Shown piece after piece: positions 1 to 64,000 of a DNA stretch of 64,000 nucleotides. Within the stretch, counting starts at the first letter, position 1; every line of letters starts with the position of its first letter. This DNA comes from an uncultured Candidatus Saccharibacteria bacterium. GTDB lineage: Bacteria > Patescibacteriota > UBA1384 > CAILIB01 > JAUSJZ01. The notes under the pieces are model-generated. The model saw only the letters and a list, made by a program, of their open reading frames with translations, searched no databases and was not told the origin of the DNA. Where the stretch lies: contig CAYQWZ010000006.1 in the NCBI GenBank assembly GCA_964421635.1, positions 165 to 64,164 of the forward strand. The letters are read 5' to 3'. Position numbers and translations under genes: made by a program.

Positions 1-2
1 AT

Positions 3-540
3 TTAGTAACAGGAAATATTAGATCAGGAATTAATATCTTTGGAATTGATGGTAATGCTAATGTGGTTAATACCTCAACCGGAGATGCTATAGCTGCAGA
101 TATTCTGTTTGGCAAGATTGCTTGGGTAGATGGTTCTGAAATTACAGGTAATATCTCTACCAATACGCTTTCTGCTGCTAACGACACAGTTTCCGCTGGT
201 TATTACGCTGCTACTACTCTGGCAACAGTAGACACCGACTTAGTCACAGGAAATATTCTTTCGGGTAAGACTATCTTTGGAGTGGCTGGTAACTCTAATG
301 TGGTAAACACCTCAACCGGAGATGCCACTGCAGCAGATATTCTGTTCGGCAAGATTGCTTGGGTAGATGGCTCAGAGATTACGGGAAGCATGGCAACCCA
401 GACCTTATCTGCAGATAGTCTAACGCTATCTGCTGGCTACTATACAGCTACAACCTTATCTACCGTAGATTCTGACTTAACAGCGGCTAATATTAAATCT
501 GGTGCAACAGTCTTTGGTCTTGCGGGAACAGCTGTTGCTG
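3..540. repeat. Tandem ~237-bp intragenic coding repeats (2 full copies plus partial) in surface protein gene
   Basis: Protein repeat units starting at nt 63 and nt 300 are ~80% identical; upstream partial unit runs to window start. Confidence 0.6.
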
Positions 541-1229
541 GTAGTGCTTGTTCGACTCAGGAATACCACGATGGGTATGCTTCCGCCACGGAGGAGAATA
601 ACTGCTCTTTCACCTGGACCACAGCTTCACCGGCAGTAACGGGCGATGACACTAGTGGTAATACAGATCCTCTTACGGGTCTTACTTGGAGCAACTACCT
701 TAGAAACAATGGTGGCATAGTGGAATTTAACACTAATAGCGGCTCTACCTGGAGCTGGGATGGCCAACAGAAGTTTACCGTTACCGCGGCTAATGCCACC
801 GCTGGTGCTACTTACACTAACAACAGCCAAACCTATACCGTAGTTTTAACTATCTCTGGGGGTACCACCCTATATACAATACCAACCGGCACTTCTGAAG
901 CTAGCGGTGCTTTGACTAAGACTTCCGGTACTGGTGACGATACTATCACTTTTTCTTCTCGCTCTGGTGATGCCGACAACATAGCCGTTGGTGGTAAAAC
1001 CGCCAGCGAGCTTTGTAGTGAGCGAGGTGACGGCTGGCGCTTGCCCACCCAAAAAGAGCTTCAGCAAGCTTACATTGATGGTGCGTATTGGAACCTGACT
1101 CAGCCGACAAGAGAATATTGGTCGGCGACGAGCTTCAATAGTACTTACGCGCACTATGTGAACCTGGCTAACGGCAGCACGAACAGCGCCTCTAAGACGA
1201 GTGAGATCAGTGTTCGCTGTGTTCGATAG
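3..1229 (+). CDS. Repeat-containing surface/secreted protein, 5'-truncated by window edge; C-terminal Lcl/DUF1566-like domain
   Basis: Reading frame of ORF 63..1229 is open back to position 3 (LVTGNIRSGINIFGIDGNAN continues the repeat). Two full ~79-aa tandem repeats (VVNTSTGDA.AADILFGKIAWVDGSEITG...) plus a partial third. C-terminal GDGWRLPTQKELQQAYIDGAYW motif typical of the DUF1566/Lcl C-terminal domain. Confidence 0.55.
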   Translation, partial: LVTGNIRSGINIFGIDGNANVVNTSTGDAIAADILFGKIAWVDGSEITGNISTNTLSAANDTVSAGYYAATTLATVDTDLVTGNILSGKTIFGVAGNSNVVNTSTGDATAADILFGKIAWVDGSEITGSMATQTLSADSLTLSAGYYTATTLSTVDSDLTAANIKSGATVFGLAGTAVAGSACSTQEYHDGYASATEENNCSFTWTTASPAVTGDDTSGNTDPLTGLTWSNYLRNNGGIVEFNTNSGSTWSWDGQQKFTVTAANATAGATYTNNSQTYTVVLTISGGTTLYTIPTGTSEASGALTKTSGTGDDTITFSSRSGDADNIAVGGKTASELCSERGDGWRLPTQKELQQAYIDGAYWNLTQPTREYWSATSFNSTYAHYVNLANGSTNSASKTSEISVRCVR

Positions 1230-1350
1230 CAACATAATAACGATACTAGCTAGATAATAAATTGGAGCCACCGCGCATCGAACAGATAGCACAGTTTTTT
1301 TTAATTAGCGTTTATTTGTCCCAAAGCAGCTAACGCTTTAGAATGAATAG

Positions 1351-3324
1351 GTGGATATCTTAGCCGATCTTAACCTGATGCAGAAAGAAGCGGTAGTCAA
1401 CACTGACGGCCCCGTTTTGATTTTAGCCGGGGCTGGTTCTGGCAAAACAAAGACGCTAACGGCTCGCATAGCTTATTTAATTCAGCAGAATAATGTTCAG
1501 CCGCAACATATTTTAGCGGTCACTTTTACCAATAAGGCGGCCGGCGAGATGGCGACCAGAGTTAGCGAAATGTTAGCCGGCCGCAGAAAAAGAAGCGATG
1601 AAAAAAAAGAGAAATCCTACTTTTTGCCGTGGCTGGGAACTTTTCATAGCATCTGTGTCAAAATTTTGCGCCACGAATTAAACAACGCCAAACTGCCCTA
1701 CACCCAGTATTTTACAATCTACGATAGCTCTGATCAGCTCAGTCTAATTCGCATGATAATGAAAGATTTTAAAATTGACCAAAAACAGTATAATCCGCGG
1801 GCGGTAAAAGCATATATAGAAGGAGCCAAGAACGAACTAATGACGCCAGCTGCCTACGCCAAATTTGCGGATAGCTATTTTCAAGAAGTAACATCTAAAA
1901 TATATACGGAGTACCAAAAAAGGATGGTGCAAGCCAACGCTATGGATTTTGACGACCTGATAAATAACACTCTAATTTTGTTTGAGCAGCATCCGAAAAT
2001 CCTTCAAAAATACCAAGTGCAGTTTAAATACATTTTAGTAGATGAATATCAGGATACGAACAAAGGGCAGTATACGCTAGTAAAAATATTGGCTAAGAAA
2101 CACCAGAATATTTTTGTGGTAGGAGACGATTGGCAGGCAATTTATGCTTTTCGAGGTGCTGACTTTAGAAATATCTTGAGATTCGAGAAAGATTATCCTA
2201 GAGCTAAAATTATTAAACTTGAACAGAATTACCGCTCAACTCAAAACATTTTGGATGCAGCCCATAACATTATTACTAAAAACGCTCAGCGCTCAGATAA
2301 AAAACTGTTTACCAATCGTGCGGCTGGTTATCCTATAAAAGTTGTAGAGTGCTTGAACGATTGGAGCGAAGGCGAATATGTCATTTCTGAAGTGCGAGAT
2401 TTAATTAGAAATTCTACTTCCAGCCCCAATAGTTTAGATCAAGTTGTGGTTTTATACCGGACGAATGCTCAATCGCGCGTGTTAGAAGAATCCTTAATTA
2501 AGGCAGATGTGCCGTACAAAGTGGTGGGAGCGGTGCGTTTCTACGATAGAAAAGAGATTAAAGATATTTTGGCTTATTTGCGGCTGTTGCATAATCCTGA
2601 AGATAGGGTCAGTTTTGAGCGAGCGGTCAACCGGCCGAGTCGAAAAATTGGCCCTAAAACTATTAAAGATTTTTACGCCGCGAAGCTGAAGGGCGAAGCA
2701 GGACCGTCAAAAGTGCAGGATTTCTTAAATTTTATGAACAAAATGCGAAGGGAGCTGAAAGGCAAAAACGCGGCCGAAATTGTCAGCGAAATTGTCAATA
2801 AATCTGGTTACAAAGATTGGGTGAAAGATGGCACAGTAGAGGGAGAAGGGCGGTGGGAGAACATAATGGAGCTCAAGAGCGCGGCCGCGGTGCATCAAAA
2901 TTTAGATGAATTTTTGGAGCGCGTGGCTTTGGTGCAAGATACAGATAGCGAAAATGAGCGCCGCCGCGATGAGAATTCTGAAAATTTCGGCTCTCGCCAC
3001 GATATGTTTGGGGAACGACCCGCTTTACGATTACCCGGAGTTTTGACTTTAATGACTACCCATGCGGCTAAAGGGCTGGAGTTTGACACTGTTATTATCA
3101 CCGGCCTTGAAGAAGGATTATTCCCGCACCAAAATTCACTACATGATCCGGCTGAAATGGAAGAAGAGCGGCGCTTGGCTTATGTAGGAATGACGCGTCC
3201 CAAGCGCCGATTGTACTTGGTTTACGCCACAGAGCGCAGAATGTTTGGCTCGGTTGTGGCCAACGCTCCTAGCCGTTTTATTTCCGAAATTCCGGAGAAT
3301 CTAGTAGAACTGGTGGAGTGGTAA
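1351..3324 (+). CDS. uvrD: ATP-dependent DNA helicase UvrD/PcrA family
   Basis: Walker A GAGSGKT near N-terminus, FTNKAA, DEYQDTN (motif II), YRS..NIL motifs; 657 aa. Confidence 0.9.
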   Translation: MDILADLNLMQKEAVVNTDGPVLILAGAGSGKTKTLTARIAYLIQQNNVQPQHILAVTFTNKAAGEMATRVSEMLAGRRKRSDEKKEKSYFLPWLGTFHSICVKILRHELNNAKLPYTQYFTIYDSSDQLSLIRMIMKDFKIDQKQYNPRAVKAYIEGAKNELMTPAAYAKFADSYFQEVTSKIYTEYQKRMVQANAMDFDDLINNTLILFEQHPKILQKYQVQFKYILVDEYQDTNKGQYTLVKILAKKHQNIFVVGDDWQAIYAFRGADFRNILRFEKDYPRAKIIKLEQNYRSTQNILDAAHNIITKNAQRSDKKLFTNRAAGYPIKVVECLNDWSEGEYVISEVRDLIRNSTSSPNSLDQVVVLYRTNAQSRVLEESLIKADVPYKVVGAVRFYDRKEIKDILAYLRLLHNPEDRVSFERAVNRPSRKIGPKTIKDFYAAKLKGEAGPSKVQDFLNFMNKMRRELKGKNAAEIVSEIVNKSGYKDWVKDGTVEGEGRWENIMELKSAAAVHQNLDEFLERVALVQDTDSENERRRDENSENFGSRHDMFGERPALRLPGVLTLMTTHAAKGLEFDTVIITGLEEGLFPHQNSLHDPAEMEEERRLAYVGMTRPKRRLYLVYATERRMFGSVVANAPSRFISEIPENLVELVEW

Positions 3325-3344
3325 TTCGGAGTAAGTACAAGTAA

Positions 3345-3899
3345 CTATTTTGGAAAACCATATTTCTTTTTCAGCTTATTATATTTCTGATGATTGAAAC
3401 GATAAATACCTAAAGGTAAAACTCTCTTTGTTGTTTCAATATTAATTATCGTCATTCTTTCCATTAGAGGAGAAATAAAATCTTGATGATTAAATGTTGC
3501 AAAAAATAATTTTGCTCTGGGTTTAAAAGTTAATTTGGCAATTAAGATATTATCAGCAAGAGATGATTTTGATGAATATTGAGGGTCTATATTATTGTTA
3601 ATATTTGATATTATTTGAGCTTCAATTATATCTTTTTGGGTTGTTGGTAAATAATTGATGTTTGTATAAAGACTACCAAGGAGTTTTTCGATATATTCAA
3701 AATAGCTTTTGGTTTCAGCATAATTTTTTCTGCCCTGAAGGAATTCGGTGGTTACAATATCGTCAATAGTAATATCTATGTTATTATTTTTAATTTCATC
3801 AAAAAAATCTTCAAACGGTTTACGGTCAAGTTTGACTAATTCAAATAGTACGCAAGTATCAAGCAGAAGTGTTCTGCAATCTAAGTCGCTCAATTTCAT
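3345..3899 (-). CDS. PIN-domain protein (VapC-like putative toxin)
   Basis: LLLDTCVLFE (first PIN Asp), TTEFLQG, SLADNILIA, FATFNHQDF (C-terminal PIN motif). First ATG at 3899 is preceded by GAGGA; ORF track starts at TTG 3914. Very AT-rich relative to flanks. Confidence 0.55.
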   Translation of the reverse strand: MKLSDLDCRTLLLDTCVLFELVKLDRKPFEDFFDEIKNNNIDITIDDIVTTEFLQGRKNYAETKSYFEYIEKLLGSLYTNINYLPTTQKDIIEAQIISNINNNIDPQYSSKSSLADNILIAKLTFKPRAKLFFATFNHQDFISPLMERMTIINIETTKRVLPLGIYRFNHQKYNKLKKKYGFPK

Positions 3900-4047
3900 G
3901 TTCTCTATCCTCAAGGTTTTTCTTCACCCTCTCTTTGAGCTTAAGTAGATCTTTATCGTAATGGAAAGGTTGTCTCTCGCGAGCCTCACCACTAATTACA
4001 TATGGACCATACTTAATGTCTTTATTCATAATTTTATTATGACACAA
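3859..4047 (-). CDS. Small ORF upstream of PIN gene, possible antitoxin (unknown family)
   Basis: 56-62 codon ORF (ATG at 4029 or TTG at 4047) directly 5' of and overlapping the PIN gene by ~40 nt; no recognisable SD. Confidence 0.3.
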   Translation of the reverse strand: MCHNKIMNKDIKYGPYVISGEARERQPFHYDKDLLKLKERVKKNLEDREHEIERLRLQNTSA

Positions 4048-4126
4048 AAGTATATGACAAAAAGATTATCAGTATGGCGTCAGTAATCCACAGTTTGTAA
4101 TATGATCGTGCTATAGTTCTTGGGTA

Positions 4127-5128
4127 GTGAAAAAAATTATCCCAGTGGTGGCTTTTTTTCTTCCGGTAGTGGTATTTGGCTCCACCTTATTTTTAAATCA
4201 AAAAAATGAGCAATGGATGACAATCAAAGCCCAAGCTGCCGGTATTGAAGAAGAGCAACAGGTTCTAGGCGCTCAAGTGACAGATATCGCAGATAAAATT
4301 AGCTCAGTTCAAGCAGAAGTTTATTACGGTCCGGGCGAAATTTATACACTCGACGATATGCAAACAATTTTGGGCATTGAGGTTTTCGAAGAAGATATTG
4401 TGACCGCCTTTCCGAATCCTTCGTTAGGAGTAGGCTCAGAAATTAAAGTTTATCGGGCGCAGGCAGTTTTAGTAGTCGACGCAAAAGCAGAAACCGTATA
4501 TAGAAGCTGGATGCGGACTATTGGCGAAATGCTGGCCGAAAAGGGAATTGAGGTTGGCGATGATGATGAAGTGGAGCCGAATCAGGACACTGAATATTTA
4601 ACAGACAATCGGTTGACGCCTGTCAAAATAATAATTACGCGAGTTGAAGAAACAGATGTGGAAGTGCCTCAAAAAATTGAATTCGAAGTGGAGTATCAAG
4701 ATGATAGTTCAATGTTTAAAGGTGAGACGAAAGTTTTACAGGCTGGTATAGAAGGATTGCGCATAAAAACCTATCATGTACGGCGCGAGAATGGGGAAGA
4801 GGTCGCGCGCGATTTAGTTGCTAATGAGGTCACTAAAAATCCGCAAACGAAGGTAATCGCGCGCGGCACAAAAGTGAAAACTTACGGCTCTGGCAACGCC
4901 ACTTGGTACACGAAAAAGTATAGTCATGTAGCCGCCCACAACACCTTACCGCGAGGGACGAGGGTAAAAGTCATAAACAACGCAAACGGCAAATCTACAG
5001 AAGTTACCGTAGTCGGCGGCGGATTATACACTAATGCAATTATAGATTTATCATATGACGCCTTTTCTGAGATAGCAGATCCTTCGGCTGGCGTAATTTC
5101 GGTCAGACTAGAAAAAGTGTACGATTAG
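4127..5128 (+). CDS. YabE-like cell-wall protein: N-terminal TM, G5 domain, C-terminal 3D/RlpA-like double-psi beta-barrel domain
   Basis: GTG start; hydrophobic N-terminus; G5-like segment (VKIIITRVEETDVEVPQKIEFEV...); C-terminal YGSGNATWYTKKYSHVAAHNTLPRGTRVKV...VVGGGLYTNAIIDLSYDAF. Synteny with rsmA as for yabE-ksgA in Bacillus. Confidence 0.65.
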   Translation: MKKIIPVVAFFLPVVVFGSTLFLNQKNEQWMTIKAQAAGIEEEQQVLGAQVTDIADKISSVQAEVYYGPGEIYTLDDMQTILGIEVFEEDIVTAFPNPSLGVGSEIKVYRAQAVLVVDAKAETVYRSWMRTIGEMLAEKGIEVGDDDEVEPNQDTEYLTDNRLTPVKIIITRVEETDVEVPQKIEFEVEYQDDSSMFKGETKVLQAGIEGLRIKTYHVRRENGEEVARDLVANEVTKNPQTKVIARGTKVKTYGSGNATWYTKKYSHVAAHNTLPRGTRVKVINNANGKSTEVTVVGGGLYTNAIIDLSYDAFSEIADPSAGVISVRLEKVYD

Positions 5129-5131
5129 TAC

Positions 5132-5995
5132 ATGGAGCTTGAAGCTAGTTTTGTTCGAGATCTGTTATCCTCAATTAAGAAAAAGCCCACCAAAGAACTA
5201 GGGCAAAATTTTTTGTTAGACGGAGAAGTGGTCAAAAAAATGGTAGAAGTAGCCCTACCAGCTGGCGAGAAAGTGAAAAATATCATGGAGATTGGCCCCG
5301 GATTAGGAATTTTAACTAAAGAGATTATTGAATACTGGCAAGATACACCACCTAAAAAAGGGAGAGCACAAATAATAGCGGTAGAGCGTGATGCCGATTT
5401 GGCCAAAAATTTACCCCGCTGGCTAATGAAACCCAAAGAGTTAAAAATTGTCGAACAGGATGTAATAAAGTTTGATCGCGCCAAGCACTTTAAAGACGAA
5501 GATTTTATTTTAATTGCTAATTTGCCGTTTCAAGTGACAAATTTTATTTTGAGCTCAATGTTGACTCAAAAGCCGCGGCCGAAGCGCGCGGTGGTGATGA
5601 TTCAGAAAGAGGTGGCCGATAGAGTTTTAGCCAAACCTAAGGATAACGCGCGCGGTATGATGTCTGTAATTGCGGAATATTTTTGTGAACGGAAACATAT
5701 TTTACATGTGCCCAGCTCATCCTTTTACCCTGAGCCTAAAGTTGATGCGGCCGTAATTAGTTTGAAAATTCAGCGACCTCTAGACGAAAAAAGTGTCGAG
5801 CTCTTTCGGGTAGTCAAAGCCGGATTTTCGGCACGACGAAAAAATTTAAAAAACGCCCTTTCAGGTGGATTGGGAATTAAAAAGGAAGAAGCAGAAAAAA
5901 TCCTTAAAAAAGCAGAGATAAGTATTAATAGTCGAGCGCAGGAGCTGACTCTAATTCAGTGGCAAGATCTTGCTAATCAGATCGCAACCTGTTAA
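5132..5995 (+). CDS. rsmA: 16S rRNA (adenine1518/1519-N6)-dimethyltransferase RsmA/KsgA
   Basis: GQNFLLDGEVVKKMVE, IMEIGPGLGILT (SAM motif), NLPF motif. Confidence 0.9.
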   Translation: MELEASFVRDLLSSIKKKPTKELGQNFLLDGEVVKKMVEVALPAGEKVKNIMEIGPGLGILTKEIIEYWQDTPPKKGRAQIIAVERDADLAKNLPRWLMKPKELKIVEQDVIKFDRAKHFKDEDFILIANLPFQVTNFILSSMLTQKPRPKRAVVMIQKEVADRVLAKPKDNARGMMSVIAEYFCERKHILHVPSSSFYPEPKVDAAVISLKIQRPLDEKSVELFRVVKAGFSARRKNLKNALSGGLGIKKEEAEKILKKAEISINSRAQELTLIQWQDLANQIATC

Positions 5996-6031
5996 TCTTT
6001 TTGTAATCTAGGAGTTGTTAATGTTCAGTTA

Positions 6032-6709
6032 ATGAGAATATTAGTTGTTGAAGACCAGCCCGACATTAGACAGGCCCTAATCCTTACGCTAGAGAGTGAA
6101 GGGTTTCTTGTTGACTCAGCCTCTACGGCGCGTGAAGCTGTCTTTAAAGCGACGGTTAATCAGTACAGCGTAATTGTATTAGATCTTAATCTGCCAGATG
6201 GCGACGGCATGACAGTCTGCCATGAAATGCGCCAAGATAATATAGAAACTCCTGTATTAATGCTCACCATTCGTTGTGAGTTGCAAGAAATTGTTAAAGG
6301 ATTCGACACGGGAGCAGACGATTATATGACTAAACCGTATTCGCCCGGCGAACTGGTAGCGCGGCTAAAGTCATTAGCGCGGCGCGGTACCAAACAGAAA
6401 ACATCAGTATACAGAACAGACTACCTAGAGTTAAACACTCGAGCGCGTAGTCTCATTTTTTATGGCAAAGATATTGTTCTGACCCGCCGCGAGTTCGATT
6501 TACTACAGCATCTATTAGAGCGCGACGGCGATGTTGTGCATCGAGAAGATTTATGGGAGCAAGTCTGGGGCTGGGATGATTATCCGCTTCACAACACCGT
6601 CGATGTGCATATTAAAAAATTGCGAGACAAGTTGCATGATCGTCGTGGCCGCGTCATTCAAACAGTCCGCGGCGTCGGCTATCGCTTCAACACCGAACAC
6701 GCGAAATAA
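6032..6709 (+). CDS. OmpR/PhoB-family response regulator (receiver plus winged-helix)
   Basis: MRILVVEDQPDIR, DLNLPDGDG, TVRGVGYRF; no histidine kinase adjacent. Confidence 0.85.
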   Translation: MRILVVEDQPDIRQALILTLESEGFLVDSASTAREAVFKATVNQYSVIVLDLNLPDGDGMTVCHEMRQDNIETPVLMLTIRCELQEIVKGFDTGADDYMTKPYSPGELVARLKSLARRGTKQKTSVYRTDYLELNTRARSLIFYGKDIVLTRREFDLLQHLLERDGDVVHREDLWEQVWGWDDYPLHNTVDVHIKKLRDKLHDRRGRVIQTVRGVGYRFNTEHAK

Positions 6710-6725
6710 CGGGTATAATAATGGG

Positions 6726-8012
6726 GTGAGTTTATTCAAAGTTGCTCCTAAAATTCAAATTAAAAAAAAGAGAAGTCGTCATCTAAAACACCGCCGGACT
6801 TTATGGGATTTTATACGGCCGCGCAAATCTGGAGTCATTACGGGCGCGGCCGACAATGATCCTTCGGGAATTGTCACCTATACGCAAACAGGTGCGGTGG
6901 CGGGGCTCGGTCTACTTTGGACAGTTCTTTTTTCGTTGCCAATGCTAGTCGTTGTCGAAGAGATGAGCACCCGAGTCGGTATAGTCACTAAACGCGGATT
7001 AAACAAAATTATCTCTGCCAAATTTGGTTTTGCCTCAGCTGTTTTCACGGCGTTAATTGTGGCAGTTTGCAACACCTTAACCATCGGCGCAAACTTGGCT
7101 TTTATGTCCCAAATCGCCTCCATTTTCAGTGGCATTCCAGCGCAGTATTGGGTCGGGCTGTTTGGGTTAATCCTGCTATTTATATTATTAAAAAAAGGAT
7201 ACGCTATAATTTCTCGTTATCTGTTATTTATTACGCCAATATTTTTGTTATATATTATTTCGGCCTTTATGGTACCCGATATTCCTTGGGCAAATGTGGT
7301 AGTGAACACGGTTGTACCGCGGCTAAATTTATCAGATTTTTCAGTTATTATGCTGGCTTTAGGAGTTTTTGGTACTACCGTTTCGCCGTACTTAATTTTT
7401 TGGCAAACTACGGAAGAGATTGAAGAGAAAAAGAAGGTTAAGGATATTGACGAAGAATCGGCCGGCGTAGTGTCAGGAATGTTTTTTACTCAGACAGTAT
7501 TTTTCTTTATTGTTTTGGTAGCGGCGTTAGTACTGCATGGTCAAGTGGGTGAGGTTGAAACGGCTGAACAGGCTGCTTTGGCGCTAAAACCACTGGCAGG
7601 CAATATCAGCTTTTTCATCTTTAGCATTGGCATAATGGCTTCAGGATTATTAGCCGTTCCAGTTTTGACTGCATCTACTGCTTATACTGTGGCTGATACT
7701 TTTAATTGGAAAGAAGGATTAGACAAAAAACAGATTCACGCCAGTGGTTTTTACACTATTATTATTCTGGCCATGATCGCGGGTATCGGCATTGCTTTGT
7801 CTGGTTTTAGCCCCGTGATGATGCTCGTTTACTCGCAGGTATTAAATGGCGTTTTGGTACCAATCCTACTAGTATATTTAATTTTAATTGCTAATGATAA
7901 GAAAATTATGGGTCAGCACCGAAACTCTTTTTTGGCTAATTTGATCTCTTGGGTGACGGTGTTGGTTATGGGATCGCTAACTTTGTTAATGATTTGGTCG
8001 TGGTTTAAGTAA
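6726..8012 (+). CDS. mntH: Nramp-family divalent metal (Mn2+/Fe2+) transporter MntH-like
   Basis: GAADNDPSGIVTYTQTGA (Nramp DPGN-like motif) and multiple TM segments. The ORF-track start at 6531 overlaps the regulator gene in another frame; the first in-frame start after the regulator stop is GTG 6726, so the start is uncertain. Confidence 0.75.
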   Translation: MSLFKVAPKIQIKKKRSRHLKHRRTLWDFIRPRKSGVITGAADNDPSGIVTYTQTGAVAGLGLLWTVLFSLPMLVVVEEMSTRVGIVTKRGLNKIISAKFGFASAVFTALIVAVCNTLTIGANLAFMSQIASIFSGIPAQYWVGLFGLILLFILLKKGYAIISRYLLFITPIFLLYIISAFMVPDIPWANVVVNTVVPRLNLSDFSVIMLALGVFGTTVSPYLIFWQTTEEIEEKKKVKDIDEESAGVVSGMFFTQTVFFFIVLVAALVLHGQVGEVETAEQAALALKPLAGNISFFIFSIGIMASGLLAVPVLTASTAYTVADTFNWKEGLDKKQIHASGFYTIIILAMIAGIGIALSGFSPVMMLVYSQVLNGVLVPILLVYLILIANDKKIMGQHRNSFLANLISWVTVLVMGSLTLLMIWSWFK

Positions 8013-8032
8013 ATAAAAAGACAAATAAAAAA

Positions 8033-8060
8033 CCGCCGCGAGTATGAGTCACTCGCGGCG
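8033..8060. terminator. GC hairpin (ccgccgcgagt/actcgcggcg) with A-run upstream on plus, i.e. U-run downstream on minus: terminator for minus-strand GC-rich operon; may also stop mntH
   Basis: 10-11 bp perfect stem with 7-nt loop; aaataaaaaa immediately 5' on the plus strand. Confidence 0.6.
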
Positions 8061-8201
8061 ATTGTGTTGGGGCTCGGCGCTGAACACCGCTCGCAGGAAG
8101 CGAGCGATGTCCCGGCCGAGGGCGCGCCAGTCGATCTGGTGGGCGATGAGCGCCCACCAGCGGGAGAACACTGGCTCTCCCTGATTGTCTTGCTGCTTCA
8201 T
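8049..8201 (-). CDS. Unannotated 50-aa ORF (third gene of GC-rich operon), hypothetical
   Basis: ATG at 8201..8199 preceded by AGGAGG (8212..8207) that overlaps the TAG stop of the 65-aa gene. Translates to MKQQDNQGEPVFSRWWALIAHQIDWRALGRDIARFLRAVFSAEPQHNRRE; stop lies inside the terminator hairpin. Confidence 0.4.
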   Translation of the reverse strand: MKQQDNQGEPVFSRWWALIAHQIDWRALGRDIARFLRAVFSAEPQHNRRE

Positions 8202-8210
8202 CTCGACCTC

Positions 8211-8408
8211 CTAGTCGAGCTTGATGTCGCAGTTGAGACAGAAGGTGGTGCCGGTGAGGTTCACCGGCGTCTGCCCCTTGCACACCGGACATGTGGCCAT
8301 CAGCGGCTTGGGCAGCTGCATGGCCAGCTCGGCGCCGCGCGGGCGCACAATGGTGGCCGTAGCAGCGGGTGGCGTCGGCGTTTCGCGCCGCGGGGTAGCA
8401 GTCGTCAT
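8211..8408 (-). CDS. Small zinc-ribbon-like protein (65 aa), hypothetical
   Basis: CPVCKG...CLNC motif; AAGGAG SD 8 nt upstream; ATGA overlap with upstream gene; ~65% GC. Confidence 0.45.
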   Translation of the reverse strand: MTTATPRRETPTPPAATATIVRPRGAELAMQLPKPLMATCPVCKGQTPVNLTGTTFCLNCDIKLD

Positions 8409-8860
8409 GATACTGGCTCCTTCGGCCTCTCGGCCGTCAGGCGCACCTTCTGGGCGCCCTGATCACAGTGCCCACACTCGGTGAAGTCACCCGCGATCGC
8501 TTGGTCGCCGGGGTAAACATGTCCGCACTTGGGGCAGAAGAGGTCAGGAGCGTCTTCCTTGACCTCGTGGCCGCTCATCCACACCAGCTTAGGTGCGCGG
8601 AAGCAACCGGACTTGGTGCAGCGCGTGGCATGGAGCAACTCATTCAAGAAGCCGTACACCGTGTGGCAGCACGGGCAGGCCAGAACGAGCTCTTCGTCCT
8701 CAACATCAGCGATCGGCACGGTGCCGAGGGGTTCTCCTAGGCGCAGGGCCTCACGCTGAGCCTCACGAAGACAGGTTGTCCCGCGCCGCACATGCTCGGG
8801 CTCGCCGGACAGACCGCAGGTCTGACCGTTCGAGCCGCATACGCCACAGATTCGTGGCAT
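8405..8860 (-). CDS. Cys-rich multi-zinc-ribbon protein (151 aa), hypothetical
   Basis: CGVCGS...CG, CPCCH, CPKCGH...CGHC motifs; minus strand; the plus-strand ORFs overlapping here are judged to be GC-driven artefacts. Confidence 0.5.
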   Translation of the reverse strand: MPRICGVCGSNGQTCGLSGEPEHVRRGTTCLREAQREALRLGEPLGTVPIADVEDEELVLACPCCHTVYGFLNELLHATRCTKSGCFRAPKLVWMSGHEVKEDAPDLFCPKCGHVYPGDQAIAGDFTECGHCDQGAQKVRLTAERPKEPVS

Positions 8861-9028
8861 TTCAGCTCACTTTCACCCCTTAAGGGGTAACTAGGTAGAC
8901 ACCCCCGTAAAGGGGGTAGAATATGTGTACTTCAGCCTTTTTCAGGTACAAGCGCTAACCTAAACCCGTAGGCCTAAACTAGGCTTTGATAGCCAGATTA
9001 TAGCAAAAAAAGGGGTAAAAGTCAACCT

Positions 9029-9538
9029 ATGCAAGGTATTTTGCGCTATGCAAGCCAAAAGAGGAAAAATTCCCTAAAACAGGATAAAATAAAGCTAATG
9101 ACAGATTTTGTAGTTAAACCGCAACTAGATGAAAATCCTCTTGGGGAAGGGGCAAAAAAGGATTTTGCACCGGCGTCGAAACAGGTGCCCAAAATTGGTG
9201 CCAGTCAGAATCTAGATGAAATTCCAGAGCAAAAAGCGAATGAAGGAGGATTTTTGGTTAATCCGGCGGGGGTGCCCAAGGAACAAGATTCAGCCGAAAA
9301 TGCGGCCGAAAAATTTAATAAAAGAGATAAGGTACGGGTGCAATCCAGAGCTCAGGCTTATGATCCTTATTCTAGAGAGAATTTCTATATCTCTGCTCAT
9401 TCGATGGGGGTGGTGGTGCCCAGTTTAGATCCGCGAGGAGTGTTAAAAAACAATGTCACTATAATGTTGACCTCGCCAGACAACGGTAGTGGGCGAATTG
9501 TGCAAATTGAAGCAAGGCATTTAGTAAAACAGAGCTAA
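9029..9538 (+). CDS. Hypothetical protein
   Basis: 169-aa ORF with AAAGGGG SD-like upstream; no recognisable domain. Confidence 0.4.
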   Translation: MQGILRYASQKRKNSLKQDKIKLMTDFVVKPQLDENPLGEGAKKDFAPASKQVPKIGASQNLDEIPEQKANEGGFLVNPAGVPKEQDSAENAAEKFNKRDKVRVQSRAQAYDPYSRENFYISAHSMGVVVPSLDPRGVLKNNVTIMLTSPDNGSGRIVQIEARHLVKQS

Positions 9539-9815
9539 CAAACGGTTATTGAATTTAAGGATATCTTTTGTAGAAGCGCTGAAAAAAGGGCAGCAGTAAT
9601 TTACTTATTGACGAAGATTACAAAAAAATGACAAAATAGTTAGGTGTCAATAATTGCCAACAGGCAAGACACAGAAGAAGTAATAGAAGAAGATGAAGAT
9701 GATATTGAGGATGTTGATGGGGCGGCCAAGAAGAAGAAAGCCGCGTCTATTTATTGCCGGATTCGAGTTCAGGCGGTACTTCGCCACTCGTGGGCGGTAG
9801 ATTCGCGGTGCTAGG

Positions 9816-9843
9816 CGCCGGCTCGCTGAGTCGGCGTTTTTTT
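9816..9843 (+). terminator. Orphan rho-independent terminator-like hairpin plus T7 run, ~280 nt downstream of nearest plus-strand gene
   Basis: cgccggctc-gctg-agtcggcg followed by ttttttt. Confidence 0.45.
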
Positions 9844-9898
9844 AATGGCAATCATATTGACAACAGTTAATTATAACGGTTGAATGGCAGTACGGATG

Positions 9899-9922
9899 CA
9901 GATTAGTCGGCTAATCTGTTTT
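9899..9922 (+). terminator. Second hairpin plus T-run in 5' leader of gene 9991 (possible attenuator)
   Basis: cagattag-tcgg-ctaatctg then tttt; followed by a further small hairpin (ccgcc-atcg-ggcgg) just before the GAGGAG SD of 9991. Confidence 0.4.
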
Positions 9923-9990
9923 GAACCTTCCTTGCGAGTAAATTGTTTCCCGCCATCGGGCGGAGGAAATGATTTACCGAGGAGAACAAC

Positions 9991-10779
9991 ATGAGTAGAC
10001 CGAGACCGTGTACATTGGTAACCGCGATGGGCTTGGGTGCGAATTTCTTTTCTTCAATGGCTAAGCTTCTGGCACCATTTTGTGGTGATGTTCCGAGCAA
10101 TGTTGATGCTTTGCTGCGGTTTGCTTGCACGGGTGTCAGCGATGATAACGCTGAATTGCTGACAAGGTTGATGGTTATCTTGGTTGACTTTGACCCTGAG
10201 TCGAGTTGGCAAGCGATAAATCCTTGTAGAAACGAATTTTTAGTATCTAGCCATAAAGAAGCGATGGTCCGGTATGGAGAATGGCCGCGTGAAGGTGATA
10301 GGGATATACCATTTAGATTGATTTCGCTGGCTGGGAAAGGTCTTCTAATCAACATTGGACCAGATCAATATGAGCCTAGACCTGATACTGGTGAGATGAA
10401 TTACGATAGCTTGGTCAGTTCTCTTTCACTTTTTCACACAGGAATGTTTCAGTTTGCTTATCCGGTTGAAGTGTTGGGTTGTTTGATAGCAAAACTAAGA
10501 AAAGCTAAGTTTGTAGACGAAGACCCCAATGCTTGGCGACAAATGCGAACAGAGCTGCTTGCTCTGGGAGCAGTGACAGACCTTGGTCATGGGCCTCTAG
10601 TTGACACAAATCACTTTAGGCAAGCTTACGATACTGAGAGAAGGTTGGGGAGTTTTTACTTTGTTGGTATCAGGGTAGTCGATGAGTTGACTCTGCTTTG
10701 TTCTTTGCACGCCTGTGACCAACCGATAACGGAAGATCAGGTTGTGCCTCTGGTGGTAAGGGATTCTTTCTACCGTTAA
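9991..10779 (+). CDS. Hypothetical protein (Cys-containing, no known domain)
   Basis: Strong SD GAGGAG 7 nt upstream of ATG; 262 aa; GC somewhat above neighbours. Confidence 0.5.
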   Translation: MSRPRPCTLVTAMGLGANFFSSMAKLLAPFCGDVPSNVDALLRFACTGVSDDNAELLTRLMVILVDFDPESSWQAINPCRNEFLVSSHKEAMVRYGEWPREGDRDIPFRLISLAGKGLLINIGPDQYEPRPDTGEMNYDSLVSSLSLFHTGMFQFAYPVEVLGCLIAKLRKAKFVDEDPNAWRQMRTELLALGAVTDLGHGPLVDTNHFRQAYDTERRLGSFYFVGIRVVDELTLLCSLHACDQPITEDQVVPLVVRDSFYR

Positions 10780-10856
10780 TCCTTCCGTTTCGAACTTCGG
10801 CCTCGAGCACGCGCTTGGGGTTTTTTTATTTTCTGAAATTACCATAGAATGTAATT

Positions 10857-11129
10857 ATGCAAAGATTAACAGCAAAAATTTACGGTCAGGTACAAGGAGT
10901 TTTTTATCGGCGGTTTGTAACTAAGGGAGCGCGGAAACTGAATTTGACCGGCTGGGTTAAAAATACCGAAGATGGCGCGGTCGAAATAATGGCCGAAGGA
11001 ACAGAAGAGAATCTATTACTTTTTTTAGACAGTCTGCACGAAGGGTCACCCGCTTCGCAAGTTGAGCGAGTAGAAGACGAATGGCAGGCGGCCACGGGCG
11101 AGTTCCCAAACTTTCAACAGTTATGCTAG
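10857..11129 (+). CDS. acyP: Acylphosphatase
   Basis: GQVQGVFYRRFV...GWVKNTEDGAVEIMAEG, the classic acylphosphatase signature; 90 aa. Confidence 0.8.
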   Translation: MQRLTAKIYGQVQGVFYRRFVTKGARKLNLTGWVKNTEDGAVEIMAEGTEENLLLFLDSLHEGSPASQVERVEDEWQAATGEFPNFQQLC

Positions 11130-11141
11130 AGTTAAACCGGT

Positions 11142-12572
11142 ATGACCGATAAGAAAAAAGATAAATTTTATATTACCACCGCCATTCCTTATATGAATGC
11201 CCAAATCCATGTGGGTAATTCTTTGGAGTATGTACAAACCGATTGTATTGCGCGAGCGGCTCGGCTAGCTGGTCTTAAAACTTGGTTTTTGACGGGCACG
11301 GACGAGCATGGTCAAAAAATTGCCGATACCGCTAAAGCCAATAAATTAGAGCCAGCTGAATTTGTGCAGCAGAATGTCGATTACTTTCAGAAAGCACTCA
11401 AACACCTCAATATTTCTAACGACGATTTTATTCGCACGACAGATAAGAAGCGCCACTGGCCCGTAGTGAAAGCGTTTTGGAATAAACTGAAAAAAAATGG
11501 TGACATCTACGAAAAAGAGTATGAAGGATTATACTGCGTCGGATGCGAGAGTTTCATTTCTAAAAGCGAGCTAGGCTCAGACGGAAACTGCACAATCCAT
11601 AAAAAAAAACCAGAACTAGTCAAAGAGCAGAATTACTTTTTTAAACTGTCTAAATATGAAGATGAGATTTTAGACTTTTTAGAGCACCATGTTGAGCCCC
11701 GCTGGCGAGCCAACGAGATGATAAACTTTGTCAAAGAAGGATTAGAGGACATTTCATTCTCGCGGCCGAAAGAGAAATTAAGCTGGGGAATTCCGGTGCC
11801 AAACGATGACTCGCAGGTAATTTATGTTTGGTGTGATGCGCTAGTTAATTATCTATCCGCCGTTTCAACGGTGAAAGATAACGAAATTATTCCTAATGAG
11901 TACTGGCCAGCTGATATTCATGTGGTCGGCAAAGATATCGTCAAATTTCACACGCTGTACTGGCCAGCTATGCTTACTTCTGTTGGGCTGCCGTTGCCGG
12001 AAAAAGTTTTAATTCACGGATTTATCACTATTAACGGGCATAAAATTAGCAAATCTTTAGGCAATGTTATTTCACCTATGCAGGCTACGGAAAAGTTTGG
12101 AGTAGATGCGCTGCGTTACTACTTTTTGCGTGAAATTCCGACCGTCGATGACGGTGATTTTTCCTTTGACCATTTGGCGGAAATTTACAATGGTGTCTTA
12201 GCCGACAGCCTAGGTAATTTGGTGCAGCGACTTTTGGTAATGGCTAATAAATATGAAGTAAAATGGCAGTTTGCAAAGTTAGAGCCGGATGCCGAAATTT
12301 TACGCACAGTTTACAAAGAGTTAAAAATACAAAAGGCAATTGGCGCATTATTTTCCCAAATTGATAATTTGAATAAGGAAATTCAAGAGTTAGCCCCGTG
12401 GGAACTGTTCAAGACGGATGCAGAAAAAACTAGAATTGAGCTAGAATATTTGCTGTCAAAGTTAGCGGTGATAGCAGTAACCTTGGAACCGTTTATGCCA
12501 GCTACTGCAGTTGAAATTCAAAAACAGCTAGAAACTAGAGAGCCAAAACCGATCTTTAATAAAGTACAATAG
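11142..12572 (+). CDS. metG: Methionyl-tRNA synthetase
   Basis: N-terminal class I synthetase HIGH-region equivalent (ITTAIPYMNAQIHVGN), KISKSLGN (KMSKS). Confidence 0.9.
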   Translation: MTDKKKDKFYITTAIPYMNAQIHVGNSLEYVQTDCIARAARLAGLKTWFLTGTDEHGQKIADTAKANKLEPAEFVQQNVDYFQKALKHLNISNDDFIRTTDKKRHWPVVKAFWNKLKKNGDIYEKEYEGLYCVGCESFISKSELGSDGNCTIHKKKPELVKEQNYFFKLSKYEDEILDFLEHHVEPRWRANEMINFVKEGLEDISFSRPKEKLSWGIPVPNDDSQVIYVWCDALVNYLSAVSTVKDNEIIPNEYWPADIHVVGKDIVKFHTLYWPAMLTSVGLPLPEKVLIHGFITINGHKISKSLGNVISPMQATEKFGVDALRYYFLREIPTVDDGDFSFDHLAEIYNGVLADSLGNLVQRLLVMANKYEVKWQFAKLEPDAEILRTVYKELKIQKAIGALFSQIDNLNKEIQELAPWELFKTDAEKTRIELEYLLSKLAVIAVTLEPFMPATAVEIQKQLETREPKPIFNKVQ

Positions 12573-12576
12573 AATC

Positions 12577-13425
12577 ATGAATCCTTTTTTATTACAGGTC
12601 ATTGCGACCGCGTTGTTTGCGGTTGCTTTAGTTAAAGATAAAAGCAACATTTCTCGCTTCAAAATAAAACCGCGTGAGTATACCTTTATGGTCTTCTCTT
12701 ACTTGGTTGTTTTTTCAGCTGTGGTTGCTTTTTTTACGGCTGACATCCACTGGTCTTTGCTAGCCCAGCCTAAATATTATTTTGGATTTATCGCGCTGGT
12801 AGTTTTGGCTTTCGGTTGGAATAAACTTTTTTATTACTTTGAAGACCGCGAGCAGCTGCAAGATTTTGAAGTCGTTAACTTAACTGTTCCGGCTTTTACG
12901 GCGCTTCTGGGTGGAATTGTTTTTCCTGAAGAGCGTAGCTTAATTGTTTTCGTTGGTGTAATAGTATCACTTATAGCACTATATATGGCACGCGCGCATC
13001 TGCGTCAGTTTAAAATTAACAAATACACTAAAACGATGCTTTTTATGGTGGTGGTGATGGCCGCCGAGACAGTACTGAGAAAAGTTTTGTTAGATGTGTT
13101 TGATCCGGCGACGCTATATTTCTTTAGAGTTTTATTTGTTTGGTTTTTACTCTATCTGTTTTATCGGCCGTGTCGTTTACCACGAGATCTTAAAGTTTGG
13201 GGACATACTGCAATCTCTAATATTTTTGGAGTAACAGCTATGATTATTATGTTTTACGGATACATAGAAATTGGTGTGATTTTAACTACCATGGTCTTTT
13301 TATTAAATCCTATATTAGTTTACATACTTGATTCATTCGTTTTGAAAGAGAAAATTCGAATGAAAAATATTTATGCTTCATTAGTGATCTTAGCGGCTAT
13401 CACACTTGTTGCTATATTAAGTTAA
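12577..13425 (+). CDS. Integral membrane protein, hypothetical (multi-TM)
   Basis: Many hydrophobic segments; between metG and tatD. Confidence 0.45.
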   Translation: MNPFLLQVIATALFAVALVKDKSNISRFKIKPREYTFMVFSYLVVFSAVVAFFTADIHWSLLAQPKYYFGFIALVVLAFGWNKLFYYFEDREQLQDFEVVNLTVPAFTALLGGIVFPEERSLIVFVGVIVSLIALYMARAHLRQFKINKYTKTMLFMVVVMAAETVLRKVLLDVFDPATLYFFRVLFVWFLLYLFYRPCRLPRDLKVWGHTAISNIFGVTAMIIMFYGYIEIGVILTTMVFLLNPILVYILDSFVLKEKIRMKNIYASLVILAAITLVAILS

Positions 13426-14207
13426 TGGTAGACACACATTGTCATTTAGATTTTGATCCATTCAATTATCATGAGGTGGAGTTTTTGAAGCGCGCGGCGG
13501 CCAGAGGTGTGACTACGATAATAAACCCAGGGACGGGCTTAATTGAATCGGAGCGCGCGGTTGCTTTGGCGCGGAAATTTCCCAATGTTTATGCGGCGGT
13601 TGGTATTCATCCGACTTCGGCCCGTGGATTTGACATTACTATGGCCGAAACTTTTCGCGGTTTAGCTGAGCGGGAAAAAGTGGTAGCTATTGGTGAAGTA
13701 GGATTAGACTATTTTCAACTCAAAAATAAACCAGACGAAGTGCCGCCAGCTCGCGAGCAGCAAATAGTTTTTGAACAGTTCTGCTCGCTTGCTGCAGATT
13801 TAAAATTGCCTGTCATTGTTCATTCTCGCGAAGCTATAGAAGACGCTCTACAAATTGCCAAAGGATACATTAGGGATATCAACTTCGTCTTTCACTCTTT
13901 TGACGGCACCCGCGCTCAGGCAGCTGCTATTTTAGACGCGGGTGCCTACATTGGCGTCAACAATATGATTTCGTACCCGAAAAACGAAGAGCTGCGGCGT
14001 ATTGTTAAAGAAATTCCACTTGATAAAATTCTATTAGAAACAGATGCGCCATTTTTGCCACCACAAGAGAGGCGAGGCGAGCACGCCGAGCCGGCCGATG
14101 CAGCTAATGTGGCCGAAGTAATTGCGGAAATTCGAAATATTACTGTGCCAATAGTTGAACGATCAACTAATAACGCTGTCAAAACAGTTTTTAATATAGA
14201 GGTCTAG
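13425..14207 (+). CDS. tatD: TatD-family metal-dependent hydrolase/DNase
   Basis: MVDTHCHLDF start, HSR.., LETDAPFL motifs; conserved metG-tatD synteny. Confidence 0.85.
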   Translation: MVDTHCHLDFDPFNYHEVEFLKRAAARGVTTIINPGTGLIESERAVALARKFPNVYAAVGIHPTSARGFDITMAETFRGLAEREKVVAIGEVGLDYFQLKNKPDEVPPAREQQIVFEQFCSLAADLKLPVIVHSREAIEDALQIAKGYIRDINFVFHSFDGTRAQAAAILDAGAYIGVNNMISYPKNEELRRIVKEIPLDKILLETDAPFLPPQERRGEHAEPADAANVAEVIAEIRNITVPIVERSTNNAVKTVFNIEV

Positions 14208-14566
14208 ACAGTTTTTTCGCTGAGAGTGGCGGAGAATTTGAATTTATAAACTTTTCCGTCTGGCATCTCAATCTCAGATTTACCAACTTTTGAAAAATGA
14301 ACAGCTAATTCTTGCGATAATATTTCGCGTTCTTCTCGTAACTCTTTGGCTGTCTCTTTCATCTTCTCTTTTAATTTGGCGGTCTTTGGCTCATTTAAAA
14401 TTTGGTCTTTCACCAGATTGTATTCACGCGTCATGTGTTTTTTTTGCTCTTTTAGTTCGCGATATTCATCACTGTTTTCTAAAGTGTCATCAATCATATT
14501 CTTCAGCTCTTTAGCCTCGGTTTTTAGTTTCTCAATAATCGCAATCCGTTTAGTTGTTGATGACAT
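14204..14566 (-). CDS. Hypothetical K/E-rich coiled-coil protein
   Basis: 120-aa ORF, highly charged; convergent with tatD. Confidence 0.35.
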   Translation of the reverse strand: MSSTTKRIAIIEKLKTEAKELKNMIDDTLENSDEYRELKEQKKHMTREYNLVKDQILNEPKTAKLKEKMKETAKELREEREILSQELAVHFSKVGKSEIEMPDGKVYKFKFSATLSEKTV

Positions 14567-14647
14567 AATTAGAATTTATTTTTACAAGTTTCAGTATAGC
14601 AAAAGGATTGAGAGGAGATAATTTATATATGATAAACTAAAGTCACT

Positions 14648-15328
14648 ATGAAAAACGAAAATACAGTCATTGTGGCAATTGTTATTGCCACCGTAATAAT
14701 TTTAGGAAGTCTAATATTTATTGGTAATCGTTCGGCTGACTCTTCATCATCAGCTAGTTCAGCTGCCGAAGAAGTGCAAAATTTTTCAGAAGATTTAGAG
14801 ATAGGCGACATATATAATGAGGGTGATTATATGAGCGGCAATATTGACGCCAAAGTAGCCATCGTTGAATTTTCAGATTTTGAATGTCCTTACTGTATTC
14901 TCGCTCATCCGGAGATAAAAAATTTGCGTGATCGTTTTTCTGAAGATGATTTGCTAATTGTATTTCGCCATATTCCGTTAGTGGAAATTCACGAACAAGC
15001 TTACCCAGCGGCGATTGCTGCTCAAGCGGCTACCAATCAAGGGAAATTTAGTGAGTTTGCCGACGCACTGTTTGCTAATTCGGCTAATCTTTCCGAATCC
15101 TTCTATTTAGAGCTGGCACAAGATTTGGGGCTTAATATTGATCAGTTCAATGTTGATAGAGAATCTGAAGAAACGAAGTGGCAGGCTTATCGGGCACGCG
15201 ATTTTATTGATAAAATAGGATTCGACTTAGTAACGCCAACAATCTTTTTGAATAATCGTGAATATCAGGGGGAGCGAACTACAGATGCTATGGCGGAAGC
15301 CATTGAGCTTGAACTTGCTCAAGAATAA
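14648..15328 (+). CDS. DsbA-like thiol:disulfide oxidoreductase (thioredoxin fold) with N-terminal TM anchor
   Basis: FECPYC active-site CxxC; hydrophobic N-terminus. Confidence 0.7.
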   Translation: MKNENTVIVAIVIATVIILGSLIFIGNRSADSSSSASSAAEEVQNFSEDLEIGDIYNEGDYMSGNIDAKVAIVEFSDFECPYCILAHPEIKNLRDRFSEDDLLIVFRHIPLVEIHEQAYPAAIAAQAATNQGKFSEFADALFANSANLSESFYLELAQDLGLNIDQFNVDRESEETKWQAYRARDFIDKIGFDLVTPTIFLNNREYQGERTTDAMAEAIELELAQE

Positions 15329-15342
15329 TATTAAAGAAGTAT

Positions 15343-15492
15343 ATGAAGAAGCAGCTTGGAGGAGAGTTATCTTCTGAGGTTGAAGTAATGTTGTCGCAAG
15401 AAGGTTTGAATGCTGCTATGTCGCTAGCGTTTGGCATGCTTGCTAATGAAGGATTTGACCCAGAAGAAGTCTTAGCTGAAATGTTTGAATAA
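15343..15492 (+). CDS. Possible small acidic protein (49 aa), not in ORF track
   Basis: ATG..TAA ORF MKKQLGGELSSEVEVMLSQEGLNAAMSLAFGMLANEGFDPEEVLAEMFE fills the gap between two genes; weak SD. Confidence 0.2.
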   Translation: MKKQLGGELSSEVEVMLSQEGLNAAMSLAFGMLANEGFDPEEVLAEMFE

Positions 15493-15544
15493 GGTTGATT
15501 ATTCAAATTATTTTATTTATACTTTTCGTGAGAGGAGCTAGGGT

Positions 15545-15814
15545 ATGTGGGAGGAACATGAGCAGACAGTAATAACACTCCGAAGGTTGTGGTTAATGCT
15601 TTCTGATTGCGAAGGATGGCCTGCACTTCTCGGTGTTTTGACTGCTTTTATTTTGTTGGTTTGGGCAGCGAACCATTCGTCAACGATAGTAGCTGTAATA
15701 GCTATCGCTGTATTGTCTATATGCTTGGTTGTTTTGCCAATTGTTACTCATTGCGTCTACATCAAATACGATGCGGCCAGACGAGGCTCAATGCCACCTT
15801 CTCATGGAAGGTAG
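15545..15814 (+). CDS. Small membrane protein, hypothetical
   Basis: GAGGAG SD; two predicted TM segments; 89 aa. Confidence 0.4.
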   Translation: MWEEHEQTVITLRRLWLMLSDCEGWPALLGVLTAFILLVWAANHSSTIVAVIAIAVLSICLVVLPIVTHCVYIKYDAARRGSMPPSHGR

Positions 15815-15821
15815 CGTAACT

Positions 15822-15854
15822 TACCCGTAGCTAATTCAGCTGGCGGGTTTTTTA
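15822..15854 (+). terminator. Rho-independent terminator
   Basis: acccg..agc/gct..cgggt stem followed by tttttt; sequence-similar to terminator at 16445. Confidence 0.55.
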
Positions 15855-15894
15855 GTTGCCAAAAGTTGAATAATTGCTATGGTAGCAGAAGGAG

Positions 15895-16431
15895 GTGAGG
15901 AATATGACACAGGAACGGGAACCAATCCTCTTTGAGACAGTAGAGCCCGCGGAAGTAGAGATCGAAGACCGAGTCGTAGCTGGCCGAATAGAACAGGTCA
16001 CAGTTGCTCGCAGACAGCTTGAAGCGCTGGAAAGCTCTTTGAGGAATTTGAGGGAACAGTGCGGGGAGATAGGACATACTTGGACACGCTTGGTAAAAGA
16101 TAGACCATTGACGCTATCTATTACTCCAATCGGCGATGGCAGTTGGCGAATGATGGATCTTGATTACTTCGCACCACATATGGTCTGTACCAAGTGTGGA
16201 ATAGAGCAGACTCTTGAAGTTGGTGAGCTGTGTCCAATCTGTTTGACAGGAATGCGATCATTCCCTATTTCAGATCGTCGAAGAGCTGATGAATCTGATC
16301 AAATTCAAGCCTGTCTAAATGGTAGACTTACTCATCTTACTTGGCCAGAAAATACTCCACTTTCCTATTACGTTTGCGAGCGGTGCAGAGTGTTTGTCTG
16401 GAGGGTGCACAAAAGGCCGCGGGATCAGTAG
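15895..16431 (+). CDS. Hypothetical Cys-rich protein (CxxC...CxxC zinc-finger-like)
   Basis: Strong SD AGGAGGTGAGG; CTKCG, CPIC and CERC pairs; 178 aa. Confidence 0.45.
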   Translation: MRNMTQEREPILFETVEPAEVEIEDRVVAGRIEQVTVARRQLEALESSLRNLREQCGEIGHTWTRLVKDRPLTLSITPIGDGSWRMMDLDYFAPHMVCTKCGIEQTLEVGELCPICLTGMRSFPISDRRRADESDQIQACLNGRLTHLTWPENTPLSYYVCERCRVFVWRVHKRPRDQ

Positions 16432-16444
16432 AGCGTACAATCTT

Positions 16445-16475
16445 ACCCGTTCGGCCAATAGGTCGGCGGGTTTTT
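16445..16475 (+). terminator. Rho-independent terminator (paralogous to 15822 element)
   Basis: cttacccgt...ggcgggttttt shared with the 15822 element. Confidence 0.55.
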
Positions 16476-16492
16476 AAATATAAGATTTTTAG

Positions 16493-17650
16493 TTGAAAAA
16501 TAACCAAATTTTGGCTAAACTAGCTGCGATGTCAGATAAGCCAAAGCAAAAAGTAATAGTAATGATGAGCGGCGGAGTAGATAGCTCTGTGGCCGCTTTG
16601 TTATTGAAAAAAGATGGCAATGATGTCGAGGGCGTTTTTATGAAAAACTGGAGTCCAAATAATTTGCAATCCCTAACAGATTGTCCTTGGAAGCAAGATT
16701 TGAAGGATGCAGAAGCGGTCGCCAAACAGCTAGATATTCCTTTTCGATCAGTCAATTTTGAGAAAGAGTATCGCTCTGAGGTGGTCGATTATTTCTTACG
16801 CGAATATAAAGCGGGGCGGACGCCAAATCCTGATGTGATGTGCAACAAAGCTATTAAGTTTGGCGCTTTCTATAAGTGGGCGCGGAAGCAGGGTGCCGAT
16901 TTTATAGCCACCGGTCATTACGCGCGGATTTTTGAAACTAGTGGGCAGAAACTTGTGTCGCGCGGAATTGATAAAAACAAAGATCAATCTTACTTTCTTT
17001 GGGCTATTAAGCCTGAAATTTTAAAGCATACTATATTTCCCATAGGTGAATTGAAAAAGACACAGGTACGACAAATTGCTAAAAAAGCCAAACTGAAAGT
17101 TGCTAACAAAAAAGATAGTCAGGGAATCTGTTTTATTGGCCATATAAATTTAGCTGAATTTTTACAAGCAGAGCTAGGTACTAAAGAAGGATTAGTTAAA
17201 ACTATCAAAGGCTCAATAGTCGGTCGTCATAGTGGCGCTCATATTTTAACCATTGGTCAGCGCCACGGCTTCGAAATTACTAATCCTAAAGCATTGGCCA
17301 AAGATCTAAATTTAGATGCTACTAATCTACCACCTTTATTTGTAATAGCTAAAGATATCGAGAAAAATGAAATAATAATTGGATCTCATAGTGAGGTGGA
17401 ACTGTTGCGAGATGAATTTATAGTTAAAGATGTCATTTGGCATCAAAAACCAAATCCTAATCAAAATTTGAAAGTACAAATTAGATATCGCGGTGTTGCT
17501 ATAAAATGTACAGTTGTGGATAAAGGAAGAAATATTATTGTTAAAAGTGTAAAAAAAATTCGAGCACTGGCACCGGGTCAGTTCGCCGTCTTTTATCAAT
17601 CAGATAATAAAAACGAATTTATAGTTGGCGGCGGTACTATAGTGGAATAA
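16493..17650 (+). CDS. mnmA: tRNA-specific 2-thiouridylase MnmA
   Basis: PP-loop VIVMMSGGVDSSVAA; MnmA-like length and motifs. Confidence 0.9.
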   Translation: MKNNQILAKLAAMSDKPKQKVIVMMSGGVDSSVAALLLKKDGNDVEGVFMKNWSPNNLQSLTDCPWKQDLKDAEAVAKQLDIPFRSVNFEKEYRSEVVDYFLREYKAGRTPNPDVMCNKAIKFGAFYKWARKQGADFIATGHYARIFETSGQKLVSRGIDKNKDQSYFLWAIKPEILKHTIFPIGELKKTQVRQIAKKAKLKVANKKDSQGICFIGHINLAEFLQAELGTKEGLVKTIKGSIVGRHSGAHILTIGQRHGFEITNPKALAKDLNLDATNLPPLFVIAKDIEKNEIIIGSHSEVELLRDEFIVKDVIWHQKPNPNQNLKVQIRYRGVAIKCTVVDKGRNIIVKSVKKIRALAPGQFAVFYQSDNKNEFIVGGGTIVE

Positions 17651-17707
17651 TTTTTTACATAGCCAAATATTTGGTATACTTAGAAAGCTAAAAAGTAAAA
17701 ATTAGAA

Positions 17708-18217
17708 ATGAATAAAATTATTCAGTTGTTAATAGTTCTTGTGGTAATCGTTGGTGTTGGCTACGCTGCTTTTACTTCAATAGGTGGTGGTGGCTCAGAT
17801 TTAATCCCTTCATCTGATAAAGCAGCCAAAGAAGGATATTCAGCAGTTTTTCTAGATAACGATCAAGTATACTTTGGTAAGATCGCAACTTCGGGTAAAG
17901 TATTAATTCTTACAGACATATTTTATATCCGTTTGAATGACCCACAACCACAACAAGAAGGGGAAGAGGCTATTGAACCTCAGTTGACTTTAGTTAAGCT
18001 TGGAGAACAGATTCATGGCCCTGTAGATGAGATGCGCATTAATAAAGAACATGTTTTATTTGTTGAGCGCTTAACAGATGAGGCCACAGTTGTAAAAGCA
18101 ATCGCTGAATATAAAGATAGTCAGAAAAATTCTTCATCTGAAACTCCAATCAAGACGGAACCAGCTGCTGCTGAAACTCCTGCCGCTGACACGACTCCTG
18201 CTGATACAACTGAGTAA
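17708..18217 (+). CDS. Membrane-anchored hypothetical protein with Pro/Thr/Ala-rich C-terminus
   Basis: N-terminal TM helix; low-complexity PAAAETPAADTTPADTTE tail. Confidence 0.4.
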   Translation: MNKIIQLLIVLVVIVGVGYAAFTSIGGGGSDLIPSSDKAAKEGYSAVFLDNDQVYFGKIATSGKVLILTDIFYIRLNDPQPQQEGEEAIEPQLTLVKLGEQIHGPVDEMRINKEHVLFVERLTDEATVVKAIAEYKDSQKNSSSETPIKTEPAAAETPAADTTPADTTE

Positions 18218-18230
18218 TCATCATAATAAA

Positions 18231-18260
18231 AAAGCATCCGTAAGTACTGGGTGCTTTTTT
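18231..18260 (+). terminator. Rho-independent terminator
   Basis: aaagcatcc-gtaagtact-gggtgcttt followed by tttttt. Confidence 0.6.
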
Positions 18261-18309
18261 AACAGTCAAATTTAGCAGTCGAAAAAATTTAATTTGCTAG
18301 CATATATTT

Positions 18310-20256
18310 ATGGAGATAAAAAAATCGGTAGTACTGCTTGATGGAGTTGGCCCAGCAAAAAAAGAGACTTTAGCAAAAATTGGTATTACCTCAATTAAGG
18401 ATTTACTCTATTGGCTGCCGAGAAAATACATTGACTGCACTAATCCTTCTTTAATTGAGTCCCTTCAGTATGGTCAGATGACTGCCATTTTAGCCGATAT
18501 AAAAAGTGTTTCTAAGCGCCGTACTCGTGGTCGCAAAACTATTGTTGAAGCAAAGCTTGAAGATGAAACAGGGAGCATTGAAGCCATCTGGTTTAATCAG
18601 TCCTACATTGAGCCGCTGTTACAGCGAATGAAGCGCGGACTTTTTGTCGGGCCTGTTCGAGCTCATTATCAGACGCGACGCTTAATTATGGCAGCACCGA
18701 AGATTGAAAAAAAACCTACGATTTTGCCAATTTATCCTCTGACCGCTGGGTTAACCTCGCGCCAAATTAACAAGTTAGCGTCTGCGGTTTTGGCGCGAAC
18801 TGAATTAAAAGAAACTTTAACTAAAAACGATTTAGACAAGCTAGATTTAGTAGATATTAATAAAGCGCTCCGCTATTTGCATAATCCTAATTCGCTGGAA
18901 GAAGTGAGGGCGGGGCGGCGGCGAGTTATCTTTGACGAACTTTTTTCTCTGCAGAAAAAGTTGGCCAAAATTAAGCTGCAGTATAGTCGGCAAGCCGCCC
19001 TTAAAATTAAAGCTGATGCCAAACTTTTACAGAAATTTGTATCCTCATTACCTTTTAAACTAACGGATGACCAGCGCAAAGCCATTTGGCAGATGGCGCA
19101 AGAGCTGGAGCGGGGAAATCCTATGCATCGTTTATTAAATGGTGATGTTGGCTCGGGAAAAACTGTAGTAGCAGCCGCTTTGGCTTTATTAGTTTTTAAG
19201 GCTAAAAGCCGAACTGTTTTAATGGTGCCGACAGAAATTTTAGCCATTCAGCATGCTCAAAGTTTGACAGAGTTTTTAAGCTCTTTTGGCATTAGGGTTG
19301 GTTTGGTTACTGCGTTTGAGAAAGATTTTTCAGCCGATATTTTAGTTGGCACGCATGCTTTAATTTCAGACCAAGCCAAACTTGAAAATGTGGCTTTGGT
19401 AGTAGTCGATGAACAGCATCGTTTTGGTGTAGCGCAGCGTGAAAAATTGCGTCAAAAAGTGACAGACAGCGACAAATTAACAAGTTTGGCGCCGCATTTT
19501 CTAACCCTAACCGCGACCCCAATTCCGCGCTCCTTAGCGCTAGCTCTATTTGGCGATTTAGATATTACAATTTTAAAACAGATGCCGGCTAATCGTATTC
19601 CTATTAATACTGAGGTTTTGCGCCCGGCTACTGAGCATCTAGCTTTTGAGGCTATTAGAGCGGCGGCCGGGCGCCATGAGCAATCCTTCGTGGTTTGCCC
19701 TTTAATTGAGGAACAATCGGGGGATGCAATTTTATTAGATGAGAAAAAGAGTGTGACAGAAATTTATCGGCGGTTGACCAAGGAAATTTTTCCCAACCTA
19801 AAAATTAAAATGTTGCATGGCCAGATTAAATCTGAGCAGAAAGAGAAAATATTACGGCAGTTTCAGCAAGGTGAGTTCGATGTTTTGGTGGCTACTTCGG
19901 TGGTGGAAGTGGGTGTGGATATTCCGGCCGCTACCGTCATGTTTATTGAAGGAGCGGAGAATTTTGGTGTGGCTCAACTTCATCAGTTACGCGGGCGGAT
20001 TGGTCGGCGCGATAAACAAGCTCAGTGTTTCTTTATGGTGCGGCAAGATATAGATTTAGCGCTGGCGAGAGCGCAGAAAGTGGCTTCTAGTACAGACGGA
20101 TTTGAACTAGCACATTTTGATCTGCAAAAGCGTGGCCCCGGCGAGCTAGTAGGATTAGCCCAGAAAGGCATTAATCATCTATTTTTAGAGAATTTAGATT
20201 TTGAACTTCTAGCCCAGGCGCAAGATTTGGCGCGTAAAAAAGTGATAACCGCGTAA
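18310..20256 (+). CDS. recG: ATP-dependent DNA helicase RecG
   Basis: GDVGSGKTVVA (Walker A), DEQHRFGV, HQLRGRIGR helicase motifs. Confidence 0.9.
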   Translation: MEIKKSVVLLDGVGPAKKETLAKIGITSIKDLLYWLPRKYIDCTNPSLIESLQYGQMTAILADIKSVSKRRTRGRKTIVEAKLEDETGSIEAIWFNQSYIEPLLQRMKRGLFVGPVRAHYQTRRLIMAAPKIEKKPTILPIYPLTAGLTSRQINKLASAVLARTELKETLTKNDLDKLDLVDINKALRYLHNPNSLEEVRAGRRRVIFDELFSLQKKLAKIKLQYSRQAALKIKADAKLLQKFVSSLPFKLTDDQRKAIWQMAQELERGNPMHRLLNGDVGSGKTVVAAALALLVFKAKSRTVLMVPTEILAIQHAQSLTEFLSSFGIRVGLVTAFEKDFSADILVGTHALISDQAKLENVALVVVDEQHRFGVAQREKLRQKVTDSDKLTSLAPHFLTLTATPIPRSLALALFGDLDITILKQMPANRIPINTEVLRPATEHLAFEAIRAAAGRHEQSFVVCPLIEEQSGDAILLDEKKSVTEIYRRLTKEIFPNLKIKMLHGQIKSEQKEKILRQFQQGEFDVLVATSVVEVGVDIPAATVMFIEGAENFGVAQLHQLRGRIGRRDKQAQCFFMVRQDIDLALARAQKVASSTDGFELAHFDLQKRGPGELVGLAQKGINHLFLENLDFELLAQAQDLARKKVITA

Positions 20257-20291
20257 TCTTTATTTAATGTAACCTCAGTTAGTCTGAGAGC

Positions 20292-20789
20292 ATGAATTCA
20301 AAATTACCAAATTATTTAGGTTGGCTGTTTGTGGTGCTAGCCATTGTGGCCAGTCTATTTGTAGCTAGTAAACGACTGGCCGATAAATATGTCAACTCTA
20401 AATTAGAAGATTTATCAGCTGCAATGTCTGAAGAAATCAGTCAGCTGTCTATTAGTCTAGTTGAGTTTGAATCTGGTTTATTAGATTTAAAAAACGAAGT
20501 TCGCGGGGCGGCCACTACTGTTAGTTCTGACGCGGCTGAACCAGAATCTCAACCATCTGAAAATGCAGCGCCGTCAACGAAAACGGCAGCGTCAACAGTC
20601 AGCCAAGCGGGCAAAATTAATATCAATTCGGCCAGTTTGTCTCAATTAATGACCCTGCCGGGCATTGGCCAATCTTACGCTACGAGAATTATTGAAGGCC
20701 GCCCCTATAGTTCAATTAACGATTTAACTCGAGTTAAAGGTATTGGCCCTAAAACGCTCGAAAAAATTGCTGCTCAAATTAGCATCTAG
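20292..20789 (+). CDS. comEA: ComEA-like helix-hairpin-helix DNA-binding competence protein
   Basis: N-terminal TM; C-terminal tandem HhH (LPGIGQSYATRII...VKGIGPKTLEKI). Confidence 0.75.
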   Translation: MNSKLPNYLGWLFVVLAIVASLFVASKRLADKYVNSKLEDLSAAMSEEISQLSISLVEFESGLLDLKNEVRGAATTVSSDAAEPESQPSENAAPSTKTAASTVSQAGKININSASLSQLMTLPGIGQSYATRIIEGRPYSSINDLTRVKGIGPKTLEKIAAQISI

Positions 20790-20850
20790 TAAGTCTCGGG
20801 CACTTGATTTTGGCTGTATTATCAGGTAAAGTTCTGTATAGTTGAATTAT

Positions 20851-20937
20851 GCCGGGGTGGCGAAATTGGCAGACGCGCTAGATTTAGGATCTAGTAGGAG
20901 CAATCCTGTGGAGGTTCAAGTCCTCTTCCCGGCACCA
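20851..20937 (+). tRNA. tRNA-Leu (anticodon TAG), type II with long variable arm, CCA encoded
   Basis: 7-bp acceptor stem GCCGGGG/TCCCGGC, anticodon stem ctaga/tctag, loop tttagga (anticodon UAG), T-loop TTCAAGT, 3' ACCA. Confidence 0.9.
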
Positions 20938-21014
20938 AAGAAAAATGTTCCTTGCTTTTCTGATTTGCGCGCGACCAATTTCTTCTAAAAATGAAAGGAC
21001 ATTTTTCTTTGGTG
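20933..21014. repeat. Inverted repeat (20-21 bp arms) beginning in tRNA-Leu 3' end, ~40-nt spacer
   Basis: caccaaagaaaaatgttcctt versus aaaggacatttttctttggtg; followed by a gttctgtcctct fragment resembling the tRNA T-arm (gttcaagtcctct). Confidence 0.5.
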
Positions 21015-21100
21015 TTCTGTCCTCTAAGCCTTCAATTCAAACGGTTGTCAAAATTTCCGCAGGGTTGGGAATAAGCATTGATGATTTAATTAAATAAAAA

Positions 21101-22900
21101 ATGAATTATTCGTACAACAATATGAAAACCGTGCTTAAAAAACTAAAAGACAACGATTTAGTTATTCTTGATCAACAGATATTTTCTGAGAGAGACCTTC
21201 GTACCCTTGCAAATCTTTTAAGCCTTGAGCAGCAAGAACCTATTATTATTCGTAATTTAATATCTCAATACCCCGCGCATGGTAAAAACTTTGATTGGAA
21301 CATGGGTAGCATACTTCAACATATCGAGGTTTCAATAATCATTGATGTTTTAAGTGAAAATACAAATTTACAACTTTATAATTCCATCGGACTTGTGTGG
21401 GCACTTGGAGAATTTAAGAATATGAATCGCATTATTACTGATTTCTTATATAACACTATCAAGAATTCAACGAGTTCAGATGCGTGGTGGCGCGCCGCTT
21501 TTTCTCTAGAGAAGCTTGGACTTGAGGAGGCGGTGAACTTACTTAAGATGTCTCTTAAAACAACAAAATTACGAGAACTAGATTACTATCTTCATGCGTT
21601 GAGCGACAAACGTTCTGTAATAAGTATTCTTATTTTGAGCAACGTTGAAAATATTGAGCGCGTCGTGTATCCAAAAATAAAAAAGGCGTTTCTTGAGACC
21701 CAAGATGACGCTATAATTATCAACTGCTGTTGGTTAATTGGTAGATTGAAATTAATTGATAAGGAAATTTATGAGAAGTTACTTAAATTAATTTCCCACA
21801 ACAATTACGAGTTAAAATATTACACCTTTTTTGCTCTACAGAATAACGCAACAGAATCACTACGCCCTATTCTGGAGAAATCGCTTAATGATGGTGATCC
21901 GCTGATTAGAAAAATGGCAACTCGAGGTTTAATGAGTATTGGCAATTCAGAATCACTTATGGCTTTGCATGCTGCTTTATTTAAAGAAGTTGAAGAGGCG
22001 GTGGTCTCAGAAATTAGTAACGCGATCTATAATTTAAAAAATCCTGCCAAACACTCGAAGCTTTTACTAAGAATAAAATCATATAGAAACGAGAATGGAA
22101 TGATTTCTGATGAGAGTGATAAGTGGTATCATGACCCATCGATTTATCATGTATTTTCGGAGGCTGAGGATCCAGAAAACCTATGCTTCTCGCTTGTTCA
22201 AGAACGCACAAGTGGAAAAATAATACAAAACCCAATTGATTTAGCAAGTGGAACTGGAAGAATGATATGGCAAATCATTAATAAGATGCCGTTTAATGGA
22301 ACACTGTTTGCTGTTGATGCTAGTGAACAAATGTGCGATTTTATGACAAAAACTATAAAAAGGGAAAGAAAATTTACTAGTGATATACAGATTGTTCAAC
22401 AACCAATTATCGATGCGCCAAGTTCTATACAAGTAAAATCCTCATTTATTATTAGTTCATTTGGGTTTCCGAGCAGGATTACTAATGCAAGCCTGTGTTT
22501 TGCTGAATTGAACGCGGTATATAACTTACTTACAGATAATGGATTATTTTTAACTATTGGGTGGGATGAAACATTCAATGATGAGCTTAATCATATGTGG
22601 TATAAATTTATACCCGACAATATTGCTGCTCAAAATTTTGAAGAATGGCGACATAAACGATCTATAACAATTCAAAGCCCACGAAATTGTGGTTTAACAT
22701 GGCTTAAGAAAGGTATCTCTGTTCCATTGCAATTTGAATCACAAAAAGAAGCAGCATTTGTTATAGGGTATTTATTTGGCCGTGACGCAGCTCAATATGT
22801 TATGAATACTGGAAAAACAGAATGGAACATGTCGCTCGGGATTACATGCAACACAAAAGAAGAATTAAAAGCGATCATTAAATCATATGAAGGAAATTGA
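21101..22900 (+). CDS. HEAT-repeat (PBS-lyase type) protein fused to class I SAM-dependent methyltransferase domain
   Basis: N-terminal HEAT-like repeats (WALGEF..., DPLIRKMATRGLMSIGNSESLMAL); C-terminal IDLASGTGRM (motif I), AVDASEQM, FIISSFGF. ~33% GC by eye. Confidence 0.55.
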   Translation: MNYSYNNMKTVLKKLKDNDLVILDQQIFSERDLRTLANLLSLEQQEPIIIRNLISQYPAHGKNFDWNMGSILQHIEVSIIIDVLSENTNLQLYNSIGLVWALGEFKNMNRIITDFLYNTIKNSTSSDAWWRAAFSLEKLGLEEAVNLLKMSLKTTKLRELDYYLHALSDKRSVISILILSNVENIERVVYPKIKKAFLETQDDAIIINCCWLIGRLKLIDKEIYEKLLKLISHNNYELKYYTFFALQNNATESLRPILEKSLNDGDPLIRKMATRGLMSIGNSESLMALHAALFKEVEEAVVSEISNAIYNLKNPAKHSKLLLRIKSYRNENGMISDESDKWYHDPSIYHVFSEAEDPENLCFSLVQERTSGKIIQNPIDLASGTGRMIWQIINKMPFNGTLFAVDASEQMCDFMTKTIKRERKFTSDIQIVQQPIIDAPSSIQVKSSFIISSFGFPSRITNASLCFAELNAVYNLLTDNGLFLTIGWDETFNDELNHMWYKFIPDNIAAQNFEEWRHKRSITIQSPRNCGLTWLKKGISVPLQFESQKEAAFVIGYLFGRDAAQYVMNTGKTEWNMSLGITCNTKEELKAIIKSYEGN

Positions 22901-23558
22901 AATTTTAATTGAGGTTAAGAGTACGAAACAAATTGCTATCAATGCATTAAAGCAATTTACATGTCACGGTATTAAGCATACGCTAGATATTTATTTTTTT
23001 GATCCATTAAGACAAGATCTGCAGCCAGAAGTTAATGGACGACTGAGGAGATCATTTCGTCTGCGGAAAAAAGATACAGAGTGTTCTATTGCATACAAAA
23101 TTGATCATTTTAAGCAGGGTGGCGATAAATGGCTTTACTCTGATGAACATGAGGTTTCTGTTCATAATTTTGATATCATGCTTTCCATACTGAGACACCT
23201 TGGCCTTCAAGAGCTTGTTGTGGTAGACAATGAAAAGCATGTTTTTACAACACCAGAATATGAAGTAGTGCTAGAAAATGTTAAAAACTTCGGCTTATTT
23301 TTAGAGGTTGAGCAACTTTCTCAAGTTCCTGATGACAAAATTATTGACGCAAAAAAGAAGATTAAAAAATTTCTTAGTAGTTTAAATATTAAATTTGGTA
23401 ATGAACTCAATTCTGGCAAGCCAGAACTTATTTTAAAGAAACAAACAAATCTTTTCTCAATTGAATCCCGCCCGAATTTTGCCAAAAGAAAAAAGCGGAG
23501 GATTTCTCCCCAAACCCCTCCTCCTCCGCTTGCGACATCCAAATTCAAAAAAGATTAG
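22887..23558 (+). CDS. CYTH-domain protein (CyaB/thiamine-triphosphatase-like triphosphate tunnel enzyme) with basic C-terminal tail
   Basis: MKEIEILIEVK N-terminus, LDIYFFDP, RLRRSFRLRKKD, AYKIDHF and LFLEVEQ motifs matching CYTH family conservation; overlaps upstream gene by 14 nt. Confidence 0.6.
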   Translation: MKEIEILIEVKSTKQIAINALKQFTCHGIKHTLDIYFFDPLRQDLQPEVNGRLRRSFRLRKKDTECSIAYKIDHFKQGGDKWLYSDEHEVSVHNFDIMLSILRHLGLQELVVVDNEKHVFTTPEYEVVLENVKNFGLFLEVEQLSQVPDDKIIDAKKKIKKFLSSLNIKFGNELNSGKPELILKKQTNLFSIESRPNFAKRKKRRISPQTPPPPLATSKFKKD

Positions 23559-23565
23559 CCAATTA

Positions 23566-23606
23566 TTTTGCGAAAATCCAATCCCAAAAAAATAGTTTTC
23601 GCAAAA
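23566..23606. repeat. Inverted repeat ttttgcgaaaa / ttttcgcaaaa (11-bp perfect arms, 19-nt spacer)
   Basis: Read directly from the sequence in the 3' region of the CYTH gene. Confidence 0.5.
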
Positions 23607-23679
23607 CCGAGTCCGCATTAGTCCCGCCACCTACTCGAATACTTGGAGGGCAGAACACCAAAAAACAATTAAACATACA

Positions 23680-23705
23680 GCCTGCCTGCCTGCAGGCAGG
23701 CAGGC
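23680..23705. repeat. 26-nt perfect palindrome (GCCT)3G|C(AGGC)3 centred on CTGCAG
   Basis: gcctgcctgcctgcaggcaggcaggc is self-complementary over all 26 nt. Confidence 0.7.
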
Positions 23706-23741
23706 GAGCAAGTAGCTAATTTTTGACGATTAGTAGTGTGA

Positions 23742-23763
23742 AGTCCCATTCGGGACTTTTTTA
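23742..23763 (+). terminator. Rho-independent terminator (gtccc-attc-gggac plus T6)
   Basis: Hairpin followed by ttttttatt; ends the CYTH operon and abuts the stop of the minus-strand gene. Confidence 0.6.
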
Positions 23764-24246
23764 TTAAAGTTTGGTCTTGAGAAACTTAGTAAATCTCTTC
23801 ATCTCTTTCTGATAAGCCGGCAATATTTTCTTTTGTTTTTCTTTTGATAGAGCCTGTATTGCTGTCAAACCAGCGCTATGCAATCTAATGCTGTAACCCA
23901 TTTCAGATAAAATAAGGATTAATTTATAATCTGGCTTATCCTTCTGATAAAATTCAGCTAACAAATTATGAAGTTTATTTGCTAAAGTCGAAATCTGTTT
24001 CTCTACTTTTTGTCGGTTCTTTTTTACTTTATACCAGCTTTTATTCTCTGGAAGTTTGGGGGTTATCTCTACCCAAGGTGCCACTAAGCTCTAGCCGATA
24101 TGGCCTTCGCAAGATTGTGTGGTGGGGAAACCCAGAGAGTTTAAATAAAGCACGGTATCAAAAATACCCGATTCTATTGGTACGCCTAATTTATCGGTAG
24201 TTTCGAGTAATTGTTTTTTGGCTTTAGCTAAATCTTTTTTATTCAT
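23764..24246 (-). pseudogene. Hypothetical gene interrupted by an in-frame TAG (at 24093..24091); N-terminal 51 codons and C-terminal 106 codons share one frame
   Basis: Minus-strand translation from ATG 24246 gives MNKKDLAKAKKQLLETTDKLGVPIESGIFDTVLYLNSLGFPTTQSCEGHIG-TAG-SLVAPWVEITPKL...; the ORF-track 106-aa ORF (GTG at 24084) is the same frame downstream of the stop. Confidence 0.4.
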
Positions 24247-24331
24247 ATATCCATTATCTCATATATGCATAATTCAGTTCGAGGGGCTTTTTGTTGCCAC
24301 CAGATAAAGGATTTGGTAGAGTCAGCGCAGT

Positions 24332-25204
24332 GTGAAAAAACCGAAAATAATTGTTGTTTTAGGCCCGACGGCGAGTGGAAAGACTTCACTGGGAGCTTTT
24401 TTGGGAAAAAAATTAAAGGGTGAAATTATTTCAGCCGACTCGCGGCAGGTTTACAGACGGCTTGATTTAGGCACGGGAAAAGAAAAATTAGAAATCCCCC
24501 AGCATTTAATAGATATAGTTCAGCCAGAACAGCGTTTTACCGTGGCAGAGTGGAAAAAACTAGCAGACAAGAGTATTGCCGAGCTGTTGCAGCGAGGCGT
24601 TATCCCTGTAATTGTGGGTGGCACAAGCTTGTATATAGAGGCGCTACTGAAAAATTATCAGTTTGGGTCGCAAAATTTAAAGCTGCGATCAGAGCTAGAA
24701 AAAATGAGTCTTAAGGATTTACAGAAAAAATTAAAACAAATTAATCCTCAATTAGAAAAAGAGATTGAGAGTAATAACAAGCGCTACATAATTCGGGCGA
24801 TTGAGAAAAACGAAAGTGAGAATGGGGTTGTAGTGAGTAATCCTTTATATGACTATATTTTGCTGACCCCCAAAATTTCGCGCCAAAAGTTGTACCAGCA
24901 AATTGATAAGCGAGTTGACGACAGAATGGATGAGGGAATGCTAAAAGAGGTAAAAGATTTAGTCAAGACTGGAATTTCTAAAGATTGGCTAATGTCACTA
25001 GGGCTTGAGTATAGATATCTGACTAAACTTGTCATGGGAGAGCTTTCGCGCGAAGAAGCGATTTCAAAATTGAAGTTTGATACTCATAGTTTTGCGCGCA
25101 AACAGCTAGCTTGGTGGCGACGCGGAAACTGGCCACAAGAAATAAAAATTATTGATTCTAAAAAACAAGCGCTAAGCTTAGCGCAGAAGTTCTTAAAAGA
25201 TTAG
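24332..25204 (+). CDS. miaA: tRNA dimethylallyltransferase MiaA
   Basis: P-loop GPTASGKTSLG, ISADSRQVYRRLDLGTGK. Confidence 0.85.
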   Translation: MKKPKIIVVLGPTASGKTSLGAFLGKKLKGEIISADSRQVYRRLDLGTGKEKLEIPQHLIDIVQPEQRFTVAEWKKLADKSIAELLQRGVIPVIVGGTSLYIEALLKNYQFGSQNLKLRSELEKMSLKDLQKKLKQINPQLEKEIESNNKRYIIRAIEKNESENGVVVSNPLYDYILLTPKISRQKLYQQIDKRVDDRMDEGMLKEVKDLVKTGISKDWLMSLGLEYRYLTKLVMGELSREEAISKLKFDTHSFARKQLAWWRRGNWPQEIKIIDSKKQALSLAQKFLKD

Positions 25205-25275
25205 GAAGTAGCTTGTTTACTCGCAGCTATCGATGGGCGAGGCAAAGGTAGTATTAGCCCCAATTTCAGTCCATT

Positions 25276-25974
25276 TTGAGTTATAATAAAATCTACATGG
25301 TTGAATTTAGAGACGTATCTCGAAAGTACGGTCAAATTGAGGCGGTTTCAGATGTTAGTTTTCATATTGCCAAAGGAGAGTTTGTCTCTTTAGTGGGGCC
25401 CTCAGGAGCTGGTAAATCTACAATTGTGCGGCTACTATTGCGTGAAGAGCCACCAACCGCGGGAAAAATTTTAGTAGCTGGAAGAGATATAACCCAGCTA
25501 AAATACAATGAACTTCCTTATTATAGAAGAAAGATTGGTGTCGTTTGGCAAGATTTTAGACTATTACCAAATAAAACAGTTTACGAAAATGTCGCTTTTG
25601 CCCTAGAAGTGTCAGATGCAACTCGTGGCGAAATCGAGCAAAAGGTCCCAGCCAGTTTAGAAACAGTCGGCATGCTTGGTCGCACTGATAACTTTCCGAA
25701 AGAATTATCTGGCGGAGAGAAACAAAGAGTGGCCATCGCCCGCGCTTTAGTTCATGATCCTAAAATTTTGGTAGCAGATGAGCCAACGGGAAACCTTGAC
25801 CCCGTTAACACTTGGGAAATTATTGAGTTACTTTTCAAAATTAATCAGCAAGGAACCATGGTGATTTTAGCCACGCACGATAAAGAAATTATCGACACTC
25901 TTAAAAAAAGAGTTATTACTATGCGAGCTGGAAAAGTTGTAGCAGATCAGAAAAAAGGTAAATATCTACTGTGA
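25276..25974 (+). CDS. ftsE: Cell-division ABC ATPase FtsE (probable true start ATG 25297)
   Basis: GPSGAGKST Walker A, LSGGEKQRVAIARAL signature, Walker B ADEPTGNLD. Confidence 0.9.
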   Translation: MSYNKIYMVEFRDVSRKYGQIEAVSDVSFHIAKGEFVSLVGPSGAGKSTIVRLLLREEPPTAGKILVAGRDITQLKYNELPYYRRKIGVVWQDFRLLPNKTVYENVAFALEVSDATRGEIEQKVPASLETVGMLGRTDNFPKELSGGEKQRVAIARALVHDPKILVADEPTGNLDPVNTWEIIELLFKINQQGTMVILATHDKEIIDTLKKRVITMRAGKVVADQKKGKYLL

Positions 25975-26882
25975 ATTTTATTCGACTATTTAGAATTTGT
26001 AGCTTTGGCTGGCAAGGATTTCGTCGCAACGGCTGGTTATCCTTCATTGCCATTATTAATGTAGCGCTAACGCTTTTGATGATTAGTGTGGCGTTAGTTG
26101 GCTCAATTACTCTAAACGAGCAGCGCAAAGAAGTTGAAGAAGAGCTAGATTTAACAATATTTTTAAAAGAAGAGGCGCAAGAGGAAGATATTTTGGCGAC
26201 GGCCAATCGTTTGCAAGAGCGTGGTGATGTCAAAGAGGTTATTTATGTAGACAAAGAGAAAGCGCTGGCTGAATATATTGAGCTCAATAAAGGTGACGAA
26301 GAGCTGTTGGCTATTTCAGATGAAATTGGAAGCTCTCTGGCGCGCTACATTCGAGTTAAGCCAAAAGTTGCCGATAGTCTAAAAGAAATTAATGACTTCG
26401 TTTTAAACAAATATAATCCAATAGTTGATGAGACTAGTTATGAGGCGACGCGCGAAAGTATTAACGATTTTATAAACGCTTCCAAGTTTATTATTAGAAT
26501 TAGCATTGTCTTCAGTGGAGTTTTGACTATTGTTTCTATCATTGTGGTTTTGAATGTCATTCGGTTAGCAATATTCTCGCGTCGAGAGGAAATTCAGGTA
26601 ATGCGCATTGTCGGCGCCTCTAATGAATTAATCCGTTTGCCGTTTGTTATAGAAGGATTAATCTTCGGCATCCTAGCAGCCCTTATTGCTCTTTTGATGT
26701 TCTGGCTAGGAGCGGCTTGGCTAAAAAGTCAAATTCCACTTTATTTCCCATATTCAGAGGCTAATCCTTTAATGTTATTCACGCAGTACTTTGGTGAATT
26801 ATTCTGGTCGAATATGCTGACGGGAATATTACTATCGACTTTCATTTCATATATAGCGGTCAGAAGATATCTGAAGTTATGA
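25971..26882 (+). CDS. ftsX: Cell-division permease FtsX
   Basis: 4-TM topology with large periplasmic loop; overlaps ftsE stop. Confidence 0.8.
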   Translation: MNFIRLFRICSFGWQGFRRNGWLSFIAIINVALTLLMISVALVGSITLNEQRKEVEEELDLTIFLKEEAQEEDILATANRLQERGDVKEVIYVDKEKALAEYIELNKGDEELLAISDEIGSSLARYIRVKPKVADSLKEINDFVLNKYNPIVDETSYEATRESINDFINASKFIIRISIVFSGVLTIVSIIVVLNVIRLAIFSRREEIQVMRIVGASNELIRLPFVIEGLIFGILAALIALLMFWLGAAWLKSQIPLYFPYSEANPLMLFTQYFGELFWSNMLTGILLSTFISYIAVRRYLKL

Positions 26883-28051
26883 ATAAAAAAAATATTATAG
26901 TATTGCTGCTGTTGGCTACGCTCGCTTTTATGCCCAATTTTGCAATGGCTGCTTCGATTTATAATAGTAAATCTATTAGTGAGTTGCGGGCTGAAAAAGA
27001 ACGTTTAGAAAAAATTGCCGAACAAAAAAGGGCCGAGGCTGGTGTGCAGGCGGATATCGCTGACGATGCTGAAGCGGAAATTAAAAAGCTAGATAAAAGT
27101 ATTGCTTCTACGCAGGCGCAAATTGCGGCTACTTCTTCATCTATTGAGTTAACTGAAAATGAGTTAGTTGAGCTTGGTAATCAAATTGGGCAGAAAGAAG
27201 AAGAGATTACAACTAAACAAAATGGTATTAAAGCCACTATTCGCAAATACTTTAAGATGCAGCTGATTCGAGAGAATGTGGGTAATATCGATGTCATTTT
27301 TGGTGAAGGTGGAATCTCTAAAAAAATAAGAGAGAAGAAAAGTTACTCGGCTGTAAAGACAGAGCTTAATCGAAAAAAGGAGGAGCTGCTTTCTATTAAA
27401 CAAGAATTAGAGACTAATAAGAGTGATGCTGAAGATAAAAAAGTGGCGCTGGAGAGCTACAAGGTGCAAAAAGAAATTCAACACAATGATTTGGAGGTTC
27501 AGGAGAGCAGACAAAAGGCGTTAAAGTCTAGCGCCGAAATTGCCTACGCAGAATTAAAAACAGAAGAGAAGAAGGCAATTTCGGAAGAAGCAGAAATAGA
27601 AGCTATTATTACGCAAAAAATTCAGCAGGCTCTACGAAATCGCATGGCTGGTTCTGGCCGCACCGCTTTTGGGGCGGGCACACCTGTTTCTCAGGGAGAT
27701 ATTATTGGTCACCTTGGAAGTACTGGTTTTTCGACCGGTCCGCATGTTCATTTCAGCGTCTTCACGCCTGAGGGGGCGACTGTTAATCCACGGACACGGC
27801 TGGGCAGTATCTACATCTGGCCGGTGGTAGACTACTATGTTTCCCAAGAGTATGGCCCAGCCGGATGGCGAAATCCTGTTTACACATTTCATAACGGAAT
27901 TGATTTAGCGGGCCCTGCCGGACAACCGGTTTACGCGGCGAGCGATGGCGAAATAATTTTAGACGAATACTACGGCGGATACGGTTACGCAGTAGTTATT
28001 GAACACGACGATGGATGGGTAACCTTGTATGGCCATATGATTGGCAGCTAG
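26879..28051 (+). CDS. M23-family peptidase with long coiled-coil (EnvC-like FtsEX-associated murein hydrolase/activator)
   Basis: Signal/TM N-terminus, ~250-aa coiled-coil, C-terminal GHLGSTGFSTGPHVHFSV M23 motif. Confidence 0.75.
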   Translation: MNKKNIIVLLLLATLAFMPNFAMAASIYNSKSISELRAEKERLEKIAEQKRAEAGVQADIADDAEAEIKKLDKSIASTQAQIAATSSSIELTENELVELGNQIGQKEEEITTKQNGIKATIRKYFKMQLIRENVGNIDVIFGEGGISKKIREKKSYSAVKTELNRKKEELLSIKQELETNKSDAEDKKVALESYKVQKEIQHNDLEVQESRQKALKSSAEIAYAELKTEEKKAISEEAEIEAIITQKIQQALRNRMAGSGRTAFGAGTPVSQGDIIGHLGSTGFSTGPHVHFSVFTPEGATVNPRTRLGSIYIWPVVDYYVSQEYGPAGWRNPVYTFHNGIDLAGPAGQPVYAASDGEIILDEYYGGYGYAVVIEHDDGWVTLYGHMIGS

Positions 28052-29333
28052 AATAGGTTGTATGAAGTTAAAACGAAGGGCTAAAAAAATAATTCCTCTA
28101 AACAGCGGTTTTGTGTTGGGACTATTTGTTTTGCTTTTAGTCTTTTTCAGTGGTTTCGTTACGGCCAGAGTTACAGACGAGTCAGTCAGTGGAGAGCCAA
28201 TCAGTTCCAAGTTGCAGTTTGTCACTGGGCAAGACAGTGGCCGACCACAAGAAGTGAGCTTCGCAAAATTCTGGGAAGCTTGGCAGATAGTTGACAATAA
28301 TTTTTTTGGCGATGCTAATAAAGTTAACCGAGTAGATGGGGCAATTTCAGGAATGCTATTCAGTTTGGGAGATCCTTACACAGTCTATTTACCAAAAGAC
28401 GAAAACGATATTTTTCGAGCTGACTTAACTGGCCAAATTACGGGTATTGGTGCAGAGATAGGTCAAATAAACGGATTGCCTACTATTGTTACTCCGCTTC
28501 CGGGTTCTCCTGCAGAGAAAGCTGGAGCTAAACCAAAAGATATTATTATTAAAGTAGACGAACTAGAGACTCAAACATCGAACTTTGCAGAAGTTATTAA
28601 CAGCATTCGTGGTACTGTTGGCACTACTGTTGCTTTAACAATTATTCGCGAAGGAGAACCGGCTGAAATTGTGTTAAAGATTACTCGCGAAGTAATTAAA
28701 ATTCCTAGCCTTACTTATGAGATAAAAGAGCAAGATGGAGTGCGTTACGGCTTAATTACACTTAGCCAATTTTTAGAAGATACATATAAAGGTGCTAAAG
28801 CAGCCTTGGAAGATTTTCAAAGCAAGGGAGTAGACAAGATAATTGTTGATGTTAGAAATAATCCAGGAGGATTATTAGATGTCTCAATTGATGTGGCCAG
28901 TATTTTTATCGATACGGCAGTCAAACCAGAGTTTAATGAGGCGATAGTAAAACAAAAAGACAGAAATGATAAAGTGCTTTCGTATAAGGCTTCTAAAAAA
29001 TCAATCCTTAATGATGAAAAGGTTATAGTTTTGGTGAATGAAGGTAGTGCTTCAGCAGCAGAGATATTTGCTGGTGCAATATCAGATTATGGTCGAGGAA
29101 GGCTGGTTGGTACTACAACTTTTGGTAAGGGTAGTGTACAGGAGCTAAAAAATCTAGCCGATGGTTCAAGCGTCAAAGTGACAACTGCTAAATGGTTTAC
29201 GCCAAATGACTCTACAATTGACCAAGTAGGTATTAAGCCAGATGTGATAATTGAAGAGCAAGAAGATAATGACTCTGGTGAAGAAAAATCAGACAATGTA
29301 TTAGATGCCGCCATTGAGCTACTTAAAGATTAA
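28041..29333 (+). CDS. ctpA: Carboxyl-terminal processing protease (S41) with PDZ domain
   Basis: PDZ segment, NPGGLLD and S41 catalytic region (TFGKGSVQ). Confidence 0.8.
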   Translation: MAARIGCMKLKRRAKKIIPLNSGFVLGLFVLLLVFFSGFVTARVTDESVSGEPISSKLQFVTGQDSGRPQEVSFAKFWEAWQIVDNNFFGDANKVNRVDGAISGMLFSLGDPYTVYLPKDENDIFRADLTGQITGIGAEIGQINGLPTIVTPLPGSPAEKAGAKPKDIIIKVDELETQTSNFAEVINSIRGTVGTTVALTIIREGEPAEIVLKITREVIKIPSLTYEIKEQDGVRYGLITLSQFLEDTYKGAKAALEDFQSKGVDKIIVDVRNNPGGLLDVSIDVASIFIDTAVKPEFNEAIVKQKDRNDKVLSYKASKKSILNDEKVIVLVNEGSASAAEIFAGAISDYGRGRLVGTTTFGKGSVQELKNLADGSSVKVTTAKWFTPNDSTIDQVGIKPDVIIEEQEDNDSGEEKSDNVLDAAIELLKD

Positions 29334-29379
29334 CCTTTCCCTTGCTACAATTAAATAAATAACACCCCGTTTTTTAGTT

Positions 29380-29646
29380 ATGGCTCAAACTCCGCCAAAC
29401 AATCAAAATCAATCAAACACTAGTAATAATACGGGTAATAATCCGAATAGTAATTCGGGCGGATTTATTAATCCGCTAGCTCAGCCTGCACGACAGAAAT
29501 CCTCAACCCCAACCCCAACCCCAACCCCAACCCCAACCCCAACCAGTACCGCCCCCACCTCCGCCCCCACCACCTGTTGCACCGCCTCCTGCAAAACCGG
29601 TTTCGCTGCCACCTATCAAGCCTCCTCCGCCACCTCTAGCCACTAA
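29380..29646 (+). CDS. Low-complexity N/S/T/P-rich ORF, probably the frameshifted N-terminal part of the downstream proline-rich protein
   Basis: Frame 1 overlaps frame 2, which is open from 29480 through 31303; contains the (CCCCAA)6 tract. Confidence 0.35.
   Translation: MAQTPPNNQNQSNTSNNTGNNPNSNSGGFINPLAQPARQKSSTPTPTPTPTPTPTSTAPTSAPTTCCTASCKTGFAATYQASSATSSH
29505..29544. repeat. Hexanucleotide simple sequence repeat (AACCCC)6 followed by C5 tracts
   Basis: aaccccaaccccaaccccaaccccaaccccaacccc read directly; encodes TPTPTP in one frame and PQPQPQ in the other. Confidence 0.8.
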
Positions 29647-29725
29647 TGTTGAGGCAAAGAGTAAGCCACTGCAAACAGGTCAAATTCTATCTCAAGATAG
29701 CGCTAGAGCTAGCGGAGTTTTCTCT

Positions 29726-31303
29726 TTGCCAACAGACGACGAAATTATGGCTGAAAAGAGAAGAGAGAAATTAATGAAAAAACCGTCTTTACCAGAGCCT
29801 GAGTCAAAACCGGCTCCATTACCAAAACCAGTCCCACCGCCAGCGCCAAGACCAACTTCGCTACCACCCCCACCACCTTTGTCACCAAGGCCAACCCCAC
29901 CTCCGCCCCCTCCGCCGTCACCAATGCAAAATCTACAACCAGCACCGAGGCCGGTACCAAAACCAGCACCAGTTTTGACGCAACCAAATAGACCTCAGCC
30001 TCCGCTACCGCCAAAAGGTGATATTCCTTTAGTAGAAACCGAACCGCGACCACCTTGGTTTATTCCAGTAATTAGCGTCAGCGCTTTGGTAGTGGTTGGA
30101 ATAATTTTGCTATTTTTACAATCTAGCGGAGTAATTTACGCTAAATTCTTGGCTAGCATGGTAGGTGGAATTCCGCGAAATCCAGAAGCTGCCCTCAATG
30201 TAGTCCGCGACGCCACACTAAACGGCGGTACATACGAATACACAGCTATTGCTACTATTGGGTTTGAGAATAAAATTCCAGATATTGAAGCAGATGAATT
30301 ACCAACTAGTCCGTCAGAGGCTTCAATCAATTTCTCTGGTCAGGCAGATATTGACAAGGTTTATGCTGAGTTCGAAACTAATATCAACTCCCAGTACATT
30401 CCAACCCTCTCTTATTTAGAAGGAGTTTATGCTAAAGACGGCCAAAACATTACAACCTTCTTAGATTTATTTTTATCTGTTAATAATAGTTGGCGGAAGA
30501 TGTCGCAAACAGAATTTAAAAGTTATGTCGTAGCTGCTCCTTTCGTTGGTTTGCAATCCATTAATTTAATTGAAAGTGCAACTGGTTCGGCTGGTGAATT
30601 AATTGGGCAAAGCGAACTACCAGAGAAAGGGGTGAAGACGGTTGTTTATAAATATCCTTTAGAAAATTTTATAGAGCCTACCGACGCCAGTATTAAAGAT
30701 TCGCAGCTGGCTTTTTGGGTAAATAAGAGAAGCGGATTAATTGAGGTTTACCAGCTAGACACTTTAATCGAAACAGATGTTGGAACAATTTTATTAAGTT
30801 TGCAGGTGACTCCAGAGAAATATGGAGAGGTAGAAGTTGAGACAGCTTCTGGGTCATCTGGAGCAGTCAGTGGTACCCTGTCTGATTATTATTCAGATTT
30901 TGGTTATGGATTACCAGTTGATCCAACAGAACCAGAGCCAATAGGTCCAACAGAACCTGAACCAATTGAACCTACACTGCCAACAGATTCCGCTGCAACT
31001 CGCGATAAGCAACGAACGACAGATTTAAATAAAATAAAAACCGTACTTGAGGAATACAAAGAATCAAAAGGTACCTATCCTATTTCGAAAGCTGTCGATA
31101 GAACGAATGCCAGCACCGTACTTAAGGGAGCAATTGTGCCAAGCTATCTTTCAAGTTTGCCAGTTGACCCTCTTGAAGATAAGTACTGGTACGGCTATAC
31201 TTCAGATGGATACTCCTTTACTCTAACTTCAATTTTAGAAGATACAGATTCGTCAGGATTACAAGGAGACAATGTTAAATATCAAGAAATTACAAATAAA
31301 TAA
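29726..31303 (+). CDS. Proline-rich membrane protein with C-terminal pseudopilin/type IV pilin-like domain
   Basis: TTG start per ORF track (first ATG 29747); cytoplasmic P-rich region; TM WFIPVISVSALVVVGIILLFL; C-terminal RDKQRTTDLNKIKTVLEEYKESKGTYP...LPVDP motif resembling the GspG/pilin globular domain. Confidence 0.55.
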   Translation: MPTDDEIMAEKRREKLMKKPSLPEPESKPAPLPKPVPPPAPRPTSLPPPPPLSPRPTPPPPPPPSPMQNLQPAPRPVPKPAPVLTQPNRPQPPLPPKGDIPLVETEPRPPWFIPVISVSALVVVGIILLFLQSSGVIYAKFLASMVGGIPRNPEAALNVVRDATLNGGTYEYTAIATIGFENKIPDIEADELPTSPSEASINFSGQADIDKVYAEFETNINSQYIPTLSYLEGVYAKDGQNITTFLDLFLSVNNSWRKMSQTEFKSYVVAAPFVGLQSINLIESATGSAGELIGQSELPEKGVKTVVYKYPLENFIEPTDASIKDSQLAFWVNKRSGLIEVYQLDTLIETDVGTILLSLQVTPEKYGEVEVETASGSSGAVSGTLSDYYSDFGYGLPVDPTEPEPIGPTEPEPIEPTLPTDSAATRDKQRTTDLNKIKTVLEEYKESKGTYPISKAVDRTNASTVLKGAIVPSYLSSLPVDPLEDKYWYGYTSDGYSFTLTSILEDTDSSGLQGDNVKYQEITNK

Positions 31304-31312
31304 TATATAAAT

Positions 31313-31867
31313 ATGCCAACAGCAATTATCATCATTTTAGTCGTACTGCTTGTTTGGGTAGTCGGTGCCTATAATGCACTAATCAAACTAAGAGTTCGTT
31401 CAGAAGAAGCATGGAGTGATATCGATGTCCAATTAAAACGCCGCTACGATTTAATTCCTAACTTAATCGAAACTGTTAAAGGATACGCCAAACACGAGAA
31501 AAAAGTTTTCATAGATGTTACGAAGGCTCGAACAGCTGCCATGGGTGCTAAGAGCACTAAGTCACAGCAAGAAGCTGAGAATATGCTTACATCTGCATTG
31601 AAATCTGTTTTTGCTGTCGCTGAGAACTATCCTAAATTAGAAGCTTCTGCCAACTTCTCCAAATTACAAGAAGAGCTTTCAGACACAGAGAATAAAATTG
31701 AAGCTAGTCGCCGTTTCTACAACGCCAATGTACGAGATTTGAATACCAGAATTGAAGTCTTTCCAAGCAATATCATTGCCAGTATGTTCAAGTTTGTGAA
31801 GAAAGAACTGTTCGAAATTGAAGAGGTAACTCAAAGAGAAGCACCAAAAGTAAAATTTGACGAGTGA
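31313..31867 (+). CDS. lemA: LemA-family membrane protein
   Basis: N-terminal TM then [35 protein letters not shown], typical of LemA. Confidence 0.8.
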
Positions 31868-32229
31868 AAACTATATTAGTCGTTGAAGACGAAAAAACGC
31901 TGAGCGATATTATTTCGGAGAAGCTGCGAGAAGAAGGATATGCAGCCGAGAATGCTTACGACGGAGAAGAGGCAGTAGCTTTTTTTAAGAATAAAAAGAA
32001 AGCAGATTTAATTTTGCTCGATATTTTACTACCTAAAAAAGACGGATTCACAGTATTACAAGAGATTAATGATATGGGTGTGAGAGTACCGGTTATTGTT
32101 TTTTCTAATTTCTTACACGATGAAGAAGAAGATAAGGCTCGCGAGCTGGGAGCCAAAGATTTCTTAGTTAAAGCTGCTTTTTCAACTGCCGAAGTGATCA
32201 CCAAAATCAAAGAAGTTTTAGGTGATTAA
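31864..32229 (+). CDS. Stand-alone response-regulator receiver domain (CheY-like)
   Basis: [16 protein letters not shown] (phospho-acceptor Asp), K near C-terminus; no output domain. Confidence 0.75.
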
Positions 32230-33137
32230 TGACTCTCTACAATAATATTGGTCGTAATAAAGTTAACTCCTTCATACTGCTGATGGTTTTTTTGGTAGTA
32301 GTAATTTCTGTTGGTTTCGCAGTTGGCCAGCTTTATGACATTTATTGGCTTTTACCTTTTGTTGTTGTGGTGTCTGCGATTCAAGCTTATGCCTCGTACT
32401 ATTATTCAGATAAAATTGCTTTGGCCGTTTCACGGGCTTATCCTTTAAAAAAGTCGGAAAATAAAACGGTGCATAATTTAGTGGAAAATATCGCTATAGC
32501 GGCCGGTCTTCCGAAACCCAAAATCTATATGATAAAAGACTCTGCTCCTAACGCTTTCGCGACCGGCCGCGACCCTGAACATGCGGCGCTAGCTGTTACC
32601 ACAGGTTTAATAGAGAAGCTTAACCGTTCTGAATTGGAAGGAGTGTTAGCGCATGAAATGGCGCATATTGGTAACTATGATATTAGATTTATGAGTATGG
32701 TGGTGGTGTTAGTAGGAATTATCACAATGATTTCAGATTTTGCTATTCGAATGTCATTTTACCGATCTGGTTCGCGTCGTTCAGACAACGGTCAAGTCGG
32801 GGCTATAATTATGATTATCGGTGTAATTCTTATTGTATTGTCACCAATAATTGCTACGCTTTTGCAGTTGGCAGTTTCTCGCAAGCGCGAATTTCTAGCT
32901 GATTCTACGGGTGCCCTAATTACTCGCTATCCGCAAGGATTAGCCTCAGCTTTGAAAAAAATCTCCGACGATTCGGAACCGCTCGAAGTGGCCAACAAAG
33001 CAACGGCTCATTTGTATATCTCCAATCCTATTAAAGAAAAAGGTAAAAAGATGTCTTTTTTGGCTAGAATGTTCTCTACACATCCGCCGGTAGAAGATCG
33101 TATTGCGGCTTTGTTAAAAGGCGCCGGCGAACATTAA
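32229..33137 (+). CDS. htpX: HtpX-like M48 zinc metalloprotease
   Basis: HEMAHIGNYD (HExxH), multi-TM; lemA-htpX pairing. Confidence 0.85.
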   Translation: MTLYNNIGRNKVNSFILLMVFLVVVISVGFAVGQLYDIYWLLPFVVVVSAIQAYASYYYSDKIALAVSRAYPLKKSENKTVHNLVENIAIAAGLPKPKIYMIKDSAPNAFATGRDPEHAALAVTTGLIEKLNRSELEGVLAHEMAHIGNYDIRFMSMVVVLVGIITMISDFAIRMSFYRSGSRRSDNGQVGAIIMIIGVILIVLSPIIATLLQLAVSRKREFLADSTGALITRYPQGLASALKKISDDSEPLEVANKATAHLYISNPIKEKGKKMSFLARMFSTHPPVEDRIAALLKGAGEH

Positions 33138-33208
33138 GGTATTTGACAGTCTTAATATAAAAGCAAAAACCCGGCACAAAACTACATAAATAGTATAGAA
33201 GTACCGGG

Positions 33209-33628
33209 CTAGAGATTATCCAAGTCGTCAATCTCAACTAGAAAGTCTACCAACATCATATCGGTCTCACAGTCAACTTTTCTTATTCGATGGTTCCCAA
33301 CCATATCACGAATCTCGTCATACATGTATCCTTCTCTTGGGTCAATCTGCATAATACGAATGATTTCTACCTCTGGATTATCTGGATCAGGAACCCGTAC
33401 GACATTTTCCGGATCAATCGAAACCATCTTAGAGAGATCATCTAGGTCGTGATCTTGCCAAAGAAAAATAGAAGCTAGCATTCTAGCTAGTTTTGGATTA
33501 TTGTGGGGATTTAATTCCCAAGCCTTTTCTTGTCCGATTCTATCAATGCCTATTAATTCAGCTTGTTCTGGGCAAGGTTCTGGCCTCTCTGTTTTTGGTT
33601 CACTAGCTGGTTCGATTTCGGTTTGCAT
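33209..33628 (-). CDS. Hypothetical acidic protein
   Basis: 139-aa ORF, D/E-rich; hairpin between it and htpX. Confidence 0.4.
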   Translation of the reverse strand: MQTEIEPASEPKTERPEPCPEQAELIGIDRIGQEKAWELNPHNNPKLARMLASIFLWQDHDLDDLSKMVSIDPENVVRVPDPDNPEVEIIRIMQIDPREGYMYDEIRDMVGNHRIRKVDCETDMMLVDFLVEIDDLDNL

Positions 33629-33671
33629 GGTTGATCCTTTCTTTTTTGGGCGCTGACTAACGCCTTATTAA

Positions 33672-35756
<2,085 letters not shown>

Positions 35757-35757
35757 G

Positions 35758-37296
35758 ATGAAGAATAAAGTTATACTGCTTATTTTAGATGGTTTTGGAT
35801 TGAATCCAGAATCTTTTGGTAATGCAATATTAGAGGCTAAAACTCCTTATTTTGATGAGCTTTTAAAGAATTATCCGGCGGTCAGCTTAGAGGCGTCTGG
35901 TCAAGCCGTTGGGTTACTAGCTGAATCTCCGGGAAATTCACAGGCGGGGCACCTAGCGTTAGGTACTGGTCAGGCGCTACCTTCTGTTATTACACAAGCA
36001 GAGCGAGATATTAATAACGGATCCTTCTTTGATAATGAAAAATTAAAAGAAGCTTTTGCGGTTGCCAAAAAACGCTCTAGCAAAGTTCACCTAGTAGGAA
36101 TTTTAAGTGATGTTCCCGTCCACGCTTCAGAAGAAGTGTTATTTGCACTAATAGAGATGGCTGGTCGCGAGCGAGCGCAAACAAAACTGTATTTGCATTT
36201 GTTTCTAGATGGCCGTGATACTTCTGAGCGTAGTGGTCAAAAATTAATTGAGCGTCTTTATTTGCAAATTAGAAATAAAGGATTCGGCTCAATTGCTACA
36301 ATTATTGGTCGTTACTTCGCTATGGATCGTGACGGCCACTGGGATAGAGTCGAAAAGGCTTGGCAGTTAATTACTCAAAACAAAGGGCAAAGTGTGAAGT
36401 CGCCCTTAGAAGGAATCGTGGACTCTTATGGCCGCGGGCTGACAGACGAGAACTTAGAGCCTTTAGTCGCAGACCCCAATGGTAAAATTGAAAAAGGCGA
36501 TGTAGTAATTTTATTTAATTCACGAGCTGACCGAATGCGACAGCTAACTCAAAAATTTGCTAGTAGTAAAATTGAAGATTTATTTATAGTAGCTTTTACG
36601 CAGTATTATAATCCTTTTCCTTTTGGTGTTATCTACCAGCAAACGCGAATTGAGCCAAACTTAGTATCCTACCTAAATGAACAGGGTAAAAAAGTCTGTA
36701 AAATTTCAGAGACGGAGCGGTACGCCCATATGACATACTTTTTTAACGGCGGGGTGGAAGAGCCATATAAGAATGAAGATCGCTCGTTTGAGCCGGCTGT
36801 ACGACAGGTTGATGTGGCTCGGCATCCACTGATGGCCATAAAACCTTTGACTAAAAGGGTTATCCGCATTATTAATATGCACAAGTATGATTTAATCATA
36901 GTCAATATTCCCAACGCAGATTCACTCGGACACACAGGCAATTTAGAAGCGGCGGTCAAAGCGGTTGAAGCGATAGATAAAAGTTTAGCCCAAATAATTA
37001 GGGCTGCTAGCAGTGAATACAGTGTGTTAATTACTGCCGATCACGGTAACTGTGAATATATGAAAGATAAAAAAAACCAAGATGTGCGCAAGGAGGATAC
37101 TTCAAGTCCGGTGCCGTTTATTGTTGTTGATGAAGGTTTAAAAGGTAAGGGTGGCAACACTTATGAAGAGTTAGCCTCAATGCCGCCGACTGCTGTTTTA
37201 ACAGATGTTGCTCCGACGATTATTTCAATATTACAGGTGCCTCAAAATGCTCAGATGAACGGAGTTGATATAATCAAAGAAGCTATCATTACTTGA
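35758..37296 (+). CDS. gpmI: 2,3-bisphosphoglycerate-independent phosphoglycerate mutase
   Basis: ILDGFGLNPE N-terminus and ITADHGN; 512 aa. Confidence 0.9.
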   Translation: MKNKVILLILDGFGLNPESFGNAILEAKTPYFDELLKNYPAVSLEASGQAVGLLAESPGNSQAGHLALGTGQALPSVITQAERDINNGSFFDNEKLKEAFAVAKKRSSKVHLVGILSDVPVHASEEVLFALIEMAGRERAQTKLYLHLFLDGRDTSERSGQKLIERLYLQIRNKGFGSIATIIGRYFAMDRDGHWDRVEKAWQLITQNKGQSVKSPLEGIVDSYGRGLTDENLEPLVADPNGKIEKGDVVILFNSRADRMRQLTQKFASSKIEDLFIVAFTQYYNPFPFGVIYQQTRIEPNLVSYLNEQGKKVCKISETERYAHMTYFFNGGVEEPYKNEDRSFEPAVRQVDVARHPLMAIKPLTKRVIRIINMHKYDLIIVNIPNADSLGHTGNLEAAVKAVEAIDKSLAQIIRAASSEYSVLITADHGNCEYMKDKKNQDVRKEDTSSPVPFIVVDEGLKGKGGNTYEELASMPPTAVLTDVAPTIISILQVPQNAQMNGVDIIKEAIIT

Positions 37297-37330
37297 TGAA
37301 TAAGATTAGCTTTGTTAGACTGCTTTTGTT

Positions 37331-37627
37331 ATGAAAGACGGTTCTAAATTATCTAAAAAAGATGTTGAGCATGTAGCCGAACTGGCGCGGCTTGAATTGA
37401 GTGAGGCTGAAATTAGTCAGTTCACAACTGAGCTGAGTAGTGTTTTAGATATGGCCGATTCTCTCAATAATGTTGATACCTCAAAGCTAGAAGAGACAGC
37501 CCATGTGACAGGATTATCAAATGTCACTCGTAAAGATAAAAAAGAGAAACAGCTAACTAATAAAGAAGCGCTGGCTAATGCTCCAGTCAAGGACGGCCGA
37601 TTCTTTAGGGTACCAAAAGTGCTATGA
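37331..37627 (+). CDS. gatC: Asp/Glu-tRNA amidotransferase subunit C
   Basis: 98 aa, VEHVAELARLELSEAE motif; precedes gatA with 4-nt overlap. Confidence 0.85.
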   Translation: MKDGSKLSKKDVEHVAELARLELSEAEISQFTTELSSVLDMADSLNNVDTSKLEETAHVTGLSNVTRKDKKEKQLTNKEALANAPVKDGRFFRVPKVL

Positions 37628-39102
37628 GTACATTAGCTAAATTGACTGTTGTTGAAGCTTCAAACCTATTGCAAAAAGGCGAAGTTAAGGCGGTTGATTT
37701 GGTGAAAGATTGTTTAGTTAATATAAAAAAGAATAAAGATTTAAACGCTTTTATTACTGTAGCTGAGAAAGAGGCGCTAGCGGCAGCTAAAGCTTCAGAC
37801 AAGCGCCGAGCGGACAAAAAAGAATTATCAAATATCGATGGAATTCCTTATGCTATTAAAGATTCCTTTTGTACTAAAAATGTTTTGACCACGGCGGGCA
37901 GTAAAATTTTAGACGACTTTGTCCCGCCGTATGATGCAGAAGTAGTAGCCAAACTAAATAAGGCTGGTGCTATTATGCTTGGCAAGACAATTTTGGATCA
38001 GTTTGGTCACGGTAGTAGCACGGAGAACTGTCATTTTGGACCAGCTAAAAATCCTTATGATGTTCAGCGAGTTCCCGGTGGTTCGTCAGGTGGTTCAGCG
38101 GTAGCCGTGGCAGCCGATTTATGTATCTTCGCAATTGGTGAAGATACGGGTGGGTCAATCCGTCAACCGGCATCTTTTACCAATATAACTGGTCTAAAAG
38201 TGACTTACGGGCGAGTCTCGCGTTACGGCAGCATCGCTTACGCTTCTTCCCTTGATACAGTTGGGCCGATGACAAAAACGGTAGCCGACGCAGCCATTAT
38301 ATTGGAGCACATTGCAGGAGTTGATGCTAAAGATGCTACTTCGGGCAAAACTAAAGTTGATAAATATAGCCAAGAAATTTTAAAAGCAAATAAAGATATC
38401 ACTATAGGATTACCCAAAGAGATGTTTGCTAAGGGCGTAGAGCCAGAAGTGAAAGAAGTAGTTTTAGCGGCGGTAGAAAAGCTAAAAAAAGAAGGTTTCA
38501 ACTTCAAAGATATTTCAGTTCCGGTACTTGAGCATTCGCTAGCTTGCTATTATATAATTGCTTGGGCGGAAGCTAGCTCAAACTTAGCTCGCTACGATGG
38601 TATCCATTATGGACATTCCAGTTTGAAGCAGAATGAAAAAGCTCATACTTTGTATGAAGTTTATGCTAAATCTAGAGCAGCCGGATTTTCTACAGAAACA
38701 AAACGACGAATAATGCTTGGCACTTATGTTCTGTCGGCTGGCTACTTTGATGCCTACTATAAAAAAGCATTAAAAGTTCGTACTGCCATTGTCAACGGAT
38801 TCAATAAAGCATTTGAAAATGTAGATGTTATTTTAGCTCCAGTGTCGCCTATACTGCCATTTAAGTTTGGTGCCAAGTCAGATCCATTATCAATGTACTT
38901 GGCAGATATTTTAACAACTCCAATTAATCCGGCGGGAGTGCCTTCGTTAGCTTTGCCGGCGGGCTTTGTTAAGAAAGATAATATAGATTTACCAGTTGGC
39001 ATGCAGATAATTGGTTCGCAGTTTAGTGAATCTAAAATTATGAATTTAGGATATTTCTGGCAAAGTATAGATGAAACGCATAAAATAAAACCAAAATTAT
39101 GA
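37624..39102 (+). CDS. gatA: Asp/Glu-tRNA amidotransferase subunit A (amidase)
   Basis: Amidase signature GGSSGGSAVAVAA; Ser-cisSer-Lys region. Confidence 0.9.
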   Translation: MSTLAKLTVVEASNLLQKGEVKAVDLVKDCLVNIKKNKDLNAFITVAEKEALAAAKASDKRRADKKELSNIDGIPYAIKDSFCTKNVLTTAGSKILDDFVPPYDAEVVAKLNKAGAIMLGKTILDQFGHGSSTENCHFGPAKNPYDVQRVPGGSSGGSAVAVAADLCIFAIGEDTGGSIRQPASFTNITGLKVTYGRVSRYGSIAYASSLDTVGPMTKTVADAAIILEHIAGVDAKDATSGKTKVDKYSQEILKANKDITIGLPKEMFAKGVEPEVKEVVLAAVEKLKKEGFNFKDISVPVLEHSLACYYIIAWAEASSNLARYDGIHYGHSSLKQNEKAHTLYEVYAKSRAAGFSTETKRRIMLGTYVLSAGYFDAYYKKALKVRTAIVNGFNKAFENVDVILAPVSPILPFKFGAKSDPLSMYLADILTTPINPAGVPSLALPAGFVKKDNIDLPVGMQIIGSQFSESKIMNLGYFWQSIDETHKIKPKL

Positions 39103-39929
39103 ATCCTCGACAAGAAAGTAAAGTGTTAACAGGAACAGCGGCGGTAGTTATTATCTTTGCTTTTGCACTAGTGGCAGTAATTGGCATAATTGTATCAAAG
39201 TCGACTAGCTATCAAGGGGCAAAAGAAGTTTCAGCCGATGACGATTTAGCGGTTGAGGTAAAAGAAACAATTGATAAATCAGATTTCAAAATAGCTGATT
39301 TCGCTTTAATTGATACTTCAAAAGGTCGCATTATAGTTGAGCTTTATTCAGATAATGCACCAAAAACCGTAACTAATTTTGTGACGCTGGCTAACCGAGG
39401 ATACTACGACAATTTGATTTTTCATCGAGTAGTGAAAAATTTTGTAATTCAAGGTGGTGATCCTTTAGGTAATGGCAGTGGAGGAGAATCAATTTATGGA
39501 GAGCCTTTTGAAGATGAAATCAACGCTGAGAGCTTGGAGCTAACGGCAGAAATGATTGCTATGTACGAAGATCTATATAAATTCAAATATCGCACAGACA
39601 TCACTACAAAAAAGATTGAGAAAGGAACGCTGGCTATGGCTAATCAAGGAATTGCCAAAACGAATACTTCACAGTTCTTTATAGTGACAGGTGATATTGA
39701 TGGCATGTTAGACGGTAAACACACTCCTTTTGGCCGAGTAGTAGAAGGCTCAGATGTAGTGAATAGCATTAACGAACTTGAAGTTGATGGCCGCACCGAG
39801 AGACCAGTTGAGCTTATTACCATTAGTCGAATAATCACGGGTAATTCTATAGATGAGATAAAAAGTCTTGCCGACCCTGAACCACAAGATGAGCAAGAAG
39901 AGAGTAATGGTGAGCAAACAGATGAGTAA
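39099..39929 (+). CDS. Cyclophilin-type peptidyl-prolyl cis-trans isomerase with N-terminal TM
   Basis: FHRVVKNFVIQGGDPLGNGSGGESIYG. Confidence 0.85.
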   Translation: MNPRQESKVLTGTAAVVIIFAFALVAVIGIIVSKSTSYQGAKEVSADDDLAVEVKETIDKSDFKIADFALIDTSKGRIIVELYSDNAPKTVTNFVTLANRGYYDNLIFHRVVKNFVIQGGDPLGNGSGGESIYGEPFEDEINAESLELTAEMIAMYEDLYKFKYRTDITTKKIEKGTLAMANQGIAKTNTSQFFIVTGDIDGMLDGKHTPFGRVVEGSDVVNSINELEVDGRTERPVELITISRIITGNSIDEIKSLADPEPQDEQEESNGEQTDE

Positions 39930-41346
39930 AGATTATCAGATAAAAATTGGGCTAGAGACTCACATTGAATTGGATACAGAATCAAAGATGTTTTCAGGAG
40001 CCGAAAATAACCCTTTTAATGTTGAGGCTAATTCCAACCTGACCCCGGTTTGTATTGGTATGCCTGGCACCTTGCCCGTACCTAACATTGAAGCTATCAA
40101 AAAAACGGTAGCCTTTGGTTTGGCACTTAACTGTAAAATTCTGACTATCTCAAAGTTTGACCGCAAGCACTACTTTTACCCAGATTTGCCGAAAGGATAC
40201 CAGATTAGTCAGTTTGATCAGCCATTATGCGAGGGTGGCGAAGTAATTTTCGGTGAGCACAAAGTTGGCTTAACCAGAATTCATTTAGAGGAGGATGCAG
40301 GCAAGTTACTTCACTCCAAAGATGGCACTTCAAGAGTTGATCTAAATAGGGCCGGAGTTCCACTGATGGAGATAGTATCAGAGCCTGAAATCACATCGCC
40401 GGCTATGGCTCGCGAGTATTTAAAACAGATGCAGTTAATTGCTCGACATCTGAATGTCTCGCAAGCCGATATGGAGAAAGGGCAGCTACGCTGCGATGCC
40501 AATGTTAGTATTATTTTTGAAGACGGAGGTAAAAAAATTGCTAGCTATATTTCAGAAATCAAAAACCTTAACTCTTTTCGGGTAGTGGAGCGCGCTTTGA
40601 TTTACGAAGCGGAGCGAATTTACAAAGAATTAAAAACAGATAAAAGTACTCGCAAGCGAGATAAAAAAATGACAGTTGGTTGGGACAATAATAAACAACA
40701 GACATATTTACAACGAGATAAAGAAGGATCCGCTGACTATCGTTACTTCCCAGAGCCCGATATTCCACCTTTTAATCCTCACGAATTAGTAGATATTGAG
40801 AAGTTGAAGAAAGAGGTTAAAGCTAGTTTACCGTCTAACCAAGATAGTGAGATGCAAAAAATGGGGCTTCGAGTTGATCAAATTAAAGATATTTTATCGA
40901 GCAAATGGCGCGCTGAAATTTGGCAGAATTATATAGCTATTGATGCAAAAAGAGATAAAGACTTTCATTATAAAGTTGCCAACTTGCTAGTCAATGATGC
41001 AAAAACTGCTAACACAGCTGCTCAATTAGTTGAAGTTGTTGAGGTTATAAAAAAAGTTGAGCTATCGAGCGACAGTGTGGTAATACTTTTAAATGAATTA
41101 GCCAAAAATAGCGAGCTTGAAGTTGAAGAAATAATAGAGCAGAAAAAATTACGACAGCAAAGCGACGAAGGTGAACTAAAAAAAGTTATAATGAAGGTAA
41201 TTGAGACAAACCCAGAACCTGTCAAAGATTTTAAAGCAGGCAAGGAACAATCAATTAAATTCTTAGTCGGCCAAGTTATGAAAGCTACTAAAGGTCAGGC
41301 TAATCCAGAGGTGGCACAGAAATTATTAAGAGCACAGCTTAAATAA
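39922..41346 (+). CDS. gatB: Asp/Glu-tRNA amidotransferase subunit B
   Basis: MSKDYQIKIGLETHIEL start (ATGAGTAA overlap with the PPIase stop); GatB/YqeY C-terminal domain. Confidence 0.9.
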   Translation: MSKDYQIKIGLETHIELDTESKMFSGAENNPFNVEANSNLTPVCIGMPGTLPVPNIEAIKKTVAFGLALNCKILTISKFDRKHYFYPDLPKGYQISQFDQPLCEGGEVIFGEHKVGLTRIHLEEDAGKLLHSKDGTSRVDLNRAGVPLMEIVSEPEITSPAMAREYLKQMQLIARHLNVSQADMEKGQLRCDANVSIIFEDGGKKIASYISEIKNLNSFRVVERALIYEAERIYKELKTDKSTRKRDKKMTVGWDNNKQQTYLQRDKEGSADYRYFPEPDIPPFNPHELVDIEKLKKEVKASLPSNQDSEMQKMGLRVDQIKDILSSKWRAEIWQNYIAIDAKRDKDFHYKVANLLVNDAKTANTAAQLVEVVEVIKKVELSSDSVVILLNELAKNSELEVEEIIEQKKLRQQSDEGELKKVIMKVIETNPEPVKDFKAGKEQSIKFLVGQVMKATKGQANPEVAQKLLRAQLK

Positions 41347-41351
41347 AAAAA

Positions 41352-41885
41352 ATGGATTATCTAAAGGGGGTAATAAGCGTCATTCCAAAACTGCCAGAAA
41401 TAGTGTTCTTACTATTAATTGGCCTTTTTGGCATTCCTATTTTACTGTGGATTTTCAATAAAACGATGCGCCGACTGAAGATGTCGATGGCAGTTATTGG
41501 AGTCACTGGTCAAATTATTCGCTACATTATGTGGTTGCTAATTTTAATGGCTATACTTTATCAAGCTGGCTTCACTGGTTTAGCAGCTACAGTTTCTGGT
41601 GGTGTGGTGTTGACGGGAGTGGTTTTGTCTCAAGCGTTTAAGAATTTAGTGCAAGATATCGTTTCAGGATTAGCCTTAGCTCGTGACAATGATTTTGAAG
41701 TAGGCTATAAGGTAGAGATTAGTGGTAAATTTAAAGGAGTGGTAAGAAAGATAGGGCTGCGCAAAGTTCGCCTTATTGATGAGCAAGGATACTCGCTGAT
41801 AATTCCCAACAGTACTGTAGAAGAGAATGAATGGCGAGTGCTAGACAGAGAAACAAAATTAAAAACAACTAAGAGAAAGACATGA
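41352..41885 (+). CDS. Small-conductance mechanosensitive channel (MscS-like, short form)
   Basis: GLALARDNDFEVGYKVEISGKFKGVVRKIGLRKVRLIDEQGYSLIIPNS matches the conserved MscS beta-domain. Confidence 0.6.
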   Translation: MDYLKGVISVIPKLPEIVFLLLIGLFGIPILLWIFNKTMRRLKMSMAVIGVTGQIIRYIMWLLILMAILYQAGFTGLAATVSGGVVLTGVVLSQAFKNLVQDIVSGLALARDNDFEVGYKVEISGKFKGVVRKIGLRKVRLIDEQGYSLIIPNSTVEENEWRVLDRETKLKTTKRKT

Positions 41886-42157
41886 ATGATGTAATTAGAC
41901 TAACAATTTTAGAGGTATTATATTTAGTGCTAATTGTTTCAGTCTCAACCCTAACTATTTATATTGTTGTTACCCTAGCGAAAGCTAACGATGTTTTACG
42001 AAATTTGAAGAGAGTTAGTCAGGTGGCAGCTGGAATGGCTGAGGGTGTAGATGAAGTTAAAGCAAAAGCGGTTAGCACTATTAATGCAGCTGCAGATAGC
42101 TTAATTGAAAGATGGGGTGACAAGAAAGGGAAAAAGGTTGACGTAGACGAAGAATAA
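41882..42157 (+). CDS. Small membrane protein, hypothetical
   Basis: 91 aa, one TM, charged C-terminus. Confidence 0.35.
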   Translation: MNDVIRLTILEVLYLVLIVSVSTLTIYIVVTLAKANDVLRNLKRVSQVAAGMAEGVDEVKAKAVSTINAAADSLIERWGDKKGKKVDVDEE

Positions 42158-42173
42158 GAATTACTATTGGAAT

Positions 42174-43370
42174 ATGCCAACATTGACTAATTTGCTTGGG
42201 GACAAGAATAATCGACGAGGGCGGGTCAAAACCATTGGCTTTGCTGTTTTTATGTCAGCTATCATTTTGGTAATTGGAATGCTGGGTGGCGTTTGGGGCT
42301 TTTTAATTTTGTCCAACACTGAGAACGATTCTATTCAAAACTTTCGTCGAAGCATTGGGTTAGCAGATAATCCTACTATTCCTTCAATTCAGGCCATTCA
42401 TATTGACGAGTCTTCGGGTATTATTGATGCCGTTGAGAAGATCAGCCCATCTGTGGTTTCGGTAGCCACTACCATTAAATTCCAAGATTTCTTCGGTTTT
42501 GTTGGTGAAAATGAAGGTGGTGGTTCAGGAATAATTTTTAGTTCAGATGGCTATATTTTGACCAACAAGCATGTAGTAGAAGGATTCGATGAGGTGTCTG
42601 TAATTTTAAACAACGGAGAAGAATATGAGGCTACCGTGGTGTCGCTTGACCCTTTGAGTGATCTAGCGGTTTTGAAGATTGAAGCTAAAGATTTGCCCGT
42701 AGTTGAGCTTGGTAATTCAGACGAGTTAAAGATTGGCCAAAGAGTAATTGCGGTTGGTAATGCTTTTGGAGAGTTTAAAAATACTGTGACTGCTGGTGTT
42801 GTTTCGGCCAAAGATAGAACTTTATCGTCTGAATTGACTGGTAGTGATCAGCTGACTCGTTTAATTCAAACAGACGCCGCTATTAATCCTGGCAATTCAG
42901 GTGGTCCGCTAGTAGATTTAAGTGGGCGAGTAGTTGGTATTAATACCGTTATTGCCACAACTTCCGGTTCAAGTTCAGGTGTCGGTTTTTCAATCCCTGT
43001 CAATTCATTCAAGAGTGTAGTTGAGAGCGTTAAAGAGTACGGAAAAATTATTCGTCCAGTTTTGGGTATTCGCTACATTACAATTAGCAAAGCTTTGGCT
43101 GAGCGAAATAGTTTGGCAGTTCAGTACGGTGCCTTAATCTCTCATGGTGAAACTGCAGCTGCGGTAGCTGTAGCACCGGGCTCTCCAGCCGCTAAGGCCG
43201 GCCTAAAAGAAGGAGACATTATTCTATCAATTAACGGTGAAAATATTACTATAGATAATCAGTTGTCACCAATTATTGCTCAGTATCAGGTGGGAGACAG
43301 CGTGGAGTTAGAAGTTTTTAAAAACGGAAAGAGAGATAAAATTAAAGTTACTCTGGAAGAACTAAAATAG
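42174..43370 (+). CDS. htrA: HtrA/DegP-family serine protease with PDZ domain
   Basis: Trypsin-like TNKHVV, D, GNSGGPLVD catalytic triad context; C-terminal PDZ. Confidence 0.85.
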   Translation: MPTLTNLLGDKNNRRGRVKTIGFAVFMSAIILVIGMLGGVWGFLILSNTENDSIQNFRRSIGLADNPTIPSIQAIHIDESSGIIDAVEKISPSVVSVATTIKFQDFFGFVGENEGGGSGIIFSSDGYILTNKHVVEGFDEVSVILNNGEEYEATVVSLDPLSDLAVLKIEAKDLPVVELGNSDELKIGQRVIAVGNAFGEFKNTVTAGVVSAKDRTLSSELTGSDQLTRLIQTDAAINPGNSGGPLVDLSGRVVGINTVIATTSGSSSGVGFSIPVNSFKSVVESVKEYGKIIRPVLGIRYITISKALAERNSLAVQYGALISHGETAAAVAVAPGSPAAKAGLKEGDIILSINGENITIDNQLSPIIAQYQVGDSVELEVFKNGKRDKIKVTLEELK

Positions 43371-43424
43371 TTTGGTTACCCCAATTGTTTTGATATACTA
43401 ATAAGGGCTCTGAAATAGAGCATT

Positions 43425-43447
43425 CCCTAAAACAGTTAGGGTTTTTT
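43425..43447 (+). terminator. Rho-independent terminator
   Basis: ccctaa-aacag-ttaggg followed by tttttt. Confidence 0.65.
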
Positions 43448-43453
43448 ATATAA

Positions 43454-45199
43454 ATGCCAAAAAATAAAAAGTTAAATACAAAATATATTTTTGTTACGGG
43501 GGGTGTCCTTTCTGGCCTAGGAAAAGGCATCACCGCTGCTTCTATTGGTAATATCCTCTCTCGTCGAGGATTTTCTGTTTTTATGCAGAAGTTTGACCAA
43601 TACTTGAATGTTGATGCTGGCACGCTAAACCCAAATGAACATGGTGAGGTTTTCGTTACAGATGACGGTGCCGAAGCAGATTTAGATTTAGGTCACTACG
43701 AGCGTTTTATAGATGTCAATATGACAAAAGAGAGTTCTGTAATGAGTGGTCAAATTTACGAGACAGTTCTAGAGAACGAACGCCGAGGAGACTATTTGGG
43801 CAAAACTATCCAATTCATTCCGCATGTGGTGCCTGAGGTGAAAAAACATATTACCAATGCTGCTTTGAAAATTCAACCAGATGTACTAATTACTGAAATT
43901 GGAGGGACAGTTGGTGATTACGAAGGATTACACTTTGTCGAAGCCATCCGTCAGTTTCAGATGGATGTCGGCAAAGAGAATGTTTTGTATGTTCATGTTG
44001 GTTTTTTACCGTATCTTCGGGTGACCGAAGAAGTTAAAACGAAGCCGTTACAAAACTCTATAAATGACTTACGCAAGTTTGGTATTCAGCCAGACATTGT
44101 GGTGGCTCGCTGTGATTATGATGTGCCGCCATCGGCCTTAAGAAAAATTGCCTTGTTTGGTGGACTAAAAGAGCAGGCAGTGGTTCCTTTAACTACAGTT
44201 AAAAGTGTGTATGCTGTGCCTTTAATGTTAGAAGAATACGGAGTGGACAAGTTAGTCATTTCTGAGCTATCGTTGCCTAATAAACGGCTGAAGAATGGTG
44301 GTTGGAAAAAACTAGTTAATACAATATTTGATGTTGAAGAGCTTGAAGATAAATATAGTGTAACGGTGGCATTAGTAGGCAAGTATATGGAGATGAAAGA
44401 CACCTATATCTCTATCACAGAAGCTATTAAGGCAGCTTCTTGGAGTGAAAAAGTAAAGGTTAATCAGATATGGATTGAAGCAGAAGATTTAGAGAAGCTA
44501 GGACCCAGAAAGATGAATCAAATTTTTCGTAATGTTGACGCGGTGGTAGTGCCAGGCGGTTTTGGCACGCGCGGAGTTGAAGGAATTATTTTAGCGGCTA
44601 ATTACGCGCGGCGAAAGAAAATTCCATATTTAGGTTTATGTTACGGTTTACAATTAGGAATAATATCTTTTGCACGAAGTGTATGTAAACTTAAAGATTC
44701 ACACACAACAGAAGTTAAGAAAAAGTGTGAACATAAAGTAATAGATATATTACCAGATCAAGATTTAAAAAAGTTGGGCGGCACTATGCGGCTTGGCTCT
44801 TATCCGGCGTATTTACGACAAGACAGCCAAATTGCGAAGCTTTATAGTGAGCTAAGACCAAATGAAGTAAAACAAGTTAGCAAAAAGAATAAGAAAGAGT
44901 ACGGATGGCCAGATGGTGAAGATCTAATTGAAATTTCAGAACGGCATCGACATCGCTATGAAGTTAATCCTCATTATCATAATCGCTTGAGTATTAAGGG
45001 AATGAATTTTGTTGGCAAATCGCCTGACGGCACACTAGTTGAGTTTTTTGAATTAAATAAAAAAATGCACCCATATTATGTGGGTACCCAAGCTCATCCT
45101 GAGTTACGCTCGCGCCCTAATAGACCGCATCCTTTATTTGTCGGATTAGTAAGAGCGGCAATTGCCAAGGCTAATGTAAAAAGTCCTCTAAAGAGATAA
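43454..45199 (+). CDS. pyrG: CTP synthase
   Basis: N-terminal synthetase domain (FVTGGVLSGLGKGI), C-terminal glutamine amidotransferase (GLCYGLQ). Confidence 0.9.
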   Translation: MPKNKKLNTKYIFVTGGVLSGLGKGITAASIGNILSRRGFSVFMQKFDQYLNVDAGTLNPNEHGEVFVTDDGAEADLDLGHYERFIDVNMTKESSVMSGQIYETVLENERRGDYLGKTIQFIPHVVPEVKKHITNAALKIQPDVLITEIGGTVGDYEGLHFVEAIRQFQMDVGKENVLYVHVGFLPYLRVTEEVKTKPLQNSINDLRKFGIQPDIVVARCDYDVPPSALRKIALFGGLKEQAVVPLTTVKSVYAVPLMLEEYGVDKLVISELSLPNKRLKNGGWKKLVNTIFDVEELEDKYSVTVALVGKYMEMKDTYISITEAIKAASWSEKVKVNQIWIEAEDLEKLGPRKMNQIFRNVDAVVVPGGFGTRGVEGIILAANYARRKKIPYLGLCYGLQLGIISFARSVCKLKDSHTTEVKKKCEHKVIDILPDQDLKKLGGTMRLGSYPAYLRQDSQIAKLYSELRPNEVKQVSKKNKKEYGWPDGEDLIEISERHRHRYEVNPHYHNRLSIKGMNFVGKSPDGTLVEFFELNKKMHPYYVGTQAHPELRSRPNRPHPLFVGLVRAAIAKANVKSPLKR

Positions 45200-46046
45200 G
45201 TAGATATCTGTTTTTACCAGAAAAATCTTGGTATGAAAATGTATGAACTTTAGGATTGAGTTTTTTAGCTAAGCTAGTTAGCGTTTCGGCTTGGTTGTCG
45301 CCGTGTTCAAGTAGTACCTTTGGGGCTGGCGCTTCGTGAATGAATTGAGCAATAAACTCTTCAATAATTTCTGTTCCTTTCTCTCCACCTAGCAGAGCGG
45401 TGGAAGGTTCCTGTTGCAGTTCAACGCTTTGATCAGATTTTGTCAGCCACTCTCGTTCCACATAGGGCAGGTTAGCCACAATTAGGTCAAACTTTTCCGT
45501 TTCGCCTTCAAGTAAATTCTGTTCTTTAAATTTTATGCGATTATCGACATCGTGTTTTGAGGCGTTTTTTTTGGCAATAATCAAAGCATCAGCTGAGATA
45601 TCGGTGGCAGTAATTTGGCTGTCGGAAAGTTCGAGTGCTAGGGTAATAGCAATTACGCCCGAGCCCGTACCGACATCTAAAATTTTTGGCTGCTTAATAT
45701 TTTTAACAATTGTTTTGGCGTGATTTATTAATCCTTCTGTTTCGGGACGAGGAATTAAGGTGTTAGAAGTAACAATAAAAGGGCGGCCAAAAAATTCTTT
45801 CTGACCTTCTAAGTAGGCGAAGGGCTCACCGTTCTTGCGGCGCTCAATTAAATTAGTGACAGATTTAATTTGCCACGGTGTCAGCAGGCGGTTAGGATTA
45901 GCCAAAATATCTAGTCGATCTTTGTTTAGGCTTAAAGCTAAAATCAGTTCAGCCTCAAATTTAGGATTAGAAACATGAGCCAGATTTGACTCAATAAACT
46001 TGAGCGTATTATTTACTGTCGGTTGATTCTCCTCCACCTTTGGCAA
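45171..46046 (-). CDS. prmC: Release-factor glutamine N5-methyltransferase PrmC (HemK)
   Basis: [13 protein letters not shown] motif, IVANLPYV (NPPY); overlaps prfA 3' end. Confidence 0.85.
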
Positions 46047-47085
46047 AATTCTTTAAAGCTTTAGTTATCTCTTCAATGTTCCCGTCTAAAATATCTTTTA
46101 AGTTATTCCAGCTCTTTTTTATTCTATGGTCTGTGACTCTGTCTTGGGGGAAGTTGTAGGTACGAATTTTTTCTGAGCGATCGCCTGTTTTTATCATCTC
46201 TTTGCGGGCGGATCCTTCTGCTTCGTGCCGTTTTTCATCTTCATTGGCTTTAATGCGGCTGGCTAAAATTTTCATCGCCTTATCTTTATTTTTGTGTTGG
46301 CTTTTTTCATCTTGCATAACTACTACTGTACCCGTAGGAATATGAGTGATGCGGACGGCTGAGTCGGTAGTGTTGACGCTCTGGCCGCCGGGGCCACTGG
46401 AGCGAAAGACATCAATTTTTAAATCGTTGTTATTTATTTCAACTTCTTTTACATCTGTCTCAGGGAAGACAGCCACAGATGCAGCAGAGGTGTGTATGCG
46501 CCCTTGTTTCTCTGTTTCGGGTACTCGTTGTACTCGGTGTACGCCCGACTCAAATTTAAAGATTCCATAGGCTCCTTTAGCTTTAACGGTAAAGATAGCA
46601 TCTTTAATGCCGCCCAAGTCTGAGCGAGAGATATTGCCTGTCTCTACGAACCACTCTTTTCTTTCAGCGAATCTAGAATACATGCGTACCAAATCAGCGG
46701 CGAAAAGTTCTGCTTCGCCACCACCTGTGCCGGCCCGAACTTCAATAATGGCGTTTTTTGTGTCATTGGGGTCAGAAGGATTCAAAATTTCTTCTAAATC
46801 ATCATTCAGTTTCTGAAAACTCTTTTCTGCTTTTTGCATCTCTTCCGCAGCCATATCTCTCATCTGTTCATCTTCAGAGTCGAGCAGCTCCTTTGATTCA
46901 CTAATCTTCTTTTGCCAAGAGATAGCTTGCACTAACTTCTCTTTTAGCGATTGCAACTCACTATTTTTTTGTCCTAACTCTTTAAGCTTATCTGGGTTAG
47001 AAGTATTTTCAGATAACTGTAAATCAGCCGCTATTTGTGCGACCTCCGCTTCGACATTCCCGAGTTCTTTATTAAAATCAATCAC
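46009..47085 (-). CDS. prfA: Peptide chain release factor 1
   Basis: [20 protein letters not shown] (GGQ) and PVT-type tripeptide region. Confidence 0.9.
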
Positions 47086-47121
47086 AACTAAACCGTAGCA
47101 AGAATAACAGTTAGCTTCTAG

Positions 47122-47421
47122 TTAATTATCTTTTTGACCGAGTTTCTGAGCTTTTGGCTGCTCTTTTTTGGTATCCTTTTCTTCTTTCTTTTCGGCTGGT
47201 TTTCCCTGCCTCATTTGTTCAGTTTTAGCTTGGCGTTCTTTGAATTTATCGACGCGGCCAGCGGTGTCAATTAAGTTCTGTTTACCCGTATAAAAAGGAT
47301 GACATTGGCTGCATACTTCAAGTTCAATATTTTTATCTAAGGTTGATTCAATATCAAAGCTAGCGCCGCAGGCACACTTAGCTTTAATGATTTGAGTTTT
47401 AGGATGAATTCCTTCTTTCAT
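47122..47421 (-). CDS. rpmE: 50S ribosomal protein L31 (with extended K/E-rich tail)
   Basis: MKEGIHPK...CACG...CSQCHPFYTGKQ zinc-ribbon L31 signature. Confidence 0.85.
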   Translation of the reverse strand: MKEGIHPKTQIIKAKCACGASFDIESTLDKNIELEVCSQCHPFYTGKQNLIDTAGRVDKFKERQAKTEQMRQGKPAEKKEEKDTKKEQPKAQKLGQKDN

Positions 47422-47574
47422 TACTGAAATAACTTACCATAATGCTTGCTTTTAGTCAAAGGTTTTGCTAAATTACTTTAGTAACAAGTAAATAAACACG
47501 CGCCGACAAAACCTCCTGCCCAATAAGTCTTGCGAGATTTATTGAGGGTTTGAGCGCGGAAGACCAAGGAGCAT

Positions 47575-48324
47575 ATGAGTAAAAAAACCAATATTTCAAT
47601 TGAAGATTTAATGAATGCTGGATGTCATTTTGGACACACAAAAGCACGCTGGCAGCCAAAGATGAAACCTTTCATTTATTTGACTAGAGAGCGAGTGCAA
47701 ATTTTAAATTTAGAAAAAACCAAGGAAAAGCTAGATAGCCTATTACAAGTGGTTGAAGATTTTGTAGCTGAGGGTAAAACCTTAGTTTTGGTTGGTACAA
47801 AAAGACAGGCCCAAGATATTGTTGAGGCCATTGGTAAAAAAACGGGAATGCCTTATGTTGTTAAGCGCTGGTTGGGTGGTACTATGACCAACTTTGAAAC
47901 TATGAAAAATAGCATCAAGAAGATGAACGAAACAGAAAAGTTTCTAGATTCAGACGATGCGCAAAAAATTACTAAGCGCGAGCGCTTAACCATGCATCGC
48001 GAATTAGTGCGCATGAACGATAAATTTGGAGGATTAAAAGATATCAGAGAAATACCCCAAGGTCTATTTTTAATTGATCCTTCTTACGAAAAGAATGCTT
48101 TGAAAGAAGCTCGTCAAATGGGAATAAAAGTTTTCGCTTTGCTAGATACAAACTCTAATCCTAATTCAGTTGATGAATTTGTACCAGCCAATGACGACGC
48201 AGCTAAAAGTATAATGATTATAATGAACGAAATTCAAGGAGCTATTGAACGAGGGAAGAAAAGAGCTGCAGTTCGTAGCAATGTAGTCAAGCCAGAAAAA
48301 AAAGAAACTAAGTCAAAAAAATGA
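47575..48324 (+). CDS. rpsB: 30S ribosomal protein S2
   Basis: AAGGAG SD; MLNAGCHFGHTKARWQPKM-like start, VLFVGTKRQAQ. Confidence 0.9.
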   Translation: MSKKTNISIEDLMNAGCHFGHTKARWQPKMKPFIYLTRERVQILNLEKTKEKLDSLLQVVEDFVAEGKTLVLVGTKRQAQDIVEAIGKKTGMPYVVKRWLGGTMTNFETMKNSIKKMNETEKFLDSDDAQKITKRERLTMHRELVRMNDKFGGLKDIREIPQGLFLIDPSYEKNALKEARQMGIKVFALLDTNSNPNSVDEFVPANDDAAKSIMIIMNEIQGAIERGKKRAAVRSNVVKPEKKETKSKK

Positions 48325-48773
48325 ATAAAGACTTGTTAATCGAAATTAGAAAAGAGACGGGTCACTCAGTGATGGAAATTAAGAAAGCCTTGGAAGAGAC
48401 CAAGGGTGACAAGGCCAAAGCATTAGAAATTTTAAAGAAGCGCGGGGCTGAGGTGATGGCCAAGAAAGAAGATCGAGAAGTTAAAGGCGGCTACATTGAC
48501 GCTTACTCTCACAATGGCCAAGTGGCTGTATTAGTTGAGGTGCAATGCGAAACTGACTTTGTAGCTAAAAATCCTGATTTTCAAGCTTTCGTGCACGATA
48601 TCGCTTTGCAGGTTTCTTCAATGAATCCTAAAAATATTAAAGAGTTATTGGCTCAACCATTTGTTAAAGATGACAAACAGACAATTGAACAGTTACTTGG
48701 TGAGATGACGGCCAAAATTGGAGAGAAGCTAGTTATTTCAAGATTTGAACGAATGCAAATTGGGGAGAAGTAG
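48321..48773 (+). CDS. tsf: Elongation factor Ts (short, ~150 aa)
   Basis: N-terminal UBA-like LIEIRKETGHSVMEIKKALEE; rpsB-tsf synteny. Confidence 0.8.
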   Translation: MNKDLLIEIRKETGHSVMEIKKALEETKGDKAKALEILKKRGAEVMAKKEDREVKGGYIDAYSHNGQVAVLVEVQCETDFVAKNPDFQAFVHDIALQVSSMNPKNIKELLAQPFVKDDKQTIEQLLGEMTAKIGEKLVISRFERMQIGEK

Positions 48774-48863
48774 CCAGCTAATAACACCTATTCCAGGTTA
48801 GTTATTACATATGACATACTGTTAAAGTTGTGTTAATGCAACATTTGATACATTATTAAAGTA

Positions 48864-49229
48864 ATGAAGAATACAAAAAGAAAAGGCATATTAAGGTTTT
48901 TTACATATTACGATTCAAAAGATAGAGAATATGTAGGTTTTTGTATTGAACTTGGAATAATAAAAACTGGCAAAGATCTAAACGAGGTTAAGAAAGATCT
49001 TATTAATGCATCTATTGGTTATGTAGGGGTAGTAAAAAAAGAAAAAATGCCAGATAAGTTACTGAATCAAAAACCACCAAGTCAGTATATGGATCTATTC
49101 AATAAATATCAGTTAGTTATGAACTCTGATAGAAGGATTCGTCAAGGGACTAATCTAAGGGATTCTATTAGTGCAGATAGAGTTGATACTTTTGTGAGAG
49201 ATCTTGGTTCGTTATGCCCCGCAATCTAA
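48864..49229 (+). CDS. hicB: HicB-like antitoxin (UPF0150 fold), putative
   Basis: YVGFCIELGIIKTGKDLNEVKKDLINASIGYV resembles the HicB N-domain; AT-rich; precedes the HicA-like ORF with 16-nt overlap. Confidence 0.45.
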   Translation: MKNTKRKGILRFFTYYDSKDREYVGFCIELGIIKTGKDLNEVKKDLINASIGYVGVVKKEKMPDKLLNQKPPSQYMDLFNKYQLVMNSDRRIRQGTNLRDSISADRVDTFVRDLGSLCPAI

Positions 49230-49513
49230 GAAACTGGAACTATAATGATATTGTTGCTTTTTTAAAGCAACATTTTTTCGTGGAGATATATTCAAATGCA
49301 GGTTCCCATCAATATTTTAAAGGCTATGTAGATCAAGTAAAAAAATTAGTTGAAGTGCAAAAACATGGAAGTAAATCCATTAGTATCAAAAGTCTTCAGC
49401 ATGACATCATTCCCAAATCTGGAATACCCGAAAGTATTTGGAAGAAATGGGCAAATGCAGGGAATAAAAAAACAAGAAAAAAGATTCAATATTTAGGTGC
49501 TATGTCTGAATAA
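49214..49513 (+). CDS. hicA: HicA-like (YcfA family) mRNA interferase toxin, putative
   Basis: YNDIVAFLKQHFF...NAGSHQYFKGY...LVEVQKHGSKSISIKSLQHDIIPKSGIPESIWKKW matches the HicA pattern (GSH..F, K..L..il). Confidence 0.5.
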   Translation: MPRNLRNWNYNDIVAFLKQHFFVEIYSNAGSHQYFKGYVDQVKKLVEVQKHGSKSISIKSLQHDIIPKSGIPESIWKKWANAGNKKTRKKIQYLGAMSE

Positions 49514-49570
49514 TTGATGTGGTTTTTTGTTGCCAATCTGGTTATACTATAAAAAAGTAAAAACGAATTT

Positions 49571-50128
49571 GTGCAAGATATTATAAAAAAAACAGAAGAG
49601 AATTTTAAAGAAACCCTACATTTTTTCGCCGATCGCCTAAAAACGGTGCGAACAGGAAGAGCTAATCCTCAGCTAGTTGAGAATATTAGTGTCAATTATT
49701 ACGGTCAACCAACGCCCCTTATGCACATGGCATCAATCTCTGTTCCCGAGCCAACCGTTATTGCTATTAAACCTTTTGACGCTAACGCTATGGACGACAT
49801 TGTACTAGCCCTAACCAATGCTAAAGATTTAGGATTAACTCCAAACAATGATGGGCAAGTGGTGCGACTTAAATTGCCAGACCTGACAGCTGAGCGCCGA
49901 GAACAGTTAAACAAACAACTGAATCAAATGGCTGAAGAGGCGCGCATTGCCATGAGAAATATTCGTGAAGATACTTGGAAATCCATTCAGCACAAACAAA
50001 AAAATGGTGACCTCACTGAAGATGATAGAGAAATGGGGCGCAAGAAGTTAGATGAGTTAATTGAGGTGTATAATCAAAAGGTAGCTGACCTCTTAGCTAC
50101 CAAAGAAAAAGAAATTTCAGATATATGA
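49571..50128 (+). CDS. frr: Ribosome recycling factor (GTG start)
   Basis: LKTVRTGRANPQLVENISVNYYG, ERREQL motif; 185 aa. Confidence 0.9.
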   Translation: MQDIIKKTEENFKETLHFFADRLKTVRTGRANPQLVENISVNYYGQPTPLMHMASISVPEPTVIAIKPFDANAMDDIVLALTNAKDLGLTPNNDGQVVRLKLPDLTAERREQLNKQLNQMAEEARIAMRNIREDTWKSIQHKQKNGDLTEDDREMGRKKLDELIEVYNQKVADLLATKEKEISDI

Positions 50129-50313
50129 GTTTATTTTGGCCGGCAGTAATATTTATTCTGGTTTTCGCCGTACTGTTTAAGTTGTTTAAAGGATTAGCAG
50201 TTTCACTTCTTTTGTTTTTGGTTATAGAGATAATTTTGATAATAATTAAGCCAGAAATTTTAACATTATTAGCAGATATTGCGGTTAAAGCGCGAGGTTT
50301 ACTGGGTTCATAA
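50125..50313 (+). CDS. Small membrane protein, hypothetical
   Basis: 62 aa with two hydrophobic helices; overlaps frr stop and rseP start. Confidence 0.3.
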   Translation: MSLFWPAVIFILVFAVLFKLFKGLAVSLLLFLVIEIILIIIKPEILTLLADIAVKARGLLGS

Positions 50314-51389
50314 TGTTGTTAAACATTTTAGTTTTTGTAGTGGTTTTAGGGGTCTTAATTCTGGTTCATGAATTAGGCCATTTTTTTGCGGCCAAAGCAG
50401 TGGGCATAAAAGTTGAAGAGTTCGGCGTTGGCTATTCTCCTAGACTTTGGTCGTTCAAAAAAAGCGATACGGTATACTCCCTAAACTGGATTCCCTTCGG
50501 TGGCTTTGTCAAATTGAAGGGAATGTTCGCGGAAGGCACTAGTAAAGCCAAAGACTCGTTCTCCGAAGCATCTGTTTGGGCGCGCATATTCGTGATAGTA
50601 GCGGGAGTATTAATGAATTTCGTGCTGGCTTGGGTATTGTTGTTTGGTGGTTATTTAATAGGATTTTCTCCAGCTACTCAAGATTTAGCTGCTTACCCAG
50701 GGGCAAAAGTGGTTAAAGAAGAGATTGTCATTGCTGGGCTACTAAAAGATTCAGCGGCTGCAGTTGCGGGCATAGAAGCTGGAGATATTGTACAAAGTGT
50801 CAATAATATACCAATTACTAAAATTGAAGATTTACAGCAAGCCACTAAGACGCAGGCAGGAGAAACTATTGAGCTTTCAGTAATTCGTTTAGGAGAGGAA
50901 AAAAAATATTCGATAGAGTTGGGGACGAATACTAATGCTCCGCTGGGTGTTGAGCTTTTTCCAACCAGTGTTATTAAACTGCCAATACTGCAAGCAGCCA
51001 AGGCGGCCACACTCGAAACATATGGCATTACCAAAGCCATATTTATAATTTTTGTAGATATTATTAAAGATGTTTTTTCAGAGGGTCAGGTACCAGAAGG
51101 CGTGTCGGGGCCAGTAGGAATTTATCAGGCGACAGCAGCAGCTACTCGAGTTGGCTTTTCGGCCATTATGTCTTTGGTCATAATCCTAACTCTAAACTTG
51201 GCCATTATTAATATTTTGCCGTTCCCGGCGCTCGACGGCGGATATCTTTTTTTCTTAACTTTGGAGGCAATATTTAGACGCAAGATTGTTAAAAATAAAA
51301 TTGAAGCTTATCTGACGACTTTCGGTTTTGTTTTTCTAATTCTGATTTTATTGATAATGACTTTTAGAGATTTTGCTAGATTTGGCTAA
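50313..51389 (+). CDS. rseP: RseP-type site-2 zinc metalloprotease with PDZ
   Basis: HELGHFFAAK (HExxH), PDZ, C-terminal LDGG motif. Confidence 0.85.
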   Translation: MLLNILVFVVVLGVLILVHELGHFFAAKAVGIKVEEFGVGYSPRLWSFKKSDTVYSLNWIPFGGFVKLKGMFAEGTSKAKDSFSEASVWARIFVIVAGVLMNFVLAWVLLFGGYLIGFSPATQDLAAYPGAKVVKEEIVIAGLLKDSAAAVAGIEAGDIVQSVNNIPITKIEDLQQATKTQAGETIELSVIRLGEEKKYSIELGTNTNAPLGVELFPTSVIKLPILQAAKAATLETYGITKAIFIIFVDIIKDVFSEGQVPEGVSGPVGIYQATAAATRVGFSAIMSLVIILTLNLAIINILPFPALDGGYLFFLTLEAIFRRKIVKNKIEAYLTTFGFVFLILILLIMTFRDFARFG

Positions 51390-51435
51390 CAGGCGGCGAA
51401 TTGTTAGTATGATAATAGATTGAAAAAAAGAAACT

Positions 51436-52863
51436 ATGAGCAAAAATAAAAAGAACATAACACCACAGACAGAGAGTTTTTCGAAGTGGTATCAAGATGT
51501 AGTACGAGAAGCAGATTTGGCCGAAAGTTCAGAAGTTAGAGGCAGTGGCATCGTCAAACCTTATGGTTTCAAAATCTGGAAATTAATAAAAAAACAATTG
51601 GAGAGTCAAATTGAAGCCACGGGCGCAGAAGATGTTTATTTCCCACTGTTAATTCCTATTGCTAATTTAGAGATTGAAAAGAAGCATATAGAAGGATTTT
51701 CCCCAGAATTGGCCGTTGTAACTCATGGTGGTGGAGAAGAGTTGACCAATAAATTAGCCATTAGACCAACCAGTGAGACAGCTATGTATACATCGTATGC
51801 TAAATGGATTCAAGGTTATTCAGACCTGCCTTTGCGTCTAAATCAATGGAATAATGTGATGCGATGGGAGAAACGACCACGAGCATTTTTACGCTGGAGT
51901 GAATTTTTATGGCAAGAAGGGCATTCCGCTTTTGCTACAAAAAAAGAAGCTATTGATGAAGTCTGGCAGATGATAGGTGAATACGAAAAGCTGTATAAAT
52001 ATTTAGCTATTCCTACATTTATTGGCACCAAGTCTGAAGCCGAAAAATTTGCCGGTGCTGAAATGACTGTTAGCGCAGAGGTGATGGCCAGAGATGGAAA
52101 AGCTATTCAGGCGGCGACTAGTCATTATTTGGGTACCAACTTTGCTAAAGCTTTTGGTATTAAATATTCAGACAAAGACGGGAAAAGCCAGTTCGTTCAT
52201 CAGAACAGTTGGGGTTTGTCTTGGCGCTCAGTGGGTGCGGTAATTATGGCTCACGGTGATGATAATGGATTACGCTTGCCACCAAATGTAGCCCCAATTC
52301 AGGTAGTAATTGTGCCTATAGTGAAGGACAATAACGCGGAAGAAATATTGAGTTACTGCCATAAACTCGATGTTCAGCTAAAAGCTTTCAGAACAAAAAT
52401 TGATGAGCGTACAGATTTGAACCCCGGTTTTAAATATAACTATTGGGAAGTAAAAGGTGTACCTGTTCGATTAGAGGTTGGCAGTAAAGAAGTTAAGACT
52501 AATGAAGTGTCAGTCTTTAGAAGAGATACAGCTGAGCGCCAAAATGTAGCAACATCAGAAATTTCGAGTACTGTTAAAAAAACCTTGGCTGATGTGCAAG
52601 ACAATTTGTATCAACAAGCTCAAGAGTTTGCCAGCAGCCACATTCATCGCATTGAAGATGTCTCAGAGATAAAAGAGCAAGTAGGTTTTTTTGAAGCTAG
52701 CTGGTGTGAATCAGAAGAGTCTGAAAAGATGTTGAAAGAGAAATATTCAATCACTTCACGAGTTTTACTAACAAAAGACAAAGAGAGCAAGCCTAAGAAT
52801 AAACAGTGTTTCATTACCAAAAAAGAGGCAAAACACGATTGGCTTTTTGCGCAGAGCTATTAA
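51436..52863 (+). CDS. proS: Prolyl-tRNA synthetase (archaeal/eukaryote-like class II form)
   Basis: FSKWYQDVVREADL start, class II motifs, C-terminal zinc-binding-like domain; 475 aa. Confidence 0.9.
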   Translation: MSKNKKNITPQTESFSKWYQDVVREADLAESSEVRGSGIVKPYGFKIWKLIKKQLESQIEATGAEDVYFPLLIPIANLEIEKKHIEGFSPELAVVTHGGGEELTNKLAIRPTSETAMYTSYAKWIQGYSDLPLRLNQWNNVMRWEKRPRAFLRWSEFLWQEGHSAFATKKEAIDEVWQMIGEYEKLYKYLAIPTFIGTKSEAEKFAGAEMTVSAEVMARDGKAIQAATSHYLGTNFAKAFGIKYSDKDGKSQFVHQNSWGLSWRSVGAVIMAHGDDNGLRLPPNVAPIQVVIVPIVKDNNAEEILSYCHKLDVQLKAFRTKIDERTDLNPGFKYNYWEVKGVPVRLEVGSKEVKTNEVSVFRRDTAERQNVATSEISSTVKKTLADVQDNLYQQAQEFASSHIHRIEDVSEIKEQVGFFEASWCESEESEKMLKEKYSITSRVLLTKDKESKPKNKQCFITKKEAKHDWLFAQSY

Positions 52864-52880
52864 GCCTTAAATAAAAAAGA

Positions 52881-52907
52881 GTCCCAGCGGCGCGCCGCCA
52901 CCGGGAC
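52881..52907. repeat. GC-rich palindromic hairpin (gtccc-agcggcgcgccgcca-ccgggac with internal 12-nt perfect palindrome gcggcgcgccgc); terminator on minus strand
   Basis: A-run immediately 5' on the plus strand (U-run after the hairpin on minus); starts a ~110-nt GC-rich stretch foreign to the AT-rich surroundings. Confidence 0.5.
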
Positions 52908-52980
52908 CCTGGGTCGTCGGCACGATTGGCACCAAGCATTATCTGTCGCCCGAGGAGGTGATCCCGCTTGGTAACCGTTG

Positions 52981-53072
52981 ATTATAGTATCATTAAAAGC
53001 TAAATTGTGTCAATGAGGTAGAAAGTTATTATGGTAATTGTTTTGTAATGATTATGTGTTATTATAGTGTCA
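52981..53072 (+). promoter_or_regulatory. Promoter/operator region of rSAM cluster: direct repeats ATTATAGT(A/G)TCA at 52981 and 53061, the second containing a TATAGT -10-like hexamer
   Basis: Two 12-nt near-identical copies 80 nt apart; the second lies ~20 nt upstream of the peptide ORF SD. Confidence 0.4.
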
Positions 53073-53091
53073 AATAATAGCTGGAGTTTGT

Positions 53092-53145
53092 ATGAAGATA
53101 GTAATAAAAAAGAACAGAGGGTGTTCTCTCTGTGTTCCAACATAG
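53092..53145 (+). CDS. Candidate RiPP precursor peptide (17 aa, two Cys), not in ORF track
   Basis: ATG preceded by CTGGAG SD at -8; translates to MKIVIKKNRGCSLCVPT; stop 27 nt before the rSAM gene SD. Confidence 0.4.
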   Translation: MKIVIKKNRGCSLCVPT

Positions 53146-53172
53146 CACCTTATTTATTAAGGACATTGTGAT

Positions 53173-54147
53173 ATGAGCGAATGTATTAATATCGCCAATC
53201 CTTATTATGTTCAATTACATCTGTTAGCAGATTGTATTTTTAATTGTTCGTACTGTTATTTAAAGGGATATGATAGAAAAAGCATGCTTTCAAAAAAACA
53301 AATTAATACCTTTCTTAACAAATTTAACAACTACTACCAGGACTTTGGTCTCAGAGTACACATAAATTTGACAGGTGGTGACATATGGCTATATGAAGGT
53401 ATTAGCGAAATATTCTTTTTACTAAAAAAACACAAAGTTGTTCAAGATTTTAGTTTGTTGCTCAATAGTCTATGGCATGAAGATTCTTATAAAATTATCA
53501 AAGACAATAAAAATAGCATATCACTTGTACAGCTAAATATAGATGCGATAAATAATAGAGATAAGGACATTCAATTTTTAAGTAAAGAAAAAATTAGATT
53601 TGTTATTAAAATTCTTCTATCAAATAATGAGCATTATTATATAAAACAACTTAATATTCTTCGCAAATTATTAAGAAAATATCCAGATTTATTAGTTTCT
53701 ATTGATAGAATTTGTCCCACCAATCAGTCTAACAAAAAAATGAGACTTTCAGTAAAAAATTTAAAAAAGAAATTATTGGAGATACGATCAATTGCAAATA
53801 ATGTATTAATCGTTGATGATCCTTTAGTTTCTGCTTTTTTTAATAAAGCAAAATCAGAATCGGAAAAAGGATTTTGGAATGGATGTGTAATCCCAAGCGG
53901 TGGCTTAGCTGTATATCCTAATGGGGAAGTAAAACTCTGTGCACGAATACCCAATTATACTACAGGTTTTACAATAAACAATTTCACTTTAGAACATTAC
54001 ATAGATAGTTTTAGTGAGATTAGAAATCAGCAAATGAAAAATTGTAATAAATGTCCAATATCTGCGCAGTGTCAGGGTGGTTGTCCAGCTACATCTTTTA
54101 TTGACAAAAATATTATTACAAAAGATCATCAATGTTTATATGAGTAA
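53173..54147 (+). CDS. Radical SAM enzyme with C-terminal SPASM domain (peptide-modifying maturase candidate)
   Basis: CIFNCSYC (CX3CX2C) near N-terminus, NLTGGDIW glycine-rich SAM motif, C-terminal CNKCPISAQCQGGC (CX2CX5CX3C) plus additional Cys; AT-rich. Confidence 0.8.
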   Translation: MSECINIANPYYVQLHLLADCIFNCSYCYLKGYDRKSMLSKKQINTFLNKFNNYYQDFGLRVHINLTGGDIWLYEGISEIFFLLKKHKVVQDFSLLLNSLWHEDSYKIIKDNKNSISLVQLNIDAINNRDKDIQFLSKEKIRFVIKILLSNNEHYYIKQLNILRKLLRKYPDLLVSIDRICPTNQSNKKMRLSVKNLKKKLLEIRSIANNVLIVDDPLVSAFFNKAKSESEKGFWNGCVIPSGGLAVYPNGEVKLCARIPNYTTGFTINNFTLEHYIDSFSEIRNQQMKNCNKCPISAQCQGGCPATSFIDKNIITKDHQCLYE

Positions 54148-55069
54148 TGAAAATGAAAGGACCAATGAAAACTTGCCTGAAGAAAATAGGTTTGAAGCTA
54201 CAAGGGTAACTTCTTCAGCTGATTTATTGAGAGCAGATTTTCTTTCTGACCAATTAGTTTCATTTCTTACAAATACCACAAAAAGATATTCTCTTTCTGT
54301 GGCTGACATTGAATTAGTGATGGATCTATTATATAGACCTGGTACAGAGGTCAATCGGGAGATTGTTCTTGCACTATCAAAAGTGCTTGAATATAGAGAT
54401 GATTTTTCACCGGAGGGAATGGACCAAGACTATTTAGCAAATTTGCATTTGAATAGAAAATTTAGATATCGTCCTCATTATTATCATTTTAGACAACACT
54501 CAGCTTACACATGTGGTATAGTTTGTTATCTAATGGCTGCGAATGTTCATACATCAGAATTAGTGCCATCAAAGCGTCAAGAAAGAACTCTTTATAATGA
54601 ATTAGCCGATGAAGAAGGTCTTGTATCTACGATTGCTCTAATGAGAGATGCTGCGTCGAGAGGCTTATACGTTCGAGCGTGTTCTGATAATAATTATTTA
54701 GATATTGAAATGGATGATGAAAGGGCAGAATCTCTGAGAAGATCATTTGTCGCTTTATTAGAATCACCAGATGGTCAATCTTTCGTTCGGTATTCTCCTT
54801 CTGTAGATCTTAATGCTGATTATATTCGCGATCAACTGTATCGAGGCGAGATGATGTTAATGAATGGCACAGTTGGTGGAAATATTCCTCATATGAGACT
54901 TGTCGGCGGTTATCATGGTGAATCGATGTTAGTATCAGATCCCTTAGAAAATCGAATACAGCCTCAACAAACGGAAATTTTAGAAGCAAATATTCAAGCT
55001 CCATTGGGAAAATTCGGCTTTAGTGTCTCAAGCAAACCTTTCAATTTTTATGGAGATCAAGAAATATGA
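54140..55069 (+). CDS. Protein with C39-like papain-fold cysteine peptidase domain (putative leader peptidase) plus unknown N-terminal region
   Basis: Start ATG 54140 (ATGAGTAA overlap with rSAM stop). RQHSAYTCGIVCYLMAAN (Q-x5-C-G..C..M, as at the C39 active-site Cys) and HMRLVGGYHGESMLVSDP (His/Asp region like HxVVL....VxxxDP). Confidence 0.5.
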   Translation: MSNENERTNENLPEENRFEATRVTSSADLLRADFLSDQLVSFLTNTTKRYSLSVADIELVMDLLYRPGTEVNREIVLALSKVLEYRDDFSPEGMDQDYLANLHLNRKFRYRPHYYHFRQHSAYTCGIVCYLMAANVHTSELVPSKRQERTLYNELADEEGLVSTIALMRDAASRGLYVRACSDNNYLDIEMDDERAESLRRSFVALLESPDGQSFVRYSPSVDLNADYIRDQLYRGEMMLMNGTVGGNIPHMRLVGGYHGESMLVSDPLENRIQPQQTEILEANIQAPLGKFGFSVSSKPFNFYGDQEI

Positions 55070-56130
55070 GTGAATACTTAAGGGCAAATGTTGCCGAAGT
55101 ATTTACTGGTGAAGAAGAGGTATCTTCAATGGACAACGAAAATCTGACCATTACCGAATCACATGGGCTAGATTTTGATTTTGGGCATCTGGGATCAAAT
55201 GTATTACAAGTTATGAGTGGTCTTAATATTCGATATGACTATTTAAACCCAGAACTAGAATTAACACTTGGTCAGATACAAGAAGAAATAGTATTCCCGA
55301 TATTACAAGAAAGAATTAGAAACAAGGAAAATCCTTTAGTATTGAAAGAACAAATTGATGCAGTCGCAGCAGTATTAGATCCACGATTAATGCCCGCAAG
55401 TTCTTTTGTTGAATTAATGCATTCTGTCTATCGAAGAAAAATAGTAAATCAACAACAAATGAGTTTATTGTTAAGCGGGTGCATTGACAATGCCTTTGAT
55501 GAAGATCAACTTCAAAGAGCAGGAGACCTCTTAGCTGAATCTGAAAGTGTTGAGCCATATTTTTTTGCTATTTCACAAAGAATGAAGGATTTTATTGATT
55601 TTGCTCTAAATAATATTTCTGAGAGATATCAATTGTATGAAGAAGATGAGCTGCTTCTTTCTTCTCCTGCTCAGGCTTCTTTTTACACGCTTAGAATGTT
55701 GGATCATAGAGAAGCAGTACTTGTTAGTAGAGGGTTAATGGTTGGCACAGAATTATCGGTCGAAGATCATGTTGAAATATTGGCCAATCGTTATTATAAC
55801 GGGTCATTATCTAGGGCAAGAAAAGCAATTGAAAATGAAAGGGATATCAATGTTAATGTAGTCGGTTTTGAAGCAATGAAGGAAGGGGTACATCAGTGGT
55901 GGTTAAGAAAATTTTATTACTTACAGTCTAGAAAATTGTATGGTGCATTAGATGTTGACGAATTATTATTTTTCGATAATACTGTTGACAAATTTTTTCA
56001 GTCGAAGAATTGTCTTATGCATGATATTTTTTTAAGGGCAAAAATGGAAGAGATACCCAAAAAAAACTGGTCTCAATGTGATACTGCTGAAATGAGAGAA
56101 AAAGTTCGTAATGTTATCAATAATTTGTAA
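55066..56130 (+). CDS. Hypothetical protein (354 aa), no recognisable domain; part of rSAM cluster
   Basis: ATGA overlap with upstream gene; same low GC as cluster. Confidence 0.45.
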   Translation: MSEYLRANVAEVFTGEEEVSSMDNENLTITESHGLDFDFGHLGSNVLQVMSGLNIRYDYLNPELELTLGQIQEEIVFPILQERIRNKENPLVLKEQIDAVAAVLDPRLMPASSFVELMHSVYRRKIVNQQQMSLLLSGCIDNAFDEDQLQRAGDLLAESESVEPYFFAISQRMKDFIDFALNNISERYQLYEEDELLLSSPAQASFYTLRMLDHREAVLVSRGLMVGTELSVEDHVEILANRYYNGSLSRARKAIENERDINVNVVGFEAMKEGVHQWWLRKFYYLQSRKLYGALDVDELLFFDNTVDKFFQSKNCLMHDIFLRAKMEEIPKKNWSQCDTAEMREKVRNVINNL

Positions 56131-56196
56131 TAGCATTAAAAACTTGACAATTACTCAATAATCCGTTTTAGTTACCTAAAATAAGCAAATATCACG

Positions 56197-56865
56197 ATGA
56201 CAGCCTTAGTTGTTGAAGACGACAGAGATATCGCTACATTTATTGAGAAGGGGTTGAAGTTAGAAGGATTTGTTACGCAGCTAGCTTTCGATGGTGAAGA
56301 GGCGTTGGACTTAATTGAAAGTAACGATTACGACATAGTAATTTTAGATTTAATGCTGCCTAAACTTAAGGGAGAGAAGGTGCTAAGCACTGTTAGAGAG
56401 GCAGGTATTAATGTTCCAATAATTGTGCTAACAGCCAAGACAGAGACTAATTCAAAAGTTAATGCCCTAGACCAAGGGGCCGACGATTATCTAACTAAGC
56501 CTTTTGCTTTTGAAGAATTAATGGCGCGCATTCGAGCTCTGACTCGTCGCGGCAATCAGCTACAACCAAACATTTTACAGGTAGGTGAGTTAGAGCTTAA
56601 TCCGGCGACGCGAGAAGTGAAGCGGGCAGGAAAAATTTTAGAGCTGACCAAAAAAGAGTACGCCATAGTGGAGTTATTGATGCGAAATACTGAGCGAGTT
56701 TGTACCCGTAGCATGATAGGTGAGCATGTTTGGGGTTTTGAATTCGATATGATGAGCAATGTGATAGATGTGCATATCGCTCGTTTGCGTCGTAAGGTTG
56801 ATAAAGGATTTTCAAAAAAAATGGTTCGTACTATTCGTGATGTCGGATACCGATTGCAGGTCTAA
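56197..56865 (+). CDS. OmpR/PhoB-family response regulator (orphan)
   Basis: LVVEDDRDI, DLMLPKLKG, VRTIRDVGYRL; TTGACA -35-like hexamer 17 nt from TTTAGT upstream. Confidence 0.85.
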   Translation: MTALVVEDDRDIATFIEKGLKLEGFVTQLAFDGEEALDLIESNDYDIVILDLMLPKLKGEKVLSTVREAGINVPIIVLTAKTETNSKVNALDQGADDYLTKPFAFEELMARIRALTRRGNQLQPNILQVGELELNPATREVKRAGKILELTKKEYAIVELLMRNTERVCTRSMIGEHVWGFEFDMMSNVIDVHIARLRRKVDKGFSKKMVRTIRDVGYRLQV

Positions 56866-57182
56866 CTGTATTACCTACTAAACTAGTTGGTCAATGTCAT
56901 CTGGTTGTAATTTATTTTTGTCATAATGTATTTAATGATGACTAGACTCCGGGGCGCAAAAGCTGCCAGCAAGCCAAAAGGTCCCGAAGACAAAAAGATT
57001 CATGACCTCAAGGGTCTGAAAATGCGCAAAGGGGAAAAAAGACGAAAGGATTATTTTCCCCAGTATAGAGGTGGTTGAAACCATCTTGTAAGCTGACCAG
57101 GCAATAATGAAAATTAATCTGTTTGCCTGGCAGTTTATTTGTTCTATTAACAAATCCTCTAATCTGTGAGAAGTTGCTTTTA

Positions 57183-58556
57183 ATGCTCAAGAAAGATTTA
57201 GCTAAATTTGTCAAGCCCCTATCTTCGAATCCTGGTGTTTATATTTTTAGAAATAAAGCGGGTAAAGTTTTGTATGTGGGAAAAGCGGTCAAATTAAAGG
57301 AGCGAGTAAAAAGCTACGCTGACCCCAAAGAGCGAGGGCCAAAAATTTTGAGAATGATGCAACAGGCCAGTACTGTGAAGGTGGAAGAGACAGATTCAGA
57401 GATCGAAGCTATTATTTTAGAGGCCAATATTATTCGGAAACTTAAGCCGCCGTATAATACTTTAGGAAAAGATGATAAAAGCGCCAATTATATAAAAATT
57501 ACTTGGAGCGAAGAGTATCCTCGGGTACAGCTATTGCGGGGGAGAGTAATAGAGTCGGGACAAGATAAGAAGACAAACGAGAAAAGCAAAAAACAAGATA
57601 AAATCTTTGGCCCATATGTAGCTATTGGTATGTGTGATGTTTTGCGTATTATTCGTAAAATTTGGCCTCACCGCGACTGTGGCCAATCGAAATTTAATTC
57701 TTATAAAAAGCTCCGCCGCGGCTGTCTGTTTGCCCAAATTGGTCTTTGCGATGCGCCTTGCATTGAGAATATTTCAGCTAAAGAATATCGCCAGCAGATA
57801 AAACAGATTGTAGATTTTCTATCTGGCAAAAAAGTTAAAGTAATTGAAGCTATGAAGCGCGATATGGAAGCGGCTGCAATGCTTGAACGGTACGAAAAGG
57901 CGGCCAAGCTGCGCGATCGCGTTTCTGCACTCGAGCATTTGAAAGAATTTGTCGGGCGAGGAATCTTGCGAGGATTTGAAGAGAATAAAGAAAAAATTCG
58001 ACAAGGCATTAAAGTCGAAGCTTATGATATTAGTAATATGCAGGGCGATTACGCGGTAGGAGTAATGGTCAGCGCATCTATTATTTCGCAGGAAGATAAA
58101 ATTATGCCAGCCGATGTGGTCTTTACTAAAGAGAATTATAAAAAATTCAAAATTAAAACTGTTAAAGGGACCAACGATGTAGCTATGTTAGATGAAGTTT
58201 TGCGGCGGCGCTTCTCTCGGGCACGAGTCAGTCGCGCCGCCGCTTTAGGGGCAGAGCGCGGAATGGGTGAGTGGGAATTACCAGACTTAATTATTTTAGA
58301 TGGGGGCGAAGGACAGCTGTCGCGGGTTAGGGCGACGGCTAAAGGAATGGGTATAAAAGTGCCAATAATCGCTGTTTCAAAAGGCCAAACTCGCAAGCGA
58401 GTAGATTTACATATGCGAGCGCAAGATAAAATTAAGATAAAATATTCCAATCGACAGTTGAAAAAAATTGCTCTTACTATGCGAGAAGAGGCTCACCGAT
58501 TTGCAATCTCATATTATAGAAAAACGCATCGGCGTAGTTTACGCTCTTCATTTTAG
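57183..58556 (+). CDS. uvrC: Excinuclease ABC subunit C (short UvrC)
   Basis: GIY-YIG (PGVYIFRNKAGKVLYVGKA...YNT), Cys cluster CLFAQIGLCDAPC, UvrB-interaction helix, PDLIILDGGEGQL endonuclease region; ORF-track start 57123, first ATG 57183. Confidence 0.8.
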   Translation: MLKKDLAKFVKPLSSNPGVYIFRNKAGKVLYVGKAVKLKERVKSYADPKERGPKILRMMQQASTVKVEETDSEIEAIILEANIIRKLKPPYNTLGKDDKSANYIKITWSEEYPRVQLLRGRVIESGQDKKTNEKSKKQDKIFGPYVAIGMCDVLRIIRKIWPHRDCGQSKFNSYKKLRRGCLFAQIGLCDAPCIENISAKEYRQQIKQIVDFLSGKKVKVIEAMKRDMEAAAMLERYEKAAKLRDRVSALEHLKEFVGRGILRGFEENKEKIRQGIKVEAYDISNMQGDYAVGVMVSASIISQEDKIMPADVVFTKENYKKFKIKTVKGTNDVAMLDEVLRRRFSRARVSRAAALGAERGMGEWELPDLIILDGGEGQLSRVRATAKGMGIKVPIIAVSKGQTRKRVDLHMRAQDKIKIKYSNRQLKKIALTMREEAHRFAISYYRKTHRRSLRSSF

Positions 58557-58581
58557 GCGCCAACTCTTCTAATATAGAAGT

Positions 58582-59334
58582 ATGAAACGGAATGTTTTAG
58601 TTGTTGCTAATTGGAAAAATAATACTACTCTTTCAGATGCTCATGTATTAGCTATGGGGGTCAGGAATGAAATCGAGCACCTCGATGGTGTTAAGGTTGT
58701 GCTTTGTCCGCCAGCTGTTTGGGTGACTGAAGTGAGAAACATTGTGCACGATCAAATTCATCACATGGGAGTAGGATTACAAGATATCTCAGCTGAGCAA
58801 CCGGGGCCAACTACAGGAGAAATTGCAGCAGACTTGGTGGAAAGCTTAATCGATTACGCAATTATTGGTCATTCTGAAACTCTTAAACTCCACAATTACG
58901 ATGTAGAGACAATTTCGGAAAAAATCCATTCGGCCTTGGCATCTAAAATTACGCCTATTATTTGTGTGGGCGAAAAGTCACAATCCTCAAGCTCTCGTCA
59001 TTCGCTGGCTCGTAAACTAGATTCATATTTGAAAGGAGTATCAGCGGAGAAGCGGTCAAAGTGTATTATTGCTTATGAGCCAATTTGGGCAATATCTGGG
59101 GGCTCAAAAAAATCACGACGCGCAGCTTCGGCCGAGTATGTCAACGATGTAGCAGTCCAGCTTAAGAAAGTGGTACCAGCTAATACCCGAGTTTTATATG
59201 GTGGCAGTGTTAGTGCTGAGAATATATTACAGTTTATAGCGCAGCCAGAAATTGATGGAGTTTTAGTTGGTGGCGCATCCCTTCATTTAAGAGAATTCAC
59301 TACATTAGTAAAAAACGCTGCGCGAGGCTCCTGA
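58582..59334 (+). CDS. tpiA: Triosephosphate isomerase
   Basis: VVANWKNN, AYEPIWAI, GGSV motifs. Confidence 0.85.
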   Translation: MKRNVLVVANWKNNTTLSDAHVLAMGVRNEIEHLDGVKVVLCPPAVWVTEVRNIVHDQIHHMGVGLQDISAEQPGPTTGEIAADLVESLIDYAIIGHSETLKLHNYDVETISEKIHSALASKITPIICVGEKSQSSSSRHSLARKLDSYLKGVSAEKRSKCIIAYEPIWAISGGSKKSRRAASAEYVNDVAVQLKKVVPANTRVLYGGSVSAENILQFIAQPEIDGVLVGGASLHLREFTTLVKNAARGS

Positions 59335-59335
59335 A

Positions 59336-60481
59336 ATGCATCTCTCTATATCTGATGTTGATGTTGCGCTTAAGCCTGTCATTTACCGAGTCGATTATAA
59401 CGAACCGGTGAAGGATGGCGTTGTTTTGAGTGATTTTCGTATTCGCGCTACGCTGCCAACACTTGATTATTTATTAAAGAACAAAGCCAAAGTAATAATT
59501 TTATCTCATTTTGGCCGACCTATGGGGCGGTTTGATCCGAAATACAGTTTGCGACCAATTGCTCAACATTTGATGAGTTTTTTTGATAAAACGCAAATAC
59601 AGATATCTGATGGAATTTTCGGCGATCAAATTTTGCAATCCTTAAGGTCTATGAAGCCAGGAAGTATTTTCTTTTTAGGCAACACCCGTTTCTTTCCTCA
59701 AGAAGAGAACAACGATTTTGAATTTGCTATGTCTATTTCTAAAATGGGGGAGATTTATGTATCAGACGCTTTTGGTGCATCGCACAGAAAACACGCCACT
59801 ACTACGCAGCTGCCAAAAATTATGGAGTCTTACCCAGGAATGTTAATGCAAAAAGAGGTGGCGGCACTCGATAGATTACGCAATAATCCTTCAAGACCTT
59901 TTACAGCCATTATTGGCGGGGCCAAGTTAAAAACAAAACTGTCTTTACTGAAGTCGTTGTTGCCCAAGGTTGATTATATTCTAGCCGGTGGGGCGATGGC
60001 TAATCTGCTAGCCAAGAGTATGGGTAGAAATATTGGCGAATCATTTACAGATGACTCGTTGTTGGAAATAGCCAAAGAGATGATTGAAAAATCTGAAGGA
60101 AAAATTATTCTGCCTGTAGACTTTATGAATGAAGGACGGGGAGAGAAGTTTCGCTATGTTGATATTGGTAATAAAACCGTTGAATTATTTAAACAGTATA
60201 TTGCTGGCTCGAAGGAGATATTTTGGAACGGTACTATGGGAATCGCTGAAGAAGCTCGTTTTGCCAACGGCACCCGCGCAATATCCGATGCCCTAATCAA
60301 CGCCAAAGGGGCGACTACAGTGGCGGGGGGCGACACAGTTTCCTATATTGAACAGAATAACATTATAGATAAATTTGACTTTGTCTCTACGGGTGGTGGG
60401 GCGGCGGTCGCCTATATTGCCGGTGAAAAATTGCCTGGAATCGACGCACTAAAAACTTGGGATACAACGACTACTGCATAG
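59336..60481 (+). CDS. pgk: Phosphoglycerate kinase
   Basis: RVDYNEP, ILSHFGRP, SDAFGASHR, GGGA motifs. Confidence 0.9.
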   Translation: MHLSISDVDVALKPVIYRVDYNEPVKDGVVLSDFRIRATLPTLDYLLKNKAKVIILSHFGRPMGRFDPKYSLRPIAQHLMSFFDKTQIQISDGIFGDQILQSLRSMKPGSIFFLGNTRFFPQEENNDFEFAMSISKMGEIYVSDAFGASHRKHATTTQLPKIMESYPGMLMQKEVAALDRLRNNPSRPFTAIIGGAKLKTKLSLLKSLLPKVDYILAGGAMANLLAKSMGRNIGESFTDDSLLEIAKEMIEKSEGKIILPVDFMNEGRGEKFRYVDIGNKTVELFKQYIAGSKEIFWNGTMGIAEEARFANGTRAISDALINAKGATTVAGGDTVSYIEQNNIIDKFDFVSTGGGAAVAYIAGEKLPGIDALKTWDTTTTA

Positions 60482-60538
60482 CTTGGCAAGTACTCTTAAA
60501 TCTGATAGAGTAAAGCACTGTAAACACTAAATTTAAGT

Positions 60539-61738
60539 ATGAAATCAAGCGCTAAAAAATTACCAAAAGCCAAATTTGAGTTATTAATTAAGGTTGCGGC
60601 CTCTGAGTTAGAAGAGTTTTTTGAGCAGGCTTTAAAAAAAGTTACTAATAAGCTATCTGTAAAAGGATTTCGCAAAGGCCGCGCTCCGCGAGATGTCGTT
60701 ATAAAAGAGGTAGGCCGCGCGGCTATTGAAAAAGAAGCTCTAGACTTGGCTATGAGCGATACTTACTTTTTGGCTTTGAAAGAGCATAAATTGAGCCCTA
60801 TTGCGCATCCGGCTATTGAAATTAAAAAATATCAGGCGGCTTCAAAAAATAAAGACGATATTGCATTAGAGTTTAAGGCAGAAGTAGTAGTCATGCCAGA
60901 AGTGAAACTGAAGAATATCGACAACATTAAGGTTAAAAAAATTGAGGCTCAAAAACCAACAGACGAGGAAGTGCAGAAAGTAGTAGACAATTTGCGTCGC
61001 CAAAAAGCCATGTACAAAGAAGTGAAGAGAGAAGCGCAAAAAGGCGACTGGGTAGATATTGGCTACAAGGGCAGCATTAATGGGGTAGAGCAAGAATCTA
61101 TGAAGAATAAGAATCATCCGGTCATATTAGGTGAAGGCTCATTAATTCCTGGTTTTGAAGAGAATATTATAGGATTAAAAAAAGGTGATAGCAAAAAATT
61201 TAAAATAAATTTTCCAAAAGATTATCATGCCAAAGATGTGGCTGGTAAACAGGCCCAGTTTGAGCTGCAGTTACATGAAGTAAAAGAAGTAGTCATGCCC
61301 GAGTATGACGCCATATTTACAAAAGATTTTGGCTACGACAAGCCAGACGAAATGCTAAAAGCTATTAAGGAAAATTTAGGAATTGAAAAAGAGCAAGACG
61401 CCGTAGCCCAAACGCAAAGTGCAGTAATGAAAGAGTTTGAAAAAAGAATTATTACCGAAATTCCTGACGAGATGAACAGCCAAGAAGTCGATCGAATGGT
61501 CGCTGAATTACAGCAGCGAGTTGAATCGCAGGGCCTAAAGTGGAATCAATATCTGCAATCCATTAAGCGTGATGTTGACCAAATTAAGAAAGACTTACTT
61601 TTGCAAGCTGAGCAAAATGTAAAGATAGGATTAGGCTTGGGCTCTCTAGTCAAAGAAAAAAATATTGAAATCAAGGACGAGAAGATGGTTGCCGCTCAAG
61701 CAGTTGAATGGCTCGTCAAACAGGCTACAACAAGCTAA
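60539..61738 (+). CDS. tig: Trigger factor
   Basis: GFRKGRAPRDVV ribosome-binding signature; PPIase-like middle domain; 399 aa. Confidence 0.85.
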   Translation: MKSSAKKLPKAKFELLIKVAASELEEFFEQALKKVTNKLSVKGFRKGRAPRDVVIKEVGRAAIEKEALDLAMSDTYFLALKEHKLSPIAHPAIEIKKYQAASKNKDDIALEFKAEVVVMPEVKLKNIDNIKVKKIEAQKPTDEEVQKVVDNLRRQKAMYKEVKREAQKGDWVDIGYKGSINGVEQESMKNKNHPVILGEGSLIPGFEENIIGLKKGDSKKFKINFPKDYHAKDVAGKQAQFELQLHEVKEVVMPEYDAIFTKDFGYDKPDEMLKAIKENLGIEKEQDAVAQTQSAVMKEFEKRIITEIPDEMNSQEVDRMVAELQQRVESQGLKWNQYLQSIKRDVDQIKKDLLLQAEQNVKIGLGLGSLVKEKNIEIKDEKMVAAQAVEWLVKQATTS

Positions 61739-61765
61739 AATAAAGACAATAACTAATTTGTAGTA

Positions 61766-62350
61766 ATGTCTTATTTAATACCAACTGTTTTAGAGAAATC
61801 GCAATATGGTGAGCGGGCTTACGATATCTACTCGCGATTACTAAAAGATCGTATTGTCTTTTTGGGTGGTCCAATTTCTGACGATGTAGCCAACTTAATT
61901 ATGGCACAGCTTTTATTTTTAGAGAGTGAAGATGCTGAGCGCGATATCCAGCTATATATTAATTCCCCTGGTGGTTCAGTAACGGCTGGTATGGCAATTT
62001 ACGACACTATGGAATATATTAAGCCAAAAGTTTCCACTATTTGTATGGGAATGGCCGCTTCTATGGGTGCTTTCTTGCTGGCTGCTGGGGAGCCGGGTAA
62101 GCGCTACGCGTTGCCGCATTCTAAAATTTTAATCCATCAAGTAATGGGTGGGGCCGAAGGTCAGGCTTCAGATATTGCCATTCATGCGCAAGAGATTATT
62201 CGTACTAAAAAAGAGATGAACGAGTTGCTTGCCAAAATGACGGGCAAAGATTTAAAGGCAATTGAGAAAGATACTGACCGAGATAAATTTCTAACCGCCG
62301 CCGCCGCTAAAGAGTACGGAATTATCGACAAAGTTATTGCTAAAGAATAA
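61766..62350 (+). CDS. clpP: ATP-dependent Clp protease proteolytic subunit
   Basis: GMAASMG (Ser), H and D triad context; 194 aa. Confidence 0.9.
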
Positions 62351-62371
62351 GCCGCCCCGAGGGGCGGCTTC
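62349..62371. terminator. Bidirectional rho-independent terminator (gccgcccc-gag-gggcggc)
   Basis: Perfect 8-bp GC stem between convergent clpP and the minus-strand small genes. Confidence 0.65.
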
Positions 62372-62395
62372 TTGGTCGTCGAAATCGAACTTGGT

Positions 62396-62623
62396 TCATT
62401 GCGTCACTTCTTGTTTTGCTTGTTCAGGTTGCGTTTCTTCGTAGATGCGTTGGGTGTCGGTACTGCCTTGCTGATACCCGTCGCTGTGACCGATAGCGTA
62501 CATCTGTTTCCCGTACAAATGGGCGCCCACCATCATCAGCAGACCAATGAGTAGCACCAAGACCAGAACAAGGCTGGTGAATCTGCTGTTTCGTCGCTGC
62601 TGTTCCGCGTAGTTACGGCTCAT
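62396..62623 (-). CDS. Small TM protein (75 aa), paralogue of upstream gene (shared Y..GY..GYQQG motif)
   Basis: ATG 62623 with GGAG SD lying inside the 3' end of the upstream paralogue; one TM. Confidence 0.45.
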   Translation of the reverse strand: MSRNYAEQQRRNSRFTSLVLVLVLLIGLLMMVGAHLYGKQMYAIGHSDGYQQGSTDTQRIYEETQPEQAKQEVTQ

Positions 62624-62807
62624 GGGGATACTCCTGAGCTTCGATCACTCCTTGCTGGTAGCCACTTGCGTAGCCAGTCCAGTACATCTCGTGGCTGAGT
62701 TTGACAGCGAAGCCAAGCACCAGCCCGATGATGATTGTTCCCGCTACCAGTATTCTGGTAACGAGTTTAAGATTGCTTTGCAGCAGTGCTCGGTAGTCTT
62801 CGCTCAT
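62613..62807 (-). CDS. Small TM protein (64 aa from ATG 62807), paralogue of 62396..62623
   Basis: AGGAG SD 8 nt upstream of ATG 62807; the ORF-track start 62864 extends through the promoter; YWTGYASGYQQG motif. Confidence 0.45.
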   Translation of the reverse strand: MSEDYRALLQSNLKLVTRILVAGTIIIGLVLGFAVKLSHEMYWTGYASGYQQGVIEAQEYPHEP

Positions 62808-62835
62808 GTTGCGCACTCCTTTCTCGAACGGGTAT

Positions 62836-62864
62836 AATTTAACAAATAAACTGCTGTTTGTCAA
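62836..62864 (-). promoter_or_regulatory. Sigma70-like promoter for the small TM protein operon (TTGACA, 17 nt, TAAATT)
   Basis: Minus strand reads cTTGACAaacagcagtttatttgtTAAATTatacc, then AGGAG and ATG. Confidence 0.5.
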
Positions 62865-62890
62865 GGTTGAATCTTAAATTAATTAAGGTG

Positions 62891-62919
62891 TTGACTCCCG
62901 TATATTATTATGGTTATAT
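62891..62919 (+). promoter_or_regulatory. Putative rRNA operon promoter (TTGACT, 17 nt, TTATAT)
   Basis: ggtgTTGACTcccgtatattattatggTTATATatt, ~150 nt upstream of 16S 5' end. Confidence 0.45.
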
Positions 62920-63067
62920 ATTAAAGCACAGCCAGATTACTGCTGGCTTGTATTTAATTGAAACTGAAAAATTAGAAGTAGAAGAAATTACCATTTCTTC
63001 TGCAGTAAGAACCGTAAATTCTTTTTGAGCTTTAGGGTCTGATTGCACCATATACGCAATCGTTTTG

Positions 63068-64000
63068 TATATTTAAGAGTTTGATCCTGGCTCAGGACTA
63101 ACGTTGGCGATGTGCCTAACACATGCAAGTCGAGCGGCCCTTCGGGGCAGCGGCAGACGGCTGAGTAACACGTCCGTAACATACCCCAAAGCGGGGGATA
63201 GCTCGTCGAAAGACGGGGTAATACCCCATGTGGTGTCACCATAATTTGGTGCCATTAAAGTATTTATACACTTTGGGAGTGGCGGGCGGCCTATCAGGTT
63301 GTTGGTGAGGTAAAGGCTCACCAAGCCTACGACGGGTAGCTGGTCTGAGAGGATGTACCAGCCAGACCGGGACTGAGACACGGCCCGGACTCCTACGGGA
63401 GGCAGCAGTTGGGAATTTTGCACAATGGACGAAAGTCTGATGCAGCAACATCGCGTGTAGGAAGACGCACTTCGGTGTGTAAACTACTTTTATTTGGGAA
63501 TAATTTTTTGAAGGTACCTTATGAATAAGCACCGGCTAATCTCGTGCCAGCAGCCGCGGTAATACGAGAGGTGCAAACGTTGTCCGGAATTACTGGGCGT
63601 AAAGAGTACGTAGGTGGTTTGATAAGTCGTTTATTAAAGATCAGGGCTTAACCCTGGGAATGTGAGCGAAACTGTCTTACTTGAGTTAAGCAGAGGTGTG
63701 CGGAACACTCGGTGAAGGGGTGACATCCGTTGATATCGAGTGGAACACCAAAGGCGAAAGCAGCACACTGGGCTTTAACTGACACTGAGGTACGAAAGCG
63801 TAGGTAGCGATCGGGATTAGATACCCCGGTAGTCTACGCTGTAAACGCTGCTCACTAGGCATTGGAAAGTATCGACCCTCTTTAGTGCCAAAGCTAACGC
63901 GTTAAGTGAGCCGCCTGGGGAGTACGAACGCAAGTTTAAAACTCAAAGGAATTGGCGGGGAGACGCACAAGTGGTGGAGCGTGTGGTTTAATTCGATGCT
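63068..64000 (+). rRNA. rrs: 16S ribosomal RNA, 5' ~930 nt (continues beyond window)
   Basis: AGAGTTTGATCCTGGCTCAG at 63076, GTGCCAGCAGCCGCGGTAATAC at ~63545, ATTAGATACCCCGGTAGTC, AAACTCAAAGGAATTGGCGG; overlapping minus-strand ORFs are spurious. Confidence 0.92.

Follow-up and report, generated by a model that had tools for sequence, protein, structure and literature searches.

What does a 3.4-kb segment lodged beside a tRNA gene encode in an uncultured Patescibacteria-type genome, and what would its genes do together? The segment lies in a window of 64 kb (the whole stretch of DNA analysed) between two anchors:

20851-20937, plus strand: tRNA-Leu(TAG), called by ARAGORN (Rfam tRNA, 52.9 bits), left anchor of the variable segment
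24332-25204, plus strand: miaA (Pfam IPPT, 4.5e-55), right anchor of the variable segment

The DNA match to a syntenic relative, L042, stops at 20937 and restarts at 24331; the relative keeps recG-comEA-tRNA-Leu on one side and miaA-ftsEX on the other (RecG 73% and FtsE 92% identical to the window), with unrelated cargo in between. Since the same flanks enclose different cargo, 20938-24331 is a real variable slot, as the original prediction of an accessory site at tRNA-Leu had it, and the segment was probably acquired horizontally. No integrase is encoded within 20938-24331, again as anticipated. The block had also been described as markedly AT-rich, of which the lower GC stands and the adverb does not: GC is 0.354 in the segment (0.347 in the gene pair described below) vs 0.407 in the remaining window, a real, modest drop. 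The pair falls within the lowest 3.4% of equal-sized windows, and GC of the pair is below that of the flanks in 26 of 32 loci, with a mean difference of 4.3 points. A stretch near 53-55 kb is lower still than the pair.

The cargo would be a translationally coupled operon of two genes, the second starting 14 nt before the end of the first:

21101-22900, plus strand: ORF A, 599 aa, HEAT solenoid and class I SAM methyltransferase (Pfam, AF2)
22887-23558, plus strand: ORF B, 223 aa, CYTH/triphosphate-tunnel enzyme of hydrolase type with a basic tail

This anatomy is directly observed; the tRNA gene, both reading frames and their overlap are located where they had been predicted, and both domain assignments are borne out by Pfam and by AF2 models.

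ORF A is made of a HEAT/ARM-type helical solenoid (residues ~1-330; Pfam HEAT_2 at 225-299, 9e-12), a conserved linker and a class I SAM methyltransferase domain (~360-599; Pfam Methyltransf_31 at 379-489, 27.0 bits, exactly the cut-off); its AF2 model reaches a pLDDT of 91.7 and a pTM of 0.86. The translation contains IDLASGTG, AVDASEQM and FIISSFGF. With small-molecule class I methyltransferases (UbiE/COQ5, Tmt1, CouO, YcgJ, ToxA) it shares the Rossmann fold, motif I (IDLASGTG), the acidic D406 after strand 2 and the lid insertions after strands 5 and 6, yet identity is 10-14% and the family has invariant motifs of its own (NENGxIxDExDKWY, SSFGFPS, GWDETFNDELN). Foldseek likewise returned generic small-molecule methyltransferases only (CouO, YcgJ, Tmt1, ToxA, SgvM) and no likeness to DNA, rRNA or protein methyltransferases. 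The family comprises at least 180 full-length homologues, with a mean column identity of 54% in alignment A1; among the best 150 hits (to ~E = 1e-13) there is no other methyltransferase, the non-family ones being generic HEAT-repeat proteins. Membership of a well-known housekeeping family, raised beforehand, was tested and did not hold: UbiE/MenG was rejected at 17-22 bits in NCBIfam against cut-offs of 158-216. PBS-lyase/CpcE-type proteins resemble ORF A in their HEAT_2 and HEAT_PBS Pfam repeats and all-helical solenoid; NCBIfam lyase models score ~12 bits vs cut-offs of 330-600, a likeness confined to the repeats. Between phyla the HEAT arm retains 42-46% identity; such high conservation suggests a macromolecular partner, not obviously needed by an enzyme acting on free nucleotides.

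ORF B matches Pfam CYTH (8e-10, 39 bits), and its AF2 model has a pLDDT of 90. Residues E3, E5, L7, R58, R60, K71, E87, E89, E140 and E142 are invariant in its family, including both arginines of the RxR and both glutamates of the beta-8 ExE; the HF motif of class IV cyclases is absent from the family, which has no room for it. The family thereby matches, as a hydrolase, the criteria separating hydrolases from class IV cyclases (Vogt et al. 2021, PMC8233210). ORF B is thus a hydrolase-type triphosphate-tunnel (CYTH/TTM) enzyme and not a cyclase, its signature being observed and its activity predicted. Because the canonical ExExK is replaced by ExExL throughout the family, its catalysis may be atypical, judging from the alignment. 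The poly-basic tail (~residues 190-223) that had been pointed out is real: identical across four independent contigs, it is lineage-specific, of low confidence in the AF2 model, and missing from the CYTH homologues, which are 184-198 aa long.

Co-occurrence of the two genes in other genomes, proposed beforehand as a check, is itself a direct observation and identifies a conserved two-gene unit. The CYTH gene lies directly 3' of the methyltransferase gene in 38 of 42 loci (31 of 35 GTDB-representative loci, plus L036, L112-L115, the phage contig L041 and the window), usually overlapping it; overlaps measure 4-26 nt in 26 of 37 loci and the rest are gapped by at most 17 nt. The range covers Patescibacteria, gut MAGs of Bacilli and Alphaproteobacteria type, an integrase-bearing element and one phage contig. 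I found no published description of a HEAT-methyltransferase paired with a CYTH protein, and the pair appears to be undescribed. That the two are mere neighbours in a compact genome could be argued from the gene density and many overlaps of patescibacterial genomes and from the solo occurrence of the CYTH gene elsewhere; this explanation, already disfavoured, is scarcely credible, for the adjacency persists in several phyla amid otherwise varying flanks, a minimal methyltransferase devoid of the HEAT arm is still paired with CYTH (L033-L035, L041), and the one intact non-CYTH partner is another NTP hydrolase. Independent occurrence in core contexts, also raised at the outset, applies to one gene only: the CYTH subfamily is found solo in many genomes (e.g. 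rpoC-dnaG-rpoD-CYTH), whereas the methyltransferase never occurs without a triphosphate or NTP hydrolase partner. Dependence is one-way, of the methyltransferase on CYTH and not the reverse; given the solo CYTH copies, the two genes may be linked less closely than members of one pathway.

The exceptional partner is found in Ca. Accumulibacter (L026), where the gene after the methyltransferase, joined to it by an ATGA overlap, encodes MazG, accompanied by an AAA_28 kinase-like protein, and CYTH is missing. It is the only locus with an intact non-CYTH gene in the CYTH position, and a non-orthologous displacement of CYTH by MazG, known from this single locus, whose methyltransferase gene is broken by an IS. 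MazG is an NTP pyrophosphohydrolase, known to act on free NTPs and not on RNA ends. Observed neighbourhoods agree: NDK directly adjoins the pair in L004, L006, L112 and L115 (4 of ~42 loci, two of them related lineages), DUF4406, a member of the N-deoxyribosyltransferase-like clan, is upstream of the pair in L006 and fused to CYTH in L009, a NUDIX gene is near the pair in L024 and a P-loop kinase in L014, and solo CYTH copies adjoin NUDIX, HAD, or a 2H-phosphoesterase with HD. On phage contig L041 the HEAT-less methyltransferase and CYTH share a block with a dCTP deaminase, DUF1599 (labelled 'nucleotide modification associated domain 1'), an FkbM methyltransferase and thymidylate synthase. Taken together, the gene neighbourhoods point to nucleotide processing and not to cAMP signalling or phage defence.

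On contextual evidence I therefore tentatively favour, at somewhat under an even chance, a methyltransferase directed at nucleotides and working together with a hydrolase of NTPs or triphosphate. ORF B would be a phosphohydrolase whose substrate carries a triphosphate and is most likely an NTP, and ORF A a dedicated SAM-dependent methyltransferase of small-molecule type whose solenoid is probably a docking arm. Most likely both enzymes would act in turn on the same nucleotide, shortening of the triphosphate coming first and methylation second, with NDK or P-loop kinases perhaps adding phosphate back to the product; any physical complex of the two proteins is conjectural. If this sequential scheme is true, the pair is a module for processing or modifying the nucleotide pool, not a signalling or defence system. 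Nucleotide-modification pipelines of phages combine an NTP pyrophosphatase, a base-modifying enzyme and kinases, as in MazZ/DatZ-PurZ or dCTPase-dCMP hydroxymethylase. The logic is shared: a (d)NTP hydrolase beside a modifying enzyme, NDK or kinases nearby, the minimal pair in a nucleotide-modification block in L041, and MazG able to replace CYTH. However, modification would here fall to a SAM-dependent class I methyltransferase instead of a thymidylate-synthase-like or PurA-like enzyme, most copies of the pair reside in cellular genomes and carry the HEAT arm, and the module is known from its genes alone.

The conserved solenoid would suit a conserved macromolecular target, and the pair might process RNA ends or tRNA, the tunnel enzyme trimming 5'-triphosphate RNA in the manner of Cet1-type capping triphosphatases and the HEAT-guided methyltransferase methylating the RNA. 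RNA triphosphatases indeed share the TTM fold (PMC8233210). The window, L002, L005, L010 and L011 carry tRNA genes within 1 kb 5' of the pair and in its orientation, and L020 has one shortly 3' of it; one solo CYTH gene follows rpoC-dnaG-rpoD and another is beside a 2H phosphoesterase, and the profile search makes weak contact with the HEAT domain of epoxyqueuosine reductase and with Hen1 (E = 0.09-0.26). On balance RNA processing is unlikely: the tRNAs differ in identity (Leu, Gln, Val, Arg, Met) and their enrichment is weak, ORF A matches no RNA-methyltransferase family in Pfam, NCBIfam or Foldseek, and an RNB fusion (L028) lacks the SAM-binding half and looks like decay. The top structural matches of ORF B are small TTMs of SaTTM type, Cet1 being absent from the top 50 Foldseek matches, the substitute MazG acts on free NTPs, and the NDK, NUDIX, DUF4406 and kinase neighbours are free-nucleotide enzymes.

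SaTTM (Saci_0718; related archaeal proteins are PH1819, PH1012 and Pfu-838710) is both the best PDB sequence match of ORF B (E = 8e-5) and its best structural match (TM 0.83-0.84, rmsd 2.9 A). Both are small single-domain proteins with the RxR basic patch, the beta-8 ExE pair and the C-terminal plug helix. Identity, however, is only 20-22%, the N-terminal ExExK is ExExL in ORF B, which begins two residues before the first Glu, and the ORF B family is bacterial or phage whereas the SaTTM group is archaeal. This closest characterised and closest solved relative prefers inorganic triphosphate over NTPs, and its conserved operon holds a SAM hydrolase and NMNAT (bioRxiv 10.1101/2025.08.29.672840); each gene thus neighbours a SAM-handling enzyme, here a methyltransferase. 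Hence ORF B might destroy PPPi, a by-product and inhibitor of SAM synthesis, leaving the methyltransferase to an unrelated small molecule or protein, and the solo CYTH gene common in Patescibacteria is housekeeping-like. I consider PPPi removal improbable as well: it leaves the strict one-way dependence and the conserved overlap unexplained, as it does the links to NDK, kinases and DUF4406 and the nucleotide-modification setting in phage. Nor is MazG, the substitute in L026, known as a PPPi hydrolase.

The original prediction had suggested a signalling or defence-type function. In such a scheme CYTH would produce a signal nucleotide, cyclic or of another kind, and the HEAT-methyltransferase would be sensor or executor. 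Public records do name this CYTH protein 'class IV adenylate cyclase', and ORF B shares superfamily and fold with those cyclases (CyaB, YpAC-IV), scoring 57.4 with NCBIfam cyaB (TIGR00318), under the cut-off of 57.95. The pair has the patchy distribution of accessory genes, some copies lying in mobile contexts (tyrosine integrase and VapE in L114; serine recombinase and DUF2924 in L019, L023 and L032; IstB in L025), further neighbours include DUF3800, YgjP and one type IIG restriction-modification enzyme, and several full-length ORF A homologues bear an N-terminal HTH_3 (XRE-type) domain. A class IV adenylate cyclase is nevertheless rejected, none of the three published cyclase markers being present: besides lacking the HF motif, ORF B retains the first Arg of RxR and the second Glu of ExE, the latter not replaced by Ala, and cyclase structures fit less well (TM 0.65-0.68). 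PADLOC gave no hit on ORF B, one weak HEAT-repeat match on ORF A, and sporadic or generic hits without enrichment on 141 flanking genes. Patescibacterial copies of the pair have ribosomal, chaperone and division genes around them, the solo CYTH gene occupies core operons, and the HEAT arm, being so conserved, is unlike a diversifying sensor. The suggestion thus found no support, and signalling or defence is very improbable.

The remainder of the slot holds repeats and small reading frames, among them the structured DNA foreseen at its 3' end (11-bp inverted repeat, palindrome, terminator):

20933-21014, plus strand: long imperfect hairpin, 20933-20959 (tRNA 3' end and trailer) pairing with 20988-21014
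20945-21097, plus strand: 50-codon ORF, whose C-terminal half SSKPSIQTVVKISAGLGISIDDLIK resembles the last helices of an XRE-type HTH
21001-21033 and 23637-23669, unstranded: arms of a 33-nt inverted repeat, 27/33 complementary, bracketing ORF A and ORF B
23566-23576 TTTTGCGAAAA and 23596-23606 TTTTCGCAAAA, unstranded: 11-bp perfect inverted repeat with a 19-nt spacer, by direct reading
23680-23705, unstranded: 26-nt perfect palindrome GCCTGCCTGCCTGCAGGCAGGCAGGC, its core unique in the window
23740-23766, plus strand: terminator-like hairpin (23740-23759) and T-run, separating the convergent ORF B and minus-strand gene
23764-24246, minus strand: orphan-family gene of 160 codons, motif SCEGH...PWVE, interrupted by an in-frame TAG at 24091-24093

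The stem of the tRNA-trailer hairpin (27 nt, 85% complementary) recurs in the RNA fold, the region as a whole not being significant (z = -0.9), and L042 likewise has a hairpin directly 3' of its tRNA. The 50-codon ORF aligns with positions 34-55 of the 55 in Pfam HTH_3 (E = 0.012, below the cut-off) and is, by this partial resemblance, probably the remnant of an XRE-type HTH. The 21-nt core of the 33-nt repeat has exactly 2 copies in 64 kb vs 0.01 expected, and the repeat exceeds the shuffle null in this genome only; the outer 14 nt of its right arm (CACCAAAAAACAAT) match the tRNA 3' end and trailer (CACCAAAGAAAAAT, 20933-20946) at 12/14 positions. The orphan protein has no Pfam family and 10 homologues were found; the in-frame TAG splits its gene into ORFs of 51 and 106 aa, and P0393 is an intact 160-aa version, 99% identical, with Gln at the position of the stop.

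The locus consists of two overlapping genes lodged between tRNA-Leu(TAG) and miaA, ORF A (a HEAT-repeat protein with a methyltransferase) and ORF B (a CYTH protein), accompanied by several smaller elements:

20851-20937: tRNA-Leu(TAG) gene (ARAGORN and Rfam)
20945-21097, plus strand: 50-codon ORF just ahead of ORF A; its C-terminus bears a weak likeness to the final part of an XRE-type HTH (Pfam HTH_3, E = 0.012)
21001-21033 and 23637-23669: 33-nt imperfect inverted repeat, 27/33 complementary, enclosing exactly both genes
21101-22900: ORF A, 599 aa
22887-23558: ORF B, 223 aa, overlapping ORF A by 14 nt
23566-76 and 23596-606: 11-bp inverted repeat
23680-23705: 26-nt palindrome
23740-59: terminator-like hairpin
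23764-24246, minus strand: gene of 160 codons that an in-frame TAG (24091-24093) divides into ORFs of 51 aa and 106 aa
24332: start of miaA

The original prediction of two overlapping genes at this site, ending in structured DNA and devoid of an integrase, agrees with this anatomy, no integrase or recombinase being found among the ORFs of 20938-24331. Rfam, searched at permissive E-values over 20700-24400 for riboswitches and other non-coding RNAs, returned the tRNA alone, and the leader RNA fold of the segment is not significant. Judging from its sequence, the 50-codon ORF may be the remnant of a regulator, because some homologues of ORF A bear an N-terminal XRE domain (HTH_3); a few have other N-termini. 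The interrupted minus-strand gene has an intact copy, protein P0393, which is 99% identical and carries Gln at the TAG position; its family is tiny, with 10 homologues sharing the motif SCEGH...PWVE and no Pfam domain.

The domain assignments proposed for both proteins hold. ORF A is a HEAT-repeat protein (Pfam HEAT_2, E = 9e-12, score 45.6 vs a cut-off of 27.7) whose match to Methyltransf_31, at 27.0 bits, equals the cut-off. AF2 models ORF A with confidence (pLDDT 91.7, pTM 0.86) as an all-helical solenoid from residue 1 to ~330; the stretch at ~360-599 then folds into a Rossmann methyltransferase that is complete and has helices inserted behind strands 5 and 6, so that what looked like a domain of its own at the C-terminus belongs to the methyltransferase fold. 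Residues D380, G384, G386 and D406 are invariant and strands alternate with helices in the model, as in class I SAM methyltransferases. Foldseek searches of the PDB retrieved solely small-molecule and natural-product methyltransferases (10-14% identical, E near 1e-5), the named ones being CFA synthase, SgvM, DnrK, CouO, YcgJ, Tmt1 and ToxA. The worry that a well-known housekeeping family might lie behind this domain is dispelled by the NCBIfam scores for the quinone methyltransferases UbiE/MenG (22.4 vs 216 and 17.2 vs 158). Phycobilin lyases of the CpcE/CpeY type are likewise rejected, at ~12 bits against equivalog cut-offs of 330-600 in NCBIfam.

At the sequence level the ORF A family is sharply bounded. 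Clustered at 90%, it numbers no fewer than 180 full-length homologues; at E <= 1e-30 a search of 1.84 billion clusters yields 65 representatives, fragments included, after which generic HEAT proteins follow. Conservation is high over the whole length, solenoid included, with a mean column identity of 54%. Methyltransferase-only forms of 256-274 aa, lacking the HEAT repeats, occur at four loci (L033-35 and the phage contig L041). In a further locus, L028, a 921-aa ORF (7805-10570) joins an RNB exoribonuclease domain to methyltransferase residues 414-597 alone and is followed by a CYTH gene; this is probably a chimera or a gene in decay, since the SAM-binding half is missing, and for the same lack it was discarded as a clue to RNA.

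The ORF A profile, run against one genome for each GTDB species, gave 35 loci, and in 31 of them a CYTH gene lies directly downstream on the same strand; CYTH also directly follows the methyltransferase in L036 (the closest relative), L112-L115, the phage contig and the window. In 26/37 loci the two reading frames share 4-26 nt; elsewhere the gap is at most 17 nt. The exceptions are a contig end (L022), a frameshifted pseudogene (L030), a rearranged copy (L031) and Ca. Accumulibacter phosphatis (L026, NC_013194, 9989-14250), where MazG, joined by an ATGA overlap, and an AAA_28 kinase-like P-loop protein replace CYTH, the ORF A homologue itself being split by an IS with a DDE transposase.

The converse does not hold. 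Six CYTH proteins that were looked up, 52-62% identical to ORF B, all occur without the ORF A-type methyltransferase; they are found as rpoC-dnaG-rpoD-CYTH, CYTH-HAD and CYTH-NUDIX, with genes for a 2H phosphoesterase and an HD protein downstream of CYTH, and in two other contexts, and a neighbour-joining tree puts them inside the paired copies, at two separate points. A methyltransferase downstream of a lone CYTH gene (L116) is unrelated to ORF A. Independent occurrence of the two genes, which would speak against a functional pair, is thus seen for CYTH but not for the methyltransferase: the adjacency in the GTDB loci, the MazG substitution and the lone CYTH copies make the dependence one-way. 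In a small and partly phylogenetically redundant sample of ~48 neighbourhoods, and as far as sequences can tell, the methyltransferase always appears with an NTP or triphosphate hydrolase partner, while the hydrolase can function alone. That both genes should sit together by chance is next to negligible.

ORF B matches Pfam CYTH at 39.2 bits (cut-off 23.2; E = 8e-10), and its AF2 model (pLDDT 90) contains 9 DSSP strands and a C-terminal helix. The fold is that of a triphosphate tunnel metalloenzyme (TTM) with its eight-stranded beta-barrel: Foldseek aligns it best with the archaeal triphosphatase SaTTM at TM 0.83-0.84 (E = 1e-11 to 1e-12), the fit to class IV cyclases being poorer (TM 0.65-0.68). 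The same SaTTM lends itself to an alternative in which the pair would serve PPPi housekeeping tied to SAM use, for SaTTM prefers PPPi and its operon includes a SAM hydrolase (bioRxiv 10.1101/2025.08.29.672840); I regard this alternative as improbable.

According to Vogt et al. 2021 (PMC8233210), true class IV cyclases are recognised by three markers: HF stands four residues ahead of ExExK, a small residue has supplanted the first Arg of xRxR, and the second Glu of the beta-8 ExE has become Ala. HF is absent from the paired CYTH sequences that were examined, all of which begin with M1-K2-E3 save one protein with an N-terminal extension (P0236); HF has no room upstream, only two residues preceding the first Glu. 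R58, R60, E140 and E142 are invariant, as in TTM-type triphosphohydrolases (Vogt et al. 2021), together with E3, E5, L7, K71, E87 and E89, and the family has a C-terminal GKPE motif. Within ExExK, the position of Lys is taken by Leu (E-x-E-x-L) in 30/30 sequences, at a point where the strand register between ORF B and SaTTM is ambiguous in the HMMER alignment. The cyaB equivalog TIGR00318 of NCBIfam scores just under its cut-off (57.4 vs 57.95 bits) and, with HF absent and both R58 and E142 kept, class IV adenylate cyclase (CyaB) is rejected. Thiamine triphosphatase is rejected as well, the aromatic position of W/YxRxR being Ser56 here and Ser, Ala or Cys in homologues. From motifs and model I conclude that ORF B represents a putative hydrolase-type tunnel enzyme, and that its public label of class IV adenylate cyclase is probably wrong.

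The basic, proline-rich tail of ORF B, ~35 residues long (~190-223; window 23455-23558) and modelled with low confidence, has no counterpart in any homologue (184-198 aa) and appears to be an addition specific to the lineage, reaching past the ancestral stop. Incidentally, a second, divergent CYTH-like gene lies near the pair in several loci (L036 3145-3864, L008 2699-3265, L016 12407-13060, L024 13665-14237 and L115 13204-13725), some of these copies having a canonical-looking ExExK.

The original prediction had also considered a signalling or defence function. With the cyclase markers absent and no PADLOC system matching either protein, a signalling or defence pair is very unlikely. In PADLOC-DB 2.0, ORF A obtained a weak HEAT-repeat match alone (6.8e-5) and ORF B nothing; the 141 flanking proteins showed no enrichment and no specific match, defence genes being sporadic, and a known anti-phage system is rejected on these grounds. 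The pairing had not been recognised in the original prediction, and no name for it came from Pfam, NCBIfam, PADLOC or PHROGs, the latter having no family for either protein, nor from full-text literature searches on the pairing, on CYTH in defence and on TTM with nucleoside diphosphate kinase (NDK); tblastn against cultured plasmids and phages gave no match.

The gene neighbourhood points to nucleotides. In a census of the two genes on either side of the pair (the 141 proteins), NDK is among the commonest specific families, directly adjacent at 4 loci (upstream in 1, downstream in 3), alongside serine recombinase with DUF2924 (3), NUDIX (2) and IstB (2). DUF4406, which I take to be a member of the N-deoxyribosyltransferase-like clan, is fused to the C-terminus of CYTH in L009 (1533-2528) and is a separate gene just upstream of ORF A in L006 (294-758), a locus that also has NDK downstream; a P-loop kinase is found at L014. 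A case in point is the phage contig L041 (IMGVR_UViG_3300031673_000093, 341-9144), the single match among 2.9 million viral contigs, where a HEAT-less methyltransferase and a shortened CYTH sit in a block with ParB, a Cas4-type exonuclease, dCTP deaminase, a RapZ-C domain, RusA, an FkbM methyltransferase, thymidylate synthase and DUF1599 ("nucleotide modification associated domain 1").

Anatomy, coupling, hydrolase signature and neighbourhood pattern are observed directly. The reading that I favour, tentatively and at a little less than an even chance, is that the pair forms a nucleotide-directed unit of two enzymes working on the same nucleotide: the tunnel enzyme would hydrolyse its triphosphate, the methyltransferase would methylate it, and the triphosphate may be regenerated by NDK or other kinases. 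All of the functional evidence comes from context. What speaks most strongly for this reading is one locus (L026) at which the CYTH position is filled by a non-homologous enzyme, the NTP pyrophosphohydrolase MazG. I infer the substrate and the order of steps; any complex of the two proteins, and the role of the HEAT arm, would be conjectural too.

A further-reaching version, possible though unlikely, would make the pair the centre of a hitherto unknown pathway for SAM-dependent methylation of free nucleotides. The tunnel enzyme (or MazG) would trim an NTP, the dedicated methyltransferase would act on base, sugar or phosphate, and NDK or P-loop kinases would rebuild a methylated NTP. This product might go into the building of modified nucleic acid, a use hinted at by the phage contig, or might be an antimetabolite or chain terminator in the conflicts of ultra-small symbionts, their hosts and phages.

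The pair could instead be an RNA-end or tRNA processing module, which I consider quite unlikely. At five other loci, tRNA genes (Gln, Leu, Val, Arg, Met) lie <1 kb from the pair on the same strand, ~1.7 being expected from local density:

L002, 9498-9569: tRNA gene
L005, 9227-9300: tRNA gene
L010, 9146-9418: tRNA gene
L011, 9882-9958: tRNA gene
L020, 12448-12524: tRNA gene

Both enzymes belong to known superfamilies; their obligate coupling marks out a sharply bounded family for which the literature searched had no description. Hundreds of CYTH proteins of uncultured bacteria are annotated as class IV adenylate cyclase, a label that is probably wrong and that bears on claims of cAMP signalling in Patescibacteria. 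CYTH enzymes have as yet no clear physiological role, and a conserved partner together with the MazG substitution offers a concrete, testable handle on it. Organisms that carry the pair depend, to our knowledge, on nucleotide salvage; should the methyltransferase act on free nucleotides, it would provide them with a new route to modified nucleotides.

The pair is distributed among Patescibacteria, MAGs labelled gut Bacilli and Alphaproteobacteria, mobile elements and one phage, and outside Patescibacteria it is often on or near mobile DNA. In three gut "Alphaproteobacteria" MAGs (L019, L023, L032; ~8080-12860) it has a large serine recombinase on one side and a DUF2924 gene on the other; the element that carries it in L114 (1654-10808) also encodes a tyrosine integrase, an HU-HIG protein and one resembling VapE, and in L025 IstB is nearby. 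Flanks are otherwise not conserved, the closest relative (L036, 84% identity) adjoining tig-clpP and not tRNA-Leu/miaA.

In the window, the segment 20938-24331 is a variable slot directly 3' of tRNA-Leu(TAG). A metagenomic relative (L042) shares the order p169-recG-comEA-tRNA-Leu(tag) ... miaA-ftsE-ftsX, with identities of 73% (RecG), 92% (FtsE) and 85% (FtsX); DNA similarity ends at the last tRNA base (20937) and restarts at 24331. Its slot (9250-11575, 2.3 kb) holds unrelated DNA between tRNA-Leu and miaA. The ORFs there are unrelated too, ORF A and ORF B having no relative among them; one, on the minus strand, encodes a predicted membrane protein of 230 aa and another is 135 aa long, both falling outside any Pfam family. 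The recG-comEA-tRNA-Leu order reaches more distant genomes (L054-56, L088).

The 33-nt inverted repeat could mark the inserted unit. Its 21-nt core has exactly 2 copies in the 64 kb, with 0.01 expected. As for an att-type direct repeat of the tRNA 3' end at the far border, the closest sequence matches at only 12/14 positions (20933-46 vs 23656-69), covering 5 nt of the tRNA and the trailer. Among 32 other loci no comparable flanking repeats were found, the window alone being above the shuffle null, and flanking repeats are rejected as a general trait of the module; the motif itself is absent from every non-identical locus, and is therefore a feature of this insertion.

The lower GC ascribed to the block is real but modest, at 0.347 for the pair and 0.354 for the segment vs 0.407 for the rest of the window; the pair falls in the lowest 3.4% of equal-sized windows, yet is not the minimum, a stretch near 53-55 kb being lower. 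Across loci, pair GC is below that of the flanks in 26/32, by 4.3 points on average and 14.7 at most. The lowest-GC stretch of the window (53173-56130, 0.32) comes just after a prolyl-tRNA synthetase-like gene. It codes for a protein of 324 aa in which a radical-SAM-type motif (CxxxCxxC) is combined with a C-terminus rich in Cys; two ORFs without annotation come next.

Follow-up and report, generated by a model that had tools for sequence, protein, structure and literature searches.

A four-gene cassette on one strand

The stretch of DNA analysed here, a 64-kb window, carries a cassette of four genes in the order peptide ORF, radical SAM (rSAM)/SPASM enzyme, C39-like protein and a protein that we call X, all on the + strand (Table 1). 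The initial annotation, made by reading the sequence, had described the same four elements, and all are present in that order and on that strand. The gene overlaps it reported are also borne out: the stop codon of the rSAM gene overlaps the start of the C39-like gene in ATGAGTAA, and the stop of the C39-like gene overlaps the start of X in ATGA. The two-Cys ORF of 17 codons stands together with its Shine-Dalgarno-like sequence, with its start corrected so that it runs from an ATG at 53092 to a TAG at 53143-53145. By contrast, a consensus scan of the + strand gives no support to the TATAGT promoter that had been suggested.

The cassette had further been called AT-rich, with a GC content of approximately 30%. 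This describes the rSAM gene well (28%), but the effect is weaker in the genes for the C39-like protein (36%) and X (34%), compared to 41% for the flanks. At most of the loci where the cassette is found, its GC content is below that of the flanks.

Table 1. Position of the cassette features in the window and the basis of each assignment.
Feature	Position	Strand	Basis
Shine-Dalgarno-like GGAG	53083..53086	+	read from sequence; 5 nt 5' of peptide ATG
Putative precursor peptide gene, 17 codons + stop, MKIVIKKNRGCSLCVPT	53092..53145	+	read from sequence
Radical SAM/SPASM enzyme, 324 aa	53173..54147	+	Pfam and NCBIfam scans; family alignment; structure match
Standalone C39-like papain-fold cysteine peptidase (predicted), 309 aa	54140..55069	+	motifs, AF2 model, Foldseek
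Protein X, 354 aa, all-alpha	55066..56130	+	homologues, fusions, AF2 model

Distribution and conserved unit

The cassette recurs in approximately 20 metagenomic loci, the labelled ones being mostly from CPR/Patescibacteria, and the rSAM family amounts to 23 clusters among 5.8 billion proteins. Only three protein families, those of the rSAM enzyme, the C39-like protein and X, occur in at least 3 of 16 compared loci; in homologous loci their genes keep their order and usually overlap. The location of the cassette between proS and an OmpR-type response regulator, to which the initial annotation had drawn attention, is incidental to the source genome, and across the 16 compared loci the regulator shows no conserved association with the cassette. 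An ABC exporter had been noted as missing, and indeed no exporter, ABC transporter or immunity gene family is found in at least 3 of these 16 loci. Neither the response regulator nor any exporter belongs to the conserved unit. At one locus (L001), the cassette adjoins a copper P-type ATPase and an HMA/CsoR-like operon.

The radical SAM/SPASM enzyme

The rSAM protein of the window contains the CX3CX2C cluster motif (C21-x3-C25-x2-C28) and a C-terminal C291-x2-C294-x5-C300-x3-C304 motif. These had been read as marks of an rSAM enzyme with a SPASM domain, and profile scans agree, the protein passing both Pfam Radical_SAM (PF04055; 36.3 versus a gathering score of 29.5) and SPASM (TIGR04085; 37.9 versus a cut-off of 27). 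In the family alignment, CX3CX2C is nearly invariant (at least 90%; the P0023 sequence is truncated), and seven SPASM cysteines (C238, C256, C291, C294, C300, C304, and C321) are invariant. The SPASM region of CteB (5wgg) is the best match among solved structures, and YydG and SkfB are among the PDB sequence matches to the rSAM core. This core starts at approximately residue 10, and neither the Pfam and NCBIfam scans nor the alignment reveal an N-terminal RRE domain. The same scans detect no RRE/PqqD-like domain, fused or adjacent, in any cassette protein. Such leader-recognition domains are common, albeit not universal, among rSAM RiPP systems.

For all 23 family members, the best named family is that of the ACGX system (TIGR04340), a hypothetical equivalog that is itself uncharacterised, with 48 bits versus a cut-off of 400 and a best E-value within the family of 9.4e-17. 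The cassette enzyme, which is similarly short, aligns to this model over the full length (residues 12-322 with profile positions 4-338 of 341), but it scores far below the cut-off, and the cassette peptides are not repeat peptides. The second-best NCBIfam match, to the thio(seleno)oxazole maturase SbtM (38 bits), is shared by 22 of the 23 members. All equivalog-type NCBIfam models listed for the SPASM half, e.g., SbtM, PapB, SCIFF, QhpD, and ScmE, represent peptide or protein maturases. None of the listed models reaches its equivalog cut-off, so the chemistry cannot be transferred by homology. A sulfatase maturase (anSME; TIGR03942), the identity that would have run counter to the initial annotation, was considered and rejected: the enzyme scores 12.8 bits versus 349, and there is no sulfatase in the neighbourhood in the window or in related loci.

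A conserved putative precursor peptide

Conservation of a short Cys peptide in homologous loci had been named beforehand as a test of the RiPP-like reading. Of the 17 distinct loci for which upstream sequence is available, 16 have a short ORF whose product fits [KR]-N-x-small-C-x-[ILV]-C-x-P-[ST]; this gives 16 distinct peptides, with N-x-x-C-x-x-C as their shared pattern. The ORF lies directly 5' of the rSAM gene, save in L001, where the X gene is in between. Across loci, the precursors have 17 to 33 residues and contain two to four cysteines. Fifteen of the 16 peptides have an Asn three residues before the first Cys (-3), while position +3 to the second Cys is Thr, Ser, Glu, or Asp; the exceptions to the ring spacing proposed below are L001, with Asn at -2, and L027, with Asp at +2. 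For the window peptide, we propose N8-R-G-C11-S-L-C14-V-P-T17 as the core, which would leave a leader of only approximately 7 residues. The closest locus, L047, encodes MKIILVVNAGCSLCMPT and has 3 synonymous changes in the core codons, indicating selection at the protein level. None of the cassette peptides matches a precursor model of NCBIfam or Pfam, and a double-glycine leader (GG, GA, or GS motif) is absent from all peptides of the set. At the Saccharibacteria locus L008/L018, a search for a convincing precursor ORF found none.

Public records carry no gene call for the peptide ORF, as might be expected if it were a chance ORF or a cis-regulatory uORF. In that case, the target of the rSAM enzyme would be a protein, either the C39-like one or X, comparable to the sulfatases modified by anSME or to QhpC, the substrate of QhpD, and it is true that these two proteins are constant companions of the enzyme and in some cases form one polypeptide with it. 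We nevertheless regard this as highly improbable. The peptide motif is kept although the rSAM enzymes of the loci are only 37% to 55% identical and the flanking DNA is not conserved, and conservation extends beyond the Cys codons to the Asn, Pro, and Thr positions. The L001 ORF retains the motif despite the X gene that separates it from the rSAM gene, and X has no invariant Cys. Moreover, the motif is present 14 times at the rSAM-upstream position in 184 kb, compared to 2.75 matches expected anywhere in shuffled sequence. We infer that the 17-residue peptide is the substrate of the rSAM enzyme. Every computational test that the initial annotation had named as able to refute its RiPP-like rSAM/SPASM reading came out in favour of that reading, which is supported.

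Candidate chemistry

The rSAM enzyme probably cross-links the 17-residue peptide. Maturases of sactipeptides and ranthipeptides, such as CteB/SCIFF (TIGR03974) and PapB (NF047865), share with it the CX3CX2C core and the seven-Cys SPASM pattern, the SPASM half aligning to CteB (5wgg), and they too have a short Cys-containing precursor encoded beside the enzyme. However, the cassette enzyme is not a member of either family (33.7 bits versus 340 for PapB; 20.6 bits versus 425 for SCIFF, whose six cysteines exceed those of any cassette peptide) and lacks the N-terminal RRE domain. The precursors also differ, with a single CxxC in the cassette peptides compared to six Cys or CX3D repeats, and the accessory proteins are a standalone C39-like protein and X, with no transporter. 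At the level of the precursor motif, the cassette also resembles a streptococcal system: the Streptococcus rSAM/SPASM enzyme NxxcB forms a thioether between Asn C-beta and Cys S in the NxxC motif of NxxcA (PMC9389541). The likeness lies in the Asn-x-x-Cys of nearly all cassette peptides, but these are set apart by another conserved Cys and by their P-[ST] tail, and the hosts, where labelled, are mostly CPR bacteria and not Streptococcus. We know of no counterpart of X or of the C39-like protein in the nxxc cluster.

By analogy with such enzymes, a peptide Cys would be bound at an auxiliary cluster with only three protein ligands, and the 5'-deoxyadenosyl radical would take a hydrogen from a neighbouring residue, leading to a C-S thioether. 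From the conserved spacing of the motif, two small rings can be proposed, one of Asn8-x-x-Cys11 and one of Cys14-x-x-Thr17 (with Ser, Glu, or Asp for Thr in relatives), for which a mass change of -4 Da is predicted. Since the reactions of SPASM enzymes also include epimerisation and the formation of C-C and C-O links, among others, thioethers are assigned here by analogy rather than deduced. The peptide could instead undergo thio-oxazole formation (SbtM-like), epimerisation (YydG-like), conversion of Cys to formylglycine, or C-C/C-O cross-linking, in which case the role of the Cys pair would be limited to docking at the cluster or to metal or disulfide chemistry in the product. The SbtM match of nearly the whole family, the presence of YydG and SkfB among the structural database matches, and the scores below every equivalog cut-off would all be compatible with this. 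On the other hand, the invariant peptide residues are the two cysteines, the Asn at -3, and the Thr/Ser/Glu/Asp at +3, and Cys donors and acceptor residues of this kind are typical of radical thioether formation, as in PapB and CteB. CteB is also the best alignment partner of the seven-Cys SPASM pattern, and we judge a non-thioether product to be unlikely.

The C39-like peptidase

C39-type motifs had been recognised in the C-terminal half of the third protein, and we find them as Q119-x5-C125-G and H251...D267-P, with the Gln/Cys/His/Asp catalytic tetrad (Q119, C125, H251, and D267) intact in the window copy. The window protein itself remains below the Pfam gathering scores (20.3 versus 25 for DUF3335, PF11814; 16.2 versus 22 for Peptidase_C39, PF03412). 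Among the family members, however, Peptidase_C39_2 is matched by 9 of 18, DUF3335 by 8 of 18, and Peptidase_C39 by 4 of 18, relatives reaching E-values of 1e-7 to 5e-9. The AF2 model of the C-terminal domain has a pLDDT of approximately 77 to 95 in 10-residue blocks, and the best PDB matches in Foldseek are the peptidase domains of ComA, with a TM score of 0.74 when normalised to that domain, and of PCAT1. The matches of the relatives, together with the predicted fold, confirm the C39-like domain.

In common with the C39 domains of ComA and PCAT1, the protein has a papain-like fold, the same catalytic set, and the Q-x5-C-G and H...DP motifs. It differs in being standalone and soluble, unfused to an ABC transporter, with a helical N-terminal extension of approximately 110 residues preceding the catalytic domain, and its presumptive substrates have no double-glycine leader. 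In addition, some family members (L003 and L019) lack the catalytic Cys and His, and L027 has no peptidase at all.

Protein X

The initial annotation found no recognisable domain in the fourth protein. This still holds, since neither Pfam, NCBIfam, nor PADLOC yields a match for the window protein, and the 16 family members scanned have no Pfam match; yet X is not a lone protein but belongs to a conserved family. Homologues are present in 15 of the 16 compared loci and in every locus where the position is readable, while a set of 1.84 billion proteins contains no more than 22 representatives of the family. Fusion proteins join rSAM, C39, and X (P0038 and P0040) or C39 and X (P0039, P0043, and P0044). 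X is an obligate conserved partner and a cassette-specific family. Its AF2 model is confident and all-helical (pLDDT 84, pTM 0.81), and a PDB search identified no fold or sequence relative. The invariant residues are Y57, Y59, E163, D213, K282, D304, H319, and D320; the E, D, K, and H among them would be as compatible with an enzyme as with a scaffold.

A proposed pathway

The initial annotation recognised no described family in this gene combination. NCBIfam and Pfam scans concur in that no curated family claims any cassette component, and the cassette matches no described peptide natural-product family. We think it probable that the four genes form a self-contained operon for a RiPP that would represent an as yet undescribed family, and by analogy with characterised enzymes its product would most likely carry one or two thioether rings (Asn-x-x-Cys and Cys-x-x-Thr). 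There is no RRE, exporter, immunity gene, or double-glycine leader, so that the processing logic is unlike that of characterised rSAM RiPPs.

The PQQ and mycofactocin pathways likewise combine a very short peptide with an rSAM/SPASM enzyme, a peptidase, and one further conserved protein, and have no exporter of their own. The same genes and substrate might yield an intracellular peptide-derived cofactor or a metal- or thiol-active small molecule, the rSAM/SPASM enzyme modifying the core, the peptidase excising a small fragment around C-x-x-C, and X tailoring it further, without export. The invariant polar residues of X would suit such a role, as would the absence of an exporter or immunity gene from every locus; it would be odd for hosts with reduced genomes to have a pathway for a secreted antibiotic but no transporter, and the copper genes beside the L001 cassette point in the same direction. 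However, only L001 has such copper surroundings, the enzyme scores far below the cut-offs of the models for PqqE and MftC (15.3 versus 265 for MftC), and the cassette has a Cys-based core and neither a PqqD/MftB-like RRE partner nor the other pathway enzymes. Its rare and patchy occurrence and usually higher AT content than the flanks fit an accessory mobile trait better, and we consider a cofactor product quite unlikely.

In the RiPP pathway that we favour, the 17-residue peptide would be the substrate and would acquire the two rings. X, as obligate partner of the rSAM enzyme, would most likely act as a substrate-presenting scaffold in place of an RRE or, less likely, as a second tailoring enzyme. 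The C39-like peptidase would then trim the modified product by taking off its N-terminal leader and, in relatives, a C-terminal follower as well. The window and L047 peptides stop exactly at P-T, so there is no follower there for the peptidase to remove. Peptide tail and peptidase type vary together among few, phylogenetically non-independent loci: those with two peptidase paralogues have peptides with followers of 8 to 10 residues after P-[ST], those with one long-form peptidase have followers of 0 to 5 residues, and at loci where the peptidase lacks Cys and His (L003 and L019) or is missing (L027), the peptides end in QGE, SHD, or YD.

A conserved gene set follows a short peptide ORF

Four elements had been proposed between proS and a response regulator, and all were found, in the proposed order and co-directional: a 17-codon peptide ORF and the genes for a radical SAM/SPASM enzyme (rSAM), a C39-like protein and a 354-aa protein, here called protein X. 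The last three genes overlap, with ATGAGTAA and ATGA junctions. The AT-richness ascribed to the whole cassette is real but strong only in the rSAM gene (28% GC, versus a mean of 41% in the remainder of the window; the C39-like and X genes have 36% and 34%). A TATAGT promoter had also been suggested, for which we found no support: a consensus scan gave no plus-strand promoter 5' of the peptide ORF.

Coordinates of the cassette, its flanks and other features of the window
Feature	Position	Strand	Remarks
Tandem duplication, 237 nt	3-476		74% identity; at window start
Dense array of C/A-rich units (CCCAA, ACCxCC)	29508-29970		13 imperfect copies
proS	51436-52863		Upstream flank of cassette
GC-rich intergenic element	52870-52985	-	Just after proS
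GC hairpin (15 bp) and T-run	52910-52878		About 100 nt past the promoter-like site
TTGACA-18-TACTAT promoter-like site	53013-52984	-	
Precursor peptide ORF, 17 codons	53092-53145	+	Product MKIVIKKNRGCSLCVPT; GGAG 5 nt 5' of ATG
rSAM/SPASM enzyme, 324 aa	53173-54147		Co-directional with other cassette genes
C39-like protein, 309 aa	54140-55069		Co-directional with other cassette genes
Protein X, 354 aa	55066-56130		Co-directional with other cassette genes
OmpR-type response regulator	56197-56865		Downstream flank of cassette
Bacterial 16S rRNA gene, partial	63069-64000		Runs off window end; 905 bits, model positions 1-958

Relatives of the rSAM enzyme are rare, with only 23 clusters (37-55% identity) among 5.8 billion proteins; the few that are named come from Patescibacteria (CPR), Collierbacteria and Saccharibacteria, plus one contig labelled Parvarchaeota. 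In the homologous loci, which are metagenomic contigs, the order rSAM, C39-like protein(s) and a 310-370-aa protein recurs, in most cases with overlapping genes. When all ORFs of 80 aa or longer from 16 loci were compared with one another, exactly three families proved to be shared by at least three loci, namely rSAM (16/16), X (15/16) and C39-like (13/16). The one locus lacking X is L026, whose contig ends approximately 300 bp beyond the rSAM gene. This comparison revealed no transporter, regulator or immunity gene common to at least three loci, and the observation that the window cassette has no ABC exporter thus extends to the absence of a shared one across the 16 loci. Since no regulator is held in common, the OmpR-type response regulator, which does follow the cassette as noted before, lies outside the conserved unit; we rejected it as a member of the system on this ground and because there is a TTGACA box within the 66-nt gap ahead of it.

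Compared with its flanks, the cassette is clearly more AT-rich in five of eight loci and by 2-6 points in a sixth, while in L027 the bias is confined to the rSAM gene and in L019 there is none. Together with the patchy distribution, this suggests that the cassette is an accessory, laterally moving module.

The radical SAM enzyme belongs to no named family

The window enzyme passes both Pfam Radical_SAM (36.3 versus a gathering score of 29.5) and the NCBIfam SPASM domain (37.9 versus a cut-off of 27), which bears out its assigned identity. Named rSAM models scored far below their cut-offs: 48 bits for the ACGX-system enzyme (cut-off 400), 38 for SbtM (350), 34 for PapB (340), 21 for the SCIFF maturase (425) and 15 for mycofactocin MftC (265). 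The model for anaerobic sulfatase maturases, the alternative identity raised in the initial annotation, gave 13 bits against a cut-off of 349 and lends that alternative no support. The outcome was the same for all 23 rSAM family members, none of which reached a specific family cut-off.

Alignment of the family shows the three radical-SAM cysteines in all members except P0023, an N-terminally truncated homologue, and seven SPASM cysteines that do not vary (C238, C256, C291, C294, C300, C304 and C321). The catalytic core begins at about residue 10, so that there is no N-terminal RRE/PqqD-like domain, the RRE being the peptide-leader-recognition domain usual in rSAM RiPP systems. Among solved structures, the top profile match was CteB (5wgg) over the SPASM region, followed by MoaA, YydG and SkfB for the core. 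CteB is a thioether synthase, and in its structure, described by Grove and colleagues in 2017, a seven-Cys SPASM domain reportedly leaves one site of auxiliary cluster I open to a substrate cysteine. By analogy, the seven-Cys SPASM domain of the window enzyme would fit a cysteine-containing substrate.

A short cysteine peptide is shared by 16 loci

Conservation of a short cysteine peptide in homologous loci was the key test of the proposed cluster. A short ATG-start ORF encoding a peptide with a shared motif was present on the same strand 5' of the rSAM gene in 16 distinct loci, at a distance of 0-100 nt in all but L001, in which the X gene sits between the two. The precursor of the closest relative, L047, is MKIILVVNAGCSLCMPT; those of further loci include MKVRVLRNKTCKICQGE, MKVKKAKNKSCSVCSHD, MKVKLVKNKGCKICVPTAPTK, MVKTKKNKTCHICFPTQKVTSPKIKK, MLILKKNKACKICQPSKNPKRGKKNG, MKKKIKKILVKKVKNNGCHICIPTVKK and MKAKVVKTAKKVAVRKNKCCCMCYD. 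Counting the first Cys as position 0, the motif has K or R at -4, N at -3 (15/16 peptides), a small residue at -1, an aliphatic residue at +2, C at +3, P at +5 (13/16) and S or T at +6, where Pro-less forms carry an acidic residue. The pattern [KR]N.{1,2}C..C occurs 14 times at the precursor position in 184 kb of loci, whereas shuffled sequence is expected to contain approximately 2.75 occurrences at any position. Comparing the core codons of the window with those of L047 reveals three synonymous substitutions and a single conservative one, which shows selection acting on the peptide and not on the DNA. Judged from sequence, conservation of the gene set and of the peptide motif thus supports a RiPP-like rSAM/SPASM modification system.

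Public records contain no gene call for the peptide ORF, and none of the gene calls examined has an annotated precursor; standard annotation pipelines therefore miss it. Pfam and NCBIfam precursor models gave zero matches to the longer peptides, and no convincing precursor equivalent was found in the Saccharibacteria locus L008/L018. The 17-mers (MKV[RK]x..K..C11xxC14) resemble what we take to be the N-terminus of ribosomal protein bL36 (MKVRxSVKxxCxxC, with Cys at 11 and 14), and the L001 peptide tail ...CYPENHKQ is similar to the bL36 tail ...CxNPxHKQ. The window and locus sequences searched yielded no bL36 gene for comparison, and the resemblance may be one of composition only. In L001, a hairpin with a T-run (AAAGGGGCAATAATGCCCCTTTATTTTT; 4922-4968) lies immediately 3' of the precursor gene, ahead of the X gene, and resembles the leaky terminators by which other RiPP operons set the ratio of precursor to enzyme.

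Peptidase type and peptide tail vary together

The C39-like assignment of the third gene product holds for the family, but the window protein itself stays below Pfam thresholds (DUF3335, 20.3 versus 25; Peptidase_C39, 16.2 versus 22). Among 18 family members, nine match Peptidase_C39_2, eight DUF3335 and four Peptidase_C39, with E-values down to 5e-9. In an AlphaFold2 model, the C-terminal domain (pLDDT of approximately 77-95 in 10-residue blocks) has a predicted ComA-like fold, its best PDB matches being the peptidase domains of ComA (TM 0.74, target-normalised) and PCAT1. The window protein and all long forms retain Gln119, Cys125, His251 and Asp267; the long forms comprise 260-310 aa including a helical N-terminal extension. 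Short forms of 140-190 aa also occur; some loci have two tandem paralogues, and in two loci the Cys and His are missing from a short form. No C39-like protein is encoded in one locus type, that of L027 and L031, for which BLAST with the X proteins gave identical results.

Beyond P-[ST], the peptide has a follower of 8-10 residues where two paralogues occur and of 0-5 residues where there is one long-form protein; with a degenerate or absent peptidase, the peptides end in QGE, SHD or YD. That the peptide tail tracks the type of peptidase is suggestive only, the sample being small and phylogenetically non-independent. Neither a double-glycine motif in the peptides nor an ABC transporter was found, and the arrangement differs from that of a classical C39 leader peptidase with its exporter.

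Protein X is a conserved partner

As first described, protein X has no recognisable domain, with no Pfam match in 16 members and none in NCBIfam or PADLOC; it nevertheless represents a conserved family. A word-indexed protein search with X alone or a 12-sequence alignment returned only X itself and one relative. We rejected the idea of an orphan as a limit of that method, since local BLAST and exhaustive HMMER reveal a real, rare family: the former gave a homologue (24-31% identity) in every locus with that position readable, and the latter 22 proteins among 1.84 billion representatives. Five of the 22 are fusions that align colinearly (rSAM-C39-X of 928 and 950 aa; C39-X of 540-597 aa), which argues strongly for joint action of the three proteins. 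In PADLOC, the generic rSAM core alone (residues 13-130) matched pVip and the other two proteins had no match; a role in anti-phage defence was rejected.

X is present even in loci without a peptidase, and is most simply read as a peptide-presenting partner in place of an RRE. Recognition of a basic leader by an acidic X was rejected, as X proteins have pI values of 4.8-8.4 and the L047 peptide is barely basic. The invariant residues (Y57, Y59, E163, D213, K282, D304, H319 and D320) include acidic, basic and His-Asp residues, which would fit a less likely enzymatic role.

Proposed pathway and relation to known systems

We propose that the cassette peptide is the rSAM substrate, that X would present it to the enzyme in the place of an RRE, and that a peptide cysteine would bind the open auxiliary cluster. 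The enzyme would then form C-S thioethers on the peptide, and the peptidase would trim leader and follower from the modified product. Within the motif, C-x-x-[T/S/E/D], the mirror image of N-x-x-C, resembles the acceptors of CteB and PapB. On N-x-x-C itself, streptococcal NxxcB links the Asn C-beta to the Cys sulphur (PMC9389541). The two precedents combined therefore predict a compact bicyclic core, N-x-x-C-x-x-C-x-x-T, with a mass change of -4 Da. The product might instead be an unsecreted, intracellular cofactor-like molecule, a reading that we consider improbable but that is kept alive by the lack of an exporter in any cassette locus.

The presumed thioether route works much like sactipeptide and ranthipeptide pathways with a different accessory set: compared with known rSAM/SPASM RiPPs, the precursor is very short, an RRE is lacking, and one of the proteins, of unknown fold, is specific to the cassette. 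None of the family-specific membership tests run placed the cassette in a known family. Consistent with the first impression that it matches no described family, we found no description of it in the searchable literature on ACGX systems or on radical SAM, SPASM, RiPP or ranthipeptide systems in Patescibacteria, CPR or Saccharibacteria; the graspetide loci of CPR bacteria (PMC8939145) are a different, ATP-grasp-based system. The cassette is best classed as an rSAM/SPASM RiPP system.

A large part of bacterial diversity belongs to CPR bacteria, whose genomes are tiny and contain few biosynthetic clusters that have been recognised; to our knowledge the mediators of their dependence on host cells are largely unknown. 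A conserved, compact cassette of four genes in approximately 3 kb offers a directly testable handle on a CPR modified peptide. For RiPP enzymology, an RRE-less rSAM/SPASM maturase with a 17-residue precursor and an obligate partner of unknown fold could show substrates being recognised in a new way. There are many uncharacterised rSAM-SPASM peptide clusters; its restriction to CPR and its protein X single this one out. More speculatively, and less probably than not, X may be a new RiPP component, either an RRE-replacing, peptide-presenting subunit of an rSAM/SPASM enzyme with an all-alpha fold not seen before, or a new tailoring enzyme that relies on its invariant Glu/Asp/Lys/His-Asp residues. 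In both cases the product, used in the host-dependent lifestyle of CPR bacteria, would be new: a minimal thioether peptide with two rings, or else a cofactor derived from a peptide. If true, the system would represent a RiPP class of its own that recognises its substrate on a new principle, and not another ranthipeptide.

Variant loci and other features of the window

Locus L011 (contig PWUQ01000032.1), labelled Candidatus Parvarchaeota archaeon, has the same gene arrangement and sizes as L048 (rSAM, C39-like proteins of 185 and 257 aa, X of 320 aa), reflecting either a wrong bin assignment or cassette transfer into DPANN archaea. In the sub-family of L019 (471-1820) and L020, the gene directly 5' of the precursor ORF encodes another radical SAM protein, which is larger (449 aa), has a Cys-rich C-terminus and could be a second maturase. 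L001 carries genes for an ArsR/YHS-type regulator, an HMA-domain P-type ATPase of copper type and a DsbD_2/cupredoxin protein 3' of the cassette (8201-11912); this neighbourhood, absent from other loci, may matter should the CxxC product be a metal binder. L030 (3404-8081) is a distant variant. Its rSAM, only 29% identical and without the CX2CX5CX3C part of SPASM, is preceded by a 516-aa protein in which a helical N-terminal region is fused to a C39-like domain, and followed by two paralogous 355-aa HExxH proteins; no CxxC peptide was found upstream.

The GC-rich element just after proS is a candidate for a small RNA whose transcription would diverge from that of the cassette. The RNA predicted from it has a better fold than shuffled sequence does (z = -2.5) and includes GGAUCACCUCCU, which we take to resemble the 3' end of 16S rRNA; the element matches no Rfam family and has no second copy within the window. 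The C/A-rich array would encode a Gly-rich repeat on the minus strand, and the partial 16S rRNA gene could be used for placing the organism.

Follow-up and report, generated by a model that had tools for sequence, protein, structure and literature searches.

A small open reading frame (ORF) of 17 codons lies directly upstream of a radical SAM (rSAM) gene in the 64-kb stretch of DNA analysed here (the window), and the explanation that we favour overall, and consider likely to be right, is that it encodes the RiPP-type precursor of a four-gene cassette and is matured by the mechanism proposed below. The cassette would comprise the peptide itself, an rSAM/SPASM enzyme, a C39-type cysteine peptidase and an orphan all-alpha protein. 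Judged from the comparison of homologous loci, the small ORF is very probably the real precursor or substrate peptide of this cassette; that its two Cys are modified as thioether cross-links, as analogy with known systems suggests, we hold as a tentative proposal, somewhat short of an even chance.

The small ORF and its surroundings in the window

The features of the locus, by position in the window, are:

53083..53086, + strand: GGAG, Shine-Dalgarno-like, read from the sequence, 5 nt before the small-ORF ATG
53092..53145, + strand: 17-codon ORF (ATG 53092-53094, TAG 53143-53145), proposed precursor/substrate peptide of 17 aa, MKIVIKKNRGCSLCVPT
53173..54147, + strand: radical SAM/SPASM enzyme, 324 aa (PF04055, TIGR04085)
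54140..55069, + strand: C39-type papain-like cysteine peptidase, 309 aa, with an N-terminal domain of ~105 aa (weak Pfam matches to DUF3335 and Peptidase_C39)
55066..56130, + strand: orphan all-alpha protein ('unk'), 354 aa, conserved in the cassette

The encoded peptide divides into a Lys/Ile-rich N-terminal segment, roughly residues 1-7, which we propose serves in recognition, and the core N8-R-G-C11-S-L-C14-V-P-T17. Upstream, the frame is closed by a TAG at 53065-53067, after which the ATG at 53092 is the first start codon. These positions bear out a sequence-only reading of the same DNA, which had picked out a 17-aa, two-Cys ORF directly upstream of the rSAM gene with a Shine-Dalgarno (SD)-like CTGGAG before its ATG. 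That reading had also placed the end of the ORF 27 nt before the SD of the rSAM gene, a minor inaccuracy: the 27 nt separate the small-ORF stop from the rSAM ATG at 53173, and the AGGA of the rSAM gene (53160-53163) is only 14 nt past the stop. The SD of the small ORF is supportive evidence only, being weaker or missing at most homologous loci. Gene finders left the ORF uncalled in four other assemblies of the same organism, as had been anticipated for standard callers.

Taken on the window alone, the small ORF is only mildly unlikely to occur by chance. Shuffling the 309-nt intergenic region gave a comparable ORF (ATG-started, at least 12 aa, with a CxxC, ending no more than 60 nt from the rSAM start) in 192 of 20,000 shuffles (p ~0.01), and ATG-started ORFs of 10-45 aa with a CxxC number six in the whole window, counting all six frames. 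The patterns [KR]N..C..C and C..C.P[TS] each have a single occurrence in the six frames of the 64 kb, in both cases at the small ORF, and a search for a second precursor copy within the window found none.

Homologous small ORFs head the cassette in related loci

The reality of the small ORF is decided by its conservation in related loci rather than by the statistics of the window. Relatives of the rSAM/SPASM enzyme, 37-55% identical, formed 23 clusters among 5.8 billion proteins and, where named, are from Patescibacteria/Collierbacteria; their loci were retrieved through an index of encoding contigs, supplemented by genome and metagenome scans. Across 18 distinct loci, whose rSAM proteins share only 37-55% identity, the first gene of the cassette is a small ORF, 17-38 codons long and on the same strand, and the comparison of loci shows it to be genetically linked to the rSAM, peptidase and all-alpha genes. 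The earlier proposal of a RiPP precursor for the rSAM enzyme gains support from this recurrent arrangement. Peptides encoded by the small ORFs include the following:

Window: MKIVIKKNRGCSLCVPT
L048 (closest relative): MKIILVVNAGCSLCMPT
L003: MKVRVLRNKTCKICQGE
L020: MKVKKAKNKSCSVCSHD
L051: MTIKVKKNKCCEICVPS
L029: MKVKLVKNKGCKICVPTAPTK
L006: MVKTKKNKTCHICFPTQKVTSPKIKK
L023: MKKKIKKILVKKVKNNGCHICIPTVKK
L025: MIIKNMKNKKVSTNKKIIVKIVKNKACHLCCPSRSLGK

All 18 share a Lys-rich N-terminus, in which hydrophobic residues alternate, and a core N-x-x-C-x-x-C-x-P-[T/S/D/E], so the leader-like, Lys-rich N-terminal half described from the window peptide is common to its homologues. Conservation of the CxxC core in orthologous cassettes had been named beforehand as a check on the proposal, and both Cys (Cys1 and Cys2, which are C11 and C14 in the window peptide) are present in 18/18 aligned peptides. 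Asn stands at -3 of Cys1 (N8 in the window) in 17/18, L001 having its Asn at -2, and Thr, Ser, Asp or Glu stands at +3 of Cys2 in 17/18, L028 having an acidic residue at +2. Pro is found at +2 of Cys2 in 14/18 peptides, C-x-P-[ST] in 13/18 (L025 reads C-C-P-S-R-S-L) and Arg at +4 of Cys2 in one. The peptides contain two Cys, rarely three or four, and Cys1 is almost always preceded by a small residue (G/A/S/T/C, with a single M). Five lineages have a peptide of exactly 17 aa, and in several the ORF stops straight after the conserved T/S/D/E.

At the level of DNA, synonymous codons at the conserved residues differ among loci (TGT/TGC, AAC/AAT, CCA/CCG/CCT/CCC and ACA/ACT/ACG). Between the window and L048 the codons of the core are kept with synonymous changes (GGG/GGC, TCT/TCG, ACA/ACG), while the DNA upstream and downstream of the small ORF has diverged. 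Because synonymous changes occur in the core while the flanks diverge, this comparison of aligned loci shows the small ORF to be under purifying selection at the amino-acid level. Its position is likewise maintained: in 17/18 loci the following gene starts -40 to +56 nt from its stop, and in L001, where the gene order is rearranged and the all-alpha gene comes first, the small ORF is still at the head of the cassette, 52 nt before the next gene.

Two findings had been named in advance as speaking against the proposal: that related clusters lack the ORF or have it frameshifted, or that the cassette contains a different, longer precursor gene that is conserved. No longer conserved precursor was found, and set against the 18 loci with the ORF there is a sole lineage (L009/L019, Saccharibacteria) in which the cassette enzymes are present with no recognisable small ORF. 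Its upstream region has a zinc-ribbon-like frame broken by a stop, and its copy of the partner gene appears to be truncated or to have lost its frame; we read this lineage as having a decaying cassette rather than as a counter-example. Seven further loci (L013, L016, L033, L035 and L039-L041) encode distant generic SPASM enzymes of other kinds and are uninformative on this family, and L031 (29% identity), with a vaguely similar TTG-started frame 3.3 kb downstream, was left out of the count.

When ten homologous peptides of 26-43 aa were sought among ~15 billion predicted proteins, none was present. A scan of eight homologous peptides at E up to 10 against NCBIfam and Pfam, the 17-mer itself being below usable length, gave no meaningful match, the sole weak one being that of a single peptide to DUF1463 (E = 0.15). 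On the comparative evidence, then, the small ORF is a genuine, conserved gene, unannotated in all sources covered.

The rSAM enzyme is a divergent member of the peptide-modifying SPASM group

The product of the rSAM gene matches PF04055 with 36.3 bits (cutoff 29.5) and the SPASM model TIGR04085 with 37.9 bits (cutoff 27). Its CxxxCxxC motif (C21/C25/C28) is kept in 22/23 homologues, and the seven-Cys SPASM motif (C238, C256, C291, C294, C300, C304 and C321), a motif that serves two auxiliary [4Fe-4S] clusters, is invariant in 23/23; an eighth candidate ligand, C181, occurs in only 18/23. No RRE was found in the protein, and an N-terminal one is absent because only 20 residues precede the cluster motif.

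Among the curated specific families of NCBIfam the enzyme comes near no cutoff. The best specific model is TIGR04340 (ACGX-system rSAM), with 48 bits against a cutoff of 400, and it is the sole specific model to align end to end (rSAM residues 12-322 against positions 4-338 of 341). The SbtM model gave 38 bits, the PapB model NF047865 33.7 bits (cutoff 340) and the SCIFF maturase model TIGR03974 20.6 bits (cutoff 425), and the matches to MftC (TIGR03962, 15.3 bits, cutoff 265) and anSME (TIGR03942, 12.8 bits, cutoff 349) covered the SPASM part only. Since the enzyme falls well short of the cutoffs of all curated families that form thioethers, its chemistry is not assignable by homology. An AF2 model of the enzyme (pLDDT 84) had SuiB, anSME (E = 5e-11), SkfB, TigE and PqqE as its top Foldseek matches, and a profile-versus-PDB search ranked CteB (5wgg) first, with the match in the SPASM region. 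The enzyme is a divergent member of the peptide-modifying SPASM group.

The peptidase, the all-alpha protein and the architecture of the cassette

All 11 aligned homologues of the peptidase match C39-like Pfam families. The tetrad Q119, C125, H251 and D267 is invariant, and its Q-C spacing of 6 and H-D spacing of 16 are those that we take the ComA peptidase domain to have; to judge from these residues the enzyme is apparently active, and we propose that it is a leader and/or follower peptidase. Some loci contain two C39-like genes and others a version of 141-162 aa. In the loci with two (L006, L010, L024, L049 and L050) the peptides have a basic C-terminal follower of 8-10 residues, compared with 0-5 residues in the single-peptidase loci, which hints that the second C39-like enzyme trims the basic follower, although the correlation is weak and the five loci may be one clade.

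Homologues of the all-alpha protein are found in nearly all loci, and an exhaustive search of 1.84 billion proteins yielded only 21 representatives. Word-indexed searches with the peptidase and the all-alpha protein returned the self match only, and the homologues of both were taken from the retrieved loci and the exhaustive search. The residues Y57, Y59, E163, D213, K282, D304, H319 and D320 of the all-alpha protein are invariant, the last two forming an H319-D320 pair. The protein matched nothing in Pfam, NCBIfam or the PDB sequences, and its AF2 model, wholly helical with a pLDDT of 84, had no Foldseek match in the PDB or BFVD. We propose that it acts in substrate presentation, as a scaffold, or in a second tailoring step.

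Measured against a generic rSAM/SPASM RiPP cassette, the locus has the rSAM core, the SPASM motif, a conserved co-oriented precursor gene and a C39-like peptidase; the element missing from the set is an RRE, fused or discrete. Neither the peptidase nor the all-alpha protein has a Pfam match to a PqqD-type RRE, and the profiles of both match no PDB chain. An RRE is common in rSAM/SPASM RiPP cassettes, though not obligatory. No transporter was found in the conserved cassette. In other genomes the three proteins occur fused to one another, as rSAM-peptidase-all-alpha (n=2; 928 and 950 aa) and as peptidase-all-alpha (n=3), which argues that they act together; these fusions are known from protein records and could in principle be assembly or gene-calling artefacts. 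The rSAM gene has a GC content of 23-28% compared with ~40% in its flanks, and the genes flanking the cassette vary among loci, which together suggest that the cassette is mobile.

Comparison with known peptide-modifying systems

The N-x-x-C portion of the core recalls NxxcA/NxxcB, a RaS-RiPP system of Streptococcus orisratti with a beta-thioether from Cys23 to Asn20, in which an auxiliary cluster of NxxcB is thought to bind the Cys thiolate (PMC9389541, PMC8326336). Compared by motif and gene context, the two systems share N-x-x-C in a short peptide (17/18 here) and an rSAM enzyme with a SPASM domain. They differ in the second invariant Cys and the downstream x-P-[T/S/D/E] found here, in the host (Patescibacteria as against Streptococcus), in the shorter precursor (17 aa) and in the partners, which here are a stand-alone C39-type peptidase and the orphan all-alpha protein. 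No streptococcal shp/rgg-like operon was present among the genes examined around the cassette.

The other half of the core invites comparison with the ranthipeptides of the SCIFF and PapB types, in which thioethers join Cys to the C-gamma of Thr, or to the C-beta of Asp in Cys-x3-Asp. Like the SCIFF/CteB and PapB systems, the peptides described here have an acceptor-type residue (Thr, Ser, Asp or Glu) at a fixed short distance downstream of a Cys; CteB is moreover the best profile match among solved structures, and the enzyme family here has seven invariant SPASM Cys. Set against SCIFF, the core has two Cys in place of six, the peptides are of 17-38 aa in place of ~45, an N-terminal RRE is lacking and the enzyme scores 20.6 against a TIGR03974 cutoff of 425; nor did the homologous peptides match the SCIFF model of NCBIfam. 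The difference from the PapB type lies in a single C-x-x-[T/S/D/E] where that type has C-x3-D repeats, and in the NF047865 score (33.7 against 340). The ACGX system, whose rSAM model TIGR04340 is the best specific match, has an enzyme of similar size which also lacks an RRE extension, but the score is 48 of the required 400 bits and the peptides have the single N-x-x-C-x-x-C core in place of ACGX repeats; to our knowledge the ACGX system is itself uncharacterised.

Two kinds of system resemble the cassette in other respects. The anSME enzymes act on the Cys of a C-x-P-x-R motif in sulfatases, are RRE-less rSAM/SPASM proteins of similar size and are among the top Foldseek matches, and C-x-P occurs in 14/18 of the peptides; on the other hand, 17/18 peptides lack the Arg of the motif, and the enzyme here would act on a dedicated mini-peptide that has a peptidase of its own, rather than on a sulfatase. 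The PQQ (PqqA/PqqE) and mycofactocin (MftA/MftC) pathways have a very short precursor gene, often unannotated, directly before the rSAM/SPASM gene, together with a dedicated peptidase. With these the cassette shares the tiny precursor gene before an rSAM/SPASM gene, the peptidase and, in several lineages, a putative modification site at the very C-terminus; it differs in the lack of a PqqD/MftB-type RRE, in the low similarity of its enzyme to PqqE/MftC and in a core built on Cys rather than on Glu/Tyr or Val-Tyr.

Alternative functions of the small ORF

These last resemblances underlie the idea that the peptide is indeed a substrate, for some other chemistry: an anSME-like conversion of Cys2 to formylglycine, or the production of a PQQ/mycofactocin-style cofactor or metallophore that the peptidase then releases. 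The structural match to anSME (E = 5e-11), likewise RRE-less, and the likeness of C-x-P-[ST] (13/18, with C-C-P-S-R-S-L in L025) to the sulfatase motif C-x-P-x-R both favour formylglycine, and a cofactor would be in keeping with a cassette that has no transporter and with ORFs that end right behind the T/S/D/E in several lineages, recalling the C-terminal modification sites of MftA in the PQQ/mycofactocin analogy. Against this, the matches to the anSME and MftC models (12.8/349 and 15.3/265) are confined to the SPASM part, the Arg at +4 expected of a formylglycine site is present in just 1/18 peptides, and both versions leave the invariant Cys1 and the near-invariant Asn unexplained. The auxiliary clusters of CteB have an open coordination site and those of anSME are fully ligated, and a family with only seven invariant SPASM Cys (C181 in 18/23) fits the former better. 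We consider a different chemistry unlikely. A peptide that is never modified, acting through its CxxC as a metal- or Fe-S-binding subunit or regulator, or surviving as a relic of the N-terminal half of bL36, is very improbable. CxxC is a common metal-binding knuckle, and several homologues start MKV[RK]..., followed by K/N-rich residues and the CxxC, a start that we take to resemble that of bL36 (MKVRASVKKxCxxCK...). Yet the eight scanned peptides match no bL36 family or other Pfam family at E up to 10, they have only the first CxxC without the complete CxxC...CxxxH zinc site, and the window has no bL36-like ORF; two Cys alone cannot complete a Zn or Fe site, conservation extends beyond the Cys to the Asn, the Pro and the T/S/D/E, and linkage in most loci to a peptidase with an intact catalytic tetrad points to processing.

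Whether the ORF might act in place of its product was also considered. The sequence-only reading had kept in reserve a leader or attenuator peptide. Its translation, with stalling at the Cys codons for example, would control the rSAM operon, and a short ORF with two Cys codons directly upstream of an operon does have that appearance. This fallback finds no support: no + strand terminator-like site separates the small ORF from the rSAM gene, the fold of the region is no more stable than those of its shuffles (z = -0.71), and a gap of -40 to +56 nt in 17/18 loci is too small for alternative hairpins. Conservation at the amino-acid level over a 10-residue motif, with synonymous changes, also argues against it, as does L001, where the ORF precedes a different cassette gene with a 52-nt gap. 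With no terminator, no stable RNA fold and no room for hairpins, we reject attenuation and regard it as hardly credible; a riboswitch is equally unsupported, window positions 50000-58000 having no Rfam match at E up to 1. As for a chance open frame in AT-rich intergenic DNA, the ORF is tiny, and a shuffle probability of ~1% is non-negligible across a genome. The comparative data exclude it all the same, leaving it a negligible probability, since an ORF bearing the motif stands at the same position in 18 distinct loci, and nowhere else in the 64 kb, in any of the six frames, does the motif recur.

A proposed maturation pathway

For the reading that we prefer, in which the small ORF encodes a RiPP-type precursor, we propose the following course of events. 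The Lys-rich N-terminus, with alternating hydrophobic and basic residues and ending in K-N-K, would act as a very short recognition segment; because no RRE domain was detected, it would be recognised either directly or through the all-alpha protein or the N-terminal domain of the peptidase. The rSAM/SPASM enzyme would then act on the core N-x-x-C-x-x-C-x-P-[T/S/D/E] by way of a 5'-deoxyadenosyl radical, with Cys-derived thioether bridges, closing two short rings, as the likeliest result. One ring would join Cys1 to the Asn at -3, as in NxxcA, and the other would join Cys2 to the Thr, Ser, Asp or Glu at +3, as in SCIFF or the PapB-type ranthipeptides. We favour two rings because the conserved residues at i-3 and i+3 are of the acceptor types known from ranthipeptides, namely Asn (NxxcA, Cys23 to Asn20), Thr (SCIFF) and Asp (freyrasin) (PMC8326336, PMC9389541). 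During the reaction the thiolate of the substrate Cys may ligate an auxiliary cluster at an open site, which would be consistent with only seven invariant protein Cys.

The C39-type peptidase would subsequently cut off the leader, as we conjecture before Cys1 and after a small P1 residue, a position chosen because P1 is small in nearly all homologues; the peptides contain no double-glycine site to mark the cut. Where a locus has two C39-like genes, the product of the second may take off the basic follower at the C-terminus. It is also conceivable, although we lean against it, that the cassette represents a RiPP class of its own, or a pathway that makes a cofactor from a peptide, restricted to Patescibacteria and combining RRE-less recognition of a 17-mer with a highly divergent SPASM enzyme and an orphan all-alpha protein of unrecognised fold.

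Novelty and implications

A search of the literature on this cassette, on rSAM RiPPs of CPR bacteria and on ACGX found nothing relevant. The type of system, with a short precursor, an rSAM/SPASM maturase and a peptidase, is already known; the features undescribed in the searched curated libraries or papers are the precursor family, its extreme shortness, the absence of an RRE, the orphan partner and the apparent restriction to Patescibacteria. Genomes of Patescibacteria (CPR) are tiny, and reports usually credit them with few or no biosynthetic gene clusters. One survey counted zero such clusters among the Patescibacteria that it covered (PMC11613949). Here a cassette for peptide modification, complete and conserved, has been overlooked because its key gene, at only 17 codons, is under the usual size cut-offs, and the case shows that precursors left out by gene callers can be recovered with motif-anchored searches for small ORFs beside rSAM genes.

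The precursor family, the highly divergent rSAM enzyme without an RRE and the orphan partner of no recognisable fold would together make the cassette a compact model of how SPASM enzymes recognise substrates independently of a leader, and as a 17-mer is trivial to synthesise, the chemistry is directly testable in vitro. On the less probable reading as a new RiPP class or cofactor pathway, the product might be a thioether bicycle of the N-x-x-C / C-x-x-T kind, a heptapeptide or decapeptide, or else a small molecule derived from Cys. The 17-residue peptide would then be among the shortest known rSAM substrates, and its product may serve these bacteria, with their reduced genomes, in their episymbiotic way of life.

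Peptidase number, follower length and fused proteins

We compared the residues that follow the conserved core of the proposed precursor peptide with the number of peptidase genes in each cassette. Loci with two C39-like genes (L006, L010, L024, L049 and L050) encode a Lys-rich C-terminal follower of 8-10 residues after the C-x-P-[ST] core, and in single-peptidase loci (the window, L011, L023, L025 and L029) the follower is 0-5 residues long. The second C39-like peptidase may be tied to removal of the follower, although the two-peptidase loci may form one clade.

The cassette genes are also predicted as single fused polypeptides, combining the rSAM protein, C39-like peptidase and all-alpha partner, or the peptidase and partner (P0033, 928 aa; P0035, 950 aa; P0034; P0040; P0042). 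Their domain order is that of the separate genes in the window; the fusions could be artefacts.

Divergent and possibly decaying cassettes

Variant cassettes are found at further loci.

L009:4765-4917, upstream frame (same in L019)
L009:6806-7321, partner gene region (same in L019)
L028:3252-3335, peptide ORF
L028:5504-7027, downstream gene regions

L009 and L019, from one Saccharibacteria lineage, retain the rSAM and peptidase genes, and no family-type small ORF was found at either cassette. Their upstream region holds a stop-interrupted, zinc-ribbon-like CxxC...CxxC frame with no start codon, and the partner gene is cut off by a stop or a change of frame after just 161 codons. The cassette of this lineage may be decaying. 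The most divergent of the related loci, L028, encodes a peptide with four Cys, MNMKAKVVKTAKKVAVRKNKCCCMCYD, and its cassette lacks a C39-like gene; the partner gene is followed by an asparagine-synthase-like gene (PF00733), whose presence suggests that L028 would use a different tailoring or cyclisation step.

RNA features near the small ORF and elsewhere in the window

53114-53133, 6-bp hairpin, ACAGAGGG...CTCTCTGT, spanning both Cys codons of the small ORF
52868-52980, minus strand, GC-rich segment between proS and the cassette, candidate small RNA
53013..52984, minus strand, upstream promoter-like site, TTGACA-18-TACTAT with TG
52910..52878, minus strand, 15-bp GC-rich hairpin and T-run, about 100 nt after the promoter-like site
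20851-20934, single tRNA gene (Rfam)
63069-64000, bacterial 16S rRNA gene, 5' 958 positions, running past the window end (Rfam)

The hairpin within the small ORF has a terminator-like score on the minus strand only. As it does not lie at the end of any minus-strand gene, it probably arises just from the ORF's codon sequence. The GC-rich segment, a candidate small RNA, folds at -48.7 kcal/mol (z = -3.0) and contains GGAUCACCUCCU, which matches the anti-SD at the 3' end of 16S rRNA; read on the plus strand, GGAUCACCUCCU is a perfect extended SD. Rfam has no match for this segment, the 16S rRNA and tRNA genes being the only matches at gathering score in the whole window.

Possible mobility and host range

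The GC content of the rSAM gene (53173-54147) is 23-28%, compared with about 40% for the housekeeping genes on either side (upstream, proS; downstream, a response regulator and uvrC), and the neighbours of the cassette differ at every related locus. Taken together, these observations suggest that the cassette has moved horizontally among Patescibacteria. The same cassette, with two C39-like genes and the partner, is found at L012, a 2.8-kb contig (PWUQ01000032.1) whose bin is labelled 'Candidatus Parvarchaeota archaeon'. This archaeal binning is probably an error; carriage of the cassette by DPANN archaea would, if true, be notable.
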